Positions 1 to 64,000 of a stretch of DNA of 64,000 nucleotides are shown here, in pieces; positions within the stretch are counted from its first letter, which is position 1; every line of letters starts with the position of its first letter. The stretch covers positions 2,005,929 through 2,069,928 of the forward strand of contig OU015570.1 of NCBI GenBank assembly GCA_907165135.1, read 5' to 3'. The stretch is from Oikopleura dioica. Taxonomy: Eukaryota; Animalia; Chordata. The notes beneath the pieces were generated by a model. It saw only the letters and a program-made list of their open reading frames with translations. It ran no database searches and had not been told where the DNA came from. Both the position numbers and the translations under genes were made by a program.

Positions 1-696
1 TTTTACTTTAAGAAAAAATATATTGCAACAAAACTTTGATCTGAAATTGCTCACAAAAGGATAAGATATAATATACAAGGGAGATGATGAATTGTTGTCG
101 TTTAACAATTTTTCTAATAACGATAAAGCTGCGCGTCTCAGTTGGTCCGCGAGATGACAAAGCCATCTTTTCAGTGTTATAATAAACAGTTATTTTCCTC
201 TTTTGTGGACATTTTTGTACCAAATTATCAAAAAGATGTCCACGAAACTGGGCCCGAATCTTCGAAAAAATGTCTCTTCGTAATATGAAAGCTTTTTTGG
301 TATTCCAATACCAAATTTTTGAGACAATTTGGATTTTTTGGAAATTATTTAAAACATTTCTTCAGTATCGTATAATACCGACTTTTAATTTCGAAAAATT
401 GGCATTTTCTGCCGACTATGGTATTGGAATACCAAAATTGGTATGGGTACATTGTATACCTAGGCTTTGAATTAGAAAAATCGTCATTTTTTCTAGCTGT
501 GCGGGGTTGTTTATTTCAGTGGAAGTGTAAGAACAGTGTCTAATTAGTCTTAAACCACTTTTAAAAGAAAAAAAAAATTGGGGAAAGACGATTTTCTGGG
601 GGTCAAAATCGTGAAAATGGTGCATTTTCTAGTTTTTAGCTCCGCATTTCTTCGGCTCACCCCCTTTTCATATTTCTGGCACGATTACATGGAAGA

Positions 697-833
697 TGGA
701 TCAATTTTTTTGCCACGCTGCGGCGCTCTTGTGCTAGCCTTAAAAATCCTCACCTCTTTCTTACTTTTGCTTAAGAGGAGACTCAATTAAAAAAATGATA
801 AATTGGGGTGTTTTGTCCTGGTGGTGGTGTTAT
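697..833 (+). repeat. Dispersed repeat shared with ~35799-35940
   Basis: ATGGATCAAT..TTGCCACGCTG..GTCCTGGTGGTGGTGTTATT occurs at both loci. Confidence 0.75.
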
Positions 834-1464
834 TACGTAATAATATTAAAGATTTCATAAAAATCAAACACGAATATAAAAATTTATTAAACAATAAATA
901 AAATAAATAAGATTTTATTCTCCCGCAAGGCAATTCACTGAGCCGAAGGGACGAAAAATCGGTACTTTTGTACTTTAAAATTTTTTAAATTAAAATTTTG
1001 GACCAATTGAAAAAAGCTCGTTTCATATTTAAGATAAGCGTCTAAACTTTACTATAAAAAAGAATTTGGGGGGTTTTCTATGGTAACTTCAGAGGAGATC
1101 TCCTCTGAATATAGGCTTATTTCGCCGTTTTTGTCTGAGATGACAACTTTGAGCCACCTGCACGTGGCTTTTTTGTTTGAATTTCAATAAAAGCTCGTGT
1201 TAATCAGAAGATCTAGGATAGTTCTTTATTTTGAGCTATTGTACGCCTTCCCAGCATTTATAGGGCCGGAGGAGATCGCCTCTGCTTTGGACCTCTGCGC
1301 GTACCATACCCTTAATCGGCGCAAGTTAAATTGTAAGCGAGTCAAAGGTTAACTTCTTAAACCTTAGATGAAATTAAAAAACTTTTTACAGGAGAAATTT
1401 TGACATATATATTTTTTGGGCTCATTAGAAAGAGCGAAAAATTCTGAGCAGAATCTACTTCATC

Positions 1465-1848
1465 TGTAGGGGTTTTACTCTCTCTATCTCTTAGTATGCG
1501 AACAAATAATGACACGGTATTTCGAGGAAAAGAGTTAACTTTATTAGAGCTTTTGTTTGACCACAGGGTAAAATAGAGTGGTGAGGAAGGGTTAGCAGTG
1601 TCTCTTTATATAGTTTTTAGGCTTCCCATGGAATCTTCGAGTTGGCAGGGAAAGTAGAGTATTCAGCCGGCGGCGGAGCGTAGTAGGTGGTTGACAGAGC
1701 GTAGCTCGCTGGAACCAAGAGAAATTCCACGGGAACTGTAGCGCTTTTAGCGGGAAAAGTAAAATTGGGCACGCGGCGTCCAAGAATCGAGTCAGAACGT
1801 AAAATTGCCTCCGACGCGTAAAGCGAGCATTTTTGTAAAACACTTACA
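1465..1848 (-). repeat. 3' LTR of element A
   Basis: Near-identical direct repeat of 26396-26779; adjacent polypurine tract on the minus strand. Confidence 0.95.
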
Positions 1849-2598
1849 TAATCCTTCCCCCTTTTATTAGAGCATTCGCTCCATGAACGCTTGATATTGA
1901 ATCGCGGAGAAACAGTGATCATGCATTGAAGACATCTTTTCAACCGATGAGAGAGCATCATATGGTGTGAGTGTCTTCTTATGAGAATTGTATGAGTATT
2001 TATTTTGTGAGTATTGTCCTTCAATGAAGATGTGATTTGTCAATTTTAATCGCTGTCGCCATGAAGTCGGAGTAGTTCTCGAAACAGCGTTGAGTACCAG
2101 CGAAATGTCACGGCGCTGGGTAACCTTGAAGCGTTAGCCAGGAATCATTTATCGCTGCGCGATTATTTGTTCATCACTTGAGATCTTCGAACAAATTTTG
2201 TTTGATACGTGTTGTTGTGAGAGAGTTGCCAATTCTCAAATTTCCTCTTTAAGAATATAATGTTTCGATTTTTGACCATCAGTAAGGCCTGTTTGATGAG
2301 CAAAATACGATGTCAAATATTCAGAAAGTTGAAATTGCCTGAGTGATTGAACCTCTTAACGTGTGAACTTGACGTTGTGAGCTGACATTTGAGCGTGGCG
2401 ATTCCGGTTCTTGATTATTTGAAAATCATCAATCTCGGGGTTCTTGCGAGCATCCTTCATGATGATTGGTTCGAACTTTACCATTGTTTACGTAAACTTG
2501 AATGATCATCAGGTCTTGAGTATTGTGGAGATTTGCCAACACGTGAGAGTCTGAGCAAGCCAAGAGGGGCGTACCTTCCCCCTTTTTATTTTGAGCAG

Positions 2599-2692
2599 TC
2601 ACTTTCTTGGTCTGAGACATTTTGACCAGGTATCTTCTTCCTTGAAAAGACTTTCCAGATCCAGTGAGTCTTGAGATTTGCTTGTTTCAGGA
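2599..2692 (-). pseudogene. C-terminal tail of element A pol, displaced by the insertion of B
   Basis: Removing B and one GGA joins ...APKQNL to PETSKSQDSLDLESLFKEEDTWSKCLRPRK*, in frame. Confidence 0.8.
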
Positions 2693-3038
2693 CGTTATGA
2701 GTCCCGCAAAATCAAACACTCGTTTAGTTTAGGTCCGGACTTTCGTCCCTTTATTTGCACAGATACCGAAATACAGTGAGAAGAGTCTTCTAGCTGCGTC
2801 GGCGTAGGCTGGACCAAGACGAACCTGAAGATGGTTTAGTAGGGGCGTTCTCTTTCTCTTACTGCCGAAAAGGCTGGGGCTTTCCCCTTACCTCGCTGGA
2901 CTTCTGCTGACGTCTGAGCGGGTCTCAGGCGCCAAGGAAGTCAGCTAGATAATGGCCTTTCCGGAGGGCAAGCTGTCGGTTTCCCTCGACTCGTTCCGTT
3001 TGCCCGACGGGCACCGGAGCGCATACTCATTCGTAACG
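2693..3038 (-). repeat. 3' LTR of element B
   Basis: Direct repeat of 22438-22783; CGTTA..TAACG terminal inverted repeat. Confidence 0.95.
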
Positions 3039-3269
3039 TCCCCCTTCTTCACCTGAAATGCCATTATCGGCGTTGGCCGTTGCCGTTACCCCATCTTCTC
3101 TTCGCCTTTGGCTCGTCGTACCGGTCGCCGGGGCGCTTGAATCCTTTTCCTGATTCGGAAACGAATCCTCCTTTTCGGTAGTCAACGCTCGAACGTCCTC
3201 CGGTTAGCACTTTCCATCCGCGCATGAAATTAGGCAGACGCTGGGCTATGAATGTCGTTATTATCCTTG

Positions 3270-4365
3270 TTAAATAGTTCCGCTTACTTTTTGGACAACT
3301 CCGTTGTTCATCGTGAAGCCTCGCAATTTGCCAGAGTCCGACACGGTCACGAGCGTATTCCCTTGGAATTGGTCGAAGTTAGCCACTGCCGCAATCTTCT
3401 TCAGCGCTGATTCGTTTGTCAGATAGTTGAACGTGCCTTGCAGCGTCCATCTGGACATTGTCATCAGCGAGCCCTTGTAACCGTCCATTTTAGCCCTGTT
3501 TTCTGCGAAGATCGCTCTGGCGGCCTTGGCCCAGTCCACGATTTCGTCGTTTGATCCGCATTCTGGGAACTCGGGCAGTCGTCGGGTGATGTCGAATTCC
3601 GAGCAAAATCGTTCGAACGCATCCACCGATCCTTGGGCAATGCTTGCACACGTCGTCTCCGATGTTTGCTCTTCAATGAAACGCTCGACGTCCCGCATGG
3701 AATCCACTTCTTGTAGAGACACTCGAGCGCCGTTGTCCGAGGTGACGCCAGTTCCGTGTTTGTGCCACACGTGGAGGATTAAACCGGCCAGCTGCTTCGG
3801 GGCTTCGGAGCAGAGCTTGTACAACTCCTTTTGAGCCCAGACCGTCAAGCATACCAATGGAGCAGCGAGCGGCTGATGCACTCGCTATAAATTATAGCCT
3901 ATAATACGCAGGTTAGTCGGGGTTTTCCCAGTTTATTCTTACGTTTTCTGGCAGGGCGTAGACCCCTTTATCGATATCCGCCATTTTTGTCATCCAATTA
4001 CCGACGTCGGTCAAGAAATTGGAGCATTCCGGGTTCTTTGACACCTTCGCCACAAACGACAAATTTGTGAAAGCGCTCATGAAATTGCCCGGCCGGACCC
4101 CAGCTTTTAATGAAGCCATGAGAGCGTCGTCCTTTGAGTCGCTTGTGTGTTGTTCGAGCTCAGCGATTTGGTTTTTTGACGCTAGCTTTGTATCCGGCTC
4201 TGCTTCTGCCATTTCCAGGAAAGAAGGCAGGAAGCTCGAGGGTCCAGCGCTCGTTCCCTGATTCGTTCGCGTGGAGGACCCTTTCTCCTCCGCGTGCTCC
4301 GCCCCGGGCGTTTCATCCAACGTTGCTTTTTTCAGCTTATCGCCAATTTTTTTCACTTCGACCAT
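3270..4365 (-). CDS. Accessory gene 1 of B: two exons (4365-3943, 3884-3270), ~345-aa unknown protein
   Basis: 58-nt intron 3885-3942 with GTAAGA donor, CTAAC branch-like motif and TTTATAG acceptor joins the two listed ORFs in phase 0. Confidence 0.8.
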
Positions 4366-4389
4366 GCTTAAACAAACTTATTAAGGCAC

Positions 4390-4880
4390 CTGGACGATTT
4401 CCGCCGCATAGAGAATGCTACAGCGATGCAGGAACTTTCGCAGAACTCGCGACGTCGCGACCAAGGATTCGACTTTGCGCGTATCGAATATTCCCTTACT
4501 TCTCCGCATATGCGCCGTGCTCAACGTTTCCAGGGGAAAGGGCCCGTTACGTGTATGTTAATCTATTACAGGAGGCGTTTGATAACAAGGACATCAAGGA
4601 ATCCGATCTTTTTCGTGGGGCATTTTATGCTAAGGCGTATTTTGATGGTAAAATTACCGATTAAATTTTTAATGATTATGCGTAAGATTTTGTTACTGGA
4701 GGGGCGCGTGCAGGTTTGGTGAAAGTGATTATTCCGCCGTATTCGCGACACAACAGCGTCGACTTTCGCGTGATGTTTCGGAGCTACTGCCGTTCCGTAG
4801 ATGCAGCTGCCGCCGAATTCGGTGCCAATGAAGACATGCTGGTGTTCGCTAAACGGTTTGGAATTCTTCGCGGCCAATAG
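4390..4880 (+). CDS. Accessory gene 2 of B (antisense): spliced ORF, start unresolved
   Basis: A 39-nt AT-rich GT-AG intron at 4648-4686 joins ...AKAYFD to DFVTGGARAG...ILRGQ* in frame; no in-frame ATG found. Confidence 0.55.
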
Positions 4881-5121
4881 CTAACTTAATTTTAGGTCCT
4901 TGTTGAATCGCGCCTTGAAATTTCTTACCGTGACTTCGTAGGAAGCGGCTGAGCTTATGGACGAGACGGGTTTTTGCGGGGAGTAGGATTTTCTTAATGC
5001 TCTTATTTAGGACATTACGAGCACGAAAACGAAACTCTAGAAGGTTCGTGGAGCACCTACGGGTTTGACGATCTGCAGTTTCTATACATATGGGTTTTTC
5101 GATTCGTTCAGGTGGCAACAT
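4849..5121 (-). CDS. Accessory ORF 3 of B, 90-aa basic protein
   Basis: ATG-initiated ORF packed between neighbouring ORFs; no recognisable motif. Confidence 0.4.
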   Translation of the reverse strand: MLPPERIEKPICIETADRQTRRCSTNLLEFRFRARNVLNKSIKKILLPAKTRLVHKLSRFLRSHGKKFQGAIQQGPKIKLAIGREEFQTV

Positions 5122-5153
5122 TACTCGTCGGCGACCTCTTAACTTTCATTTAG

Positions 5154-6027
5154 AAACTGACGGAGCCTGACTTGGCCATCGAGTTCGCCAACACGTTAAT
5201 AGTGCCGCGAAGCGAACTGGAGAACGACTTTACCTTTATTCATCGCTTCTTGAATTGTTCGCCTCACCGACCTCGAGTTCTGCGGTCGATCCTACGGCAG
5301 AGTCCAGGCATATTATCGATCCTTAATTTACGGTTTAGTAGGGCTCCAACTTCGCGCGTCGGAAGAAGTGTGGCCCGGGTTTGATCTCGATTTGTTGCTA
5401 TTCTTCGCCATGGACTTGTACCTTTCGGACGAACCACACCCCTTCCTGGGCTCAGTAAGTACCTGTACTCTCAGCTAGCGGCCAAAATCCGTCGTTACCT
5501 TCGTAAGCCAACTCTGACGTTTTGTTCAGGACGAGTCCAGCTCGCTCATCTGTATCGCCGTTGCTTGATGGCCGCCACTCCGTTCTCGGAGCGTCTCGTG
5601 CTGAAATATGGATTTTATCCATTGTTTTCCGACATGGTCACGCGCGCCTTCGTTTACCCCGGGTCATTTCGACAGGTAATACCTGATCCATGGAGGGATC
5701 CCTTCGAAGCTACCCCCGAGGACTGTTTCTACATTCACCGAGACCGTCGGAGAAACCGTAAGTTGATTATTTTTTCAAACGTGAATTATGATTAACTAAT
5801 TTTTTTAATTTCTAGGGATGGTAAATCTCATTCCCGAGGGCCTCGGCGAGTTGTGGCTTGGGGCTGAATACCTGCGTCTCTACCCCCGGGGCTTGCCCGA
5901 TACTGGCTCACTGGCTATCATCCCCATCGCTGAGGCGATTACTGAGGGCGAAAATGCAAGGCGACCCCTTTGCGACGGCGTGGAAGATCTTCGATACCCT
6001 TACCGAGTTGACGTACCTGATTTTTGA
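5154..6027 (+). CDS. Accessory gene 4 of B (antisense): spliced, with one internal TGA at 5382
   Basis: One frame is open from 5154 to 5757 except for a single TGA; a 58-nt GT-AG intron at 5758-5815 joins it in frame to ORF 5818-6027. Confidence 0.65.
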
Positions 6028-6459
6028 GAAGCGACTTCACTTTCTCCGCCGCGAGCTCTGAATCCAACTGGTCCGTCCCCTGCATGCGTCGCGCTTCCAC
6101 TAACTTCTTGAACGCTTTTAACTGTTACTCGATACTCTGACATGTGAAATATACGAAAAATTTAGTAACTTCCCTTCGCTGTCTTTTTTCGTCAGTTCGT
6201 TGACGGTTGTCGTAATTACATCAAGCTCGATCGCGCGTTCTAGAGCCATTTCGATTGCCAGAATGCTTCTTTCGCGTTTCCTTACCACGACTGTTTGGAC
6301 CAGAGATGATTCTAGGTCGACAGCCGGGTCCACCGTCCGTTTGAGTCGTTTTGGGAGCGTGAAGGCGTAGTCCTCGTTTTCCATGGCCCGTTCGCGTTTC
6401 AAGCCGCGTCGGTTCATTCTGAAGCGGTTAGATTTAATCGGACTTTTCACCAGCGCCAT
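6000..6459 (-). CDS. Accessory gene 5 of B; probable second exon via a non-canonical donor
   Basis: ATG ORF 6459-6118 runs into an AT-rich intron-like tract (GGAAGT..CAG, ~6137-6173); the downstream exon frame is ambiguous. Confidence 0.5.
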
Positions 6460-6496
6460 TTTTATTTCAGATCGCGCGTTTTTGACTTCGGCTGTC

Positions 6497-6974
6497 TCAC
6501 TCCTCGTTTTTCTCGAGAGGAACCCCCAGATCCTAAAGGTAATTTACGAATCTAAAGAGCTGCTCTGACTTACCTCGAGCTGAGCTGCTGCTTTTGCGAA
6601 GGCGTATTGCGCTTCTTTCATTTCTTCGCGAAGCTTTCGTACTTTATCGGCCAGCTCGTGATTGAAACGCTGCTGGATCTTGAAGAGCGAGAGAATCGCC
6701 TTCTGGCGGGTTTTTCTTCGGTCGAGTTGCACTCAACTTTGACCACATCGTCCGAGGCCAGCTCCGTTCTGCAGCCCGGGCAGGTCGTAATTATTCCGTC
6801 CCCTACGCATTTGAGGCAAACCAGGCAGAGTCGGAAGCATTTTTCGTGTTTCTCTTGCCCTTCGTAGCGGGCTCGGTTCGGGTTTCCGTCCTCGAAGGCT
6901 ACGTTGCATCCTTCGCAAAAGTCCGACTCTCTTATGAGGTTTTTCCATGGCTCGTTCATAACTTTACGTGGCAT
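6497..6974 (-). CDS. Accessory gene 6 of B: RING-like zinc finger plus coiled coil (1-nt frameshift, one intron)
   Basis: CEGC..H..C...CLVC..CPGCR; a helical frame resumes after an A-run near 6715; 41-nt GTAAGT..TTTAG intron at 6533-6573 in phase 0. Confidence 0.7.
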
Positions 6975-7068
6975 TTTGACGTTTTCCTTTACTTCTCACG
7001 CGGTTGTTTCAGGAACGCCGGCTGCCATTGGCCGTCGACTTTTTCGATCCACGCTGCCTTCGAGCGAA

Positions 7069-7963
7069 ATGCCTACTTCCGTCGCTCCGTCTACGCCTGC
7101 ACAAACCCGAAGCCGATCGAAAAGGAAACGCCTTGATGATTCCATATCGACTCAAATTGGCCGCGAAATTTCAAGGAATGCGAAAATGCCACTGCGTAAG
7201 CGTGCTCGGCGATCCGTCGGTAAGTTTGCTCCCAAATCTCGGTCCTTTTAGTGTAAACGACTTGTAAATAGTCGCTTGTATATGCATCCCGTTAGTCGGT
7301 TTAAATAATACGACATTTGTTTTTAGCGTCGGCGAAGCGGGCGCTGCAAATAACCACCATCAATAAACGCAAGCTTGCTGACCTTGATGGTACCGTTTCT
7401 CATCCTGAAGATTTCAAGCGGGCCAAAACCGAGGTGGAAACGTCTCACGTCGGCTCGCTTTCTCCCGTGAAAAATGATGACTACGAGTACGAACCCATTC
7501 CTGATGCCACCGACGAGAAGAAAATTTTTGAATTTATAGATGAGTGCTATGACGCTGTTTCGACGCCTCCCCCATCTTCGTTTGGGCTTCGGTCTCGTGG
7601 CTATTCGCAACCTGTTTCAACTGGGGAGCTCCGTCGCTTCCGTTGGCTTCAGGAGTCCAGAACGTTTGGAAATTCGCCTTTTGGGTAATCTCAGATGGGT
7701 TCGTAAATGCTTATCGACTTTGTTTTAGGGTGAAACTTGAGCGGGTTTTCCCACTTTTTCCCGAGTTTGACGTGGCTTTCCTCGGCTCCTTTCGTCCACA
7801 AAACGATCTCTACGTGCTTCATCGGCTTTTTCAACTACGCAAGCAACTTTATGAAGAGTGCACTCCGTCCCAACTTTCCATCGGGACTCTGGAGAGCCCC
7901 TATCAGGATTTCCTTCCTTTCTTTTCGTATGAGAATTTTTGCGACTTGAATCAAGCCCCTTAA
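7069..7963 (+). CDS. Accessory gene 7 of B (antisense): three exons (7069-7219, 7327-7684, 7729-7963), 247-aa protein with basic NLS-like motifs
   Basis: Introns 7220-7326 and 7685-7728 (GT-AG) both join the listed ORFs in frame; total 744 nt ending in TAA. Confidence 0.78.
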
Positions 7964-8551
7964 ATTAGAAAATCAAGGAACGGGGCTGAGACGGAGAGAG
8001 TCTCGAACAAATTGAGACCTCCTTATCAGAAAATGACCTGTATCACGTGATCACGTGGTCAGACCAAAAAATTTTCAATTAGAATTTTTTTAGTTGGGTC
8101 CAAATACCTATTGTCCCAAAATTTCAGCCCACTAACATTGAATGTTCTAGTGAAGGACTTATTTTCAATTTGTTACTATGTTACATAACAGTGTTATGTA
8201 GCACTTAAATGCCGATTGTGAGTCATCGGTGAGAGCTTCACTAAATTTTTTTTTTGAATTTTGATCAGAAGTCGACGGCGCATCGATTCCGACCAAAAAG
8301 AGCACTCAGACTTGAGGCGCTCAAAAGATAGTCCTTTATGGGGCCGAAAAGGGTTGAAAAACGAAAAAATTTTTTTCAAAAAAAAAAATTTTGTTAAGAA
8401 GTCGGGTATGATCTTTCACCATGCCGAGTTTCAACAAGATAGGATCTATAGGGAAAAAGTTGATTTTTTTGTAAATTCACCCTACCAATGGGTTAAGGGG
8501 GTGGTGGTCGAGAAAATTTTTTTCGAGTTTTTGAAATTTTTATATTATTTT

Positions 8552-8993
8552 TGACACGACTTGTTATTTTGACTTTTGTAAAATTTTAGTAATTTTTTAC
8601 AAATCTCTTACTTTCGCGCCACTTAGACAATTATAGAGATTTTTGTAAAATTTTAGTAATATTTTACATATTTCTTACTCACTCGCCACGGACTTTAGAT
8701 ATTCCGACTTTGTAAATTTTAAGTAATATTTTACATATTTCTTACATATTTTGATCTGACTTGTACAAAAACCTTTATTCTGTCCTATTTTAATGTGCGC
8801 TGACCCGATTACAGTTATCGACGTGACGAATCGACGATTGCAATCATAAACAACTGACTTATTTCCCAACTTTGAAACACCTGACTGACTCTGACTACCT
8901 TTATAAGCGATTTCTGCCCTGCAAAAAACATTCAAATTCAATAAAACCTCGATCGACTTTAAATTTTCGTTCCAGTCTTGTCAATTCTTATCA
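8552..8993 (+). repeat. 5' LTR of element C (contains ~67-bp internal triplication)
   Basis: Direct repeat of 16426-16867; TTTTGTAAAATTTTAGTAAT units at ~8574, 8641 and 8709. Confidence 0.97.
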
Positions 8994-10108
8994 TGGCGAC
9001 CACGCTAAGACACCCAATCGAACTTCTCGAAGCCTTCGAGGACAACACACTTCCTAAGACGAAAATAACGACAAAGACGACAAAGAGACAGTTAAAAAGC
9101 CTAGAGACAGACCTGCGAGCAAAAATGGAACGAATGAAACTGATTTTCGACACTTCACTGAAGCTTCACGAGATTAAAGAAAACACAAGTGAGAAAACAG
9201 CCCTTGAAACTGAGTTCAAACGTACCCGCCGGAACATCTGCTTGACTCACCTCGATACTACTTTCCGCGAGCGCTACGAAGACGAATTCGAAGACATTAA
9301 GGGCTCATCCGACTTTTTTGACCTCCTCCACCAGATAATCGGCCAAGAAAATTCAGACGAAGAAGCAAAAGGGGCCCGACAAAAATTGAACACAGTCAGT
9401 CGACGAATCGAAGAAGAAGAAACATTCTCACGATTTCACACTCGGCTAGAGAAACTTGCGACCACCGCAAGCAAAGGTAATGCTACGCTTCAGAAACATT
9501 TTTTGGACGAGGCATTCAATGCGAATCTGACGCCAGAACTACGACGATATCTGCTGGACCAAGGCAAATCATCATGCGGCACCAATGAGACAGCGAAATA
9601 TCTCGACCAGATGAAAAAGCATAAACGCCGGATCGAGATCAAAGCAGTTTCCGCAGAAGATACAATGCTGCGAGAACAAGTCACTTCCCTCACTCATCAA
9701 TTTTCGACGCTTCCGACTCGTGAATTTCTCATGGAATCTCTTCAGTCGACCCTTTCTTCAATGATGGAACAAAAAATGAACTCATTTAGACAAGAATTCA
9801 TCGATGTAAACAAAGTTCAGGCAAGTTTTCAGCAAAAACAACCAGCACAACAGCCAAGAAAATCCTACGAACAACAGCAAGCCATCAAAACGACTGCTCA
9901 CTTCACATCTGAAAGACGCGATGAGCCGTACCAATCAAGACAACCAAGACAATTCGAACGACGACAGGACGGAGCGCCGGTGATCTGTTTTGCATGCGGA
10001 GTCAAGGGACACTCAAAGAAGAATTGCCGTGGCACTGTTGTTTGCCATATCTGCAACGAACGTGGCCACATCAAGGATATCTGCCCCCAACGCCTGTCAA
10101 AAAACTAG
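8993..10108 (+). CDS. gag: Gag with two CCHC zinc knuckles
   Basis: First ATG at 8993; CFACGVKGHSKKNC and CHICNERGHIKDIC. Confidence 0.93.
   Translation: MATTLRHPIELLEAFEDNTLPKTKITTKTTKRQLKSLETDLRAKMERMKLIFDTSLKLHEIKENTSEKTALETEFKRTRRNICLTHLDTTFRERYEDEFEDIKGSSDFFDLLHQIIGQENSDEEAKGARQKLNTVSRRIEEEETFSRFHTRLEKLATTASKGNATLQKHFLDEAFNANLTPELRRYLLDQGKSSCGTNETAKYLDQMKKHKRRIEIKAVSAEDTMLREQVTSLTHQFSTLPTREFLMESLQSTLSSMMEQKMNSFRQEFIDVNKVQASFQQKQPAQQPRKSYEQQQAIKTTAHFTSERRDEPYQSRQPRQFERRQDGAPVICFACGVKGHSKKNCRGTVVCHICNERGHIKDICPQRLSKN
8994..9004 (+). promoter_or_regulatory. Primer-binding site of C (TGGCGACCACG, tRNA-Arg-like)
   Basis: Directly abuts the LTR end; complementary to a ..CGUGGUCG-CCA 3' end as in animal tRNA-Arg(UCG). 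Confidence 0.75.
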
Positions 10109-13100
10109 GAAATGGATCTTATGACTCGTCACATAAGGTCCAAGCCGCCGTCTCGTCTATCGTCAGCCGAGTTGGCCCAAAACTTCTCTCATCAGCAATA
10201 ATTTATGGTCAGCGCACTAATTTTCAGATAGACACCGGCGCTCAGGTGTCATGTCTACCCCGTTCCCTAATTCCGTCTCATCTTCAATCGCGTATCGTCC
10301 CATCTCCTGTACATCTCCAGTCCTACAATGGTACCGAAATACAAGTCTACGGCTGCATCTCAACAAGCTTCAATATCGGCGATATCGCGATGGAAAAATG
10401 CATCTTTTATGTGGTTGATGATCACTGCAGCCCAATTTTAGGGACCCCTGAACTAACAGAAAACGGACTTCTCATCGATCTTTACAAAAGTGTTCTCCGG
10501 CAGGGGAATACTGAAGAAAAACTCCAAATTTGCACGAGCCCCGCTACAGGAATCAAATCGATTTCGAAAACAAAATTCTTCTCAGCAACAGCCGTGTCAT
10601 CAGCACCGATAACCATCATGCCGAAATCATCTACTTTCATCGACATAGATCTCAAATCCTGCCCTACAAGCTATATTTGTACTGTCCCAGAAAACGCCAG
10701 CAATAAAAACCTCGAAATCTACGACCAATGCGTTCAACTTGGAAGCCTTCAAAGTAAGACAAGAATTCATATCGCAAACAAATCAGCTGTCCCAATCTTC
10801 CTAAACAAGAACGCTGTTGTTTGCCAAATCAAAGAAGTTGAAATAAGAATTCCGGAGCCGGCAATACAAGGCAAATTCAATGAAATTGTGCGCGAACTAA
10901 GTATCGGAGACGTTTCGCCGGAAATACGAAGGAAACTTGAAGAACTTATCATGGAGTATACTGATGTCTTCGCCGTCGAAGACGAGAAACTCGGAACAAC
11001 GGACGCAATGTCGTATAAGATTGATACAGGTGACGCTGCGCCGGTGGCTTCACAGAGATATAAAACGCCCTATTATCTCCGGAAAGAGCTTAGGCGGATT
11101 ATCGACGCAAACCTTGCATCCGGACTCCTGGAACCCTGTTCAAGCCCGTGGGCGGCACCTGTCCTTCTCGTCAGGAAAGCCAATGGAAAATGGCGTCTCG
11201 TCTGTGACTACCGAAAGCTCAACGCAGTCACCATCGCGAATCAGTACCCTCTGCCTGATATTGACGGGCTGATAGACCAAATGGCGGACTCGACAGTCTT
11301 CTCAACTACAGATCTCTTCACTGGTTTTCACCAAATACCATGCGACGAAGAAACTAAACAGAAGGTCGCGATAACAACCGATTTCGGGCAATTTACTTGG
11401 TCGGCCATGCCAATGGGTGGTAAGAACGCTCCAGCAGTATTCCAAATGATGATGGATAAGATCTTTCAACACATCCCAAGCAGCCAGCTCGCAATCTACC
11501 TTGACGATCTTTGCTTGCATTCGCGGACAATGGAAGATAATCTAGACGTCATCGAAAAGGTCCTCATGACTCTGAGGAAGAACAACTTGAAAATACGCGC
11601 GGCAAAAACGGAATTCCTTAAGAAAAGAATCAAATTTTGCGGCGCAATCATCGAAAATGGATTCCGGTCCCCAAATCCTGAGAAAACTAAAGCTGTACGC
11701 GAGCTTACACGACCAACAACAAAGAAAGAAGCGTCAAGTGTCTTTGGACTTCTCAACTATCACCGTGCCTTTATTCCTCACTTCGCATCGAAGGCAGCGC
11801 CAATCAACAAAGCAATGAGTAAGGGATTCAAATGGACGAAGGAAGCAGACGATGCACTTACTCTGCTCAAGAACGAAATTGGGGACTACGTTGACTCTTT
11901 GAAGATACCAGACCCAAACTCGGGCAATTTCGCGATTGAGACTGATGCCAGCGAGTCAGGCATAGGAGCAGTCCTGCTCTATCGTAAATCCGACAACGAT
12001 CGACTTCTTCCCGTGGCATACCTCTCCCAAAAATTTGATGCCGCCCAGAAAAACTACAATATCTGCGAGAAAGAATTGCTAGCTGGGAAAAAAGCGATGG
12101 AGAAATGGTCACATTACCTTCTTGGAAGACCATTCATTTGGTTTACGGACAATTCTGTCGTTAACTGGGCTCACAGAATCATGAGCAGGAAGCTTAAAAT
12201 AGCAAAATGGCTCGCGGAGATAAGTGACTTCGATTTCAAGACTGTGATGAAGCCGTCGAAAGAAATGCAAGTATCTGACTGCCTGTCAAGGGACCACGGA
12301 ACCTCCACAAGTATCTCCATTAATGTCGTCAAACAAAATGACTTTTTGTTCCTCCAGCAGTCCGACGATATCCTCAAGGAAATCCTTCATTTTCACCAGA
12401 TTGACCGCTGGCCAAATTATCCCTCAGAAGAAATAGTGAAATTCAAGCGGATACGTGACAAGATTGTGATCGGAAAAGAAGGTCTCCTCGGCATCGAAGA
12501 CAATGGCTTTAAAGTGATTCCCCCAGCCTGCCTCATACCAGACATCCTCCGGGAATATCACGAGAATGCTGGACATCCAGGCATTGGCCAGACCCTTGAC
12601 AATATAGAAGCAAAGTATTTTCGACCTGGAATGAGAGCGACAGTGACAGACCATATTAGATCATGTCTTGACTGCCAATTGATCAAACCGGTGAACAATC
12701 CACTGAACGCCCCACTTGGTCATGTCAGGGCCCCAACGAGACCCTTTCAGCGATTTTCGATCGACCTGGTTGGCCCTTTACCACTGACAGACAATTACAA
12801 ACGATACATCTGCGTCAGCACTGACCTCTTTAGCAAGCGAACTAATGCAACAGCCCTTCGAACCAAAACACCCGAAGAAGTATTAGAAGCTCTTCAACAA
12901 GAATGGCTCCGAAACCCAAACTTACCAGCAGAAATTCTCATGGACAACGGGGGCGAATTCAAAGCCACGAAGGAGTGGTGTGAAGAAAAAGGTCTGAAAG
13001 TGTCACTTTCTCCCGCCTATCATCCGCAGACGAATGGCGAGTGCGAAAATCGGAACAGAACAATAAAGTCAAGACTCAAACTGGCTTGCCAAATGGAAAA

Positions 13101-14328
13101 CTGGGACCTGCACCTCCCTTATGTGATACATCAAATGAATTCTGCGAAGCATTCTGTGACAAAAGCAACGCCATTTGAGATCGAAACCGGGTATAGGGGG
13201 CAAAATGTTAATGACAAATTTCGAATGGAGCCGGAGCGAAAAGAAGTCAGCTTTGAAAAAATCCAGAAGAAGATATTGGAAAATCATGAAAAGCGTCGGT
13301 CATCAGACGAAACGGTTCACAAATTCGAAGAGGGAGATCTTGTTCTCTGCAAAAACATGGACCCTCTTGAAAAAATCTACAAATGGACTGGGCCGATGAA
13401 GATAACGAAGGTTAAGAAACAGGGCCTCAGCTTTACCTTGGTAAATGAGACCTCTGGCAGGGAACTAAGTCGCCACATATCACATCTAAAACCCTTTGTG
13501 GAAAGACCGTCATCCCCAGACTGCCAGAACAAGCCTGCTCCAGAACCTCAGACGCCGAAAATCACGAAACGAGACACACGGAAAAGAACGTCATACTCTA
13601 TCCGAACCCGTAGTCAGACGAAACCGGACTCACTGCAACAAAAACCAAGCACCTTAATCTTAAGCCAATCAAATGTCCCGAATGTCGATGATATTGAGGA
13701 AAGAAACGCAGAATCATCAACATCAAGCACTTCCCTCGAGGACAATCATCAATCTCCAATATTGCAAAGTCCGACTAATGAGACAATCTTTTACGACGCC
13801 GAATCGCAACAAGCAACTGATGAAAATGAGTCAATTCACAGTGATTCGACAGAAATTGCAGAGTTAACGGACAATGCCTCAATCTCACAGCCACCAAGAA
13901 AACTTGTTTCTCCTGTGGTCCAAAGAATTGCGAATCTACACGAAAGAGCACTGGATAAATTTATCCGCGATTACAAATGCGGGATAAAAATTGGAGCCTG
14001 GGCCTCTCTTAAAAACTCCAAGGCAAAGAAACTAGAGAAGATTAATGAATGGATCGAAATGAATCATCCGGACTGGGAAAAAGACGACGAGGGCTTCTTT
14101 TTGATCAAGCACAATGCTCTGATGCTTGAAAGGAGGACCTACCTGAGTGCGTTCACAATCGTTGAGATGAGCGTCCTTGCAAAACACTTGGGACTGACAA
14201 TAGAAACTCAGGGAAAGTCGAAAGGCGAACTTACAGCTGAAATCACGACGAAAGCAAAGCAAAAATACCCGTTCCTCAAAACAACGGCGAATGGAAACCT
14301 TATAATCGACCCCGCTCACTTTGCGTAA
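9994..14328 (+). CDS. pol: Pol (protease, RT, RNaseH, integrase, C-terminal extension), probably expressed as Gag-Pol
   Basis: IDTGAQ, YLDD, ETDASESG, HENAGHPG..CLDC, SIDLVG, DNGGEF, HPQTNGECE. Confidence 0.97.
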   Translation: MRSQGTLKEELPWHCCLPYLQRTWPHQGYLPPTPVKKLGNGSYDSSHKVQAAVSSIVSRVGPKLLSSAIIYGQRTNFQIDTGAQVSCLPRSLIPSHLQSRIVPSPVHLQSYNGTEIQVYGCISTSFNIGDIAMEKCIFYVVDDHCSPILGTPELTENGLLIDLYKSVLRQGNTEEKLQICTSPATGIKSISKTKFFSATAVSSAPITIMPKSSTFIDIDLKSCPTSYICTVPENASNKNLEIYDQCVQLGSLQSKTRIHIANKSAVPIFLNKNAVVCQIKEVEIRIPEPAIQGKFNEIVRELSIGDVSPEIRRKLEELIMEYTDVFAVEDEKLGTTDAMSYKIDTGDAAPVASQRYKTPYYLRKELRRIIDANLASGLLEPCSSPWAAPVLLVRKANGKWRLVCDYRKLNAVTIANQYPLPDIDGLIDQMADSTVFSTTDLFTGFHQIPCDEETKQKVAITTDFGQFTWSAMPMGGKNAPAVFQMMMDKIFQHIPSSQLAIYLDDLCLHSRTMEDNLDVIEKVLMTLRKNNLKIRAAKTEFLKKRIKFCGAIIENGFRSPNPEKTKAVRELTRPTTKKEASSVFGLLNYHRAFIPHFASKAAPINKAMSKGFKWTKEADDALTLLKNEIGDYVDSLKIPDPNSGNFAIETDASESGIGAVLLYRKSDNDRLLPVAYLSQKFDAAQKNYNICEKELLAGKKAMEKWSHYLLGRPFIWFTDNSVVNWAHRIMSRKLKIAKWLAEISDFDFKTVMKPSKEMQVSDCLSRDHGTSTSISINVVKQNDFLFLQQSDDILKEILHFHQIDRWPNYPSEEIVKFKRIRDKIVIGKEGLLGIEDNGFKVIPPACLIPDILREYHENAGHPGIGQTLDNIEAKYFRPGMRATVTDHIRSCLDCQLIKPVNNPLNAPLGHVRAPTRPFQRFSIDLVGPLPLTDNYKRYICVSTDLFSKRTNATALRTKTPEEVLEALQQEWLRNPNLPAEILMDNGGEFKATKEWCEEKGLKVSLSPAYHPQTNGECENRNRTIKSRLKLACQMENWDLHLPYVIHQMNSAKHSVTKATPFEIETGYRGQNVNDKFRMEPERKEVSFEKIQKKILENHEKRRSSDETVHKFEEGDLVLCKNMDPLEKIYKWTGPMKITKVKKQGLSFTLVNETSGRELSRHISHLKPFVERPSSPDCQNKPAPEPQTPKITKRDTRKRTSYSIRTRSQTKPDSLQQKPSTLILSQSNVPNVDDIEERNAESSTSSTSLEDNHQSPILQSPTNETIFYDAESQQATDENESIHSDSTEIAELTDNASISQPPRKLVSPVVQRIANLHERALDKFIRDYKCGIKIGAWASLKNSKAKKLEKINEWIEMNHPDWEKDDEGFFLIKHNALMLERRTYLSAFTIVEMSVLAKHLGLTIETQGKSKGELTAEITTKAKQKYPFLKTTANGNLIIDPAHFA
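10099..10105 (+). promoter_or_regulatory. -1 ribosomal frameshift heptamer A AAA AAC
   Basis: In the gag frame immediately before the gag TAG; pol is in the -1 frame. Confidence 0.8.
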
Positions 14329-14551
14329 AACTTCAAACAAAAGTTCAAACCTGGCGGACACTCGACCCAAAACTCGACTTGAAAATTAGGTCAACAGCTC
14401 ACATCCCGCCTTAACCATGTCAATCAAATCTGATCAGCTGACCCGATTACGTTTCACACTTGACCTGCTGATTCCAATCATCAGCTGATGGCGCCCAAGT
14501 TTAGCTGCATATATACTCCAACGACCCGCCGACTCATCACAAAATTCGGAA

Positions 14552-16402
14552 ATGAAAAACCTTTTCTATCTCCTCACCTTTTCTCTCGCCGACTACATCT
14601 TCGACCGCAAATCAGGCGTCATCTTCAAGGAACTCGACGATATTTACGTTTTTGACTCAGAGATACCAAGAGACATCGCGATTATGGTCAACAGCCCGCG
14701 CAAAAAATTCCGAGACGGTCTTTCGCTTGACTGTGGCGACACCTCAACTGGGCTGCCTCCGAAGCCGGGCAACTTCTTCGGACTTAACAGCAGCAAAATA
14801 ACAACGGAAAGCGAGTTCTGCACAAAAGCCTTCGACACATTCGACAATATCGTCCTCAGCTACATCGGCAGCGACTTGCAATTCACCGACAAATACAATG
14901 ACACATTCAACAAGATGGTTCATCAACAGCGGGCACGACGAGTTCGAAGAAATCCAGCAGCAATCGGAGGCGTTGCGATCGTGGCGACTGGGGGTTACAC
15001 ATGGTATGTAGACTCAGCCTCTAGGGGACGAGACGAAGAAATCCGCCAGGAAGTTGAACATGAACGCCAACGAATAAGCAAGCTGGAAAACGTCGTTGAA
15101 CTGGTGAAAGACGAGCTCGACCTCGCTGTCAAGAAAATCCGCCGTTCCAATGCACCCATAATCACATGGGGAGGACTTGACATACCTGCTGACGAAAAAG
15201 CGATCAAAGAAATTCTGGAAGGAGAAGGCTCTTCGATCAATCAGTACTTTGCAGAACAATCTCGCGACGATGGAAGACTGCTCGTCAAAGCCGCCCTTAC
15301 GCTCACGAACCACCGACTTCCGCTTTTTTCGATGTTCCTTGATTCGGTTAAGGCTCAATGCATCGCCTTGCAGACTGTGGAAGCAGAAGCCGCGAAGCGA
15401 TTCTGCACGCATTTTGCTTTTCACGTTACCCGCTGGGATACCAACTTGCGATTTATGGGCCTCGGTCTCACCACCTTTAACACGATAAATGGAACGTTCG
15501 CCGAGCAGTTTCGCATCAAGGAAGTTATCGTCAATCTCCGCATCCCAATTCCTCGAATGAAACTTATTGCCAAAAGGTACCAGGTCATCAACTTAGGGTT
15601 CTTCAACGCCGACGGTACCAGATGGAGGCTGGATCTTCCTCAATTTCTTGTAAAGATGCCGTCAAACGAAATCTTGGAAATGAACCCTTCAAATTGCCTC
15701 ACCTTTACGCCTAGTTACAGCTGCGCAACATCGATTCTGGAACCAAATCAATGCGGGGAGAGTGTGCTGGTTCATAACAATACCAAGCTGTGCCAGACAA
15801 TCGAGATGGATAATCTCAAATGCGGCCTTTACGAAGACTTCGAGCGCGCATTCATCTCGATCAGACGCCCATCGACCGTGGAATTCTTCCATCATCATCC
15901 CTCCAAACAGGTTGAGGCCATCGACACCTTCTACAAAACACTCTTTGCCGGAGCTCTCGACTGTGGACCACGAATCCTGAAAATATCAGCCGGACATCAA
16001 TCAGCGAAAGCCACGTCACGAATCAATTACATCGCACCAATGCAAATACGACCAAGAAACATTGAAGACGAAGAAATTGACGCAATGGGCAAAAAGATAG
16101 ATGATTCTTTCCGACAACTTCACAAAATGGAAGACGACTTCAACCTCCGGCACAAGTCAACTCTCCAATTGATGCAAGATACCGCGAAGACCGAAGTCGA
16201 GAGCGCAAAAGACTGGATTTACGATAACTACTTTGCTCCGATTCTTGGTTTCCTTTCAACACTCTCTACACTCGTCCTCCTTATCATCGTTGCGGGATGT
16301 ATCATAAAATTTAAATGCTGCAAAGCGACTCGACAGCCTTACGTCGCCACCCAACTCTCAAGAGCCCAACACTTGTCAAGCCGATCCGAATCCTCCATCT
16401 AG
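14552..16402 (+). CDS. env: Envelope glycoprotein, class I / F-protein-like
   Basis: Signal peptide; furin site RARRVRR followed by a hydrophobic fusion peptide; heptad region; Cys-rich block; C-terminal TM (ILGFLSTLSTLVLLIIVAGCII). Confidence 0.9.
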   Translation: MKNLFYLLTFSLADYIFDRKSGVIFKELDDIYVFDSEIPRDIAIMVNSPRKKFRDGLSLDCGDTSTGLPPKPGNFFGLNSSKITTESEFCTKAFDTFDNIVLSYIGSDLQFTDKYNDTFNKMVHQQRARRVRRNPAAIGGVAIVATGGYTWYVDSASRGRDEEIRQEVEHERQRISKLENVVELVKDELDLAVKKIRRSNAPIITWGGLDIPADEKAIKEILEGEGSSINQYFAEQSRDDGRLLVKAALTLTNHRLPLFSMFLDSVKAQCIALQTVEAEAAKRFCTHFAFHVTRWDTNLRFMGLGLTTFNTINGTFAEQFRIKEVIVNLRIPIPRMKLIAKRYQVINLGFFNADGTRWRLDLPQFLVKMPSNEILEMNPSNCLTFTPSYSCATSILEPNQCGESVLVHNNTKLCQTIEMDNLKCGLYEDFERAFISIRRPSTVEFFHHHPSKQVEAIDTFYKTLFAGALDCGPRILKISAGHQSAKATSRINYIAPMQIRPRNIEDEEIDAMGKKIDDSFRQLHKMEDDFNLRHKSTLQLMQDTAKTEVESAKDWIYDNYFAPILGFLSTLSTLVLLIIVAGCIIKFKCCKATRQPYVATQLSRAQHLSSRSESSI

Positions 16403-16425
16403 AAAACCCGCCGACAAGTCACCGT

Positions 16426-16867
16426 TGACACGACTTGTTATTTTGACTTTTGTAAAATTTTAGTAATTTTTTACAAATCTCTTACTTTCGCGCCACTTAG
16501 ACAATTATAGAGATTTTTGTAAAATTTTAGTAATATTTTACATATTTCTTACTCACTCGCCACGGACTTTAGATATTCCGACTTTGTAAATTTTAAGTAA
16601 TATTTTACATATTTCTTACATATTTTGATCTGACTTGTACAAAAACCTTTATTCTGTCCTATTTTAATGTGCGCTGACCCGATTACAGTTATCGACGTGA
16701 CGAATCGACGATTGCAATCATAAACAACTGACTTATTTCCCAACTTTGAAACACCTGACTGACTCTGACTACCTTTATAAGCGATTTCTGCCCTGCAAAA
16801 AACATTCAAATTCAATAAAACCTCGATCGACTTTAAATTTTCGTTCCAGTCTTGTCAATTCTTATCA
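16426..16867 (+). repeat. 3' LTR of element C
   Basis: Direct repeat of 8552-8993. Confidence 0.97.
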
Positions 16868-17027
16868 ATTTTTAGATTCCTTGATAAAAAAGGAGCATTT
16901 TTGGTCTCTAGCTTTTTTGATTGGACCAACTTTATTGAAGAAAATTTTCGATTTTATACTTTGAAATCGCCATTTTCGGGAGTTTTGAAAATTTTCTCGC
17001 TTTAAAACTCGCTCAATTTTTATGATT

Positions 17028-20000
17028 TCATCCCAAAATGGATTCTCCACCTGAATACACTAGACTAGTTTCCGATGATGATCGCCGATATCTTTCAGAT
17101 CTAGAGAACCAGGCCGATGCTCTCGACAGCGGAAAGATGCCAAGATACCCTGGGCCTTTCGTTTTGTTAATTTTGTCCGGGATAAGCAATTCCATGAGAC
17201 GCGGATCCGTTTTATTCCACATTTCCGCAAGAATGACCGGGCTCAATTTGGCGATCCTGCTGTCTACGGGGAAAGAAAATTTTTCGAAGGACTCGGTGAT
17301 TCTGGTAAGACCAATTTCACGTTTATTTCTTCCCAAAAATCACGTTTCTTGATCCCCTTATTGATGGAGCTGCCATCCATAACAATTTTTACTTTAGAAT
17401 TAGTGCGCAAACCTCTATCAAAATCTGCCACTACCCGTAGTTAAATCTCAGACCCCTTCGCAGCATTATTTTCGCTATTTTTGACGTGATAGATTCTTGT
17501 GAATCCCGACAATACACATGAGACGATGTAAAACTTCATGGTTGATTCCTCGTAGCTTTTATGGCTGTTTCTAGTGACGATATCCGCCAAAAGAACTTCA
17601 CCGATTGCAGACGCGTCCTGATCATCGTATTCTTTCGACCCCGTTACAATCGTTCCTCTATTCCTTTGGTAAGTGCACGAAAGGCAATTCTTGACTTCGT
17701 CCGCCACAACACTTTCCAGCTTCGCGAACCATACTTCCGTCTTCACCAGATTCTTAAGTCTCGAGATTGTACCGCAGTTACCTCGGTGGAACCCTTTCGC
17801 GACCGTCGGGCCGAACGACTCGGGGATGACAACCGGCTCGCAAATTCTGGTTCCAATCATTATCTTCCGCTTCCTTAAAATTGTCGGAGTTCCGTCTTTA
17901 CAAAGGTAAGTTGACCCTCGTAAAGACTCCGCCTTGCGAGCCTTCGGGCCGGTTATCCGCCCGTCTTTCGACTTGGACTCGATGACTCTTGCTGTAGTCG
18001 GGTCACTCTCCTGAACTTACCGCACTAACGACCTCTCTTTTAAGAAGCCGCTGCCTTGGTGGGCCAGAATCCGGTCGGCCAGCTTCTCGAAGCTTCCATC
18101 CTTAGTTTTTCTAGCCGCGCGTTTCGCTGCCCCGCGGGTCACGATCGCTTCCACCGCTTCTTTCCGCTTCTTCCAGCTCGACACCTGCCGATGTCTGAGA
18201 CCTGGCAGTGCCGCTCTCAGCGCCATTTCGTCGTGGAACCCGAAAACCTCCTCAAACCTATCGAACTTCACAGAAAGGAGTGTCTCCTCGCTGGACAAGT
18301 CCAAATTTGGGCCCAGGATCTCGTTGACCGCTTCTCCACCATCGACAACATTGCACACCGCGCAATTTTCATCACAACCCTTAGTAAGTATTCTGTTCGA
18401 GAGATGAAGTCCGCTAGGTCGATTTGAGTGGACTCGCCTTTTTCGTAGACTATCTCCACGTCAAAACTCAGGAGTTTAACGATTTGATCGTTTATTCTCT
18501 TGTCCAGGCTCAGCTCTTTACCCTGCCTCGCTCTATCGAACAATTTCTTCACTGATAACGAGTCCGTAATGATAACCACCGGTCTAGATACGAAATCGAT
18601 TTCCCAGCAGAAGCATAAAGTTGCGCATAAGATCCCGTGCAGTTCTAATTGACACGAGCTCCACTGAGTTTTCAACTGCGAATCTACTCTCTTCCTCGAC
18701 CAAAGGCGGACGATCTGCGTCTTGTCGTCCTTCTTCTGGTATAGATAGCCTCCTGAACCGAGATTCGAGCTGTCCACCACCAAAAAGGTATCTAAGTCCT
18801 TTTCGATAGGGAACAGGTCGACCATCTGCGTGTTAATGGCCGTCGCAAGCTTCTCGTAGCATTTTCTTAGCTCCGGCGTCAAATTTACGTAATCGCTGAG
18901 CTTCTTCGACCCATACGCTGCCTCATTCAATTTCCACATCATCTCGGTGCGATGTGGTAGCCCGATTGACAGGTAATTGATAATCTGATGTACCGTTTTA
19001 ATTGTTTTACTGTTTTTATTGTCGTTGGGTTTTCCGCCAGCGCTTTTTTCAAAATGTGCGATGACATGCAGATTTTCCCGTCTTTAACCCGTCTACCGAG
19101 AAGAACGATGTCCTTCGATCCAATCACGCACTTTGACCCTTTCAGACGCAGGTTCCGGTAAGCAAGCGTTTTGAAGACCTTTCGAATCCTTTCTACCAGT
19201 TCCTCGAACGAATCCGCTACAATTAAAAAGTCGTCCATGTAAATCGATGTATACTCCAGATGATCGTACATTATCCTCGTAATCATTTCCCTCGCTAGCA
19301 CCGGACTGCTTACCCATTCCATTGGCAACCGACGGTAAGCCAGCTCGCCAACTTTTGGGTGAAGAATAACGAAGTGCTTTCAGAGCTCCTCTTCAATTTC
19401 GAAGCAGTGGAACATCGCCCCGATGTCGACTTGGGCAACGAATCCTTTCTTCGTGAAAGGGGCTGCCAGTTGAAGGATGCGCTGGATTGAGTCGGTCTGC
19501 CTCGCAACGTGATCGGTTTTGTCGTTTATTCCGCTGCGTGCGCAATCGCCAACTACGCGCACGTTCGACGCTGTGAGCTCAACGCAGGCCTCTCCGTTCG
19601 GTCCCTTCTTGGAAACCCCGAAGAAGCTCATGTAATTCGCCGCCGTCATGTGCTTCGGCAACACCGTCAGCACTCCTTCCGCAGCCTCATGATCCAGCTT
19701 CTCCTCGATCGCCTTCATCACGCTTTCGGGTAGGTTTTTCCCGTACCCGATCGGCGCAGACTTCGGGCTTCGATCTGAGTTACCTGCGTCTATTCTAGCG
19801 TGAACCTCGAACTCCTTGTCCGCGACATGACCAACTGTACCCTCGAAGATTGCTTCGAATTCATCCAGGACGTTGTTAACTACAGCGACTTGCTCTGCCG
19901 TCAGCGTATCCCCGGCTGGGTCCACCTTCACCTCGGCTCTCGAGTTCTTCTTCCTGTTCTCCGCGTTGATCCGTTCCAACTTTCTTGCCCAGGTGCGTGT

Positions 20001-22351
20001 ACCGTCAGGATCGTAAGCCGCTGATGGGCTTTCATTTAGGAACTCGCTGTTTTCGTACAAATGGTCGTGAAGCGTAACCTTCTCCGTGGTAAGCATTATT
20101 TCCGGGTCGTTTATCACTTTCTCGCCGCAGTTCTCCCAAATGGAGCGAAGCGGCTTCCCGTTAACGCACACCTCCAAGTTATCAGAATCGTCGAATTTCA
20201 CTTCGATTCTATTTCTGGCTAAGCTGTCCGCTCCTAGGATTATCGTTTTCTGTGGTCCTGCGTATACTTTGCAATTACGGAAGGTAAGACTCAAATCCCT
20301 GCTGAAATCAATGTCGAAACTCGCATTATAATCCTGGAATTTCATGTATCCTCCGCTAGCTACCTTCGCTCTAGAACTAGGACAGTCCTGCAACGTAACA
20401 TTCTCGCTGCAGTTTTGCATTAAGAGTGAGACAAATGACTCTGGCGCAACCGAAACTGATGCGCCTGAATCTATAAGTACTTTAAAACTTTCTATTTCGT
20501 TCTCGCAGTTTCTAATACAAAAATTTATATCGAACATTCTTCTCTCCATTCCAACGCTGTTGACTTCGTTTCTTACGCTAAAATTACATTTAGTTTGGGT
20601 CAATTCCGCAAGTTGCTTACCAATTCCACATTCGTCGTATTCGCTGATCACGTCTACCACCTCCAAGTCCTCGTCGCTATCGTCCCCGTCTTCCAGATTC
20701 GCTCGCATAAGCTCGTCCAGAAGTGCCACCAGGACCGAGGACTTGCCGTCTTCTTGGTCGATTGCGAATGCCTGGTAAGTCTGGTTCCTGCCGCGAACTT
20801 TTTGCGATTTATTGAGCGCTCTGTTGAATGCTTGTTTAGCTCGTCGGCCTTTCGAGTCACTTCTACGCTGTTGGCGCGGTTTGGGAAAGAGGTAAAAGCA
20901 TTTGCGCGACATCTTCTCGTTCGCTATCTTGAGATCATTCGGCGAGACCGTCAGACTTGTCTTGACGTAGACGTCTCCGCTCCTTGTGTCAATTATGTAA
21001 CGATTGTTGTTTAAGGCTGTCTTCGCGTCCAAGGGTCTGTTCTTCTTACCGAACACCGCGTTGATTTCGTCGCCATTGTCGTCGGAGCCGACGTCCGCGC
21101 CGTCGCTGTTGAAGTCCTCCAGGGCGTTTATGCGTTCTTTGTTTTGTTTTTTAACTGATGCTTTTTTCCAATCTGAATAAACTTTTTCGAGTTCGCGACT
21201 TACATCTCCGTTGGCTGCCATGTCTGCCGCCATTTTGATGTGTTCGAGCATGAGATGTCCTTTTGCGCCTACTACCTTGTCCGCCTCGTCAAAAATTAGC
21301 TTCTTGTTGCATAAGAAATCGCGCAGGCCCACTTCTCCGAAGTCAATACCGTTCTTCTTTGCCAGCTTTTGCGCAATTTCCTCTAACTTCGACTGACCCA
21401 GGTGACTCGTAACGAAATACATTGTCACCATATCCATAAATGGGGTCCATTTTTCCATTTCGGCCTTCAGGTACATTGTCCTTCTCGCGCTAGTTGTGTT
21501 TCCCAGCACCGTTCCTTCCGGAAATCTACTATCTTTCGAGTGCAAAACAATGAATTCTCGAAGACAAGATCGTATATTATCGAAACTGTTTGACGCTTTT
21601 GCATAACTCAACCTTCCTGAACTAAAAGTGCGCAAAATTTGAATGGTACGGAGGAAATTATTGTCTCCCGCGCTTTAACAATACTGTTCTAGTTGAGTTC
21701 TTAGGTAACTCCGTAAATTAACGAACTCACCGTTTGCAACCGCGGATCTCGAATTTGGTTCTACCGCTTGGAGAATCACCTTCCCCAAACATCTCACCAT
21801 TTCTCGCATAATGGTAGTGGGGCTCTTTTCTGTAACGTTCCCTTGTTCGACAGTATCTGGCCTGTAAACGCGGGGAAACTCATCTACGGTCAAGTAAGGG
21901 AAAAAGGTTCCCATGAACCACTTTTTCTGGTCTTCGACCTTGTATTCCGAGTCATCGTATAGGGTTGATGCAACAAACGACTTCTTATCACTCGATAACT
22001 TCATGTTGTCTAGATATTTAAGACCATCGTACATATTTTTATCTTTCCATTTCCCAAATTCTCCAGACTGGAGGGAATTCCGAGTTTTCCTGACCAATTA
22101 GGGCCTAATTCGCTCATGCTCGGGCCCCATAGCATCGGAAGCTTCTCCGCGTGACCCACCATGGGCGATTTTGGAAGCTGCTTGTTTGCCAAAGCATTCA
22201 GGTATAGGTTCAGATTCGCGGACCAGTCCTTTGTCTTTCGGGCTCTTGTTGGGGAGTCCGAATCTACGTAAGCCAGTCGTGGTATCTTACTGTCGCTCGC
22301 ATAATAGCCGTGCGGTATAAACTCGCTAAAGATTCCTGATGATACGTTCAT
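17028..22351 (-). pseudogene. gag-pol of element B (gag, protease, RT, RNaseH, integrase) with several stops and frameshifts
   Basis: Protease LIDSGAS..ILGADSL; RT YMDD; RNaseH VVDSS..CQLELHG..ITDS..LADFISR; integrase FHRGNCG..CLSC, LLADIV, IVMDG; in-frame stops at 21675 and 19380; frameshifts near 22090, 18980, 17440 and 17280. Confidence 0.88.
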
Positions 22352-22437
22352 CTTGCGCTACAGGGAAAACGCCCTAGCGGCGAGGTTCGATTAAGGGGCT
22401 CTTGTTCGTACCAAGCTCAAGAGAGCTTCAGTCACCA

Positions 22438-22783
22438 CGTTATGAGTCCCGCAAAATCAAACACTCGTTTAGTTTAGGTCCGGACTTTCGTCCCTTTATT
22501 TGCACAGATACCGAAATACAGTGAGAAGAGTCTTCTAGCTGCGTCGGCGTAGGCTGGACCAACACGAACCTGAAGATGGTTTAGTAGGGGCGTTCTCTTT
22601 CTCTTACTGCCGAAAAGGCTGGGGCTTTCCCCTTACCTCGCTGGACTTCTGCTGACGTCTGAGCGGGTCTCAGGCGCCAAGGAAGTCAGCTAGATAATGG
22701 CCTTTCCGGAGGGCAAGCTGTCGGCTTCCCTCGACTCGTTCCGTTTGCCCGACGGGCACCGGAGCGCATACTCAGCCGTAACG
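22438..22783 (-). repeat. 5' LTR of element B
   Basis: Direct repeat of 2693-3038. Confidence 0.95.
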
Positions 22784-22786
22784 GGA

Positions 22787-25720
22787 AGATTTTGTTTAGG
22801 AGCATCGTCATCTGTGATGTCAGCATTTCCCATTATTTCCTCGTTCGTCGTGATGTTCGCCTTGATCTCTTTTTCATCAAAGACTTTTAATGGACGAATA
22901 TTTTGAAGATGACGGCGATATGTGCGTTTTGTCTTAGGGCACATGAGAATATATGAGTCTTTTGAGATTCGATTTTTGACGTAGAATGGACAATCCCAAT
23001 TGATACCAAGTTTCCCACTTGTGTGATCAGGCTTGTACGTCAACACCTTTGTTCCAATTTTAAGGACAGGAGCACTGTTTTTGTCCTTCATTACAAGCTT
23101 GTTGTATCGATCCATGTGAAGTCGCATTAATGATGGGTGAAGTTCACGTAGATACTCATTCAGAGCCTTGACAAAGGGCTCTCTTTTTCCATCAATTGAG
23201 TCAATTTTGTAGGGAACGTGAAATGACCGACCAAAGACGCATTCGTTTGGTGTGAGAGTATCCAATGTTTCTCTTGGGAGGTTGTTCATATGATAACACG
23301 CTTCAGGCCACTTAAGCGACCAATTTCTACTCTTTCCGCCAAGAGTTTTGATGAACTTTGCAATGTCGCGATGTGATCGTTCAACTTTTCCATTTGACAT
23401 ACTTCGGTAAGCAGTAGTTGTGACGTGAGTGATTTCGAATCATTGCAATATTTCTTAATAGAGAGGCCCGAATTCTTTACCGTTGTCAGACACAATGACA
23501 CCATTGATACCATGGCGGAGGATGAGCTTGAGGAGTCCTCGAGAGACGAGAGCATCGCTTTTGCTGTGAAGTGGTTCGCCATCCAGGTATGAGGTGAGCT
23601 CATCGATACATGTGAGTAGATACCTCTTGTTATTTGTATCTTGTCTGTAGAAGTCAACCAAGTCGATGTGAACTTTTCTGAATGGAGTGGACTCGTAAAA
23701 TCTATTCGGAATCATGCTTGGTTTGAGTTTCTTCTGAGGTTTGATCCGGAGACAGGTTGCGCAGCTTGAGGTTATTGAGCGAGCACGATCTTGAACCTTG
23801 TGGATGTAGAATCGTTTGACCAGATTAATGAGGGCTTTGCATCCACAGTGAGCTGTGAGAACGTGGAGATAATTCAAGAATTCATTGGAAACCGATTCTG
23901 GGAGCACAATTCGATTGTCAGCAAACAAAACACCGTTGGTTTGTTTGAACTTCTTGGATTGGTTTTTCTTCGATTTCTCAATTAGATTTCGAGTATTTGG
24001 ACATTCAAACTGAAGTTTTGCCATTTCTTCGTATGTAAAAGAACGGTTTTCGAATTCAAAAATCTTCTTTGAATCGTCTGGTTTGATAAGCGCGAAAATT
24101 GTGTCAGATGGTTCTTCAAAACCTTTTGCTTCATTTTCAAGTTCTGACGAGTGTGAATTTGGGATTCTGCTGAGAGCATCTGTGGTTGCCATAACCGGAT
24201 CGTGGCCAGGTCGATGCAGAATTTTGAAAGAGAAATTCTGAAGATAGTGCTGAATTGTCGCAAGTCGGATGTCGAGAGCTTTCTTCGAGTGCTCTTTGTA
24301 TAGGTATAAGAGACTTTTGTGATCCGTTATTGCTGTGAATTCCACTCCGATAAGATAGTATTCGAAGTATTTGATATTTTCCATTAGAGCGATCAATTCT
24401 TTTTCTCTTATTGATCTCCGGCTGTCTGTTTTGTTGAATGGTCTTGAGAAGTATCCAAGTGTTGTGAAGGTTTGACCATCTTGACATTGATAAAGACAAC
24501 CACCCATGGCATGTCCACTCGCATCGGAGACAACAGTGAGGGGTGCATCAGTTTTGAAGTGACCAAGAGAGGGTCTTTCGAGGAGTTTGTTGCGAATGAT
24601 TTCAAAGGCGGTTTGATGTTCTTCTTTCCAATCGAAGTTGACCTTTGAGCTTGTTAGTTGATACAGAGGACGTAAGATCAGTGAAGCATCTTTGACGTAT
24701 TTGATGTTGTAGTTGATCATTCCAAGGACTCGTTTGAGCGATTGTCTATCCGTTGGAGGCTGAAGATCTTTAATGCATTTGAGATATTTGTCCGTGAGCG
24801 TGATTCCTTCTTTCGATATCCGATGTCCAAGAAACTCAGTGGATGACTTGCATAGAATCATTTTCTTGGTATTCAGAAGAAGTCCATTATCGATACACTT
24901 TCGAAATACAATCCTCAATGTTTGTACATGCTCCGTGAAATTACTATTGAGAATGATAATGTCATCCAAATAGATGAGGATATTTGGGTGATTGAAGAGT
25001 CTGTCCATGACCCTCGAGAACGCTGCTGGTGCAGTACTTGTTCCGTAGAGCATTCTATTTGAGCAATAGTGTTTCGAGTTGTATGAGAATGCGAGTTTCT
25101 TTGTATCGTTATCAGCGACTCTGATTTGCCAATAACCTCTCGAGAAATCGACTTGTGAGAAGTAACATTCTTTTCCACTTGTGAGTTTTTCTCCAATTCT
25201 TGTGAATATTGTGCTGAGATGTGGTACCAGAAGTTTGTTGAGTTCGCGAGCGTCAAGACTTATTCTGATACTTGAGTCGCGTTTTTGAAGAATGAGCAGA
25301 GGTATGTTGAATGCACTTTGAGCCATTGAGATTATTCTTAGATCGAGCCATTCGTTGAGATTTCGTTGAACTTTTGGCTGTAAGTGTATCGGCACACGTC
25401 GAGGGGCGCTGTGAGCACTAAGCGTCTCGTCGTGGAGAGGAAGGGAGAACCGAAGGTAAGCAAGCTGACCAATATCCCAATCTCCCATACTGCAAGCAAG
25501 CCTAAGCTCGACTAGTAGATCATACAGTTTTTTCTTTTGATCGGGGTTTGTATCTCCGAATGACGCAATTTCTGGGATAAAATTTATTTCTGCTGCTTTT
25601 TCTTCTCTCTCAGATTGAAATTTATGCAGTTCTCGTTTGTCTGCATCGATGTCGTCGACTTCAATGATTGCATTGATTGCATGAGATTTGCGAAGTGGTA
25701 CTCTTTCAACTTCTTTTTCG
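22787..25720 (-). pseudogene. pol: pol of element A (RT-RNaseH-integrase), frameshifted and split by element B
   Basis: YLDD, VVSDASG, HVLTAHCG..CATC, HIDLVD, VSDNG, SNGKVERSHR motifs; frameshift near 23400-23455; frame is open upstream of the Met at 25488. Confidence 0.9.
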
Positions 25721-25853
25721 TTAATTTTGATCGTTTTTGATGCGTTGCCAGCGGTGAGCGATAATTGGCTTTGAATTCTCTTTCTTGACGTCGAGCATTT
25801 TGACCTTTTTGCTTCGAGTGATTGTTTCCCGGCTCTTTTTTGACCTTTTTCTT

Positions 25854-26291
25854 TTAACGATCGTTGTTGATAACCGTTTCGTCCGGGTCTTCCAGAGAAT
25901 CTTCAGATAAACTTCCATCACTTGATTCGGCTTCACTTATGTCGCTTTCAACTTTCATTGATGAGATCAGCGCTTGAAGAGAATCAGCGGTGGAGGATGC
26001 TTGGATCTGTGCGATGTTGAGTTTGTGATGCGGCTTTGCGAATTTTTGAAGCCCGACATTGGACCCGTCGTTGTCCTTCTGAAACTCGACCACTCCTGGT
26101 TGCGATTTGAAGACGAATTTTCTCCCCGGCGCGAAGAAGTCCGGTGCGAGATCAAGAATATTCAAAACGATACTCGATTTATCGCTTATTGGGATTTTGC
26201 ATGGGTAGATTTTGTCAGGAAGAGAGTCGTAGATACGGCATAGTTCCTGGCGTGAGAGGTCAGTTGCTTCTTTCCAGTAGACCGTTGACAT
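25854..26291 (-). pseudogene. 5' ORF (gag-like N-terminal fragment) of element A
   Basis: ATG ORF just downstream of the PBS; in-frame basic sequence continues past its TAA; no zinc knuckle or protease motif follows. Confidence 0.55.
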
Positions 26292-26395
26292 GGCTGCTGT
26301 CTTGTTTACTTCGTCCGAAGCAAGTGAATTAGATCAGGCAGGATTGTGCTGATCTCTCTTGAAGGCGTTACCAGTTTTCGGCAGTCACCAAATTA

Positions 26396-26779
26396 TGTAG
26401 GGGTTTTACTCTCTCTATCTCTGAGTATGCGAACAAATAATGACACGGTATTTCGAGGAAAAGAGTAAACTTTATTAGAGCTTTTACTTGACCACAGGGT
26501 AAAATAGAGTGGTGAGGAAGGGTTAGCAATGTCTCTTTATATAGTTTTTAGGCTTCCCATTGAATCTTCGAGTTGGCAGGGAAAGTAGAGTATTCAGCCG
26601 GCGGCGGAGCGTAGTAGGTGGTTGACAGAGCGTAGCTCGCCGGAACCAAGAGAAATTCCACGGGAACTGTAGCGCTTTTAGCGGGAAAAGTAAAATTGGG
26701 CACGCGGCGTCCAAGAATCGAGTCAGAACGTAAAATTGCCTCCGGCGCGTAAAGCGAGCATTTTTGTAAAACACTTACA
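26396..26779 (-). repeat. 5' LTR of element A
   Basis: Near-identical direct repeat of 1465-1848; PBS follows 5 nt inside. Confidence 0.95.
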
Positions 26780-27992
26780 CATCAAAGAAAATTTTTTCTA
26801 GAAAATGACGTCACAAATGACGTCATAAGGTTCCAAAAAGGTGAAACTTTGAGTCAATTTTAAGCAGGGTTTCTGTTGGAGTTTTTAAGTGTTCAATAGC
26901 TCTTATAAAAGCATAAAGAAATCTGAAGGTTCATTTTTGATAATTTCCGAAAATTTTGGCTTTTGAATTTTTCAAAAAAAAAAATTTTCGCTACATTAAA
27001 AAATCTTGAAGATGAACTTTCAGTTTTTTATCAGCTTTCATTTGAGCTATTTCATGCTAATAAATTCCAACGGAAAGGCATCTAAAAAGTGACTCGAAGT
27101 TAGCCCAAAATTGCCTTTTTTGCTGTCTTCACAGGTCACGTGTGACGTCATAGTCTTATATTTTTGGCCAGAATTTCGGCCATTCTTATCAGAATTTTGC
27201 AGGCTTTCTGATGAGCCCATAAAATCAATATGTCAAAATTTCTCCTGTAAAAAGTTTTTAAATTTCATCTTAGACAAAATTTCAAAATCGCTTGAGCCTG
27301 AATGGATAAAAATGAAGCGGGCGCGTGCCTCGAGCTCACTTCGCCCGCCTCGGACCCCACAGCGATACCACTAAGCTACGGAATTTAAGATCTCACCCTT
27401 ACTTTCCAGTTTATATAGTAAAGATTTAACCTAGGTTAAAAAATCGAAATCCGACATCGGACCGGATCTTTGTAATGGGACAAGTATTCTGCGCACTAAA
27501 GATTAAAGCTTGAAGATCTCTAGTTGCTTTCTAAGATCTCTATGCTTGTCTCCATTCAAATCTCTAAATGCAACAATGTGTCGTTATATTTCAGATTCAG
27601 AAGAGGTGAGCGTTGAGCTCTGGAGATAAGAGGAAAACAGAGAGCAACACTTTTCAAGACTTGAGCAGATATGTTTGAAAGTATCTACTCGCTTGAGTAT
27701 AGTCCCTATATTTCTCCTTTCCCTAAAATTTTGGAAGATTGGATTAGGTCTTAAGTTCAGAAGCTTAATCAAGCTTGTTGGAGAAATTTTCTCTCTTTTT
27801 GGCCTTCAATACTTTCAACCGGAAACGCCGGTTACACTCTTTTGAACACTGAACTTGAACGCATTGCCTCCTTTTCAATGAATAAACTTTTTAGTACTTA
27901 AACGGGGGTGAGGGAATTTCAAACATTTTCAAACTAAAGAGAAGTTTTAAACTGAAGCGCAGTTTAACAATTTTGAAAGGTGTGAAGTTTTC

Positions 27993-29040
27993 TTACGGCG
28001 CGCTGTCCAATCGCGGCATGTGGTGCATTGATACCGCGCGCGACGAGCCATGCCGGACAATGCGCACCTCTTCTGTCGCTCGATTTTTTCGTCGATTACG
28101 TATGTAGAGAAAAACAGCACCGGCAATAACCATGAGAAGTGCTAGAGAACTGAAAGAAATTGGCAAGTGTTTACCGTCTATTATGTCTTGGACTGCGAGC
28201 TTGTCCATTGCTTTGCTGTCATTTGCAAGGTCAGTCAAATTGAGATTTTTGAATTCTTCCATCTTAAGGGACCACCAGCAGCGAGCTCGCGTCACTTTTC
28301 ACGAGCCCAGAACTTTTTCTTACCTTTTTCAAATTTAATGAAAATCACAGATCTAGTGAAAATTTTTCTGCTCTTTCATCTCCAATTCGAATTTTTTCAT
28401 ATCATAATTTATGAATTCAGGAGAGAAAAATGATGCTCAACTTCAAAAGGCAGCAGCTCCTAAAATACTTGTCACTTGAAGTTATTAATGACCTCATCAA
28501 AAAGCGCATTCGACTTTGACCAGGTCTACGTTCGCGTGGTCTTCGAATTTTGCTTATATCCGGTCAAAATCAGGGGATAAGTACCGTTACTCGGTGTGAA
28601 GCCAGCGTCGCGCAGCGTGAAGCGTGCCCATTCAGCCAAAATAGTGCAAATTCTCCGCCGCGCGAAGGGTGTTCCTTGATAAATCCCTGATTACGATCAT
28701 ATACAAACAAAGATTGAAGACCAAGCGAACGTAGACCTGATCAAAATTGAATGCGCTTTCTAATGAAGGTATTAATAACTTTGTATGACAAGTATTTTAG
28801 GAGCTGATGCCTTTTGAAGTTGAGCTTCAATTTTTCTCTCTGCTGATTTAAAAATAATGGTATGAAAAATATTCGAATTGGAGATGAAAGAGGAGAAAAA
28901 TCTTCACCAGATCTGTGATTTTCATTAAATTTGAAGAAGGTAGCAAAAGTTCTGTGCTCGCGAAAAACGGCGCGAGCTCGCTGCGGGTGGTCCCTTACCA
29001 TTCTCCAAAAGTGTCTTTTTATTGATAACGTTAGATAACT
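27993..29040 (-). pseudogene. C-terminal heptad/TM part of a relic env-like gene, interrupted by a MITE
   Basis: TM segment LPISFSSLALLMVIAGAVFLYI plus basic tail; removing the MITE restores NVINKKTLLENGKMEEFK in frame. Confidence 0.6.
28268..28994. mobile_element. Foldback MITE with ~270-bp imperfect TIRs (GGG..CCC, TTAA/TTAC flanks)
   Basis: GGGACCACC..GGTGGTCCC ends and long inverted arms. Confidence 0.8.
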
Positions 29041-30243
29041 ATTAGAACGGTCATTATCAAACTAAAAATAGAACAAAAGTTTTATTTTATAGATATTTAT
29101 TGTTTCAAAAAAGACAGAATTGAAGACTGCTTTGTTTTCTTCTGGGTTTTGATTAACTGACAGTTAATCAACCGGGGCTTAGGGATCCCCCTGATTTGGC
29201 CAACTTTGAGGTAGAACTACTTTTTTGGGCTTAGCTATCTTAGAAGTGAGGAGATTTTTTAAAGCCCATTTTTTCATAAGCAATCACTTGTATGGAAATC
29301 TTATTTGAAAAGGCGAATCATCTCTAAAAATAGCCGTTAAGGCATTGATAGTCGCGAAAACCCTAGTTTTGGGCCATTTTCAAAATCGACTTTTTCCCTC
29401 TGATATATTTCCCCGATCTTAATCTTAAAACCTTCCTTGTGCCCGAAACTACAATCTCTCGTACAGGCATCTGATTATGTCAAGGATTGAAGATTTTTTC
29501 TTTACGAAAACTTTATCGACTTATTTTGGCCACTTTATATGCCCTGTAGCGCCTCTTAGTGGCTAAATATTGCATCAAAACTATTTTTTCCTGATTCAAC
29601 TTCGTCTAAGCTATCTATAGAGCCCTCATTCATATGAATCTGTCGACTTTGAAAAGTCAAAAATTTCGCGAATTTTTCGGGGACGCTCGTGTACCAAAAT
29701 TTTTGGTATTCGAATAAATTAAATATTCAAAAATTGGTATTCGAATACCATAATTTTTTTACCAGACTGTATTTCCTCCTTCGAAAAACAACTAAACGAA
29801 TATTTTGATTTCCCACGAAATTCACTAGCTGTTTGGTATACAGTTTCTTCGTAAAGCAACAGACTGGCACTATTTCGGGAGAACACTTCAAAGCGGGAAC
29901 CCACATGTAGATTTGGGTAGTTAAGAAAAATTCATTGTTTAAATTGTAAAAGAAACCAAATCAGTCGAAAAAATAGATTTTGGAATCGTGCCAACATCCG
30001 GGTAGTGCTCTTTCATTTTTCGGAGAAAATTATTTTTAATATTATACTTTGAATGACTTGATATCAAACGGGCGCTGTAAAAACTTTTAAACAAAAATTG
30101 AAACATTCTTAATTTACCCGAAAGCTATCTTCAACTGAGCTCGAAAATCTGTGTAGGAAAAATCCCCAGGTTTCTACACAGGTTTTCAAGCCCAGTTCTT
30201 TAGGCTGGTGAAGAACGAAGAGATTTGAAGGAAAGCCCTTGTA

Positions 30244-30588
30244 ATGTAGCGAATGTCCCCAATGTCCCGAATGTCCCCGATTTTTTACTTTTTTGGTCTT
30301 TTGAAAAAAATTTATCACATGGAAAAACAGAAATTTTTCAAAACAATTTTGTTCTAGAGACGAGTTTTTGCCAAATTCTATGAGTTTTCTACCACAAATT
30401 GCGCGGAGCGCTACCTTATTTTTGACTTTTGTCAAAACAATGGCGTTCTAGAGAGAAAAAGCTGTTGTTGAGTTCTTGTTTTCCAGTGTTTTTGTAAGAA
30501 TTGACGGGGACATTCGGAACATTCGGGACATTCGGGACATTCGGGGACATTCGGGGACATTCGGGACATTCGGGGACATTCGCTACAT
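30244..30588. mobile_element. MITE with inverted subterminal CGGGACATT repeats
   Basis: ATGTAGCGAATGTCCCC..GGGGACATTCGCTACAT inverted ends; 9-10-nt tandem units. Confidence 0.65.
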
Positions 30589-30779
30589 AGTCAGTGTCTA
30601 CCGATTTGAAGATAATCGGTTTCTTCAAATCTTTTGAACGGAAGTATACAATTATCCTGAGGATCATCCTCAGGATACCCGTCAGAACTGAATCCTGAGG
30701 ATATCCTCAAGATAATTGCAGCCTTCCTTTTGAACAAATTTTTTTCCAAAATACTATAATACAATAAAATAAAATTATT

Positions 30780-32069
30780 CAAATTATTCCAGGAAGCGCA
30801 CCTCCCGTGATGCATCGAGCAGAAGACCAAGTTTAATCCAGCGCTTCCTTTTTCCACGAGTCTATCGCGTAAGTATCTGTTAGCTTTTTTCTGGGCACGA
30901 GCAGAGTCGCTTAAAAGGATATAAAAGAATATAATAAAAGTAAATACCTAAGAATGAATTTTCCTTTTTCAATTATAGATGGCAGCACCTCTGGATCTGA
31001 CAAGGCTTCAAAGACAACTTGGCCCACATCATCACCACTTTTTGCGGAAGTTTCTATCAAACCCAGGTTAAAAACTTCTCCCAGCTCATTGATCGCAGCA
31101 AGAGCCAAGCAAGGAAAATTGCGCCCCGATGTAGACTGGTCTTTCACAGGGAAAATAAACTTATATCTATTGGAAAAACGAGTTTATTTGAGAACATTCC
31201 CATCGCGATTGTTATACTCTTCGATTTTTCAAGAAATTTTTTCCTTTGCAGAGTTATTAAGTACGGGAATGATTTCGCCAATTTATTCATGAAGGATCTA
31301 TCCGGTAAGAGATATGAATATCCATCATCTTCCTTTATTTTCAGGTGACTTAAAGAGTCAAAGGATTCGACGAAAAGACTCAATGTTCTTCGTAATTGGT
31401 TGACATTATCCCCTTGAAGTCGGGAAAGCATCATTAACTTGACAAAAGTGGATGCCACGTTGCCGTAAACTGTCCGGACGCAGATCTCCCTTCATCCCGT
31501 GATTCAATGGGCGGCTTTACTTTACTGAAAAATTCAACCAGTTCATTTTCGCTAGTAATAACTTCAGGAACAATGATTTCTTCTCTTGGTGAATCTTGGA
31601 AATTTTGGTTCTGATCCTCCTTGTGATTTGAACAACGAGTACGAGTGGCGTAACAATCATTGATAACAACTGGATCCAAGGGATTTTTGATGACGTTCCA
31701 GATTTTTTCTGCATCTGTTGTTTCTGATAATAATAGTGAACGCCAGCAACATTTGGAAAAAGATTACGTCGCCCGAATTCTGTTGATAAAGCTCTTAAAA
31801 AATTATCTCAGTCTATCAAATTCTATTTACTCTGAAAGATACTGGAAAAATGCTCTATCTTTTCGAATGAAATTGGTCCATGGTGAGGTTCTACCGTGTG
31901 TCCATGCTTCGATTCGGCCATTGATGTCATTTCCATTAAATTTCTGCGAAGTTTGTAGAGCAAATTCTTTCAAAATTTGTAATGAAATTGGACAATCATT
32001 AAATTCTCTGGATGAAAGCTCATGTTTAGCACAAAAAGTGAAGTTGAGTAAAAGGTAAAAGAGTCGCAT
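30780..32069 (-). pseudogene. hAT-like transposase relic with introns
   Basis: After splicing: SITIAM-D-QST (first D), FILS-DSARAQKKA (second D) and CSMH (CxxH); introns at 31141-31199 (GA-AG) and 30910-30947 (GT-AG); frameshift near 31460. Confidence 0.7.
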
Positions 32070-33557
32070 CTGTACGAAAAGAAACTTCGGTGTCGTTTAA
32101 ATACAGTTTATTACTCAGTCTTACGCAATAAGGCTCCCTGAGTTGAATGGTCTCGCAGACAAAACCAAAAAATATTAGCAAAAAATTTTTTCAACAAGAC
32201 TTCTTTTTTGATAAGTGTTTACGTGCTGAAATATCATTAACTTGCATTTGATTCAAAAAAACAGAAAAAATTCTAGAAAAAATATTTTCGGTGGGATTCG
32301 AACTCATGCTCCTTACATGTATCGATTACAGTACCTTCGCAGTACTTTTCCATAAAAATTTTTGTACCGTTGGAATCAGCGGAAAAAACTACATATAATA
32401 TGTGAAAATGAAAAAACGGTCTTCATTTGAAAATTTTTGGGTACTTCCGGTGCCCTATCACGTGACTGAAAAATTTTTCAAAAAAATTTTTTTTACCAAA
32501 AAATTTTTCAGGCCGGATTACATATTTCACCAAAAATTAGCTCTCTACGATGATAACACAGAAAGTTCTTTTTTTGTATCCCCACCCTAAATATAGACCT
32601 TTATGAAGCACTTGAAAAAACAGGGGGGATCCCTTAAGGCTCTACGGCAGGACATTTTTTTGAAGACTCTTGCCCACTTTTGTGGACATTTTCATGAAAA
32701 GTTGGGACAAAAAATGTCCACCAAAGATGAAAATAACTGTAACATCCATAATGACTTAATAAGACTATGACTTTAGACCAGTGCTGAAAAAAAGTATACT
32801 TCCCCCCGCCCTTCAATAATCTGCAGGGCGCCCTTCATTCTTGAAGGGCGGTGAAGTTCGAAATGGCTCTGAAGTATACATCACGCGCTTAAGTATACTT
32901 CAGCTATCGGTTCTTATCGAAAACTTTAGCTGCCACTACATCTGCCATAATGAGCGTGATTAAAATCATGGCGCCTGAGAGCCAATATGCGCAAAATTTG
33001 AAAAATTCTGGCGGATGGATTCTGATTGCCGACAGAACCAAGTTGAAGTAGAGTGAAGGGCGGAAGGGCGGTTGAAGTAGAGGGAAGGGCGGAAGTACAC
33101 TTCACGCCCTTCAACGCCCTGCAACGCCCTGAAGTATACTTCATGAAGGGCGAGTGAAGTATACTTTTTACCAACTCAGCTTTAGACTCTTAACTTTAGA
33201 GAAATTTTTCTGACTGCTAGAATGACGAGTATTTTAGGTAATTCCTGATCAAAAAGGCTCGTTATTCGGCACCAAAATGTATCCTCCGGACCGGTTTATA
33301 TCTTCTTCAGCAAAAATCGCAATTCTTCAATCAAATTGACGATTTGTTATCTTTATCACATGAATCGTCAAGTAAGAAATTTATTTACAGTGAAAACTTT
33401 CTTATTTCTTATTTCATTCTAAAAATAAGGAACGATTTTTTTCCCGATAATGAAGAAATCCAGCAGCTACAAATTGAAAAAAAAGCCTAAAGTTGGGTTT
33501 TTTTCGGATGACAGATTTCGGGGATTTTTCAAAAAAGTGGCCTTAAGTTCCTCGGCC

Positions 33558-34020
33558 TTAAGTTGGGGTTTCACTGTACTTAGTCGGAATTTCCGGTAAA
33601 GTTGCAGAATTTATCATGTAGGTTGTAAAGTGAGAAATCAAAATGAAACCTGGGAATGGCCGGTAAAGACAGGCGTCTTGGTGGCTAAACCCGTTTTTAG
33701 GACAAGTTGAAACAGTACCATATCTAATGATTTCACTCGCACAGTGAGAAGTAGATGAAGAGAGATCGGACATTCGGCAGAATTTGATTGATTCGAATTC
33801 GCTAAACTCACAGTTGCTACTGTCAATCACTGTATTCTGCCAAATGGCGATAGATTCGGGTAGATTTAGGGCCAAATACCAGTATTCTGGCTCGCCTTTG
33901 TACATGTTTTGTTTTAAGGGTATCGGAGCAGTAACAATTACGTAGTTAATTCGAAGGCGGTAAATATTGGAGAACTATAGGCTATAGTCTATAGCGAACT
34001 TGAACTTGTAATATGGGTAG
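33558..34020 (-). pseudogene. Cys-rich F-like segment of a relic env gene
   Basis: L.LP...S.C....C....C....C spacing parallels the env of element C. Confidence 0.6.
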
Positions 34021-34269
34021 GCTTACCGCGGTGTTTTTTATTTCGCAGGTTCTTTTGAAAAATCTCCCCATACTTTCAGAACATATGCATCAAGACAAGC
34101 GTTGAAAAACTGCACTTGCAGAATTTTCGATATGAGTGATCTAACCTCTTTTTTGGGGGATTTTTAGCGAGAAAAAAAGCACTAGTTTGATTAGAGGCGG
34201 CTTTTGAGTGCGTGCTAGATCGATTTTGATACCGATGATTTCAATGCATTGCCCCGAAAAAAAAGGGTT

Positions 34270-35770
34270 TGTCCTCGCCTGGTCCAAATCCTCGCCTGGT
34301 CCAAATCCTTGCCTGGTCCAAATTCCTCACCTGGTCCAAAATTGAAAATGGACCAGGCGAGGATTTGGACCAGGTAAGGATTTGGACCAGGCGAGGAATT
34401 ATTATTTGAAAAATTTTTGAAAACAAAAAATGAATAACCAGACCAAAACAAATTTCTTCTTGACCCCCCTCCGAGACAAAAAATTTAAAATTTTGAAAAA
34501 TTTTAAATTAGATTTCCGTTTTTATTGTTTTTATTATTTTATGTTCTTATTAGTTTCACTTATAAAAACAGAAAAAAATGAGGAAATGTCGCGAATCGAC
34601 AAAAAAATCTCAACAAGAATAAAAAAAAAAATAGACATTTCAGAAAAAAAAACTCAAAAAAATTTTTTAACTATCAACCAAAAACAAGTTTATTAAAGAT
34701 TTTCGAGGAACTTCAAAAATCTTTACATTTTGTGAGATTTTTTCTGGGCCCATACTAGACAAGAAGCTCTATTCGTTTGTAGAAAACGTTTCTCTTGCAT
34801 CAGCATTCAGCTAATTTTTTTATAATGGGAGAAAATCCGTTTTTCTAGCTAAGTTGAGGGGTTCTATGATATAGTTTTAGAAAGCCTAGAGGCATGCGCT
34901 TTCATTTGGACACCATATAGCAGAGTTGCAAATTTGCTGAGCTGAGCTGAGTGAGCTGAGCCAGCAGTCGCTCTGCAGTTATTCTTGAAAATGATCTGAT
35001 CTGCTCAGCTCAGCTCAGACAATGCTCACTCGGCTCAGCTCAGCTAAATTATTTTCGAACATGATCTGTTTTGCTCAGCTCAGCTCAGACAATTATCACT
35101 TAGCTAAGCTGAATAATTATAAGTTATAATTTATAACACAATTTGACTAATAAAAGCACAGTTAAAAACAGCTCAGCTCAGCTCTAATTAGGGTACGCGT
35201 AGCTCAGTTAAACAACCTTAAAATGAAGGTCCGCTCAGCTCAGCTCCGCTCAATGACCTCTAAAAAGGGCCAGCTCAGCGAGTTTTCCAGAATTTCCGGT
35301 TTTCCACCCAATTTTTAGCGCACCAGATGGCCAAAAACGGCTTTGCACTAGGATTTCTGAGGCTCTACTGAAAGCTATGAGCCTAAGCTTTCTTATTTTG
35401 AGCCTTGAAGGCTTAAAATAATTGTTATCTTTATAAATCTAACAAGAATTAAAAAACTTCTCTCGAAATTAGAAAAAAAAAATTCGTGAAGGGGGAAAAC
35501 TTATAAGAACATTTTGAAAAAAACAGAAATTTAATTAAAAATTTTTCAAAATTTTAAATTTTCCGTCGCGGATGGGGGGTCAAGGAGATATTTGTTTTAG
35601 TCTGGTTACTCATTTTTTGTTTTCAAAAATTTTTCAATTTAAAATTCCTCGCCTGGTCCAAATCCTTACCTGGTCCAATTTCCTTACCTGGTCCATTTTC
35701 AATTTTGGACCAGGTAAGGATTTGGACCAGGCAGGATTTGGACCAGGCGAGGATTTGGACCAGGCGAGGA
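34270..35770. repeat. Two clusters of CCTGGTCCAAA/TTTGGACCAGG repeats (34270-34400, 35640-35770) and a GCTGA/TCAGC-rich MITE (34920-35285)
   Basis: Visible internally palindromic repeat arrays. Confidence 0.7.
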
Positions 35771-37299
35771 CAAACCAAAAAAAAGATTGATCCATATATG
35801 GATCAATCTTTTTGCCACGCTGAGGCGCTCTCGTGCTAGCCCAAAAAGTCCTCACCTCTTTCTCACTTTTGGTTCAAAGCAGATTCAATTCAAAAATTAT
35901 TGATATATGGTGGTGTTTTGTCCTGGTGGTGGTGTTATTCATTTATAATAATACATAAATAATGTAATAAAAATCGGCCGACAAGGGGACCCTGATTTTA
36001 GAGTAAAAACTGTACTTTATGGGGATTTCTAGAAGAAAATAAAGAAAATGCGAGAAAAGTAAGTGTAATACTTACCAAGTCTAGAAAGAAACAATAGATA
36101 TCTTTCCAGAATCGGGCTTTTGCTTCATTTCTAGTCTTTTGAGAAAGACTTAAATTTTCTTCTCTTCTTCTTTACACTTTTCAGGAGAGGATAAAAATTT
36201 TTAAAATTTTTGAAATGGCCAAATTTGTTGACGAAAGCTTTTACAGCGATACATGGGCTCAAGATAGAAGAGAGGATCCCCGAAAGCAAGTCTGGTCTCG
36301 AAGAGAGGTTTTAAATTTTACCAGTAAATGCTAATTGCGGCGGTTATTTGATAGAAGCGAGCTCGAGGAGTGAAAATGCTCTATTGATATGGAACCTTAA
36401 GCCAGTTTTCTACACATGCCAAGAGCGAATTTCGACTTTTTTGTGCGGAAAGCCTAGAACCGTTACAAAATTACCGGGGCAAACTTACTATTGCTCTAGC
36501 GCCTAGGGGATACATCGTAGCCCCAGACATCTTTATACGTAGGCCTCGGACGTAAAAAAGACGATTTTCACCATCCGGTCATCGTACGGGAACATGAGAG
36601 GGCTCATTCGAAAGGTCTTGATAAGGGCTTTCTATTTGACCGATAAAAAAACTGGGCCCTCCCTTTCTGTTATGAGTTATTTTGAAAAATTTTTTTCGAA
36701 GCTTACCTTCAAAATCAAATATCTCGAAAAAGGAGGACAGGGCCCAGTTTTTTTATAAGCCCAACAGAAAGCCCTGTTCAAGAGCTTTCGAATGAGCCTA
36801 CTCTTGTTACCGTACGACGACCGGCTGGTGGTGATGATTTTTTACGTCCGAGGCCTATTTATACGGATCGGTGGAGAATCTTAAGCTCTATGCCTGAATC
36901 ATCTCAGATTTTCGAGATCTCAAAAATTTTCGGATTTATGGCGATTTTTCATTTTTCAAAAGGCTACGTGTCCCAAATTCAGCCAATCACAGCACTGTAT
37001 TTGTCGCATTTGCCCCGGTAAATTTTTAACGTCTCCTAGTTTTCTTCGTTGGGCACACCCTTAACAGTCGTCAACACAGCCTTCGTTATTCATTTTACCG
37101 AATCAAGAAGGGGGAAACAAATTAATCCCCTAATAAATGGCCGCTTATCAAAAAACTCAGTAAATAATCGAAGATTTAATTTTCTTCTAAACAAAAATAA
37201 CCTGGACTTCTAGCCTCCTTTCTCATTTCCTTGATTTTCAAGAAAAAACTCCAATTCGTACCTTCCGGACCTTTTCATGAAAAATTCCGATTTTCTCGA

Positions 37300-40200
37300 G
37301 ACCAAATAAAAGTTGCTGCTGCTAAAACCATTTGGTTTCCCAGTGTTCGACAAGAATGGGAACTTGTCTGATCCAGAGTTGCATTTTTTTTAATTTTTGA
37401 ATATTTTTGAATCGACGGGGCTTCAAGAGCTTAGATTAAAACTGAGCTAATCCGAAAATTTTGAAAATTTGCAACTCTGATCAGCACGAAAACTCATGGT
37501 CGACATTGCGACTTTTACATCCTGGGAGATTCGATGCTACGGTCATTTATGGAGACAAGTACAGTTCTACCAAAAACTGTCCTTGTCTCATACAGGGTTC
37601 CAATTTTTCTCAAAAAATATTTGAGCGGAGTGAGCGGCTGAGCAGTCAACCAAGAAAATTATTGAGCTGAACAGGCGATCATTGGGAGTGCGAGAAAAAT
37701 ACTACTAATGCTTAGTTGCTGCTCGATCAGCTCAGCTGTTTTAGCTCAATTGAGCGAACGTGCGGGAACATAGTTGCAAATTTGATTAAATTTTCTTAGC
37801 TGAGCTGACCTGAGTAAAATTTCTCTGAGCTGAGCTGGCCTTTTTCAGAGGTCATTGAGCGGAGCTGAGTTGAGCAGACCTTTTGTTTAAGAGAGTTGAG
37901 CAGAGCTGAGCGGACGTTATTAGAGCTGAGCTGAGCGGTTTTTACTGTTTTTTGGTAGTAAAATTGTTTTCAAATCATTGAGCTGAGCTAAGCTAAGTGA
38001 TAATTGTCTGAGCTGAGCTGAGCAGCACAGATCATGTTCGAAAAAAATTGAGCTGAGCTGATTGAAAATTTTCTAAGCTGAGCAGATCAGATCATTTTCC
38101 AAAATCACTGAGTTGAGCTGAGCTCAGCAAATTTGCAAGTCTGAGCGGGAATAATCCAACTTTGATCTGAGCGAGCGAGCGATCGCTCAAATACCGCTCA
38201 CCGCTCAACTAAAATTGGAACCCTGGTTTCATACTCTGGTTTGCGGCGTTTCCTGTAAGATCTCGGAGAACAAGTGCCATGAAATAATGAAAAACCCAAG
38301 GGCTTGATGACAAGCATTGGCTCATTCTTATATAGCGAAACTGTTTATTGTTATAAATAAAACTTGTCAAAACCCTGTGATTTTCGCGTATGGACAAACT
38401 GAAAAAGGCGTTTTTCACATCTACTCCAAAGAAGCAGATATATTTTATAAGGAACGGAAGAATGTGGATCCTCGCTGCCTTTGAGCAGAAGTTCCGCTGC
38501 ATAATGGCAGGACATACCCGCATCTTCACTGGTGCGCGCGAAATACCAAGAAAATGCGGTCAGAACAGACTTGAGTTTATCGGACTGGTCAGCTGGAGCG
38601 TTTGCACAAGCTGACTTTATCGAATGGTCAATGTTTATCTCGCTGCAAAGCTCATTTCTCAGCTTTTTCCAGCCGTCAAGTTCGTTCTGAAATGTTACTT
38701 TCTCAATTGGACTGAGATCTTCAGTTGCCAAGAGAAAATTAAGCTTTCTCAAGGCTCTTGTTCCTTCAAGTTCGGTCGCAACTTGTCCAATAAGGGAACC
38801 TTTATCAAGGTAGACGAATTTGTTGCTTCGATTTACAATTTTTACTTCACCCTGAGAGAGATTCAGGTGCTTTTGTGAAGAAAATGTTAAATTGCACTCG
38901 AGTAATTGTTTTGTTCGAACTACAGTGATAACTTATTTTAAGGCCCGCCATTTTTAGGCCATTTTTTTCGAAAAAATCCTAAAATTTGTCATCCTCAAAA
39001 AGTCCATTCTAAGGCCACTTTTGATGGTTATTTTTTTCCAAATTCGAAAAAACAGTTTACCCGCTAAAATCAATGAAGAAATGAGGTTTCTTCGTCGCTA
39101 TCAGGATAAGATTCAGCCCGAAATAATCAGAACTACAGTTGGTCCTCGATTGATTCGAGAATCTTGCGTTGCAACTGTACGCTTCAAATCTTTATAAGAA
39201 CTTTAAAGTGCAGCCAATTTAAATAGAATTACAAATTTAAGATTTCTGTTCTTCTGTGGAGAATCAGTTGGAATTTTCTTAACTTTGAATAGCAAAAATC
39301 ATTCAATGATTTGTCTTTTGACCGAAGAGGTTCTCACGTATTAGAAATTTTATTTGTCTTACTACAACATCAACAGTCTTTCAATGAAAGGATCAAAGCT
39401 GATCTTTCGATTCAAAATCTTAATATACTCTTCTTCCTTCTTTGTGGCTGTTTCTGAACGAGTTAAGCAGGCCAAAGGCGAGAATTTTCAGTAAATCCTG
39501 TTTTATGCCGAACAAAAAAAATAAAAAAAATCATTGTAATCTAGCTCAGCCCGAAAAATGTTCGTTTAAAGGCCATTTTTGAGATTCGCTGTCATCCAAA
39601 AATTGGCCTTAAAATGGATTTTCACTGTATGTTAAGAAATTGAAAATTAATGTGAGCCTGATTTGTCTCAAAATTGTTCAGGACTTTTGGAAGCTTAGAT
39701 TTGAAATTGACGTCATGATGTCGTAAAAATTCATATCCGAGGATTGCATGAAACTCACAGGGGAGATCAACAATGTCAAAAACAATCGCTGGGATTTCAA
39801 GTTTCGAAGATGGGATGCAAAGGTTTGCCGAGACCTCATGCGTTATTTTTCCCATTTCGCTTTTAAAGGCATTTGTTAGATAAAGATAAATAGAGTTTCG
39901 TTTCTTTGAGCGTAAAAAGTCATCAGGGATTACAGAGCTACTTATGAAATTTGCTTGGGCACCTGAGTCCAATAGGACGGAGGGAAATGAAGAAATTTAC
40001 AGAGATCATTACCGTATTGTTTAAGAACAACATCGATACAGGGAAGACTCATGACTCAATCTGATCTAGTCGCTAAGAATTGCTCGGCATTTGACTGCAG
40101 TGTGGCCTTTTGCGCCGCAACGATAGCAAGTCATTTCCTTCTTAGGGTTGCCTTTAGGTTTCTTTTTCTTATTTCCAGATCCAGTTTTTGGCTAAGGGAA

Positions 40201-40550
40201 GGCATTGAACTCTGTTGATAACGTAGCACGTTTTGAGTCACTGAAGATGTTATCAGCCAATTCAATGACTGCTTGAACATCAGTTGTTGGATGATTTCGA
40301 AAAACGTGTTGTTTGGAACAACTTCAGGGACTCGCGACATAAACTCTCTCAAGGCAATGCTGTCAATGAGGATGGAGTTTGGGCAGTACTTGGCACTCGA
40401 CTAGATTTTTATTGTGGGACTCGACAGACTGTACTTATTCGATCACCACTTTATTATGTAACTTCCGTGCCTTCACCATTTCCATATTTGGAAATCTATC
40501 TTTCTTCTCTCACACCTGCCGCTAAACGTCAGCTCCTCGAGTAAGAGAGC
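37300..40550 (-). pseudogene. Decayed gypsy element D (gag, protease and RT fragments)
   Basis: LDSGAQANF..ILGYEFL at 39622-39972; GVDVKNAFF..FRYIRMSQCLSSSP at 38209-38529. Confidence 0.75.
37593..38225. mobile_element. hAT-type MITE containing a nested GCTGA-repeat MITE (~37770-38145)
   Basis: CAGGGTTCCAATTT..AAATTGGAACCCTG TIR; 8-bp TSD GTCTCATA/GTTTCATA. Confidence 0.8.
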
Positions 40551-40995
40551 CGGCATTCTCAACTTACCGACTTAACAATAAAGTCCCAGCTCAAAGTAAC
40601 TGGAGTGTTATTTATTGTACGCAGTTCGCTGATCCCACATATTGGTACCAGTTCGTTTCCGATACGAATCCACGACTGTGTTCCGATTGGCCGAGAGATT
40701 CGTCATCCTGAAAACCACGTAACAAAATCCCGCCAGGGTCACCCTTTCAGAGAAATTTAAAAAGGGTGCGAGAGATAGGTACGAGAATCCGTTGTCATTG
40801 CCAGAACTAAAATTGATTTCTACTTCGCACCGCTACCATGGGGAGAGCTCAAGAATTAGCCAAAGAAATTGAAATCTACGAAAAACTCCTCGATTGTGAC
40901 GAGGTGAAGTCCGACGCAACGAAAAAGATGACATCGAGAAAAAATAAAATCGCTGCGAGGGAAGTTAATCGAATCAGCAAAAGACCTCGACGGCG

Positions 40996-43029
40996 TAAAA
41001 GGTTTCGGGACTGGCCAACGCTGCCTGCGTACAAAAACTACAAGTCTAACTCTAAGTGAGCCTTTATTGTGCGTGAGATGCACTCTAGCGGGTGCATCTC
41101 ACTGTTGGTGTTGTGAGTGTAAGGTGTGCGTCTTTAGTTGAGAACAGTTCCAGTTTTATAGGGTGATAATTGTTAGGTGGCGCAGTGTCGAAAGTAATCA
41201 ATCAACCGGTTTCACCTGTGAAACCGGTGGTACAAGAAATACCGCGTCGCATTCATGTGTATTCACTGATGACTACGTATGAGACATGAAACGTAAGGTT
41301 TACCGAAACCTTATACCCTTCCCCTGCTTTCTAACAGAGCTCAAGGTGAGGATATCAGAAAGAACAAACAGTAGCACTTTGAAGAAAACATAAAAGAAAG
41401 AACAAATCTGTAGATGAAACGAATAAAAAGGGAAGTGAAGGTAAAGGTGACCAGGCACAATTTTTGACGCACTTAAAGTTGTGGCTGGGCCTCTCCCCCC
41501 TTTTTTCGAATAGGAGTGCACCACGAATGAGTTCGAGGAAATAAAAATAAAAGTTTATACACACGGTAGAGTAGAGTAAGTGTAGCATAAACAAGTAATT
41601 TTCAAGGTTTAAGGCCATGAATTCTCATAAGCAAAATTCAAATTCAGTTGAAAGTCTCCTCCTTTATATCCGTCTGAGGCAGGCGTCGCACAGTTAATTT
41701 GAATTGACTAACTTAATTCAATGGGCTTAAAACACTCCTTTTTAGGATGTCACGAGAGCAAAAGATAATTGAAAATCAAAATTTAAATATGATAAAATTC
41801 GAGATTTCTCAAAGAAATTAAGGTAGCCAGCACTATAAAAATTCCGACCCTGGGCGGAAAAAGGCTCGCATTGGATCCATTTTTGCAGGTACTCTCGGAG
41901 TTTGAACATTGCAGGTACTCATATTGGAGTTTGAACATCGGAGTCCCAAAAGCGAGAAAAAAGGGTTAGCTCACATTGGATTCACTTACTGGCAGGTACT
42001 CTCGGAGTTTGAACGTTGCAGGTACTCATTTCGGAGTTTGAACCTTGGAATCGCAAAATGCGAGAAAAAGAGGGCTAGGCTGAAATTATAAATCCTTTAA
42101 CAAATTATTTAATCTTAGCAAGAAATTTCGCGGGACCTTCTTGGTGCCTACATCTACTTTCTCCAACTTGAGAGTTGGCTAAGTCAAAATTTCGGGGGAC
42201 CCCGTGTCTCTCCCTACTCTCTCCTACTTGCCTATGAATAAGATCAAAATAATATTGTAGAAATCTCGAAGTTTTGTCCTATAAATTTAAGGTTCAATTA
42301 TCCCGGATAAAATAATCCGTCGGTTAGATCTTATACCTCCTAATGACACAAGATAAATTCAAAGATAAAGAGGAAACACAAGGGTACTTAGATAAAATTC
42401 TTCATTGACCGTATCGGCGAAAATCATGCTCTTCGATTGCTGGTGTCCCGGGCGCGTCAGTCAGGATCAGCATCGTAGGAGTCGGAATTCGTCTCAATCT
42501 CGCGTTCGTGAACGCTAAATTTGAAGGTGATGGTTGACCATTTTGACCAATGTAGAAAGTAAGACTGTTGAAGACAAGATGAAACAGCGGTTGGTGCTCA
42601 GGCAACTCTGTTGTCGATCTTCAGTTTGCTTGGCGAGGCAGGTTGTAACGGCGGCTGGATCTCTTTGGGGGGCGTTTTTCACAGCAAGCGTTTTTACTCA
42701 GTCACCAGTAAAAGGTTTCGGGACTGGCCAACGCTGCCTGCGTACAAAAGACTACAAGTCTAACTCTAAGTGAGCCTTTATTGTGCGTGAGATGCACTCT
42801 AGCGGGTGCATCTCACTGTTGGTGTTGTGAGTGTAAGGTGTGCGTCTTTAGTTGAGAACAGTTCCAGTTTTATAGGGTGATAATTGTTAGGTGGCGCAGT
42901 GTCGAAAGTAATCAATCAACCGGTTTCACCTGTGAAACCGGTGGTACAAGAAATACCGCGTCGCATTCATGTGTATTCACCCATGACTACGTATGAGACA
43001 GGAAACGTAAGGTTTACCGAAACCTTATA
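40996..43029 (-). mobile_element. Small non-autonomous LTR element E (TRIM-like) with TA..TA termini
   Basis: ~320-bp LTRs at 40996-41315 and 42709-43029; TSD GGCG at 40992-40995 and 43030-43033; PBS TGGTGACTG at 42699-42707; PPT at 41316-41331; no coding motif inside. Confidence 0.9.
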
Positions 43030-43444
43030 GGCGGAGATTTCTCCAGGAAGGACCAGAGCGATTTAAGCTCTATCAGGACGCAGCTGGGCGACGTCCCTAT
43101 TTTCGAAGGTGGCTCCTTTGAGAGCACTAATACATTTATCGCCCGCTGCCAGAAGGTATTTGACTTGAGCGTAAAACCCAACATGAAACTCGAAAAAGAA
43201 TTCATTGTGGACGTCAAATCGCGATGCTCCGTACATGTGACTCATCGAATGGGAAACGGGCACAAATCTTGGGAGGAGCTCAAGAAGGAAATTTTCGCGA
43301 ATTTCAGTGGAGGAATTACGGCGATACAAAGTCTACAGCGGGCACTCAATACGCCTTACGACAAACGTAAAGGTTTCAAGAAACTAGCGACGCAGATCAG
43401 CCTTAATCTTGAAGCGGCGAAGGCGACAATCGAAAAAGCCTTAA

Positions 43445-44113
43445 GGGTACTATCTTCGATTTCCATAAGGTGTCTTCTCAAAAGATATATAAGAATCGGT
43501 TGTTAGAAATAGATTCTTTATTAGATTTTATGATTATATCTTATTGACAACTATTCGTAATTATCAATGTATCTTGAGATATGGCCTCTAGAAGTTTTTT
43601 CGAAAAAAATTTTGAACTTCGATTTTCTCGACCAAGTGCTTGTTCGAAAGCTCAGAGCAAGGGCAGTATTTTGGTAGCTGTATCGATTGCGACATTAAGA
43701 TATTTTCGATTCTAGAGCCAAAAATGTGTCGCAAACTTTTAAAAAATGCTCAATTTTCGCAAAATCGGCGAGACCCAATTTTCAAAAAATTATTTTTGGT
43801 ATTTTTAGTTTTTCAATGAAAAAAATCCTTCTGTAATTTTAAAGATAAATGCTCAAATTACAAATAAAAAATTAAATAAGGTCAAGTTATCAGACTTGTT
43901 TTCGAGTTATTCAACCGTTTATATAGGCCATTTTGGCGAAGATGACCACTTCAAGCCAAAATTTAGCCGCTTTTCGGTTGAGCAACTAATAAACGCCTCT
44001 GTTATAGTTAAGATCTAGGACAGATCTATTAAATGAGCCTATATCGACTCATCAATCATTCACAAGCTCCGAGTTATTCAAGGCTCAAGTTGGGGAAATC
44101 GAAGATAGTACCC
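43445..44113. mobile_element. MITE with TTAA TSD and GG..CC ends (Kolobok-like)
   Basis: TTAA|GGGTACTATCTTCGATTTCC..GGAAATCGAAGATAGTACCC|TTAA. Confidence 0.85.
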
Positions 44114-46350
44114 TTAAGAAACAGGCATTGAAGCAGGAAGCTGGAAACGAGCCTGCCGTTGGGATCGAGATTGTCGAGCCGCTAACCGTGGACCGCCTCA
44201 TGGACCACCTTGGAGCGTCGATTATGGCCACTATCATCCAGGTACATCACAATGATTTATACAAGTCGATGGCCCCAGTCTGGAAGAAGATATCTAATGC
44301 CGGGAACCTCGCAGAGCAAGCCGAGTACTACCAGACCCAGAGAAGCGGAGGTGAAATCTCAACTTATTACGGGCGAAGTATGAGAGGTGGCCTGTATCAA
44401 AAAAAGAGATAAAACGACAGCCAAAAAAATGACCGAAAAAGCGCATCCAACGCGGACAACAAGAAGTATGGTAGCTCGGGCGGAGGCTCGACTAATTCTA
44501 GAGAATATCGCTTTAATAAAAAAGGCAGCTTCAAGAAACAAGCGTATGTTAACAACGAAGAGGAAAAGCACCAGCTGGATGCAAGCGACAAGGAGATTTC
44601 CGAGGACGAGGCGAGAAAGGAGACAATGTTCATCTCAAACCGACGAACGGATTTTTGCTAAGGGCTGACGCCGCGTGCTACGCGTCAGACCCTGTTATCA
44701 CCCAGGAAAGCACAAATCAAGCATACACCGGGGCAATTCAACCTCGGGTAAATTTAAAAATATGCGCGCCGACCGGTCAATCCTTCTCGTTCAATGCGCT
44801 CGTAGACACTGGCAGCTCAATAACAATGATATCAAAACGGGATGTTCCACCGCAGCTGGTAAATAATATACAGTTTTTTATGGAATTTGTGGACATCAAA
44901 TTTGTGGACATTTTTCATGCTGCCGATTCTTCCAGTCAAATATCAATCCGATGAAGATTTTAAGAAGCAGCATAAAGAGCTCACTGAAGCGGTATTTATT
45001 TTTTAAAGTTTAATTGGATTATTCTTTTCAGCTCTTGACTGGAACTGACAACCCACTCGAAATGAGAGACTATCCCCTTCCTCAAGGAAGATTCGACAAT
45101 GACGGAATCCACCCTACAACTCAAGCATCCATTGACTTCTCTTCTTCTGCAATCTCTATCATACAATAAATCATTCTTTAGCGTCATCTCAATGTTATAT
45201 TTTCTCTTATTATTTTTGCAGTCTATGTATCCGTCGATTGTTTCTGTGGAAGTGAGCCCGCTTGGAAAGACTAGACATTCTTCATCGCCTTCATTTTTCC
45301 ACAACGAGCTCCACCACCACAGAAAGGGGTGGGTCAATCGCAATTGACCATGTACAGGAGAAAAATACTGACTTTAGAATTCTCATGGACTGAGAAAACT
45401 CTGTGTAAAGTCAGAATTAAAATAAATTCGCAGAGAGAAAAAGATTTTCACATTTTATTTTCTCATGCACAGGTATGTATTCGCATTGTTTTTGTTGTTT
45501 TCAATTTATCAATGAAACTCCGACCGTTCACAATAAAGATGCCAGAGAAACCTCAGGGCTCGTATTGCCTTTCGTCATTATGCGGTTTTTTGTCCTATAC
45601 TAGTGAACGTATTCAGAGCAGAACCACGATAATGCACTGTCAATCCGTCAAGTTATAACGATCCTAAGATATGAAAACAAAAATAGCAATACGAATCCAT
45701 ACATTTAAAAAGACCTATAAAAACTCTGACCGTTCACGATGTAGGTGCCAGAGAAACCTTAGGGCTCGTGTTGCCTATCATCAATTTGCGGTTTTTTTAT
45801 ATTAATGTGTGAACGTCTTAAGCGCAGAACCACGATAGTGCGCTTTCAACCTACACTTATGGAAGCCTAATTATTTGCCTTAGTCCTAACTTAGCGGTTA
45901 ACCAGAAGACGAACTTTCTTCGCTCTCCGTAAGGGATGAGCCACCCCTTTCTTCGCTGAGAAAGAGGAATTTTCTTTCTTCTTTGAAGCCACATGGGCCT
46001 TTCTCTTAAATCAGTCAACAAAAAAAGTAGCTGAACTTTGCTTATTACAGAAAAAAACAGATGACAAATTTCTTCGCTCTCTTTCTTCTTTAAAGCCACA
46101 AGGGCCTTTCTCTAAAATCAGTCACCAAATGAACAGCTGAACTTTGCTGTTTTTACAGGGAAAAAGCAAGATGACGAGTTTTCTTCGCTCTCCGTAAGGG
46201 ATGAGCCACCCCTTTCTTCGCTCTCAGTAAAGACCGAACCAGCATTTACAAATTAGACTCGAAGCCGCAAGCGGCTTCTTGTCTCGAGGACAAAGGATAG
46301 ACATAACGAGGATGAAACAGAATGGAGAAAGAAGGAAGAGCGAGAGAGAT

Positions 46351-48455
46351 TTAATGACGTGGATTTTTCACCTTGAAAGATCCCTTATTTGCTTTGTATC
46401 CTCGTTCAGGATTCGATCCGTCTCTAGCGATCGTTTCCTTTGCACGCCTGAGGATTCCTCTGCAAGCGTTATTGATCGCGTCTTGGGAGATGTTCGCCCA
46501 TACACGAGTTAAAATCTCTCTCGCTTCCTCGAATGAATCGAAGTATAGCTTGTTCATTCGACCCAGCTCCTTCTTTGTATCCATTTTGAACTTGTGCCAA
46601 ATGCAAAAGTCCAAAGGATTGAGGTCAGGAGAGTGCGCTGGCCATTCAGCCAAGCGCTCTCTGCGAAACCTTTCACCCTCCCCTGTTTTCGCCAGAACAC
46701 CAGTGATGACATTGTGGATGCCAAAAGTTTCGTCAATGAGCTTGAGCGATGAGGTTGCTGTGTGGCATGTCGCACCATCTTGAGCGAAAATCTTTCAGTC
46801 AAGAACGTGCTTAACGCCCTCACCATTTTCAACCTCCTTAACGAAGCCCATTTCTTTGAGCTCTTCAATCCATGGAACAAAGACAAGCTCCTGATAGCTC
46901 TTCTGGGTTCCAGATACAGAGGAAAGCTTTCCCCTGTTGTCCTCTCTGACGAAAAATCGAAGCGACAACTTCAAATCGATTCCGATTGCAGCTGCAAACA
47001 TTATTCTTTTCGGAAATTTTTTGCTGAAATTAGGACCGAGTGTTTCGTCGCGAAATTGTAACGAACACTCATCTGTATGGATGAGCATTCCGAGGAAATT
47101 TGGATGCTCGTCATTCGTTTCCTCCAGCCACTTACAGAATCGCAATCTCGTATCCTTTACTTCAGCAGGAAGCGCTGGTTTCGGCTTTTCCTTATTTCTG
47201 AACTCGTATCCCATTTTATGGAAAAGAGTCTTCACCCTTTGATACTCCGCATATGACCCCATTCCGACATTGGCGCACGCCTCTTTAAGACAATGAGACT
47301 TAGCGAAGTGACTATCACCGTCTCTATGGATCTGGGCTAAAAAGTTTGGACAGTCTGCTTTTCTTCGTCTGTCAAATCGCGTTCAACGATCTCACGTGGT
47401 TGAAAATACTTTGAGATGAATATTTCCTTCTCAAAATACTTGATCTGACCGTTGACGCCAACTTTGAGGACACGATGATCAGCTCGAACTGCCTGATCCA
47501 ATCGCTCGGGCTTGTCAAGAAGCAGCGAAAGAAATGCGAAATTCATTTCTTTGACGAATCGCTTTGGTCCAAGCTCGAAGTATTTGCAAGAATTCGAGCA
47601 AAAGGCTTGCAAAACAAGTCTTCCGAGAGCGTGCTTTGCCAATTTTTTCCATGTTCTTGGAGGTCCGATCACCGGAAGAACGGCAAAATCCTCATCTGGA
47701 AGTTATTTTGCGGCTTTTCGAACAGATTTCCCAACGAAAATGACCTTGTCATCAATAGCTCTCAAAACGGCATTACGTCGCTCGACACATTCAGCATCAA
47801 AGACTGCCTGAATCGGGCGTTCAACCATTGGGAGTTCATCAAGCTCGTCTTCGGAGACGTATAAGATGTTCAGATCATCTTCGTTCGGAATGTCGACGAA
47901 CTCAATCTCGGGTTCATGATCAAAATTCTGTTGAAGATACTCGACCCCAGGTGACAATTTGTCTGACTCATGCTCAAAAATCATCTCCTCGCCCGACTGC
48001 GCGTTCGAGTTCTGAGAAGATAATGCCAGAGAATCGATATCTGGTGTCTCTTCTATGCGGTAGCTTGTGAACTTTTCACTGCGAGTTGGAGGAGGGACAA
48101 GAGCTTCATCAGAAATTACGAATGCTGATTTCGAGGCTTTCGAGATGTTTATTTTGACAGCTGGGTTCGAATTTTTGATCAAGAGCTTGCTTTGCCATTC
48201 TCCTGCTTTTCTTGGTGCCTGAACTTTCGAGGCAATGATCGGATCAAGATGAACGACCTTTCCGTCATGAGAACGTTTTGAGGGAAGGATCGGTTTCATG
48301 TTATTGATGCCAGACTTTTTAATAATTCTGCTGAAGCATCTATCAGAGGCTTTATGAGCGGAGGGAACATGTATTTCGAGCTTTACATATGCGTTATCAT
48401 CATCGTAAAGCTCCAGTAAATCTTGAAGTTTTTTGAGAACTTCTTTTCGCCGGTA
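46351..48455 (-). pseudogene. Tc1/mariner-superfamily transposase, DD55D, with long N-terminal extension
   Basis: HTDEC, FAQDGATCH, WPAHSPDLNPLDFCIW; lesions: TAA at 47703, 1-nt shift near 47340, TGA at 46795; 5' end truncated at ~48455. Confidence 0.88.
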
Positions 48456-48456
48456 A

Positions 48457-48625
48457 CGACCCTAACCCTAACCCAAACCCATATTGCACCTAACCCATAT
48501 TGCACCTAACCCATATTGCGCCAAACCCATATTGCGCCAAACCCATATTGCACCAAACTCTTATTGCACCAAACCCATATTGCACCGAACCCAAAATGCG
48601 CCAAACCCATATTGCACCGAACCAA
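48457..48625 (+). repeat. CCCTAA-seeded 16-bp tandem repeat (CCCATATTGCACC(T/A)AA)
   Basis: About 8-9 visible units. Confidence 0.85.
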
Positions 48626-48645
48626 AATTTCAACCGAGCCCAATT

Positions 48646-49020
48646 TCAAAAATTCAAAAATTAAGGAATGGGGCTGAAACGGCCCGAAGGGCCGTCAAGC
48701 CCTTTAAATTCAAAAATCAAGGCATGGGGCTGAAACGGCCCGAAGGGCCGTCAAGCCCTTAAAATTCAAAAATCAAGGCATGGGGCTGAAACGGCCCGAA
48801 GGGCCGTCAAGCCCCTGAAATTCAAAATCAAGGCATGGGCTGAAACGGGCCGAAGGGCCGTCAAGCCCTTTAAATTCAAAAATCAAGGCATGAGGGTGAA
48901 ACGACCCGAAGGGCCGTCAAGCCCTTACATTCAAAAATCAAGGCATGGGGCTGAAACGACCCGAAGGGCCCTCAAGCCCTTTAAATTCAAAAATCAAGGC
49001 ATGGGGCTCCTTAAATTCAA
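48646..49020 (+). repeat. ~56-bp tandem array (6 units plus a partial) each carrying an ACGGCCC-GAA-GGGCCGT hairpin
   Basis: TTCAAAAATCAAGGCATGGGGCTGAAACGGCCCGAAGGGCCGTCAAGCCC repeated. Confidence 0.9.
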
Positions 49021-50093
49021 AATTTTTAATGGATACGGGGGCTGATCAAGGAAGAAAATTTTCGCTCAGACTTGCTCAGAGCATTTGAGCACGCATTTCA
49101 GAGACTCGTGAGCATGAGCACGCGAATGCTCAGATTATATTGAGCTTGAGCACGGCTGAGCACGAATTTCCGCCTCTGGGCGACAGCAATTATAAGTTTG
49201 AGGATGAAAAGATGATCCTGTGTTCTTAAAGAAGCTAAAGGGTTAACTTTGGCGGGTCTCTCAAATTGAGATGAACTCGTTTTTTCTGTGCCATGGGTTG
49301 AAAATTCAAGAGTACATAAACTACCGCTGGCTCGAGGTAAGGGATTGAAATCGATTAGGATCAACTTCAATTTGGAACTTCCAAAGTATCTGAAACTGTG
49401 TCCGAACTAGAGTTGTTTAATGAACTTTTTGGGCGGGCGGATTTTAGTACAAACATAGAACGTTGGTTTCCCAAATCACCATCATCCTTTTGTATATTTC
49501 GAAAAGCCCCTCACGCACTAGATTAGACCCTTAGCTACATTTTCAGGCCTTCGGAGACAATCTACGATGTTCATACTCTGAGATTAAGGCCTCCACATCT
49601 TTGTGCAATTTAAAACAAACACTGTCATTGCAATCTCTCTTGAATCTCTTATGTAAATTGTTTTTTACTTTATATAAATCTTACTTCAATAAAATCATAA
49701 ATATTTTATCCTTTCCTTCTCGACTCAAAAAGGATGAGTGAAGAAGGAAGGATCGGATCGGATGGTAGGAGAAGAAAATCTAGAAAGGAAAGGGATTATC
49801 TGGCTATTTATTGGAAGACCGGCGATTACATCGGCTGACGTAACAATTAGAGGCTTCAAATAATGTTTTTAGCCTTAAAAAGGCTCATTTCTATTTAGTT
49901 TCATCGTCGTTGTCTCCAAGAGAGAGAGAAAAGCGGAGGACTTCTTGGACAGCGGGGAGAATCAAGCGCGCGGCGCGGTGCGGGGAATAATGGCCGCTGA
50001 TTGGCTCAGCGCTGAACTAGGCGCGCCCAGAATGAGCTACTGAAAAACCCATGCATTTTTTAGTAGCTCAGATTCTCGATCTCCCTTTAGAGC

Positions 50094-50942
50094 TCAACTC
50101 CATGGTAGAATCCATGCAGAAACAGGAAGGCTTGCATCGAATTTCAGGCTTTTCACTTTGACATTTGGGGTTCTTCTTGTAGGAGACTTTTGGGTATTCT
50201 TCGGAAGAATTTTTCTTGGTTCGGCTGCTGATCTGGTTTTTGTAGCTTCTGGTTCGCGGAAAGCACCGAGAAGGAGTCTTATTTCTTCTGGACTTATTTT
50301 TCCTGTGTCGACAAGTTCCTGGATGTTTGTGATTTCAGCAGAAAGATTATCGACAGTTTGAGACGTTTGTGGTACTGCTTCTTCTTTCACTGCAGTTGAC
50401 TGAGCGTGATTATCCTGAGCATTTTGTTCCCGAAAAGCTGTCAATAGAACTTCCAGCTCGGTCATGGAAATTTTTCCATCATCAACAAGCTTCGAGACTT
50501 CAGAAATTGTTTGATTTTTGGAGTCTTCTGGTGTCTCTTGATTTTCAAGATTTTCTTCCTTTTTGATAATTCTGACAGTAGCTGGTCTTTCTCTTTCAAC
50601 GGAGAAGATCATTCCATCGCGCTCAGACTCGAGAAAGTTTTTGGCTTCTTCTGAGTTAGCATTTTGCTGGGTTTCATTCATTGAAAGAAAGTCTACTGTA
50701 GGATTCTCGAAAATGAAGATCGCTTTTTCAGTACCGAGTCGACGTAACGGATTCCTGTCTGTTTGTTTAACAAGAGTTGGATCCTTTTTGACAAGCTCGC
50801 TGAGCTCAGTTTTTAGGTTAGTGTCGATCATTTCAGCATCTAGAGCGAGGGGAACCCATTTTTCTTCAATGAGTTTTTGAGCCTTTTTTTTATCTATGAT
50901 TTTCATCGTGGAGAAGGATGTTGATTGGTGTGAAGACGGCAA
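50094..50942 (-). pseudogene. Truncated gag N-terminus of LTR element I
   Basis: ORF begins ~60 nt after PBS TGGTGACTG (51001-51009); ends in capsid-like LKFD..PVSAW. Confidence 0.7.
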
Positions 50943-51012
50943 TTCTCTAGGTTTAATCTCTCGGTAGTACGCGTTTTTCGAGTGGGTTTGGTAAAGAACT
51001 CAGTCACCAATT

Positions 51013-51247
51013 TGTAGTGCTTTTGCAAAGAGACTACAAAAGAGGCTTGTGAGTGTAAAAAGTATATTTATTTGTGAATGTTGAGCGGTCTTAATTTCGC
51101 TGAAAGAAAGACAGTAAATATATTGTTAACAGAAAAACAGTGAAAGGGTTACTCGCGCAGTGATCGGTTCACTCGGGCAGTGATCAACACTTGAGTAGCA
51201 CTTGAGTTAGCATTGATGTTCAGTAGCTCTTATGTAAAGACACTACA
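51013..51247 (-). repeat. 5' LTR of element I (partner LTR not found)
   Basis: TGTAGTG..CACTACA 7-bp terminal inverted repeat; PBS 3 nt inside. Confidence 0.8.
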
Positions 51248-51920
51248 TATTGAGCAAATTCAGAAACATCCTGACTTGTCAAATCTTGGGATTGCCAAAG
51301 GGTTTTTTCGATTAGGATTCTTGTCATAAACAAGAATAAGTTCCTTGTCAGTGAGGTCAACAACCGTTTTATAGTAGAGCTCGTCTCCCATGATAGCGAG
51401 AAAATAAGCTTACCGGGCAACCTTAACCTTTGTGAGTCTGGTCCTTGAAACCAAGTTTTTGGAACGTCGAGCGGCACTTGATCTCTGTCTCTAACTGGAT
51501 TTTTGAGCGTTCCGTTTTCTTCAGTCACCAAAATATGTACGTGTTTCTCACAGTACATATGTTGGATAACTTGTTGCGTTTATCGTATTCGCGAGCGGGA
51601 ATACAAATAGTGAGCGACGAACGTTGTGTTAAAAAGAGCAAGTTTTTTTGTGGTGTCTCTGAGTAAAAGTAGTATGGTGTGTGATGTGTGTCAGTGAGAA
51701 ATAGTGATCGTTTATATATGGTTTTCATATGTTGTGACGAGCGTTCGAATCGTGATGGGTAATTTTAGAGAAGTAATGAGTTGCTGCTACTCCGTTGTGA
51801 ACTGAGCTTTGCGGATCGCGGCTGAACGTTCGCGCGTGGTGAAATGCACTGCGCGGGCCGTGAAAAGCGTTTCGCTGCTGGTGAACTGCGCGCGGCGCGG
51901 CGAAATCAAGTGCGGGTGAC

Positions 51921-52485
51921 ATGTTAGAAACACTACACGATGACTCATCTGAAAAACGCGCTAAGGTACAGGTAATTCACTCGCAGAAGTCACAAAATGC
52001 GGATGTGTATGATGAAGAAGATAACACGGAAGAAGTTCAAAAAGAACAGCCGCCAATGACTGAGTTAGAAAAAGAGATTCACATGTATCGCAATTTGAAA
52101 TATATGAAATGGAGAAATTCTCAGCCTTTTCCCGAGCACAACGCTGAATCGAGCTACTTTAGAAGTTTTTGGGAGAGCCACAAATTTTCCATGCCCATTT
52201 TATCAAAAATTGCGCTAAAGGTAAGAGAGTCAGCCTTTTAAGAATCAATTAACTTCTATTTTTATGAAGATTGCCAGATTATCCTCATCATCGAATGAAG
52301 CGGAGCGAGAGTTTAGCTGTCTTTCATATCAGATAGGCCCGAGTTTCGTGAATCAAAGAGCAGTTCATATTGAAAAAACAACAGACTGCAGAGTACAATC
52401 GATTCAAAAAAGCGCTGAAAAAGTAATTCTCGAGAAAGGCTCAATCATCTCTACTTCATCAAAAACCAAGATTTATCTTGTCTGA
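51921..52485 (+). pseudogene. hAT transposase C-terminal dimerisation-domain fragment with one intron
   Basis: FWESHKFSMPILSKIALK joined by a 49-nt GT-AG intron (52221-52269) to IARLSSSSNEAEREFS. Confidence 0.8.
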
Positions 52486-52709
52486 GTAGGTCAAACTAAC
52501 GAAATGGTTCGTGTTTACAGTAAATAACTATTACTTATAGTCTCAGCGGGCGCTCGAGTAAAGGTGTTACTTAATCCGGTGTCAGGTGCAATCGTGATAA
52601 AACTACCATATTTTCACAAGTCAGTGACAAGGCATAGACTAACTTACATTCAAATTTTCAAAGTGATCGAATAACTCGTTTGGTAATAACGGCGCATCAA
52701 AGTCTTTAA

Positions 52710-53444
52710 GGGTAATGGTATACATCGGCGCGGCGCCGCTCGCTCGATCCACGCTCCGCAAGAACCTATTTCTCACGAGGCCGTAAAATCTGAACGGATC
52801 GAGATTTTCGAGATTTAAACAGATTCAGAATCCTCAAAGTCTCTTCTACAAACTGATCGAAAATTAAAACAATTGTCAAAGAGGAACAATGTGAAAAGTG
52901 CCAGTTTCCTTCAAATGACATTTTCTCCTGAATTTCTCATCCAAATTTTTGAAAATTAGACTGTCTTGTAGAGAATCGTCAGCTCTACAATTCCTGTTTT
53001 TCAGATTTCTGTTTTAAGCTTTCATTAATTTTACATCGCAATTTGTAAAGAGCGCTACTTCTTCTCGCGCCTCTCCGCTGCATATTTCTCGCGCCGCGCT
53101 TGGTTTGAAGCTAGAAGGCATAATTTTTGAAAGCCTAAATGAAAATTCTGAAAAACAGGAATTGTAGAGCTGACGATTCTCTACAAGACAGTCTAATTTT
53201 CAAAAAATTTGGATGAGAAATTCAGGAGAAAATGTCATTTGAAGGAAACTGGCACTTTTCACATTGTTCCTCTTTGACAATTGTTTTAATTTTCGATCAG
53301 TTTGTAGAAGAGACTTTGAGGATTCTGAATCTGTTTAAATCTCGAAAAATCTCGATCCGTTCAGATTTTACGGCCTCGTGAGAAATAGGTTCTTGCGGAG
53401 CGTGGATCGAGCGAGCGGCGCCGCCCCGATGTATACCATTACCC
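52710..53444. mobile_element. Near-palindromic foldback MITE, TTAA TSD (Kolobok-like)
   Basis: TTAA|GGGTAATGGTATACATCGG..CCGATGTATACCATTACCC|TTAA; arms inverted over ~300 bp. Confidence 0.9.
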
Positions 53445-56400
53445 TTAATGACTTTAGAAGGGGGCGGGCGGCCGCGGTACAAAAGTGGAATTTGTACCGT
53501 GGGTACAAATTTTGTACCGCCGGTGCAAGAAATCGTAATTTTTTGAGAATAAAAACCGATTTCGAAAACGAACCACTCTGTGAAATTTCGAATGAAAACT
53601 CAAAAGTGGTGGCCTTTTGCGCCAGATTTCTCTTTCGTTCTCTGGTGAAAAATCGGAACGGATTTTTCGATTTACAATTGTTTATTACTATAGAAGAGGG
53701 TTCAAGCTTTCTAGCAATATGTTCATGAGCTTTTTACCCGACGAAAACGTCAATTAGAGCCAAAAGTCCTGAGCGCTGTTTTTCACACTCTGAATTTGGC
53801 GCGCCGCGCGGGGCTTGATAATGCATTGTGGTCCAATAATTGGACCCCGTGTTTTGAGCGTTTAGTCGCGCGCCAGTGTATTGAGAAGTTAAGAATGGAA
53901 GGTGAAAACAGGCAATATCGGAGGTTTTTTCGACCCAAATTTTTTAGCGAGGAGCCTAACAATAACTCTATCTACCTTTGTCGAATTCGATGGTCTAAGA
54001 AGGGGGTTACATATATTGTGGCTGTTTCGCAAAATGCGTGAATTTTGGCTCTGCATGAATTGTGGCTGTGCGTGAATTGTGCCTCCCAAGTTTAGTCAGA
54101 GAATTGTGATAAGATTCAAATATCGTTTTCAGTAGAATGACGAATGCCAATTTGATGAACTGGGTGAAAGTATCTTTTGAGCCAAATGATTAAAATTGAA
54201 TTTTTATGTTCTATTTTTTCATAGAAATAAATCAAGTCTAATTAACTAAAACAATAAATTCAGATTACAATTAATATAAAAATAATAAAGAGAGTCGTTT
54301 TCTTCGATTAAAGCAAGATCTTTTGAGCTCACCGAAGAGAGATCAGATTTTTGCATCGAAAAAGTTTAGTAACGTTATTTAATTTTAGATAATCTTTTAA
54401 TTGTCGAAATTTTCATGTTGAAACTTATTTAGAATTGGCAGCCCCTATTTAATGTTATTCATCTCAAAATATTATCTCAATGACATCATAAAATTCTTAC
54501 AAATTAGGACAGCCCAAGTTTACGCAAGAGCCCAAATTCATGCAGGGCCACAACTTACGCCTTTCGCAAAACAGCCACATATTATGTGTCCCCCTAAGAA
54601 GGCTAGACCTTTTATCACTGTTGAATATGCAGTCAAGTAGAATGTGCGCGCTCCGCGCCTGTCTTATAGAGAATTCCATGAATTACAGATCCAATAATTT
54701 GAACAAATTATGTTTTTTCCTTCGCGCCTTCATTTACTTCAGTAAAGATGTACTTTTCCTTAACAGTTTAGCTTTAAATATTTTCTGGGAAGGAGTTATT
54801 GAAATAATCTCCAAAAGGTTCGAAGACAAAAAGGCTCTTTTAACGGTCTGAACAACGATCAGTTCAAATCATGTCTCATTGGCTGACCGAACCTACCGCG
54901 GCATTTCTGACTGACTGATTTTTGAAAGATGCACATTGTCGTAACATTTCTCCATGCAGCATGGACCATGCTGTAGACATAGGTGATTTGTAACGCTATT
55001 GCGTAGGCGTAACTGGTTTGACGGGATTCTAACAGAGATGACACCAGATTTAGATTTTAATTAGCTGATTAGCTGTTTTGCTAGAAAATCAGAATCAGTC
55101 AGTCGGGAATGCCAATCTCGGTATATTTCTTACATATCTGACGCTGGTTCCAAAGCTTTTTTAGATCTTCAATATCTCATCTACGAATGTTTCGGGAAAT
55201 CTCGAAATATTCGGGTTCCCGAAAGGTTGCACGTTTCAACCATTTTTGTATTGTCTATTTTTTCAGATTCGACTGAAAAAAACCATCCGAAAGTTTATTT
55301 TCATTTGATCAAGGAAAATCATTTTAAAGAGACAAAGGAAATGATTAAATTTTCAAAGAATCGGAAGTCTGATAAGAATCGAAATGACTATATCAAAAAA
55401 TTTGAATCGGTGGAGGTTTTATATAAGGCGGATTCTTATTAAATGCAAATGAAATATGATTCATATTATATGAAGTCTTGATTGAACAGATATTGCCACA
55501 TTTGGCAATTTATTGCCGGACGACCTCCCAAAGGACTCTCTTACTGGAAAACCAACCAGACTGCTTGAAAACAAAAATAAAGAAAAAATCAATAAAGAGC
55601 CTTGAATATTCACAAGTTCCAACATTCGGCCAGTTTAAGTCATTTAATTCCGGAGGACCTCCTGGAGGAACCCTCGTGGTGAGGAGCCAAGCCGACCCGA
55701 AGGGGAGGTCAGCCCCGCTAATTAAATTCAGTTTCGGTCCCGCAACTGACTGAATTCTAGCGACGGGGCTTTATTAAATCTAAAATTTAAATAGCCATGT
55801 CATTTTATTGCGACTGAGGTTTAACCCAAAAAAACAAATTTAAAGCTTATTGCATCATTGGTTAGCGAAGAGGGCGGCATTTTGTCAATGGCAATATGAC
55901 ACCTCTTTATTGTCTTTGGGCTATTGTTTGACTGGCGAATTTTAAAGGGCGCTGATCAATATTCGGCAACCTTAAAACCACATTATTTTTTTACTTTGTT
56001 TCCTTCTTTTCGATGTTTCTTGCAACAATGAACGTTTACCTCTGACCTTTCGAAGGTTCATTACAGTAATGCTTAACGATCAAAGTGAATTTGCTTCCCA
56101 ATTTCTGAAAAATATCAATCGGAAACCAGTCTTCAAAAATGTCCTGCCGTAGAGCCTTAAAATTTTTCTTCGATAAATTTTTCTTCAAAAATGGAAAATT
56201 CTATCATTAAAACGACTTTTTCTGCCTTTTTACCATTTTTAGTCAATAACACGGTCAAGGCCATTAATCTTTTATAAAAGAAATCCTTATTTTTGAAAAA
56301 TACACCCAGTTAATTCCTCATAAATTCTCTTAGCTGGACAAATGTCCACAAAAGTGGAACATTATTCTTGCAAAAACGTCCCACGAAAACCCCTTAAAAT

Positions 56401-56941
56401 CAAGAAAATGTCCACAAAAATGGGATCCACAAAAGAGGAAAAAAACTGTATTTGAACTCTTTCAGGATCCTAAATTTTTGTGTTTATAGGGCTTGGCTTA
56501 ACAGCACTAGAATCGAGTTCAAACTTTGAAAAAAATCGTTACTCATAACAATTCATGAAAAAAGATGCATGCAGTACGGTTTTCAAAATCCCTCAAATTT
56601 ACTTTGTAGAAGAGTTTTTAAGAGAATAAGGCTCTGCCAAGATTTTGCCCGTATTTTCATCGCCGGGTCTCCTTTTGCTGAGCCGGATGAACTTTAAGCT
56701 GCACTTCTTGCTTTTGACGGCAGCAGTAGCAAATCATACGCGCAAATTTCTGAGCGATTGCTTAGAATTTCTAAGGATTGCGAGAAGGAATATAACAAAG
56801 AGCCATTTAATCATGGCGAATTGGCCCATCAGGGATTGCTGGTGGTTCAACACCAGCCGTTCCAAAATATCTTTAGGTCCGAACCTCATCTTGAAATAAT
56901 TTTGTTTTCGAGGGACGGAACGGTTTTGCTAATCTACTTAA

Positions 56942-58247
56942 GGGTAATGGTATACATCGGCGCGGCGCCGCTCGCTCGATCCACGCTCCGCAAGAACCTA
57001 TTTCTCACGAGGCCGTAAAATCTGAACGGATCGAGATTTTTCGAAATTTTAACAGATTCGGAATCCTCAAAGTCTCTTCTACAAACTGATCGAAAATTAA
57101 AACAATTGTCAAAGAGAAACAATGTGAAAAGTGCCAGTTTCCCTCAAATGACATTTTCCCTGAATTTCTCATCCAAATTTTTTGAAAATTAGAGTGTCTT
57201 GTAGAGAATCGTCAGCTCTTTAATTCCTATTTTTCAGAATTTTCATTTAGGCTTCCAAAAATAATGCCTTCTAGCTTCAAACCAAGCGCGGCGCGAGAAA
57301 TATGCAGCGGAGAGGCGCGAGAAGAAGAAGCGCTCTTTACCGAACAACCTGAGTTAGGCAACCACGGCAACAACGGCAACAAAGGCAACAACGGCAACAG
57401 GGCCGAATAAAAATAATCCATATTTTCGCATAACCTGAGTTAGGCAAGAACGGCAGCATTCTAGAAGCAAACTTGTTTTTAAAACCCCCAAGATGTTTTA
57501 ACCACTCCTTGAGTTTCCTTAAATCAGGCGCGAAGCGCATACTCGCTCTTTGATTTCTTCTTCTTCTACAAGGGGGTCTTTCAATAACGACCGGGCTGAT
57601 TTGGATGATTGACCAATCAGAGCAGAGAATATTGCGTCATGATTGGAATCGTCTCGGTCGTTGTTGAATGACCCCTGTAGATAATTGATTCTGTTTGCTC
57701 AAACAGTGAATTTATAATGAGTTCAAGATGGCTAATTACAATTCGCAAATTGGTCAATTTATGAAGTTAATCAATGACAATGAGCAAAAAACCGTGGAAA
57801 AGAAATTTGATTATTTAACAGAAAGTACTTTTCTTTTAAAATATTGTCGTTACACAGATATTGAGCCTCATAATGAGTTCCATACTTTTGCGAAATTCAT
57901 AACATACGTTAAGTCTGAGGATCAAAAAGGTAAAAAATAACATCTAAAGCTGCGCTCTAGAGAAAATATGCAAAAAAAGAACAAGAAAAACATCGCCCGA
58001 AATTCATCAGAACCTGAGAATGGCAACATGTTGCCGTTGTTGCCTTTGTTGCCATTGTTGCCATTGTTGCCGTTGTTGCCATTCTCAGGTCGAACCCTCT
58101 TTACAAATTGCGATGTAAAATTAATGAAAGCGTCAAACAGAAATCTGAAAAACAGGAATTGAAGAGCTGACGATTCTCTACAAGACGGTTTTATTTTCAA
58201 AAAATTTGGATGAGAAATTCAGGAGAAAATGTCATTTGAAGGAAACT
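56942..58247. mobile_element. Longer member of the same TTAA family; right arm cut by the MULE
   Basis: Left arm matches 52710ff; inverted GGCAACAAC arrays at ~57360 and ~58025; right arm resumes briefly at 60701-60714. Confidence 0.75.
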
Positions 58248-58484
58248 GGAAGGTTGCAATTAGAATGGGTCTGAGACCCATTATTCTATAATATGCCTAA
58301 AATGGGTCCAGGACCCATTATTCGTATAATAAGCGTAAAATGGGTCTAAGACCCATTCTAGCTATAATTTTCGTAAAATGGGTCTGAGACCCATTCTAGC
58401 TATAATATTCGTAAAATGGGTCTATTCTTTGAAATTTTCAGTTTTATTCGGATATAAAAATAAATGAAAGAAAAAAGATAAATA

Positions 58485-59330
58485 TCAGAAAAAATTAATC
58501 ATATTTTCGGACAACCTTTCCAAGGCAATCAAAAACACTTTTGAAACAGGGCTCTTTTGCTGAGCGAAATTTAAATTTCGCGAGAATTGCATGTGTAGCC
58601 CGGGAAGTTCGCAGTGTCTGCTTTGATTTGTTACGAGCGGCTTTCTTACGGTCCATATTGATAAGAAAGGAGAGAGATTGATCGAAAAACATCTTTTGAT
58701 CAGCATGATCTTAGTGGAAACGTTAACATTTCCTGCTTTCTTAAGCATAGATCGGTACTCTCTGTTATTTCGTTCGATCGAATTCGTCGTCCGATCAATG
58801 AAATCACCTCCTGAGCTACGCAATTCCTCAAACCAGCTGAGATACGCTGAATCGGCCTCAAACCGACCGATTGCAGTTTCAAAAATTGAATCAATATCAA
58901 TTTTTAATTTTAAATTCAGAGCATCCGTTTCTTTCATTTTCTCTTGATCAAGAGAATCATAGGCGACAAAAGTTGCAGATCTTGCTTCTTCGCGCATCCA
59001 TTTTAAAAACAAAACACTAAGATCGCTTGGCAAAAGAGGACACATTGAAATAGCTGAATAAAATTCACAAAACAATGGACTCTCTTCCAGAAATTTTTTG
59101 TGACTGGAAAACCATCTCCGCGTATTTTGCCTGTAGTGAAAGAAACATGATAAAGTTGAATTAACTGCAAAAATATCTGAGGCCGATCCCCGGAGGGCCA
59201 ACTCACGGTCAGTTAAAAGCAATCGAGCCCCAAGATCCTTGCCGGTTGCCTCACGAAAGAACTCATTGCAGTTTTCAAAAATCTCAGAATATGACTCAGT
59301 AGTCTTCTTTGAATCAGGTTCTAAAGAGAA
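58485..59330 (-). pseudogene. MULE transposase catalytic region (upstream exons to ~60300 split by a MITE)
   Basis: KKTTESYSEIF..LLTDRELAL..CFFHYRQN..DRTTNSIERNN. Confidence 0.85.
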
Positions 59331-59606
59331 AGTAGTGTTCTAGTGTGATTGATAGAAGCGACATTGATGTGATCAGCTGACCCATTCATAAATAAGAACC
59401 CTCCTTTGAATGCAGCACGCAAATGCTTGTGGATCTTGACACGTATGATTGCCTTTTGTAGGAATTGTAAAGTGCACTTTCGCGCGCATTTTCTGGTAGA
59501 GAACTCAGTAGATTTTAATCCTCGCCTGACTGGCCAATAATTTCATATTGACGTCGATCGAGAATCAAAGGTGAGTCCAAGGTCAATTTACAAACACTAC
59601 GAACAG

Positions 59607-60056
59607 CAGGGTTAGAAATGTAGCAGTGTAGTAATGTAGCAATGTAGCAATTGCTACATTTTTGCTACATGTTGATGTAGCAGGTGTAGCATGTAGCAGC
59701 GTTTAAAAACGTGTAGCAAAGGGTAGCTTGCTACATTGCTACATTTGTCTGGTGGCAAAGATTTTTGGTCACTTTAAGAAAATTCTAGAGCAGATTTGTT
59801 ATTATCGACTCTAAAACAATGCTCATTAGCTAAGAAACAATCTAGTTTGACTTTAAAAATTTGGGAATAAATTCGATTTCGATTACGATTTGGCGTTAAA
59901 TTCGAGGCGATAAAGATTTTTATGTAGCTAGTGTAGCATGTAGCAGCGGTTTTCTTTGAGGGGATGTAGCACGTGTAGCATGTAGCAAGGAATTTTTTGA
60001 GGGATGTAGCAAGTGTAGCATGTAGCAGCAATATATTGCTACATTTCAAACCCTGG
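59607..60056. mobile_element. hAT-type MITE with TGTAGCA subterminal repeats
   Basis: CAGGGTT..AACCCTG TIR; 8-bp TSD ACGAACAG. Confidence 0.85.
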
Positions 60057-60875
60057 ACGAACAGTATCCTTCAATTCTTGATCTTTTCCACGTTTTCGTC
60101 GAATTTGTTTTTCAATAAAACTTATTTGAGGCGAAGGCTACAATTAATTAATATGTTTTATCGATCAAAAACTTACTTTAACAATCAAACGTTTTGAGCA
60201 ATTAGCTGCATCGCAATCATAATATATAGAGCTAGCAGAAGGACTACTAAAACAGAAGCGATAAGCTCGATTATCATCGTCAACAATCAAAGCAGGATGT
60301 TTCCTTCGCGTTTTTACAATGGATTTTATTTGCATTAAATCCATATTTTCTCTTTTCTATTTAATGATTATTTCAAACAAACAATCTCGATCAGATCTAG
60401 AATTCTTACAGAAGAGTATCACGGATTGAAAGAGCTAAGCCGCGTCAAATATTATATTCCTCTCTGATAAATTTTTGTTGAAAAATAGACCCATTTTACG
60501 AATATTATAGCTAGAATGGGTCTCAGACCCATTTTACGAAAATTATAGCTAGAATGGGTCTTAGACCCATTTTACGAAAATTATAGCTAGAATGGGTCTT
60601 AGACCCATTTTACGCATATTATACGAATAATGGGTCCTGGACCCATTTTAGGCATATTATAGAATAATGGGTCTCAGACCCATTCTAATTGCATACTTCC
60701 AGGAAACTGGCACTAAGGATGCTCAACCTAAGATCACCGCAGTCAAAGTTGAACCTGGTCACACCACCGCCACAGCCGACGACGAAGAAGACGACTCCGA
60801 TTCAGTCGAATCGCGCGAATCAAGCGAGCCCGAGCCCGAGGGAGCCCCAATCAAGGACCTTGCCAACTTTTGGAA

Positions 60876-61917
60876 ATGATCAGCAGCAGGAACAACAACA
60901 ACCAAATCGACAACAACAACAACAACCCAACAATAGTAAAAATTTATTCTACAATTTCAACGAGCCAACTGCTTACTCTCGACTCGATATTGCAAAAATG
61001 AAGCGGCGCAATGAAGTGCTTTCTCGCCACAAGCCGCTCGTCAAAAATTTCGGCGAAATCCCGTTGTCGCTACTGGACTCTACACTTGTCTTTATGCTGA
61101 TATAATTGAGGCGTACAAAAACGATGCAGCTGTCAATTCGGGCTATCCATACATTTTGGTGGTGATTGATGGTTTGTCTCGGCAATCGTTTGTACGCCCC
61201 ATGAAAACCAAATCATCGGCCGAATGCGCTCAGCTTTCGGGCGACATATTTTCCACGCTTGATTTACCTGGGCACACCATGTTTATGGCGGATCAGGGAA
61301 ACGAATTCAAGGGGAAGTTGCGCTTCTGCTCGACGACTGGAACATGACGCCCGTAAAGTTAACCGGCGTAAAAGCTGCTCTTGCTGAGCGATACAAGTGC
61401 GTTGAATAATTGATAGTTTTTGCATGCATTTTTAATTTCTTAAATTCAAACGGTAAACTTAAGTCGCACGCTGGAAGATCGTTTGGAGCTCTACTTTGCA
61501 TCGCACAACGGAATTCGCCGCTGGATACATATTCTTCAAGATGTCAACGTCGCTTACAACAATTCTGTTCATAGTGCAATTAATCGTGCCCCCAGTAGCG
61601 TTAATCGTGCAAATGCGCGCGAACTCTTTGACTATCTAGAACTCAAGCGCAAGTACGAAGAGCGTACTGGCAAAAGCTCCAAATATTTTATTGGCGATCT
61701 TGTTCGAATCCCCCTAGATACTTTACCTGCTGCTAAATCAACTCGTTTTAGAAAAGGGGCCCGCGCCAAGTGGACCAAAGAATTGTACGAAATTTTTGAT
61801 ATTCACTTTGGGACTTTTGAGCCAACGTACTCTTTGCGCGGTCCCCAGGGCCAAACTTTGCATCGCCGCTACTATGAACCCGAAATTAATTTTGTTAAAG
61901 ACAAGACTGAAATTTAA
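60876..61917 (+). pseudogene. Maverick/Polinton retroviral-like integrase, with one intron and frameshifts
   Basis: FYADI..NSGYPYILVVIDGLSR..KTKS, MADQGNEF, KAALAERYN/RTL, YNNSVHSAINRAP; 67-nt intron at 61397-61463. Confidence 0.85.
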
Positions 61918-61938
61918 TCATTTTCATTACCTGTAACA

Positions 61939-62253
61939 ATGTCGTAACAATGTTGTAAATGCGAGCTCAAAGTTTATTCAGTCAAGATTGGGGGAATAAT
62001 CGCACTAAATGGCGCGCCGACGAAGGAGCAAGAAGAAGCAATCGCCGATTGCATTCCTTGTGACGACCCGAGGCAAAGTACTGTCTCTCTCGAAACGAGG
62101 AATTGTGTCTCGACCCAAGAAACGACCCAGCACCAAGCGACGAAGGCGAAGATGATTATGCTCGTGGCAATTTTGGTCACCTATATTGTCCTCGTTGTTT
62201 TCCGATTTATTGATTGTGCTCGTATATTGGAATATTTGAAAAAGCTTGTGTAA
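61939..62253 (+). pseudogene. Small Cys-containing membrane protein ORF with a stop at codon 3
   Basis: ATG TCG TAA followed by 101 open codons ending in hydrophobic MIMLVAILVTYIVLVVFRFI. Confidence 0.4.
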
Positions 62254-62279
62254 CCCAGCTGTAATATAATGCGTTTAGA

Positions 62280-64000
62280 ATGGCCAACGAAAATTATGGA
62301 AATCTCATGTTCTTTCGCGGAAGAAAGCGCGAACTAAAAGAAACTCTGGATCCGTACAAGGGCTACAGAGTGGTGTCTCGACTTGCAAAGGATGATTGCC
62401 CGGAAATTTTTCGCTTTGAAGTGCCCGACGACGGGTGTAGGGCGGCTACGTTCGAAATTTCGAACGCCGTTCGAGATTTTTCGAACGCCGTTCGAAAAAT
62501 TTCTGAAATTGCTTATAAAAATGAGCTCGTATGCGCTCCGCGCCTGATTTGTAAGAAAACTCCTTCATAATGATGTCAACTTCATCTACTTACACGATGA
62601 CATTGATTTAAGCTCATTCTTAGGTCAAGATTTTTCGGAAATTTCGAACGCCGTTCGAAAAATGGGCCCAAAACCGATTTCGAACGGGACCGCCCGCCAC
62701 CCCCGACGACAAGCACAGCCTTAAATTATCTCAGTGCATGTTTGGCTGCAATTTTAAAATGCCCTCAAATTATGTACCCGATAATGATATTTTGAGGGGA
62801 AACAACTAAATTTGGTCGAGAATCGGCAACAGTTTGCCACCGAGCTGTGGGAGACGGCCGAGATAAAGCAAAAATTTGTCAAAGAAGACGGTAATGATAT
62901 CTGGATCCCGTATGAGAGACTCTTTCACGAGTACGAAGTTCGGGCTCCGATTATGCACGGCTTGTGCAGACAAGGACGAGTGCTCCCAGCCGGCACGCGG
63001 GTACAAATCGAACTCACCATGAATGAACAATGTTATGCTATTATGCGACATTCCATGTATCAAAAGTGCCGAGCCAAAATGTCCCAGCTCGATCAAGTCA
63101 GAATGCCCCTTCCTGACGAAATTGAAACTTTTGAAAAAATATCGGGGAGCACACGAATTCGGGCCAATGCGATTGCGCTGAAAAATTAAAGGCTAAAAAA
63201 TTAAACGGGTAATTGAAAAGTTCAACCCTGAAGTCTCTCCATACAGCGCCGACGAAGTCAACATCAAGGCAACCGACATCAAAACCAAGGCTGCCAATGG
63301 AACGGATTTAAAATGGTGGCGACCCCACGACATTATCGAAGACATGGTCAAGACAGAAGAAATTGAAGGACAAGAAAACTTTGCCGACGACGAAAAGATG
63401 ATCTACTTTTTCAGGGAAAACAAGCTCAATGCAAAAGAACGACTTAATCCGCGAAACTTTTTGATGGAATCTGTCTTTTGCGATCCAAAACCGATTCCGA
63501 AAGACCAATTTCAACAGGGCGGGATGGTGAATGTGTAATTCCATTTTACTATCCGAAATTCACCCGAAAGACACTTGGAACTGGAATGAGCGAGTACGAC
63601 ATTGAGCTGAGCGCAGGACCTGTTCCCAAAATGATCATCTTTACAGGAATGCCCTATTCTCAAGCTAGTACAATGACATTTGAAAAGTGCATTTCAAAGA
63701 CAACAATGGAGCACCCATCTTTTAAAATTCAAGAATTTACCATTTACATTGACGGGCAGCCTGCATATCGATCTCCTTGGTCAACTGCAACTCAGCACTA
63801 CATCAACTTTATGAAGCACAATGGACGATGGGAGAATGCAGCTACAGCTAGCGGACTCGATTATTTTGTCTTTAAAGGGCAAAATTGGTTGGTGCCGCTC
63901 ATTTTCGACAATGATGGCGAGGGGCAAACGGCACTTGTCACTGCAAAAATCAAATTTGCGGATACGCTTGTGCAACAATGGGATGCAATGATTATGCGAT
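62280..64000 (+). pseudogene. Maverick/Polinton major capsid protein (double jelly-roll), interrupted and running off the window
   Basis: FRFEVP, PIMHGLCRQGRVLPAGTRVQIEL, GPVPKMIIF, FTIYIDGQP, GLDYFVF, KIKFADTL match the Polinton MCP pattern as recalled; next to an rve-type integrase. Confidence 0.75.
62433..62702. mobile_element. MITE inserted in the capsid gene
   Basis: GGGTG..CGTTCGAAAT / ATTTCGAACG..CACCC TIR; 8-9-bp TSD (C)CCGACGAC; removal restores FEVPDDKHSLKL in frame. Confidence 0.8.

What the first reader, a model, noticed from the sequence alone, without database searches (positions are those of the whole stretch)
3039..7963. LTR retrotransposon B carries a ~4.7-kb cassette of about seven small, mostly spliced genes on both strands
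Seen: between B's integrase and its PPT/3' LTR are tightly packed ORFs. Short introns (39-107 nt) repeatedly join them in frame: 3885-3942, 4648-4686, 5758-5815, 6533-6573, 7220-7326 and 7685-7728. The PPT abuts the left LTR, so this DNA lies inside the element. Known: gypsy elements usually carry nothing or a single env in this position. Inference: this is a complex retroelement with a virus-like accessory module (RING-like, basic/NLS and unknown proteins). It is the best candidate in the window for an undescribed system.
Basis: partly seen in the sequence, partly recalled or inferred. Interest (0 to 1): 0.88.

Follow-up and report, generated by a model that had tools for sequence, protein, structure and literature searches.

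The report
Retrotransposon carrying intron-bearing accessory genes
A divergent LTR retrotransposon of the tunicate Oikopleura carries, next to its 3' end, a block of about five to seven small genes with predicted short introns; at least one is conserved by selection in diverged copies and keeps intron-length DNA in the element's own reading direction, which likely means the element's RNA genome escapes normal splicing.

Summary
All six listed introns are GT-AG and join open frames, and two more were found. The block abuts element B's PPT. Diverged (~80%) copies in other sequencing contigs, and an NCBI Oikopleura dioica gene model, carry the PPT-proximal gene (ORF1, ~400 aa), two of them joined to B-like LTR sequence. 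In them the exons keep frame and indels pile into the predicted intron; amino-acid identity (110 of 137) far exceeds neutral expectation (rough dN/dS 0.06-0.24). [quoted passage not shown] Limits: no RNA test was possible. Only short conserved pieces support the other genes. Functions are unassigned apart from a RING-like lead. This copy is defective, and host repeats plus nested element C separate the cassette from a truncated integrase. A distant relative (L001) has different extra genes after pol, including an antisense, likely spliced membrane protein. Verdict: a new variant of complex gypsy-like element; interest 0.74.

The parts
2693..3038 (-). B 3' LTR (346 bp; termini CGTTA...TAACG; AATAAA at 2755)
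3039..3052 (-). B polypurine tract, abutting the 3' LTR
3064..4365 (-). ORF1, sense to gag-pol, 3 predicted exons (4365-3943, 3884-3288, ~3245-3064), about 398 aa; no membrane segment; basic tail with a bipartite NLS-like motif kept in the homologue
3885..3942 (-). ORF1 intron 1 (58 nt, GTAAGA..ATAG); about 42-44 nt in two diverged copies
3241..3287 (-).
4426..6062 (+). Antisense coding block, 1-4 genes, unresolved; predicted introns 4648-4686, 5112-5153, 5758-5815; pieces 4558-4591 and 5149-5173 (an acceptor plus exon start) conserved in a diverged copy
6118..6459 (-). Unspliced basic ORF, 113 aa, NLS-like motifs; no homologue seen
6497..6974 (-). RING-like zinc finger frame (ATG 6974) followed by a coiled-coil frame and sense intron 6533-6573; the two frames are out of step in the window; pieces 6903-6959 and 6570-6624 (ending at the donor) conserved in a diverged contig
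7069..7963 (+). Antisense 3-exon ORF (247 aa; introns 7220-7326, 7685-7728), basic NLS-like N-terminus, acidic middle; stop lies in a host repeat, so likely truncated
7951..8551 (.). Host-type repeats: a 44-nt very high copy unit (7951-7994; also in the array at 48650-49008) and dispersed repeats from 8037 on
8552..16867 (+). Nested element C (LTRs 8552-8993 and 16426-16867, 100% identical; TSD ATTTT; gag, pol, env-like ORF with a membrane segment)
17154..21674 (-). B gag-pol (PR-RT-RH-IN order), broken by frame changes and stops; integrase tail missing
22429..22437 (-). B primer binding site TGGTGACTG, directly after the 5' LTR; same in L001 and element A
22438..22783 (-). B 5' LTR; flanks give a 3-bp direct repeat (GGA at 2690-2692 and 22784-22786)
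1465..26779 (-). Outer element A (LTRs 1465-1848 and 26396-26779, 97.9%), into whose integrase tail B is inserted

Best explanation
The segment is likely a heritable accessory-gene cassette of a divergent gypsy-like LTR retroelement lineage of Oikopleura; it sits inside element B next to the PPT, and its first gene is conserved beside B-like LTR sequence in diverged copies. Shown: position inside one LTR pair; ORF1 in three lineages about 15-22% apart; frame conservation; intron-length DNA kept in the sense direction. Inferred: the genes are transcribed from internal promoters on both strands as separate short, spliced mRNAs, as shown for Tor3b/4b env (PMC4402516), while the LTR-to-LTR genomic RNA is packaged unspliced, so the 42-58-nt sense introns survive reverse transcription. 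Predicted and untested: the products are nuclear regulators and host antagonists rather than an envelope. ORF1 (helical core, basic NLS-like tail) would be the RNA-binding factor that shields or exports unspliced genomic RNA, Rev-like in role (about 20% on its own). The RING-coil protein would be an E3 ligase against a silencing or defence factor (about 35%). The window's copy is likely a dead one that lost the DNA between the integrase core and the cassette.
For: One LTR pair (4 of 347 differences), PBS, PPT and a 3-bp flanking repeat enclose pol and cassette inside A's integrase tail. X1 record 6 (3782 bp, 21% diverged) projects to start at 2721, inside the LTR. Joints of the same depth (97.6) link LTR pieces to ORF1 and on to 4558-4591 and 5149-5173 (the short pieces are assigned to that record by equal depth). 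X5 record 26 (15-22% diverged) projects to start at 3033, at the LTR edge, and has a different gap pattern, so it is likely a third lineage. NCBI protein P0006 (O. dioica gene model) is 80% identical to ORF1 exon 2, joins exon 3 at the predicted point, and reads on into sequence 65-68% like B's LTR over 31 residues. In X1 record 6, 14 of the 15 gap letters (all 6 listed gap events) fall in the 58-nt intron, of 684 aligned bases. X5 record 26's alignment breaks at 3288 and 3890, the predicted exon edges. 110 of 137 residues are identical against 81-93 expected under neutrality; 4, 0 and 0 of 5000 simulations reach it at 16, 19 and 21% distance; rough dN/dS 0.06-0.24. No cassette frame has a membrane segment (max hydropathy 1.45, against 2.58 for C's env). 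Relative L001 also has extra genes after pol, one antisense with a frame that stays open for 412 aa across an AT-rich GT-AG stretch. Intron sizes fit the host's median of 49 nt (PMC8008620, passages).
Against: No intact pol-to-cassette junction was seen in any copy; here host repeats intervene. L001's 1.5 kb after pol shows no similarity to the cassette. Support for the genes other than ORF1 is 25-57-nt pieces, some below the tool's 30-letter caution. The 7 differences in the near-identical X3 copy are 4 non-synonymous, 1 synonymous and 2 non-coding, so there is no selection at that depth. Intron-like motifs occur in intronless pol controls too. The dN/dS estimate pairs a protein and a contig that are only assumed to be the same lineage; P0006 and X1 record 6 may be one copy. 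The codon model gave little support to most plus-strand frames, though it is biased to the retroelement's sense strand. No family, fold or distant homologue was found for ORF1.
Confidence: 0.62

Rival explanations
1. The cassette belongs to a non-autonomous, B-LTR-flanked element that lacks gag-pol and borrows B's enzymes; this locus is a recombinant of that element and an autonomous B, joined at the repeat block.
For: The pol-cassette junction is broken by host repeats and the integrase tail is missing. Diverged contigs link the cassette to the LTR, not to pol. L001 has other genes after pol.
Against: Both LTRs and a 3-bp flanking repeat mark one insertion into A's integrase tail, so the recombinant would have had to form before or during one integration. 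The sense introns would still have passed through reverse transcription.
Confidence: 0.15
2. Only ORF1, and perhaps the RING-coil gene, are real accessory genes; the rest is a long, GC-balanced 3' region whose frames and introns are partly chance or decayed captured DNA.
For: Frames in 4426-6062 change without evident introns. Intron 4648-4686 has a weak acceptor. Motif counts in intronless controls reach 4. The alignment of the diverged copy fails over most of the plus-strand block at the 80% threshold.
Against: The conserved pieces fall on predicted exon edges (acceptor at 5149-5153, donor at 6570-6573). The 3-exon gene at 7069-7963 stays open for 247 aa across two non-3n introns. Contigs of three runs each hold 4 letters more than the window, so some frame changes may be assembly errors (places not shown).
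Confidence: 0.15
3. The block is a host gene cluster or a piece of a DNA virus or DNA transposon that entered B at the DNA level and spread by DNA duplication, which would explain the introns without any escape from splicing.
For: Host-type short introns, genes on both strands, and RING look-alikes among giant-virus and eukaryotic clusters (scores 0.87-0.90, lead only). High-copy repeats flank one side.
Against: No terminal inverted repeat or target duplication bounds the block (none among the inverted repeats listed), and it ends at a perfect PPT. B's LTR pair is 98.8% identical while the diverged copy's LTR has indels and an unalignable 100-nt stretch, so the pair was likely renewed after the lineages split. 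The only protein homologue found lies beside an LTR.
Confidence: 0.08

Closest known systems
Tor (Ty3/gypsy Oikopleura) elements, esp. Tor3b/Tor4b with an internal env promoter (PMC4402516; parts 1-4 of 6 and passages read, supplement unreadable)
   Same: Host, LTR-PBS-gag-pol-PPT layout, near-identical LTRs, extra gene space between pol and the 3' LTR; precedent for an internal promoter.
   Different: The text read describes one env glycoprotein and 4-5-bp TSDs. B has several non-membrane genes on both strands with short introns, CG...CG termini and a 3-bp flanking repeat. B's RT core is only 24-29% identical to neighbours A and C; its Tor group was not determined.
Plant Retand/Grande/RIRE2 elements with additional ORFs (PMC7264820 part 1 of 3; PMC11963269 passages)
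   Same: A 3-6.5-kb pol-to-3'LTR region with conserved extra ORFs, often antisense, nuclear, of unknown function.
   Different: Those are mostly antisense TRP28 (PF04195) proteins; the word 'intron' does not occur in the Retand paper's main text. No TRP28 hit here, and the best-supported gene is sense and has introns.
Bdelloid rotifer LTR elements with diverse ORF3s (PMC5408684, passages) and planarian Burro (PMC6431247, passages)
   Same: Animal gypsy-like elements with non-env cargo; Burro carries RING, BIR and other ubiquitin/apoptosis modules.
   Different: One ORF3 per element with recognisable enzymes, or domains fused into one giant polyprotein; not a multi-gene two-strand cassette with internal short introns.
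Penelope-like elements (PMC8557442, passages)
   Same: Retroelements that keep introns after retrotransposition, which the paper calls highly unusual among retroelements.
   Different: Another class (GIY-YIG nuclease, pseudo-LTRs); B has true LTRs, PBS, PPT and an integrase.
Complex retroviruses and foamy-like fish ERVs (PMC2774666, PMC6431247, passages; Rev/Rex role recalled)
   Same: Accessory genes in sense and antisense; an unspliced genomic RNA must coexist with spliced messages.
   Different: No Retroviridae affinity was shown; the introns here are 40-110-nt host-type introns inside each gene, not long alternative splices from the 5' leader.

Membership tests
Ty3/gypsy LTR retrotransposon (Metaviridae-like) | Two direct LTRs with PBS and PPT | tested here: met
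Ty3/gypsy LTR retrotransposon (Metaviridae-like) | pol order protease-RT-RNase H-integrase | tested here: met
   RVT_1 and RT_RNaseH_2 above cut-off; Integrase_H2C2 below cut-off (E 0.006); protease motif DSGA by inspection
Ty3/gypsy LTR retrotransposon (Metaviridae-like) | TG...CA termini and a 4-6-bp target duplication (usual, recalled; 4-5 bp for Tor in PMC4402516) | tested here: not met
   CGTTA...TAACG termini and a 3-bp repeat; L001's LTR also ends in ACG at the PBS. A and C have TG...CA
Ty3/gypsy LTR retrotransposon (Metaviridae-like) | RT falls in the gypsy clade on a tree | not tested
   No reference RT set was at hand; pairwise identities only
Tor1-Tor4 groups | Pol groups with a named Tor group | not testable with these tools
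   Reference Tor sequences not available; nearest named protein is an O. dioica 'unnamed protein product', 56% identical
env-bearing Tor3/Tor4b | Third ORF is a membrane glycoprotein with furin site and C-terminal anchor | tested here: not met
   No membrane segment in 17 cassette frames; the DNA next to pol is missing in this copy, so a lost env cannot be excluded
Retand-type additional ORFs | Antisense ORF with TRP28 domain | tested here: not met
   Antisense frames present, no PF04195 hit at E 0.1
Penelope-like elements | GIY-YIG nuclease, pseudo-LTRs, no integrase | tested here: not met
RING E3 ligase (6974 frame) | Cross-brace C3HC4/C3H2C3 spacing with a significant family hit | tested here: inconclusive
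   zf-RING_4 E 0.084; the 10 best Atlas hits with a family all share one family or clan and the rows shown are RING-type, at 0.87-0.88; weak LIM matches, E 0.7-0.8
RING E3 ligase (6974 frame) | E2 binding and ubiquitin transfer | not testable with these tools
   needs a bench assay

The most novel reading that the evidence does not exclude
A lineage of LTR retroelements that has become a small DNA-virus-like genome: five or more host-style genes on both strands, each with its own short spliceosomal introns, carried through reverse transcription because an element-encoded factor keeps the genomic RNA unspliced. Sister lineages (L001) swap in other modules, such as an antisense spliced membrane protein and an arginine-rich peptide.
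Probability: 0.35. Interest if true: 0.9.

Novelty: new variant of a known kind. Interest (0 to 1): 0.74.

Why it matters
Introns in the sense strand of a retroelement should be lost at each RNA passage, and the accepted exception is the Penelope class (PMC8557442). An integrase-bearing LTR element that keeps 42-58-nt sense introns across lineages 20% apart would need a way to hide its genomic RNA from the spliceosome, in an animal known for tiny and non-canonical introns. Oikopleura is a laboratory animal with active Tor elements, so the question can be tested with long-read RNA. The cassette would also supply several new nuclear proteins that likely act on chordate silencing or defence, and it shows a route from simple gypsy elements to complex genomes independent of Retroviridae.

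Tried and rejected
No whole genome was held, so copies could not be counted genome-wide. RNA: no RNA holder listed. Four raw RNA runs laid at 80% likeness gave 2, 0, 0 and 0 reads, none even on the LTR; this is no test. ORF1 exon 2 found nothing among proteins of 112-357 aa, in viral contigs or in metagenome contigs; the longer-protein search gave one hit. B pol frames found nothing in viral contigs. Pfam and PHROGs gave nothing significant for the cassette frames (best hits were coiled-coil matches at E 0.015-0.05 and the RING lead). Atlas for ORF1: unnamed clusters at 0.87, recognition below threshold. AlphaFold models of ORF1 exon 2 had pLDDT 41.8 and 37.9, too low for a fold search, so none was run. 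PDB sequence search: one weak hit (E 0.002) over 35 positions to a chain named RPB_PLP3_R6, set aside. Rfam: none in 2600-8600. The 1.84-billion-protein HMMER search could not be run, so distant homologues remain unsearched. L001's membrane protein shows no similarity to C's env. The bacterial promoter scan does not apply. Earlier-findings look-ups were all empty. X3 record 10 (single LTR running 5.5 kb into other sequence, projected end 16947) was considered as a sign of a second locus and set aside: assemblers can collapse identical LTRs. Literature searches listed no paper describing such a cassette in Oikopleura; Volff et al. 2004 is not held and the Henriet supplement could not be read, and either may mention these elements.
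Full report
Setting. The window's first 27 kb is a nest of three LTR elements: A (LTRs 1465-1848 and 26396-26779, 97.9%), B (2693-3038 and 22438-22783) and C (8552-8993 and 16426-16867, 100%, TSD ATTTT). B reads on the minus strand. Its PBS (TGGTGACTG) follows the 5' LTR directly, gag-pol runs from 21674 to about 17150, and its PPT (3039-3052) abuts the 3' LTR. The nearest named proteins are Oikopleura dioica gene models: P0003, 56% identical to B's pol, and P0006, 80% identical to ORF1. I therefore infer the host is O. dioica. B's RT core is only 24-29% identical to A's and C's, so B is a separate, divergent lineage; its place among the published Tor groups was not tested. This copy is likely dead: pol has several frame changes and stops, and homology to the relative L001 ends at 17154, about 200 residues before L001's integrase ends.

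The observation. All six introns have GT..AG ends, are AT-rich, and join open frames. Motif counting alone is not decisive: 5 strict pairs against 0.37 in shuffles (0 of 300 reached 5), but 1, 4 and 2 in three intronless pol stretches. I found two further candidates, 3246/3241-3287 (minus) and 5112-5153 (plus). The resulting anatomy, from the PPT outward: ORF1 (sense, 3 exons, about 398 aa); an antisense block 4426-6062 of uncertain gene number; a 113-aa basic sense ORF; a sense RING-like plus coiled-coil gene; and an antisense 247-aa 3-exon gene whose stop lies in a host repeat. Between that gene and pol lie host-type repeats and element C, so the cassette is probably cut short on the pol side.

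Other copies. Six runs from three studies hold most of the cassette's words; two are flagged as a possible source of the window. I laid 4 of the 6. X1 matches with 0 substitutions, X3 with 7 and X5 with 31, and X4 is covered in pieces. These may be the same insertion, so they show reality, not mobility. The long X1, X3 and X5 contigs each hold 4 letters more than the window, so some frame changes in the window may be assembly errors; their places were not shown. X3's 7 differences look neutral (4 non-synonymous, 1 synonymous, 2 non-coding), as expected of a dead copy. The informative records are diverged ones. X1 record 6 (3782 bp, 21% diverged) projects to begin inside the LTR, and joints of the same depth run from LTR pieces through ORF1 to 4558-4591 and 5149-5173. 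X5 record 26 (2220 bp, 15-22% diverged) begins at the LTR edge and covers four ORF1-side pieces. A further X1 contig (depth 131) matches 6570-6624, 6903-6959 and 7041-7065 (the tables were truncated by the tool). P0006 joins ORF1's exons 2 and 3 at the predicted point and reads on into B-like LTR sequence. P0006 and X1 record 6 may be one copy. X5 record 26 has no gap where P0006 has a two-residue insertion, so there are likely three lineages including B.

Selection and introns. In X1 record 6, 14 of 15 gap letters lie in the 58-nt intron 3885-3942, out of 684 aligned bases. In X5 record 26 the alignment stops at 3890 and at 3288, the predicted exon edges; its four pieces (808 bases) hold 2 gap letters. 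ORF1 and P0006 share 110 of 137 residues; neutral change at 16-21% would leave 81-93, and 4, 0 and 0 of 5000 simulations reached 110. A rough dN/dS is 0.06-0.24 if protein and contig are of one lineage. Both diverged contigs keep about 42-44 nt at intron 1, and X5 record 26 keeps the length of the intron 2 stretch (123 letters against 122), so the introns were not removed.

Why that is odd. ORF1 and the RING-coil gene read in the same direction as gag-pol, so their introns are in the genomic RNA's sense. B's two LTRs differ at 4 of 347 bases, whereas the diverged copy's LTR has indels and a 100-nt unalignable stretch. By standard LTR replication (established knowledge) the pair is renewed at each reverse transcription, so B's cassette has likely passed through RNA since the lineages split and kept its introns. 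Intron retention through retrotransposition is described as highly unusual and typical of Penelope-like elements (PMC8557442, passages). This step is an inference; gene conversion between LTRs or a recombinant locus could mimic it.

What the proteins may do. No cassette frame has a membrane segment, so this is not an env. ORF1 has no family, fold or distant homologue in the searches that ran; its basic tail has a bipartite NLS-like motif, also present in P0006. The 6974 frame is RING-like as a lead only. The 113-aa and 247-aa products have several NLS-like motifs. I commit to: internal promoters on both strands give short spliced mRNAs, by analogy with the internal env promoter of Tor3b/4b (PMC4402516); the products are nuclear regulators and antagonists; ORF1 is the best candidate for protecting unspliced genomic RNA. 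All of these functions are untested.

A relative. A scan of metagenome contigs with a pol alignment gave 2 loci among 173 candidate stretches. L002 (1.5 kb, 77% in RNase H) covers pol only. L001 (7.3 kb, 58%) has the same PBS and an LTR ending in ACG, a full integrase, then an arginine-rich 80-codon frame and an antisense frame that stays open for 412 aa across an AT-rich GT-AG stretch and ends in a membrane anchor and a basic tail. It does not resemble B's cassette or C's env, and the contig ends inside it. So extra, likely spliced genes after pol appear to be a trait of the wider lineage, but B's own pol-proximal genes are unknown.

Comparison and novelty. Extra ORFs between pol and the 3' LTR are known: plant Retand and Grande (PMC7264820, part 1 of 3; PMC11963269, passages), rotifer ORF3s (PMC5408684, passages), Burro with RING and BIR domains (PMC6431247, passages) and fish foamy-like elements (PMC2774666, passages). 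The Tor paper describes only env as a third gene in the parts read (parts 1-4 of 6 and passages), and the 2026 envelope survey mentions Tor only as tree references (PMC13524379, passages). Nine searches listed no description of a multi-gene, short-intron cassette in an LTR element. The 2004 Tor paper and the Tor supplement could not be read and may bear on this. B works like a complex gypsy element but fails the usual terminus and TSD rule, and its RT was not placed on a tree, so I file it as gypsy-like.

Verdict. Real, inside B, heritable and selected for ORF1, likely so for the rest. New variant of a known kind. Confidence in the best explanation 0.62; interest 0.74; the boldest reading has probability 0.35 and would deserve 0.9.

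Noticed in passing
L001 5782-7297: Relative of B with an arginine-rich small ORF after pol and an antisense, likely spliced membrane protein (intron about 6481-6413, RSRR site, C-terminal anchor); no Pfam or PHROGs family and unlike Tor-type env C. May be a new antisense env-like gene.
   Followed up: partly
window 2690-2697, 3034-3038, 22438-22442, 22779-22786; L001 631-645: B's LTRs end in CG...CG (inverted repeat CGTTA/TAACG) with the PBS directly attached and only a 3-bp flanking repeat; L001's LTR also ends in ACG at the PBS. Suggests an integrase with unusual end and target rules.
   Followed up: partly
window 7951-7994 and 48650-49008: A 44-nt hairpin-like unit (TCAAGCCCC...GGGGCTGA) of very high depth in all four runs, usually flanked by CGGCCCGAAGGGCCG; forms a 56-bp-period array at 48650-49008 and supplies the stop codon of the last cassette gene.
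   Followed up: partly
window 14555-16402: Element C's env-like ORF (about 615 aa, RRVRR site, C-terminal membrane segment) has no Pfam hit; C has identical LTRs and open frames, so it is a very recent insertion.
   Followed up: no
window 4366-4382 (minus) and 7003-7012 (plus): T-rich AG just upstream of ORF1's ATG and 57 nt upstream of the 7069 ATG; possible trans-splice or 5' UTR acceptors (host trans-splicing recalled).
   Followed up: no
window 7041-7065: A 25-nt stretch between the divergently oriented RING and 7069 genes is conserved in a diverged contig of X1 and X4; possible shared promoter element.
   Followed up: no
window 6461-6466 (minus): AATAAA in the element's sense just after the coil gene's stop; an internal poly(A) signal that full-length RNA would have to read through, if real.
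   Followed up: no
window 48441-48664, 52699-53457, 56929-60702, 46795-47382, 58485-59339, 61444-61917: Telomere-like CCTAAC repeats, large inverted-repeat pairs and transposase- or integrase-like ORFs elsewhere in the window; the region is repeat-dense.
   Followed up: no
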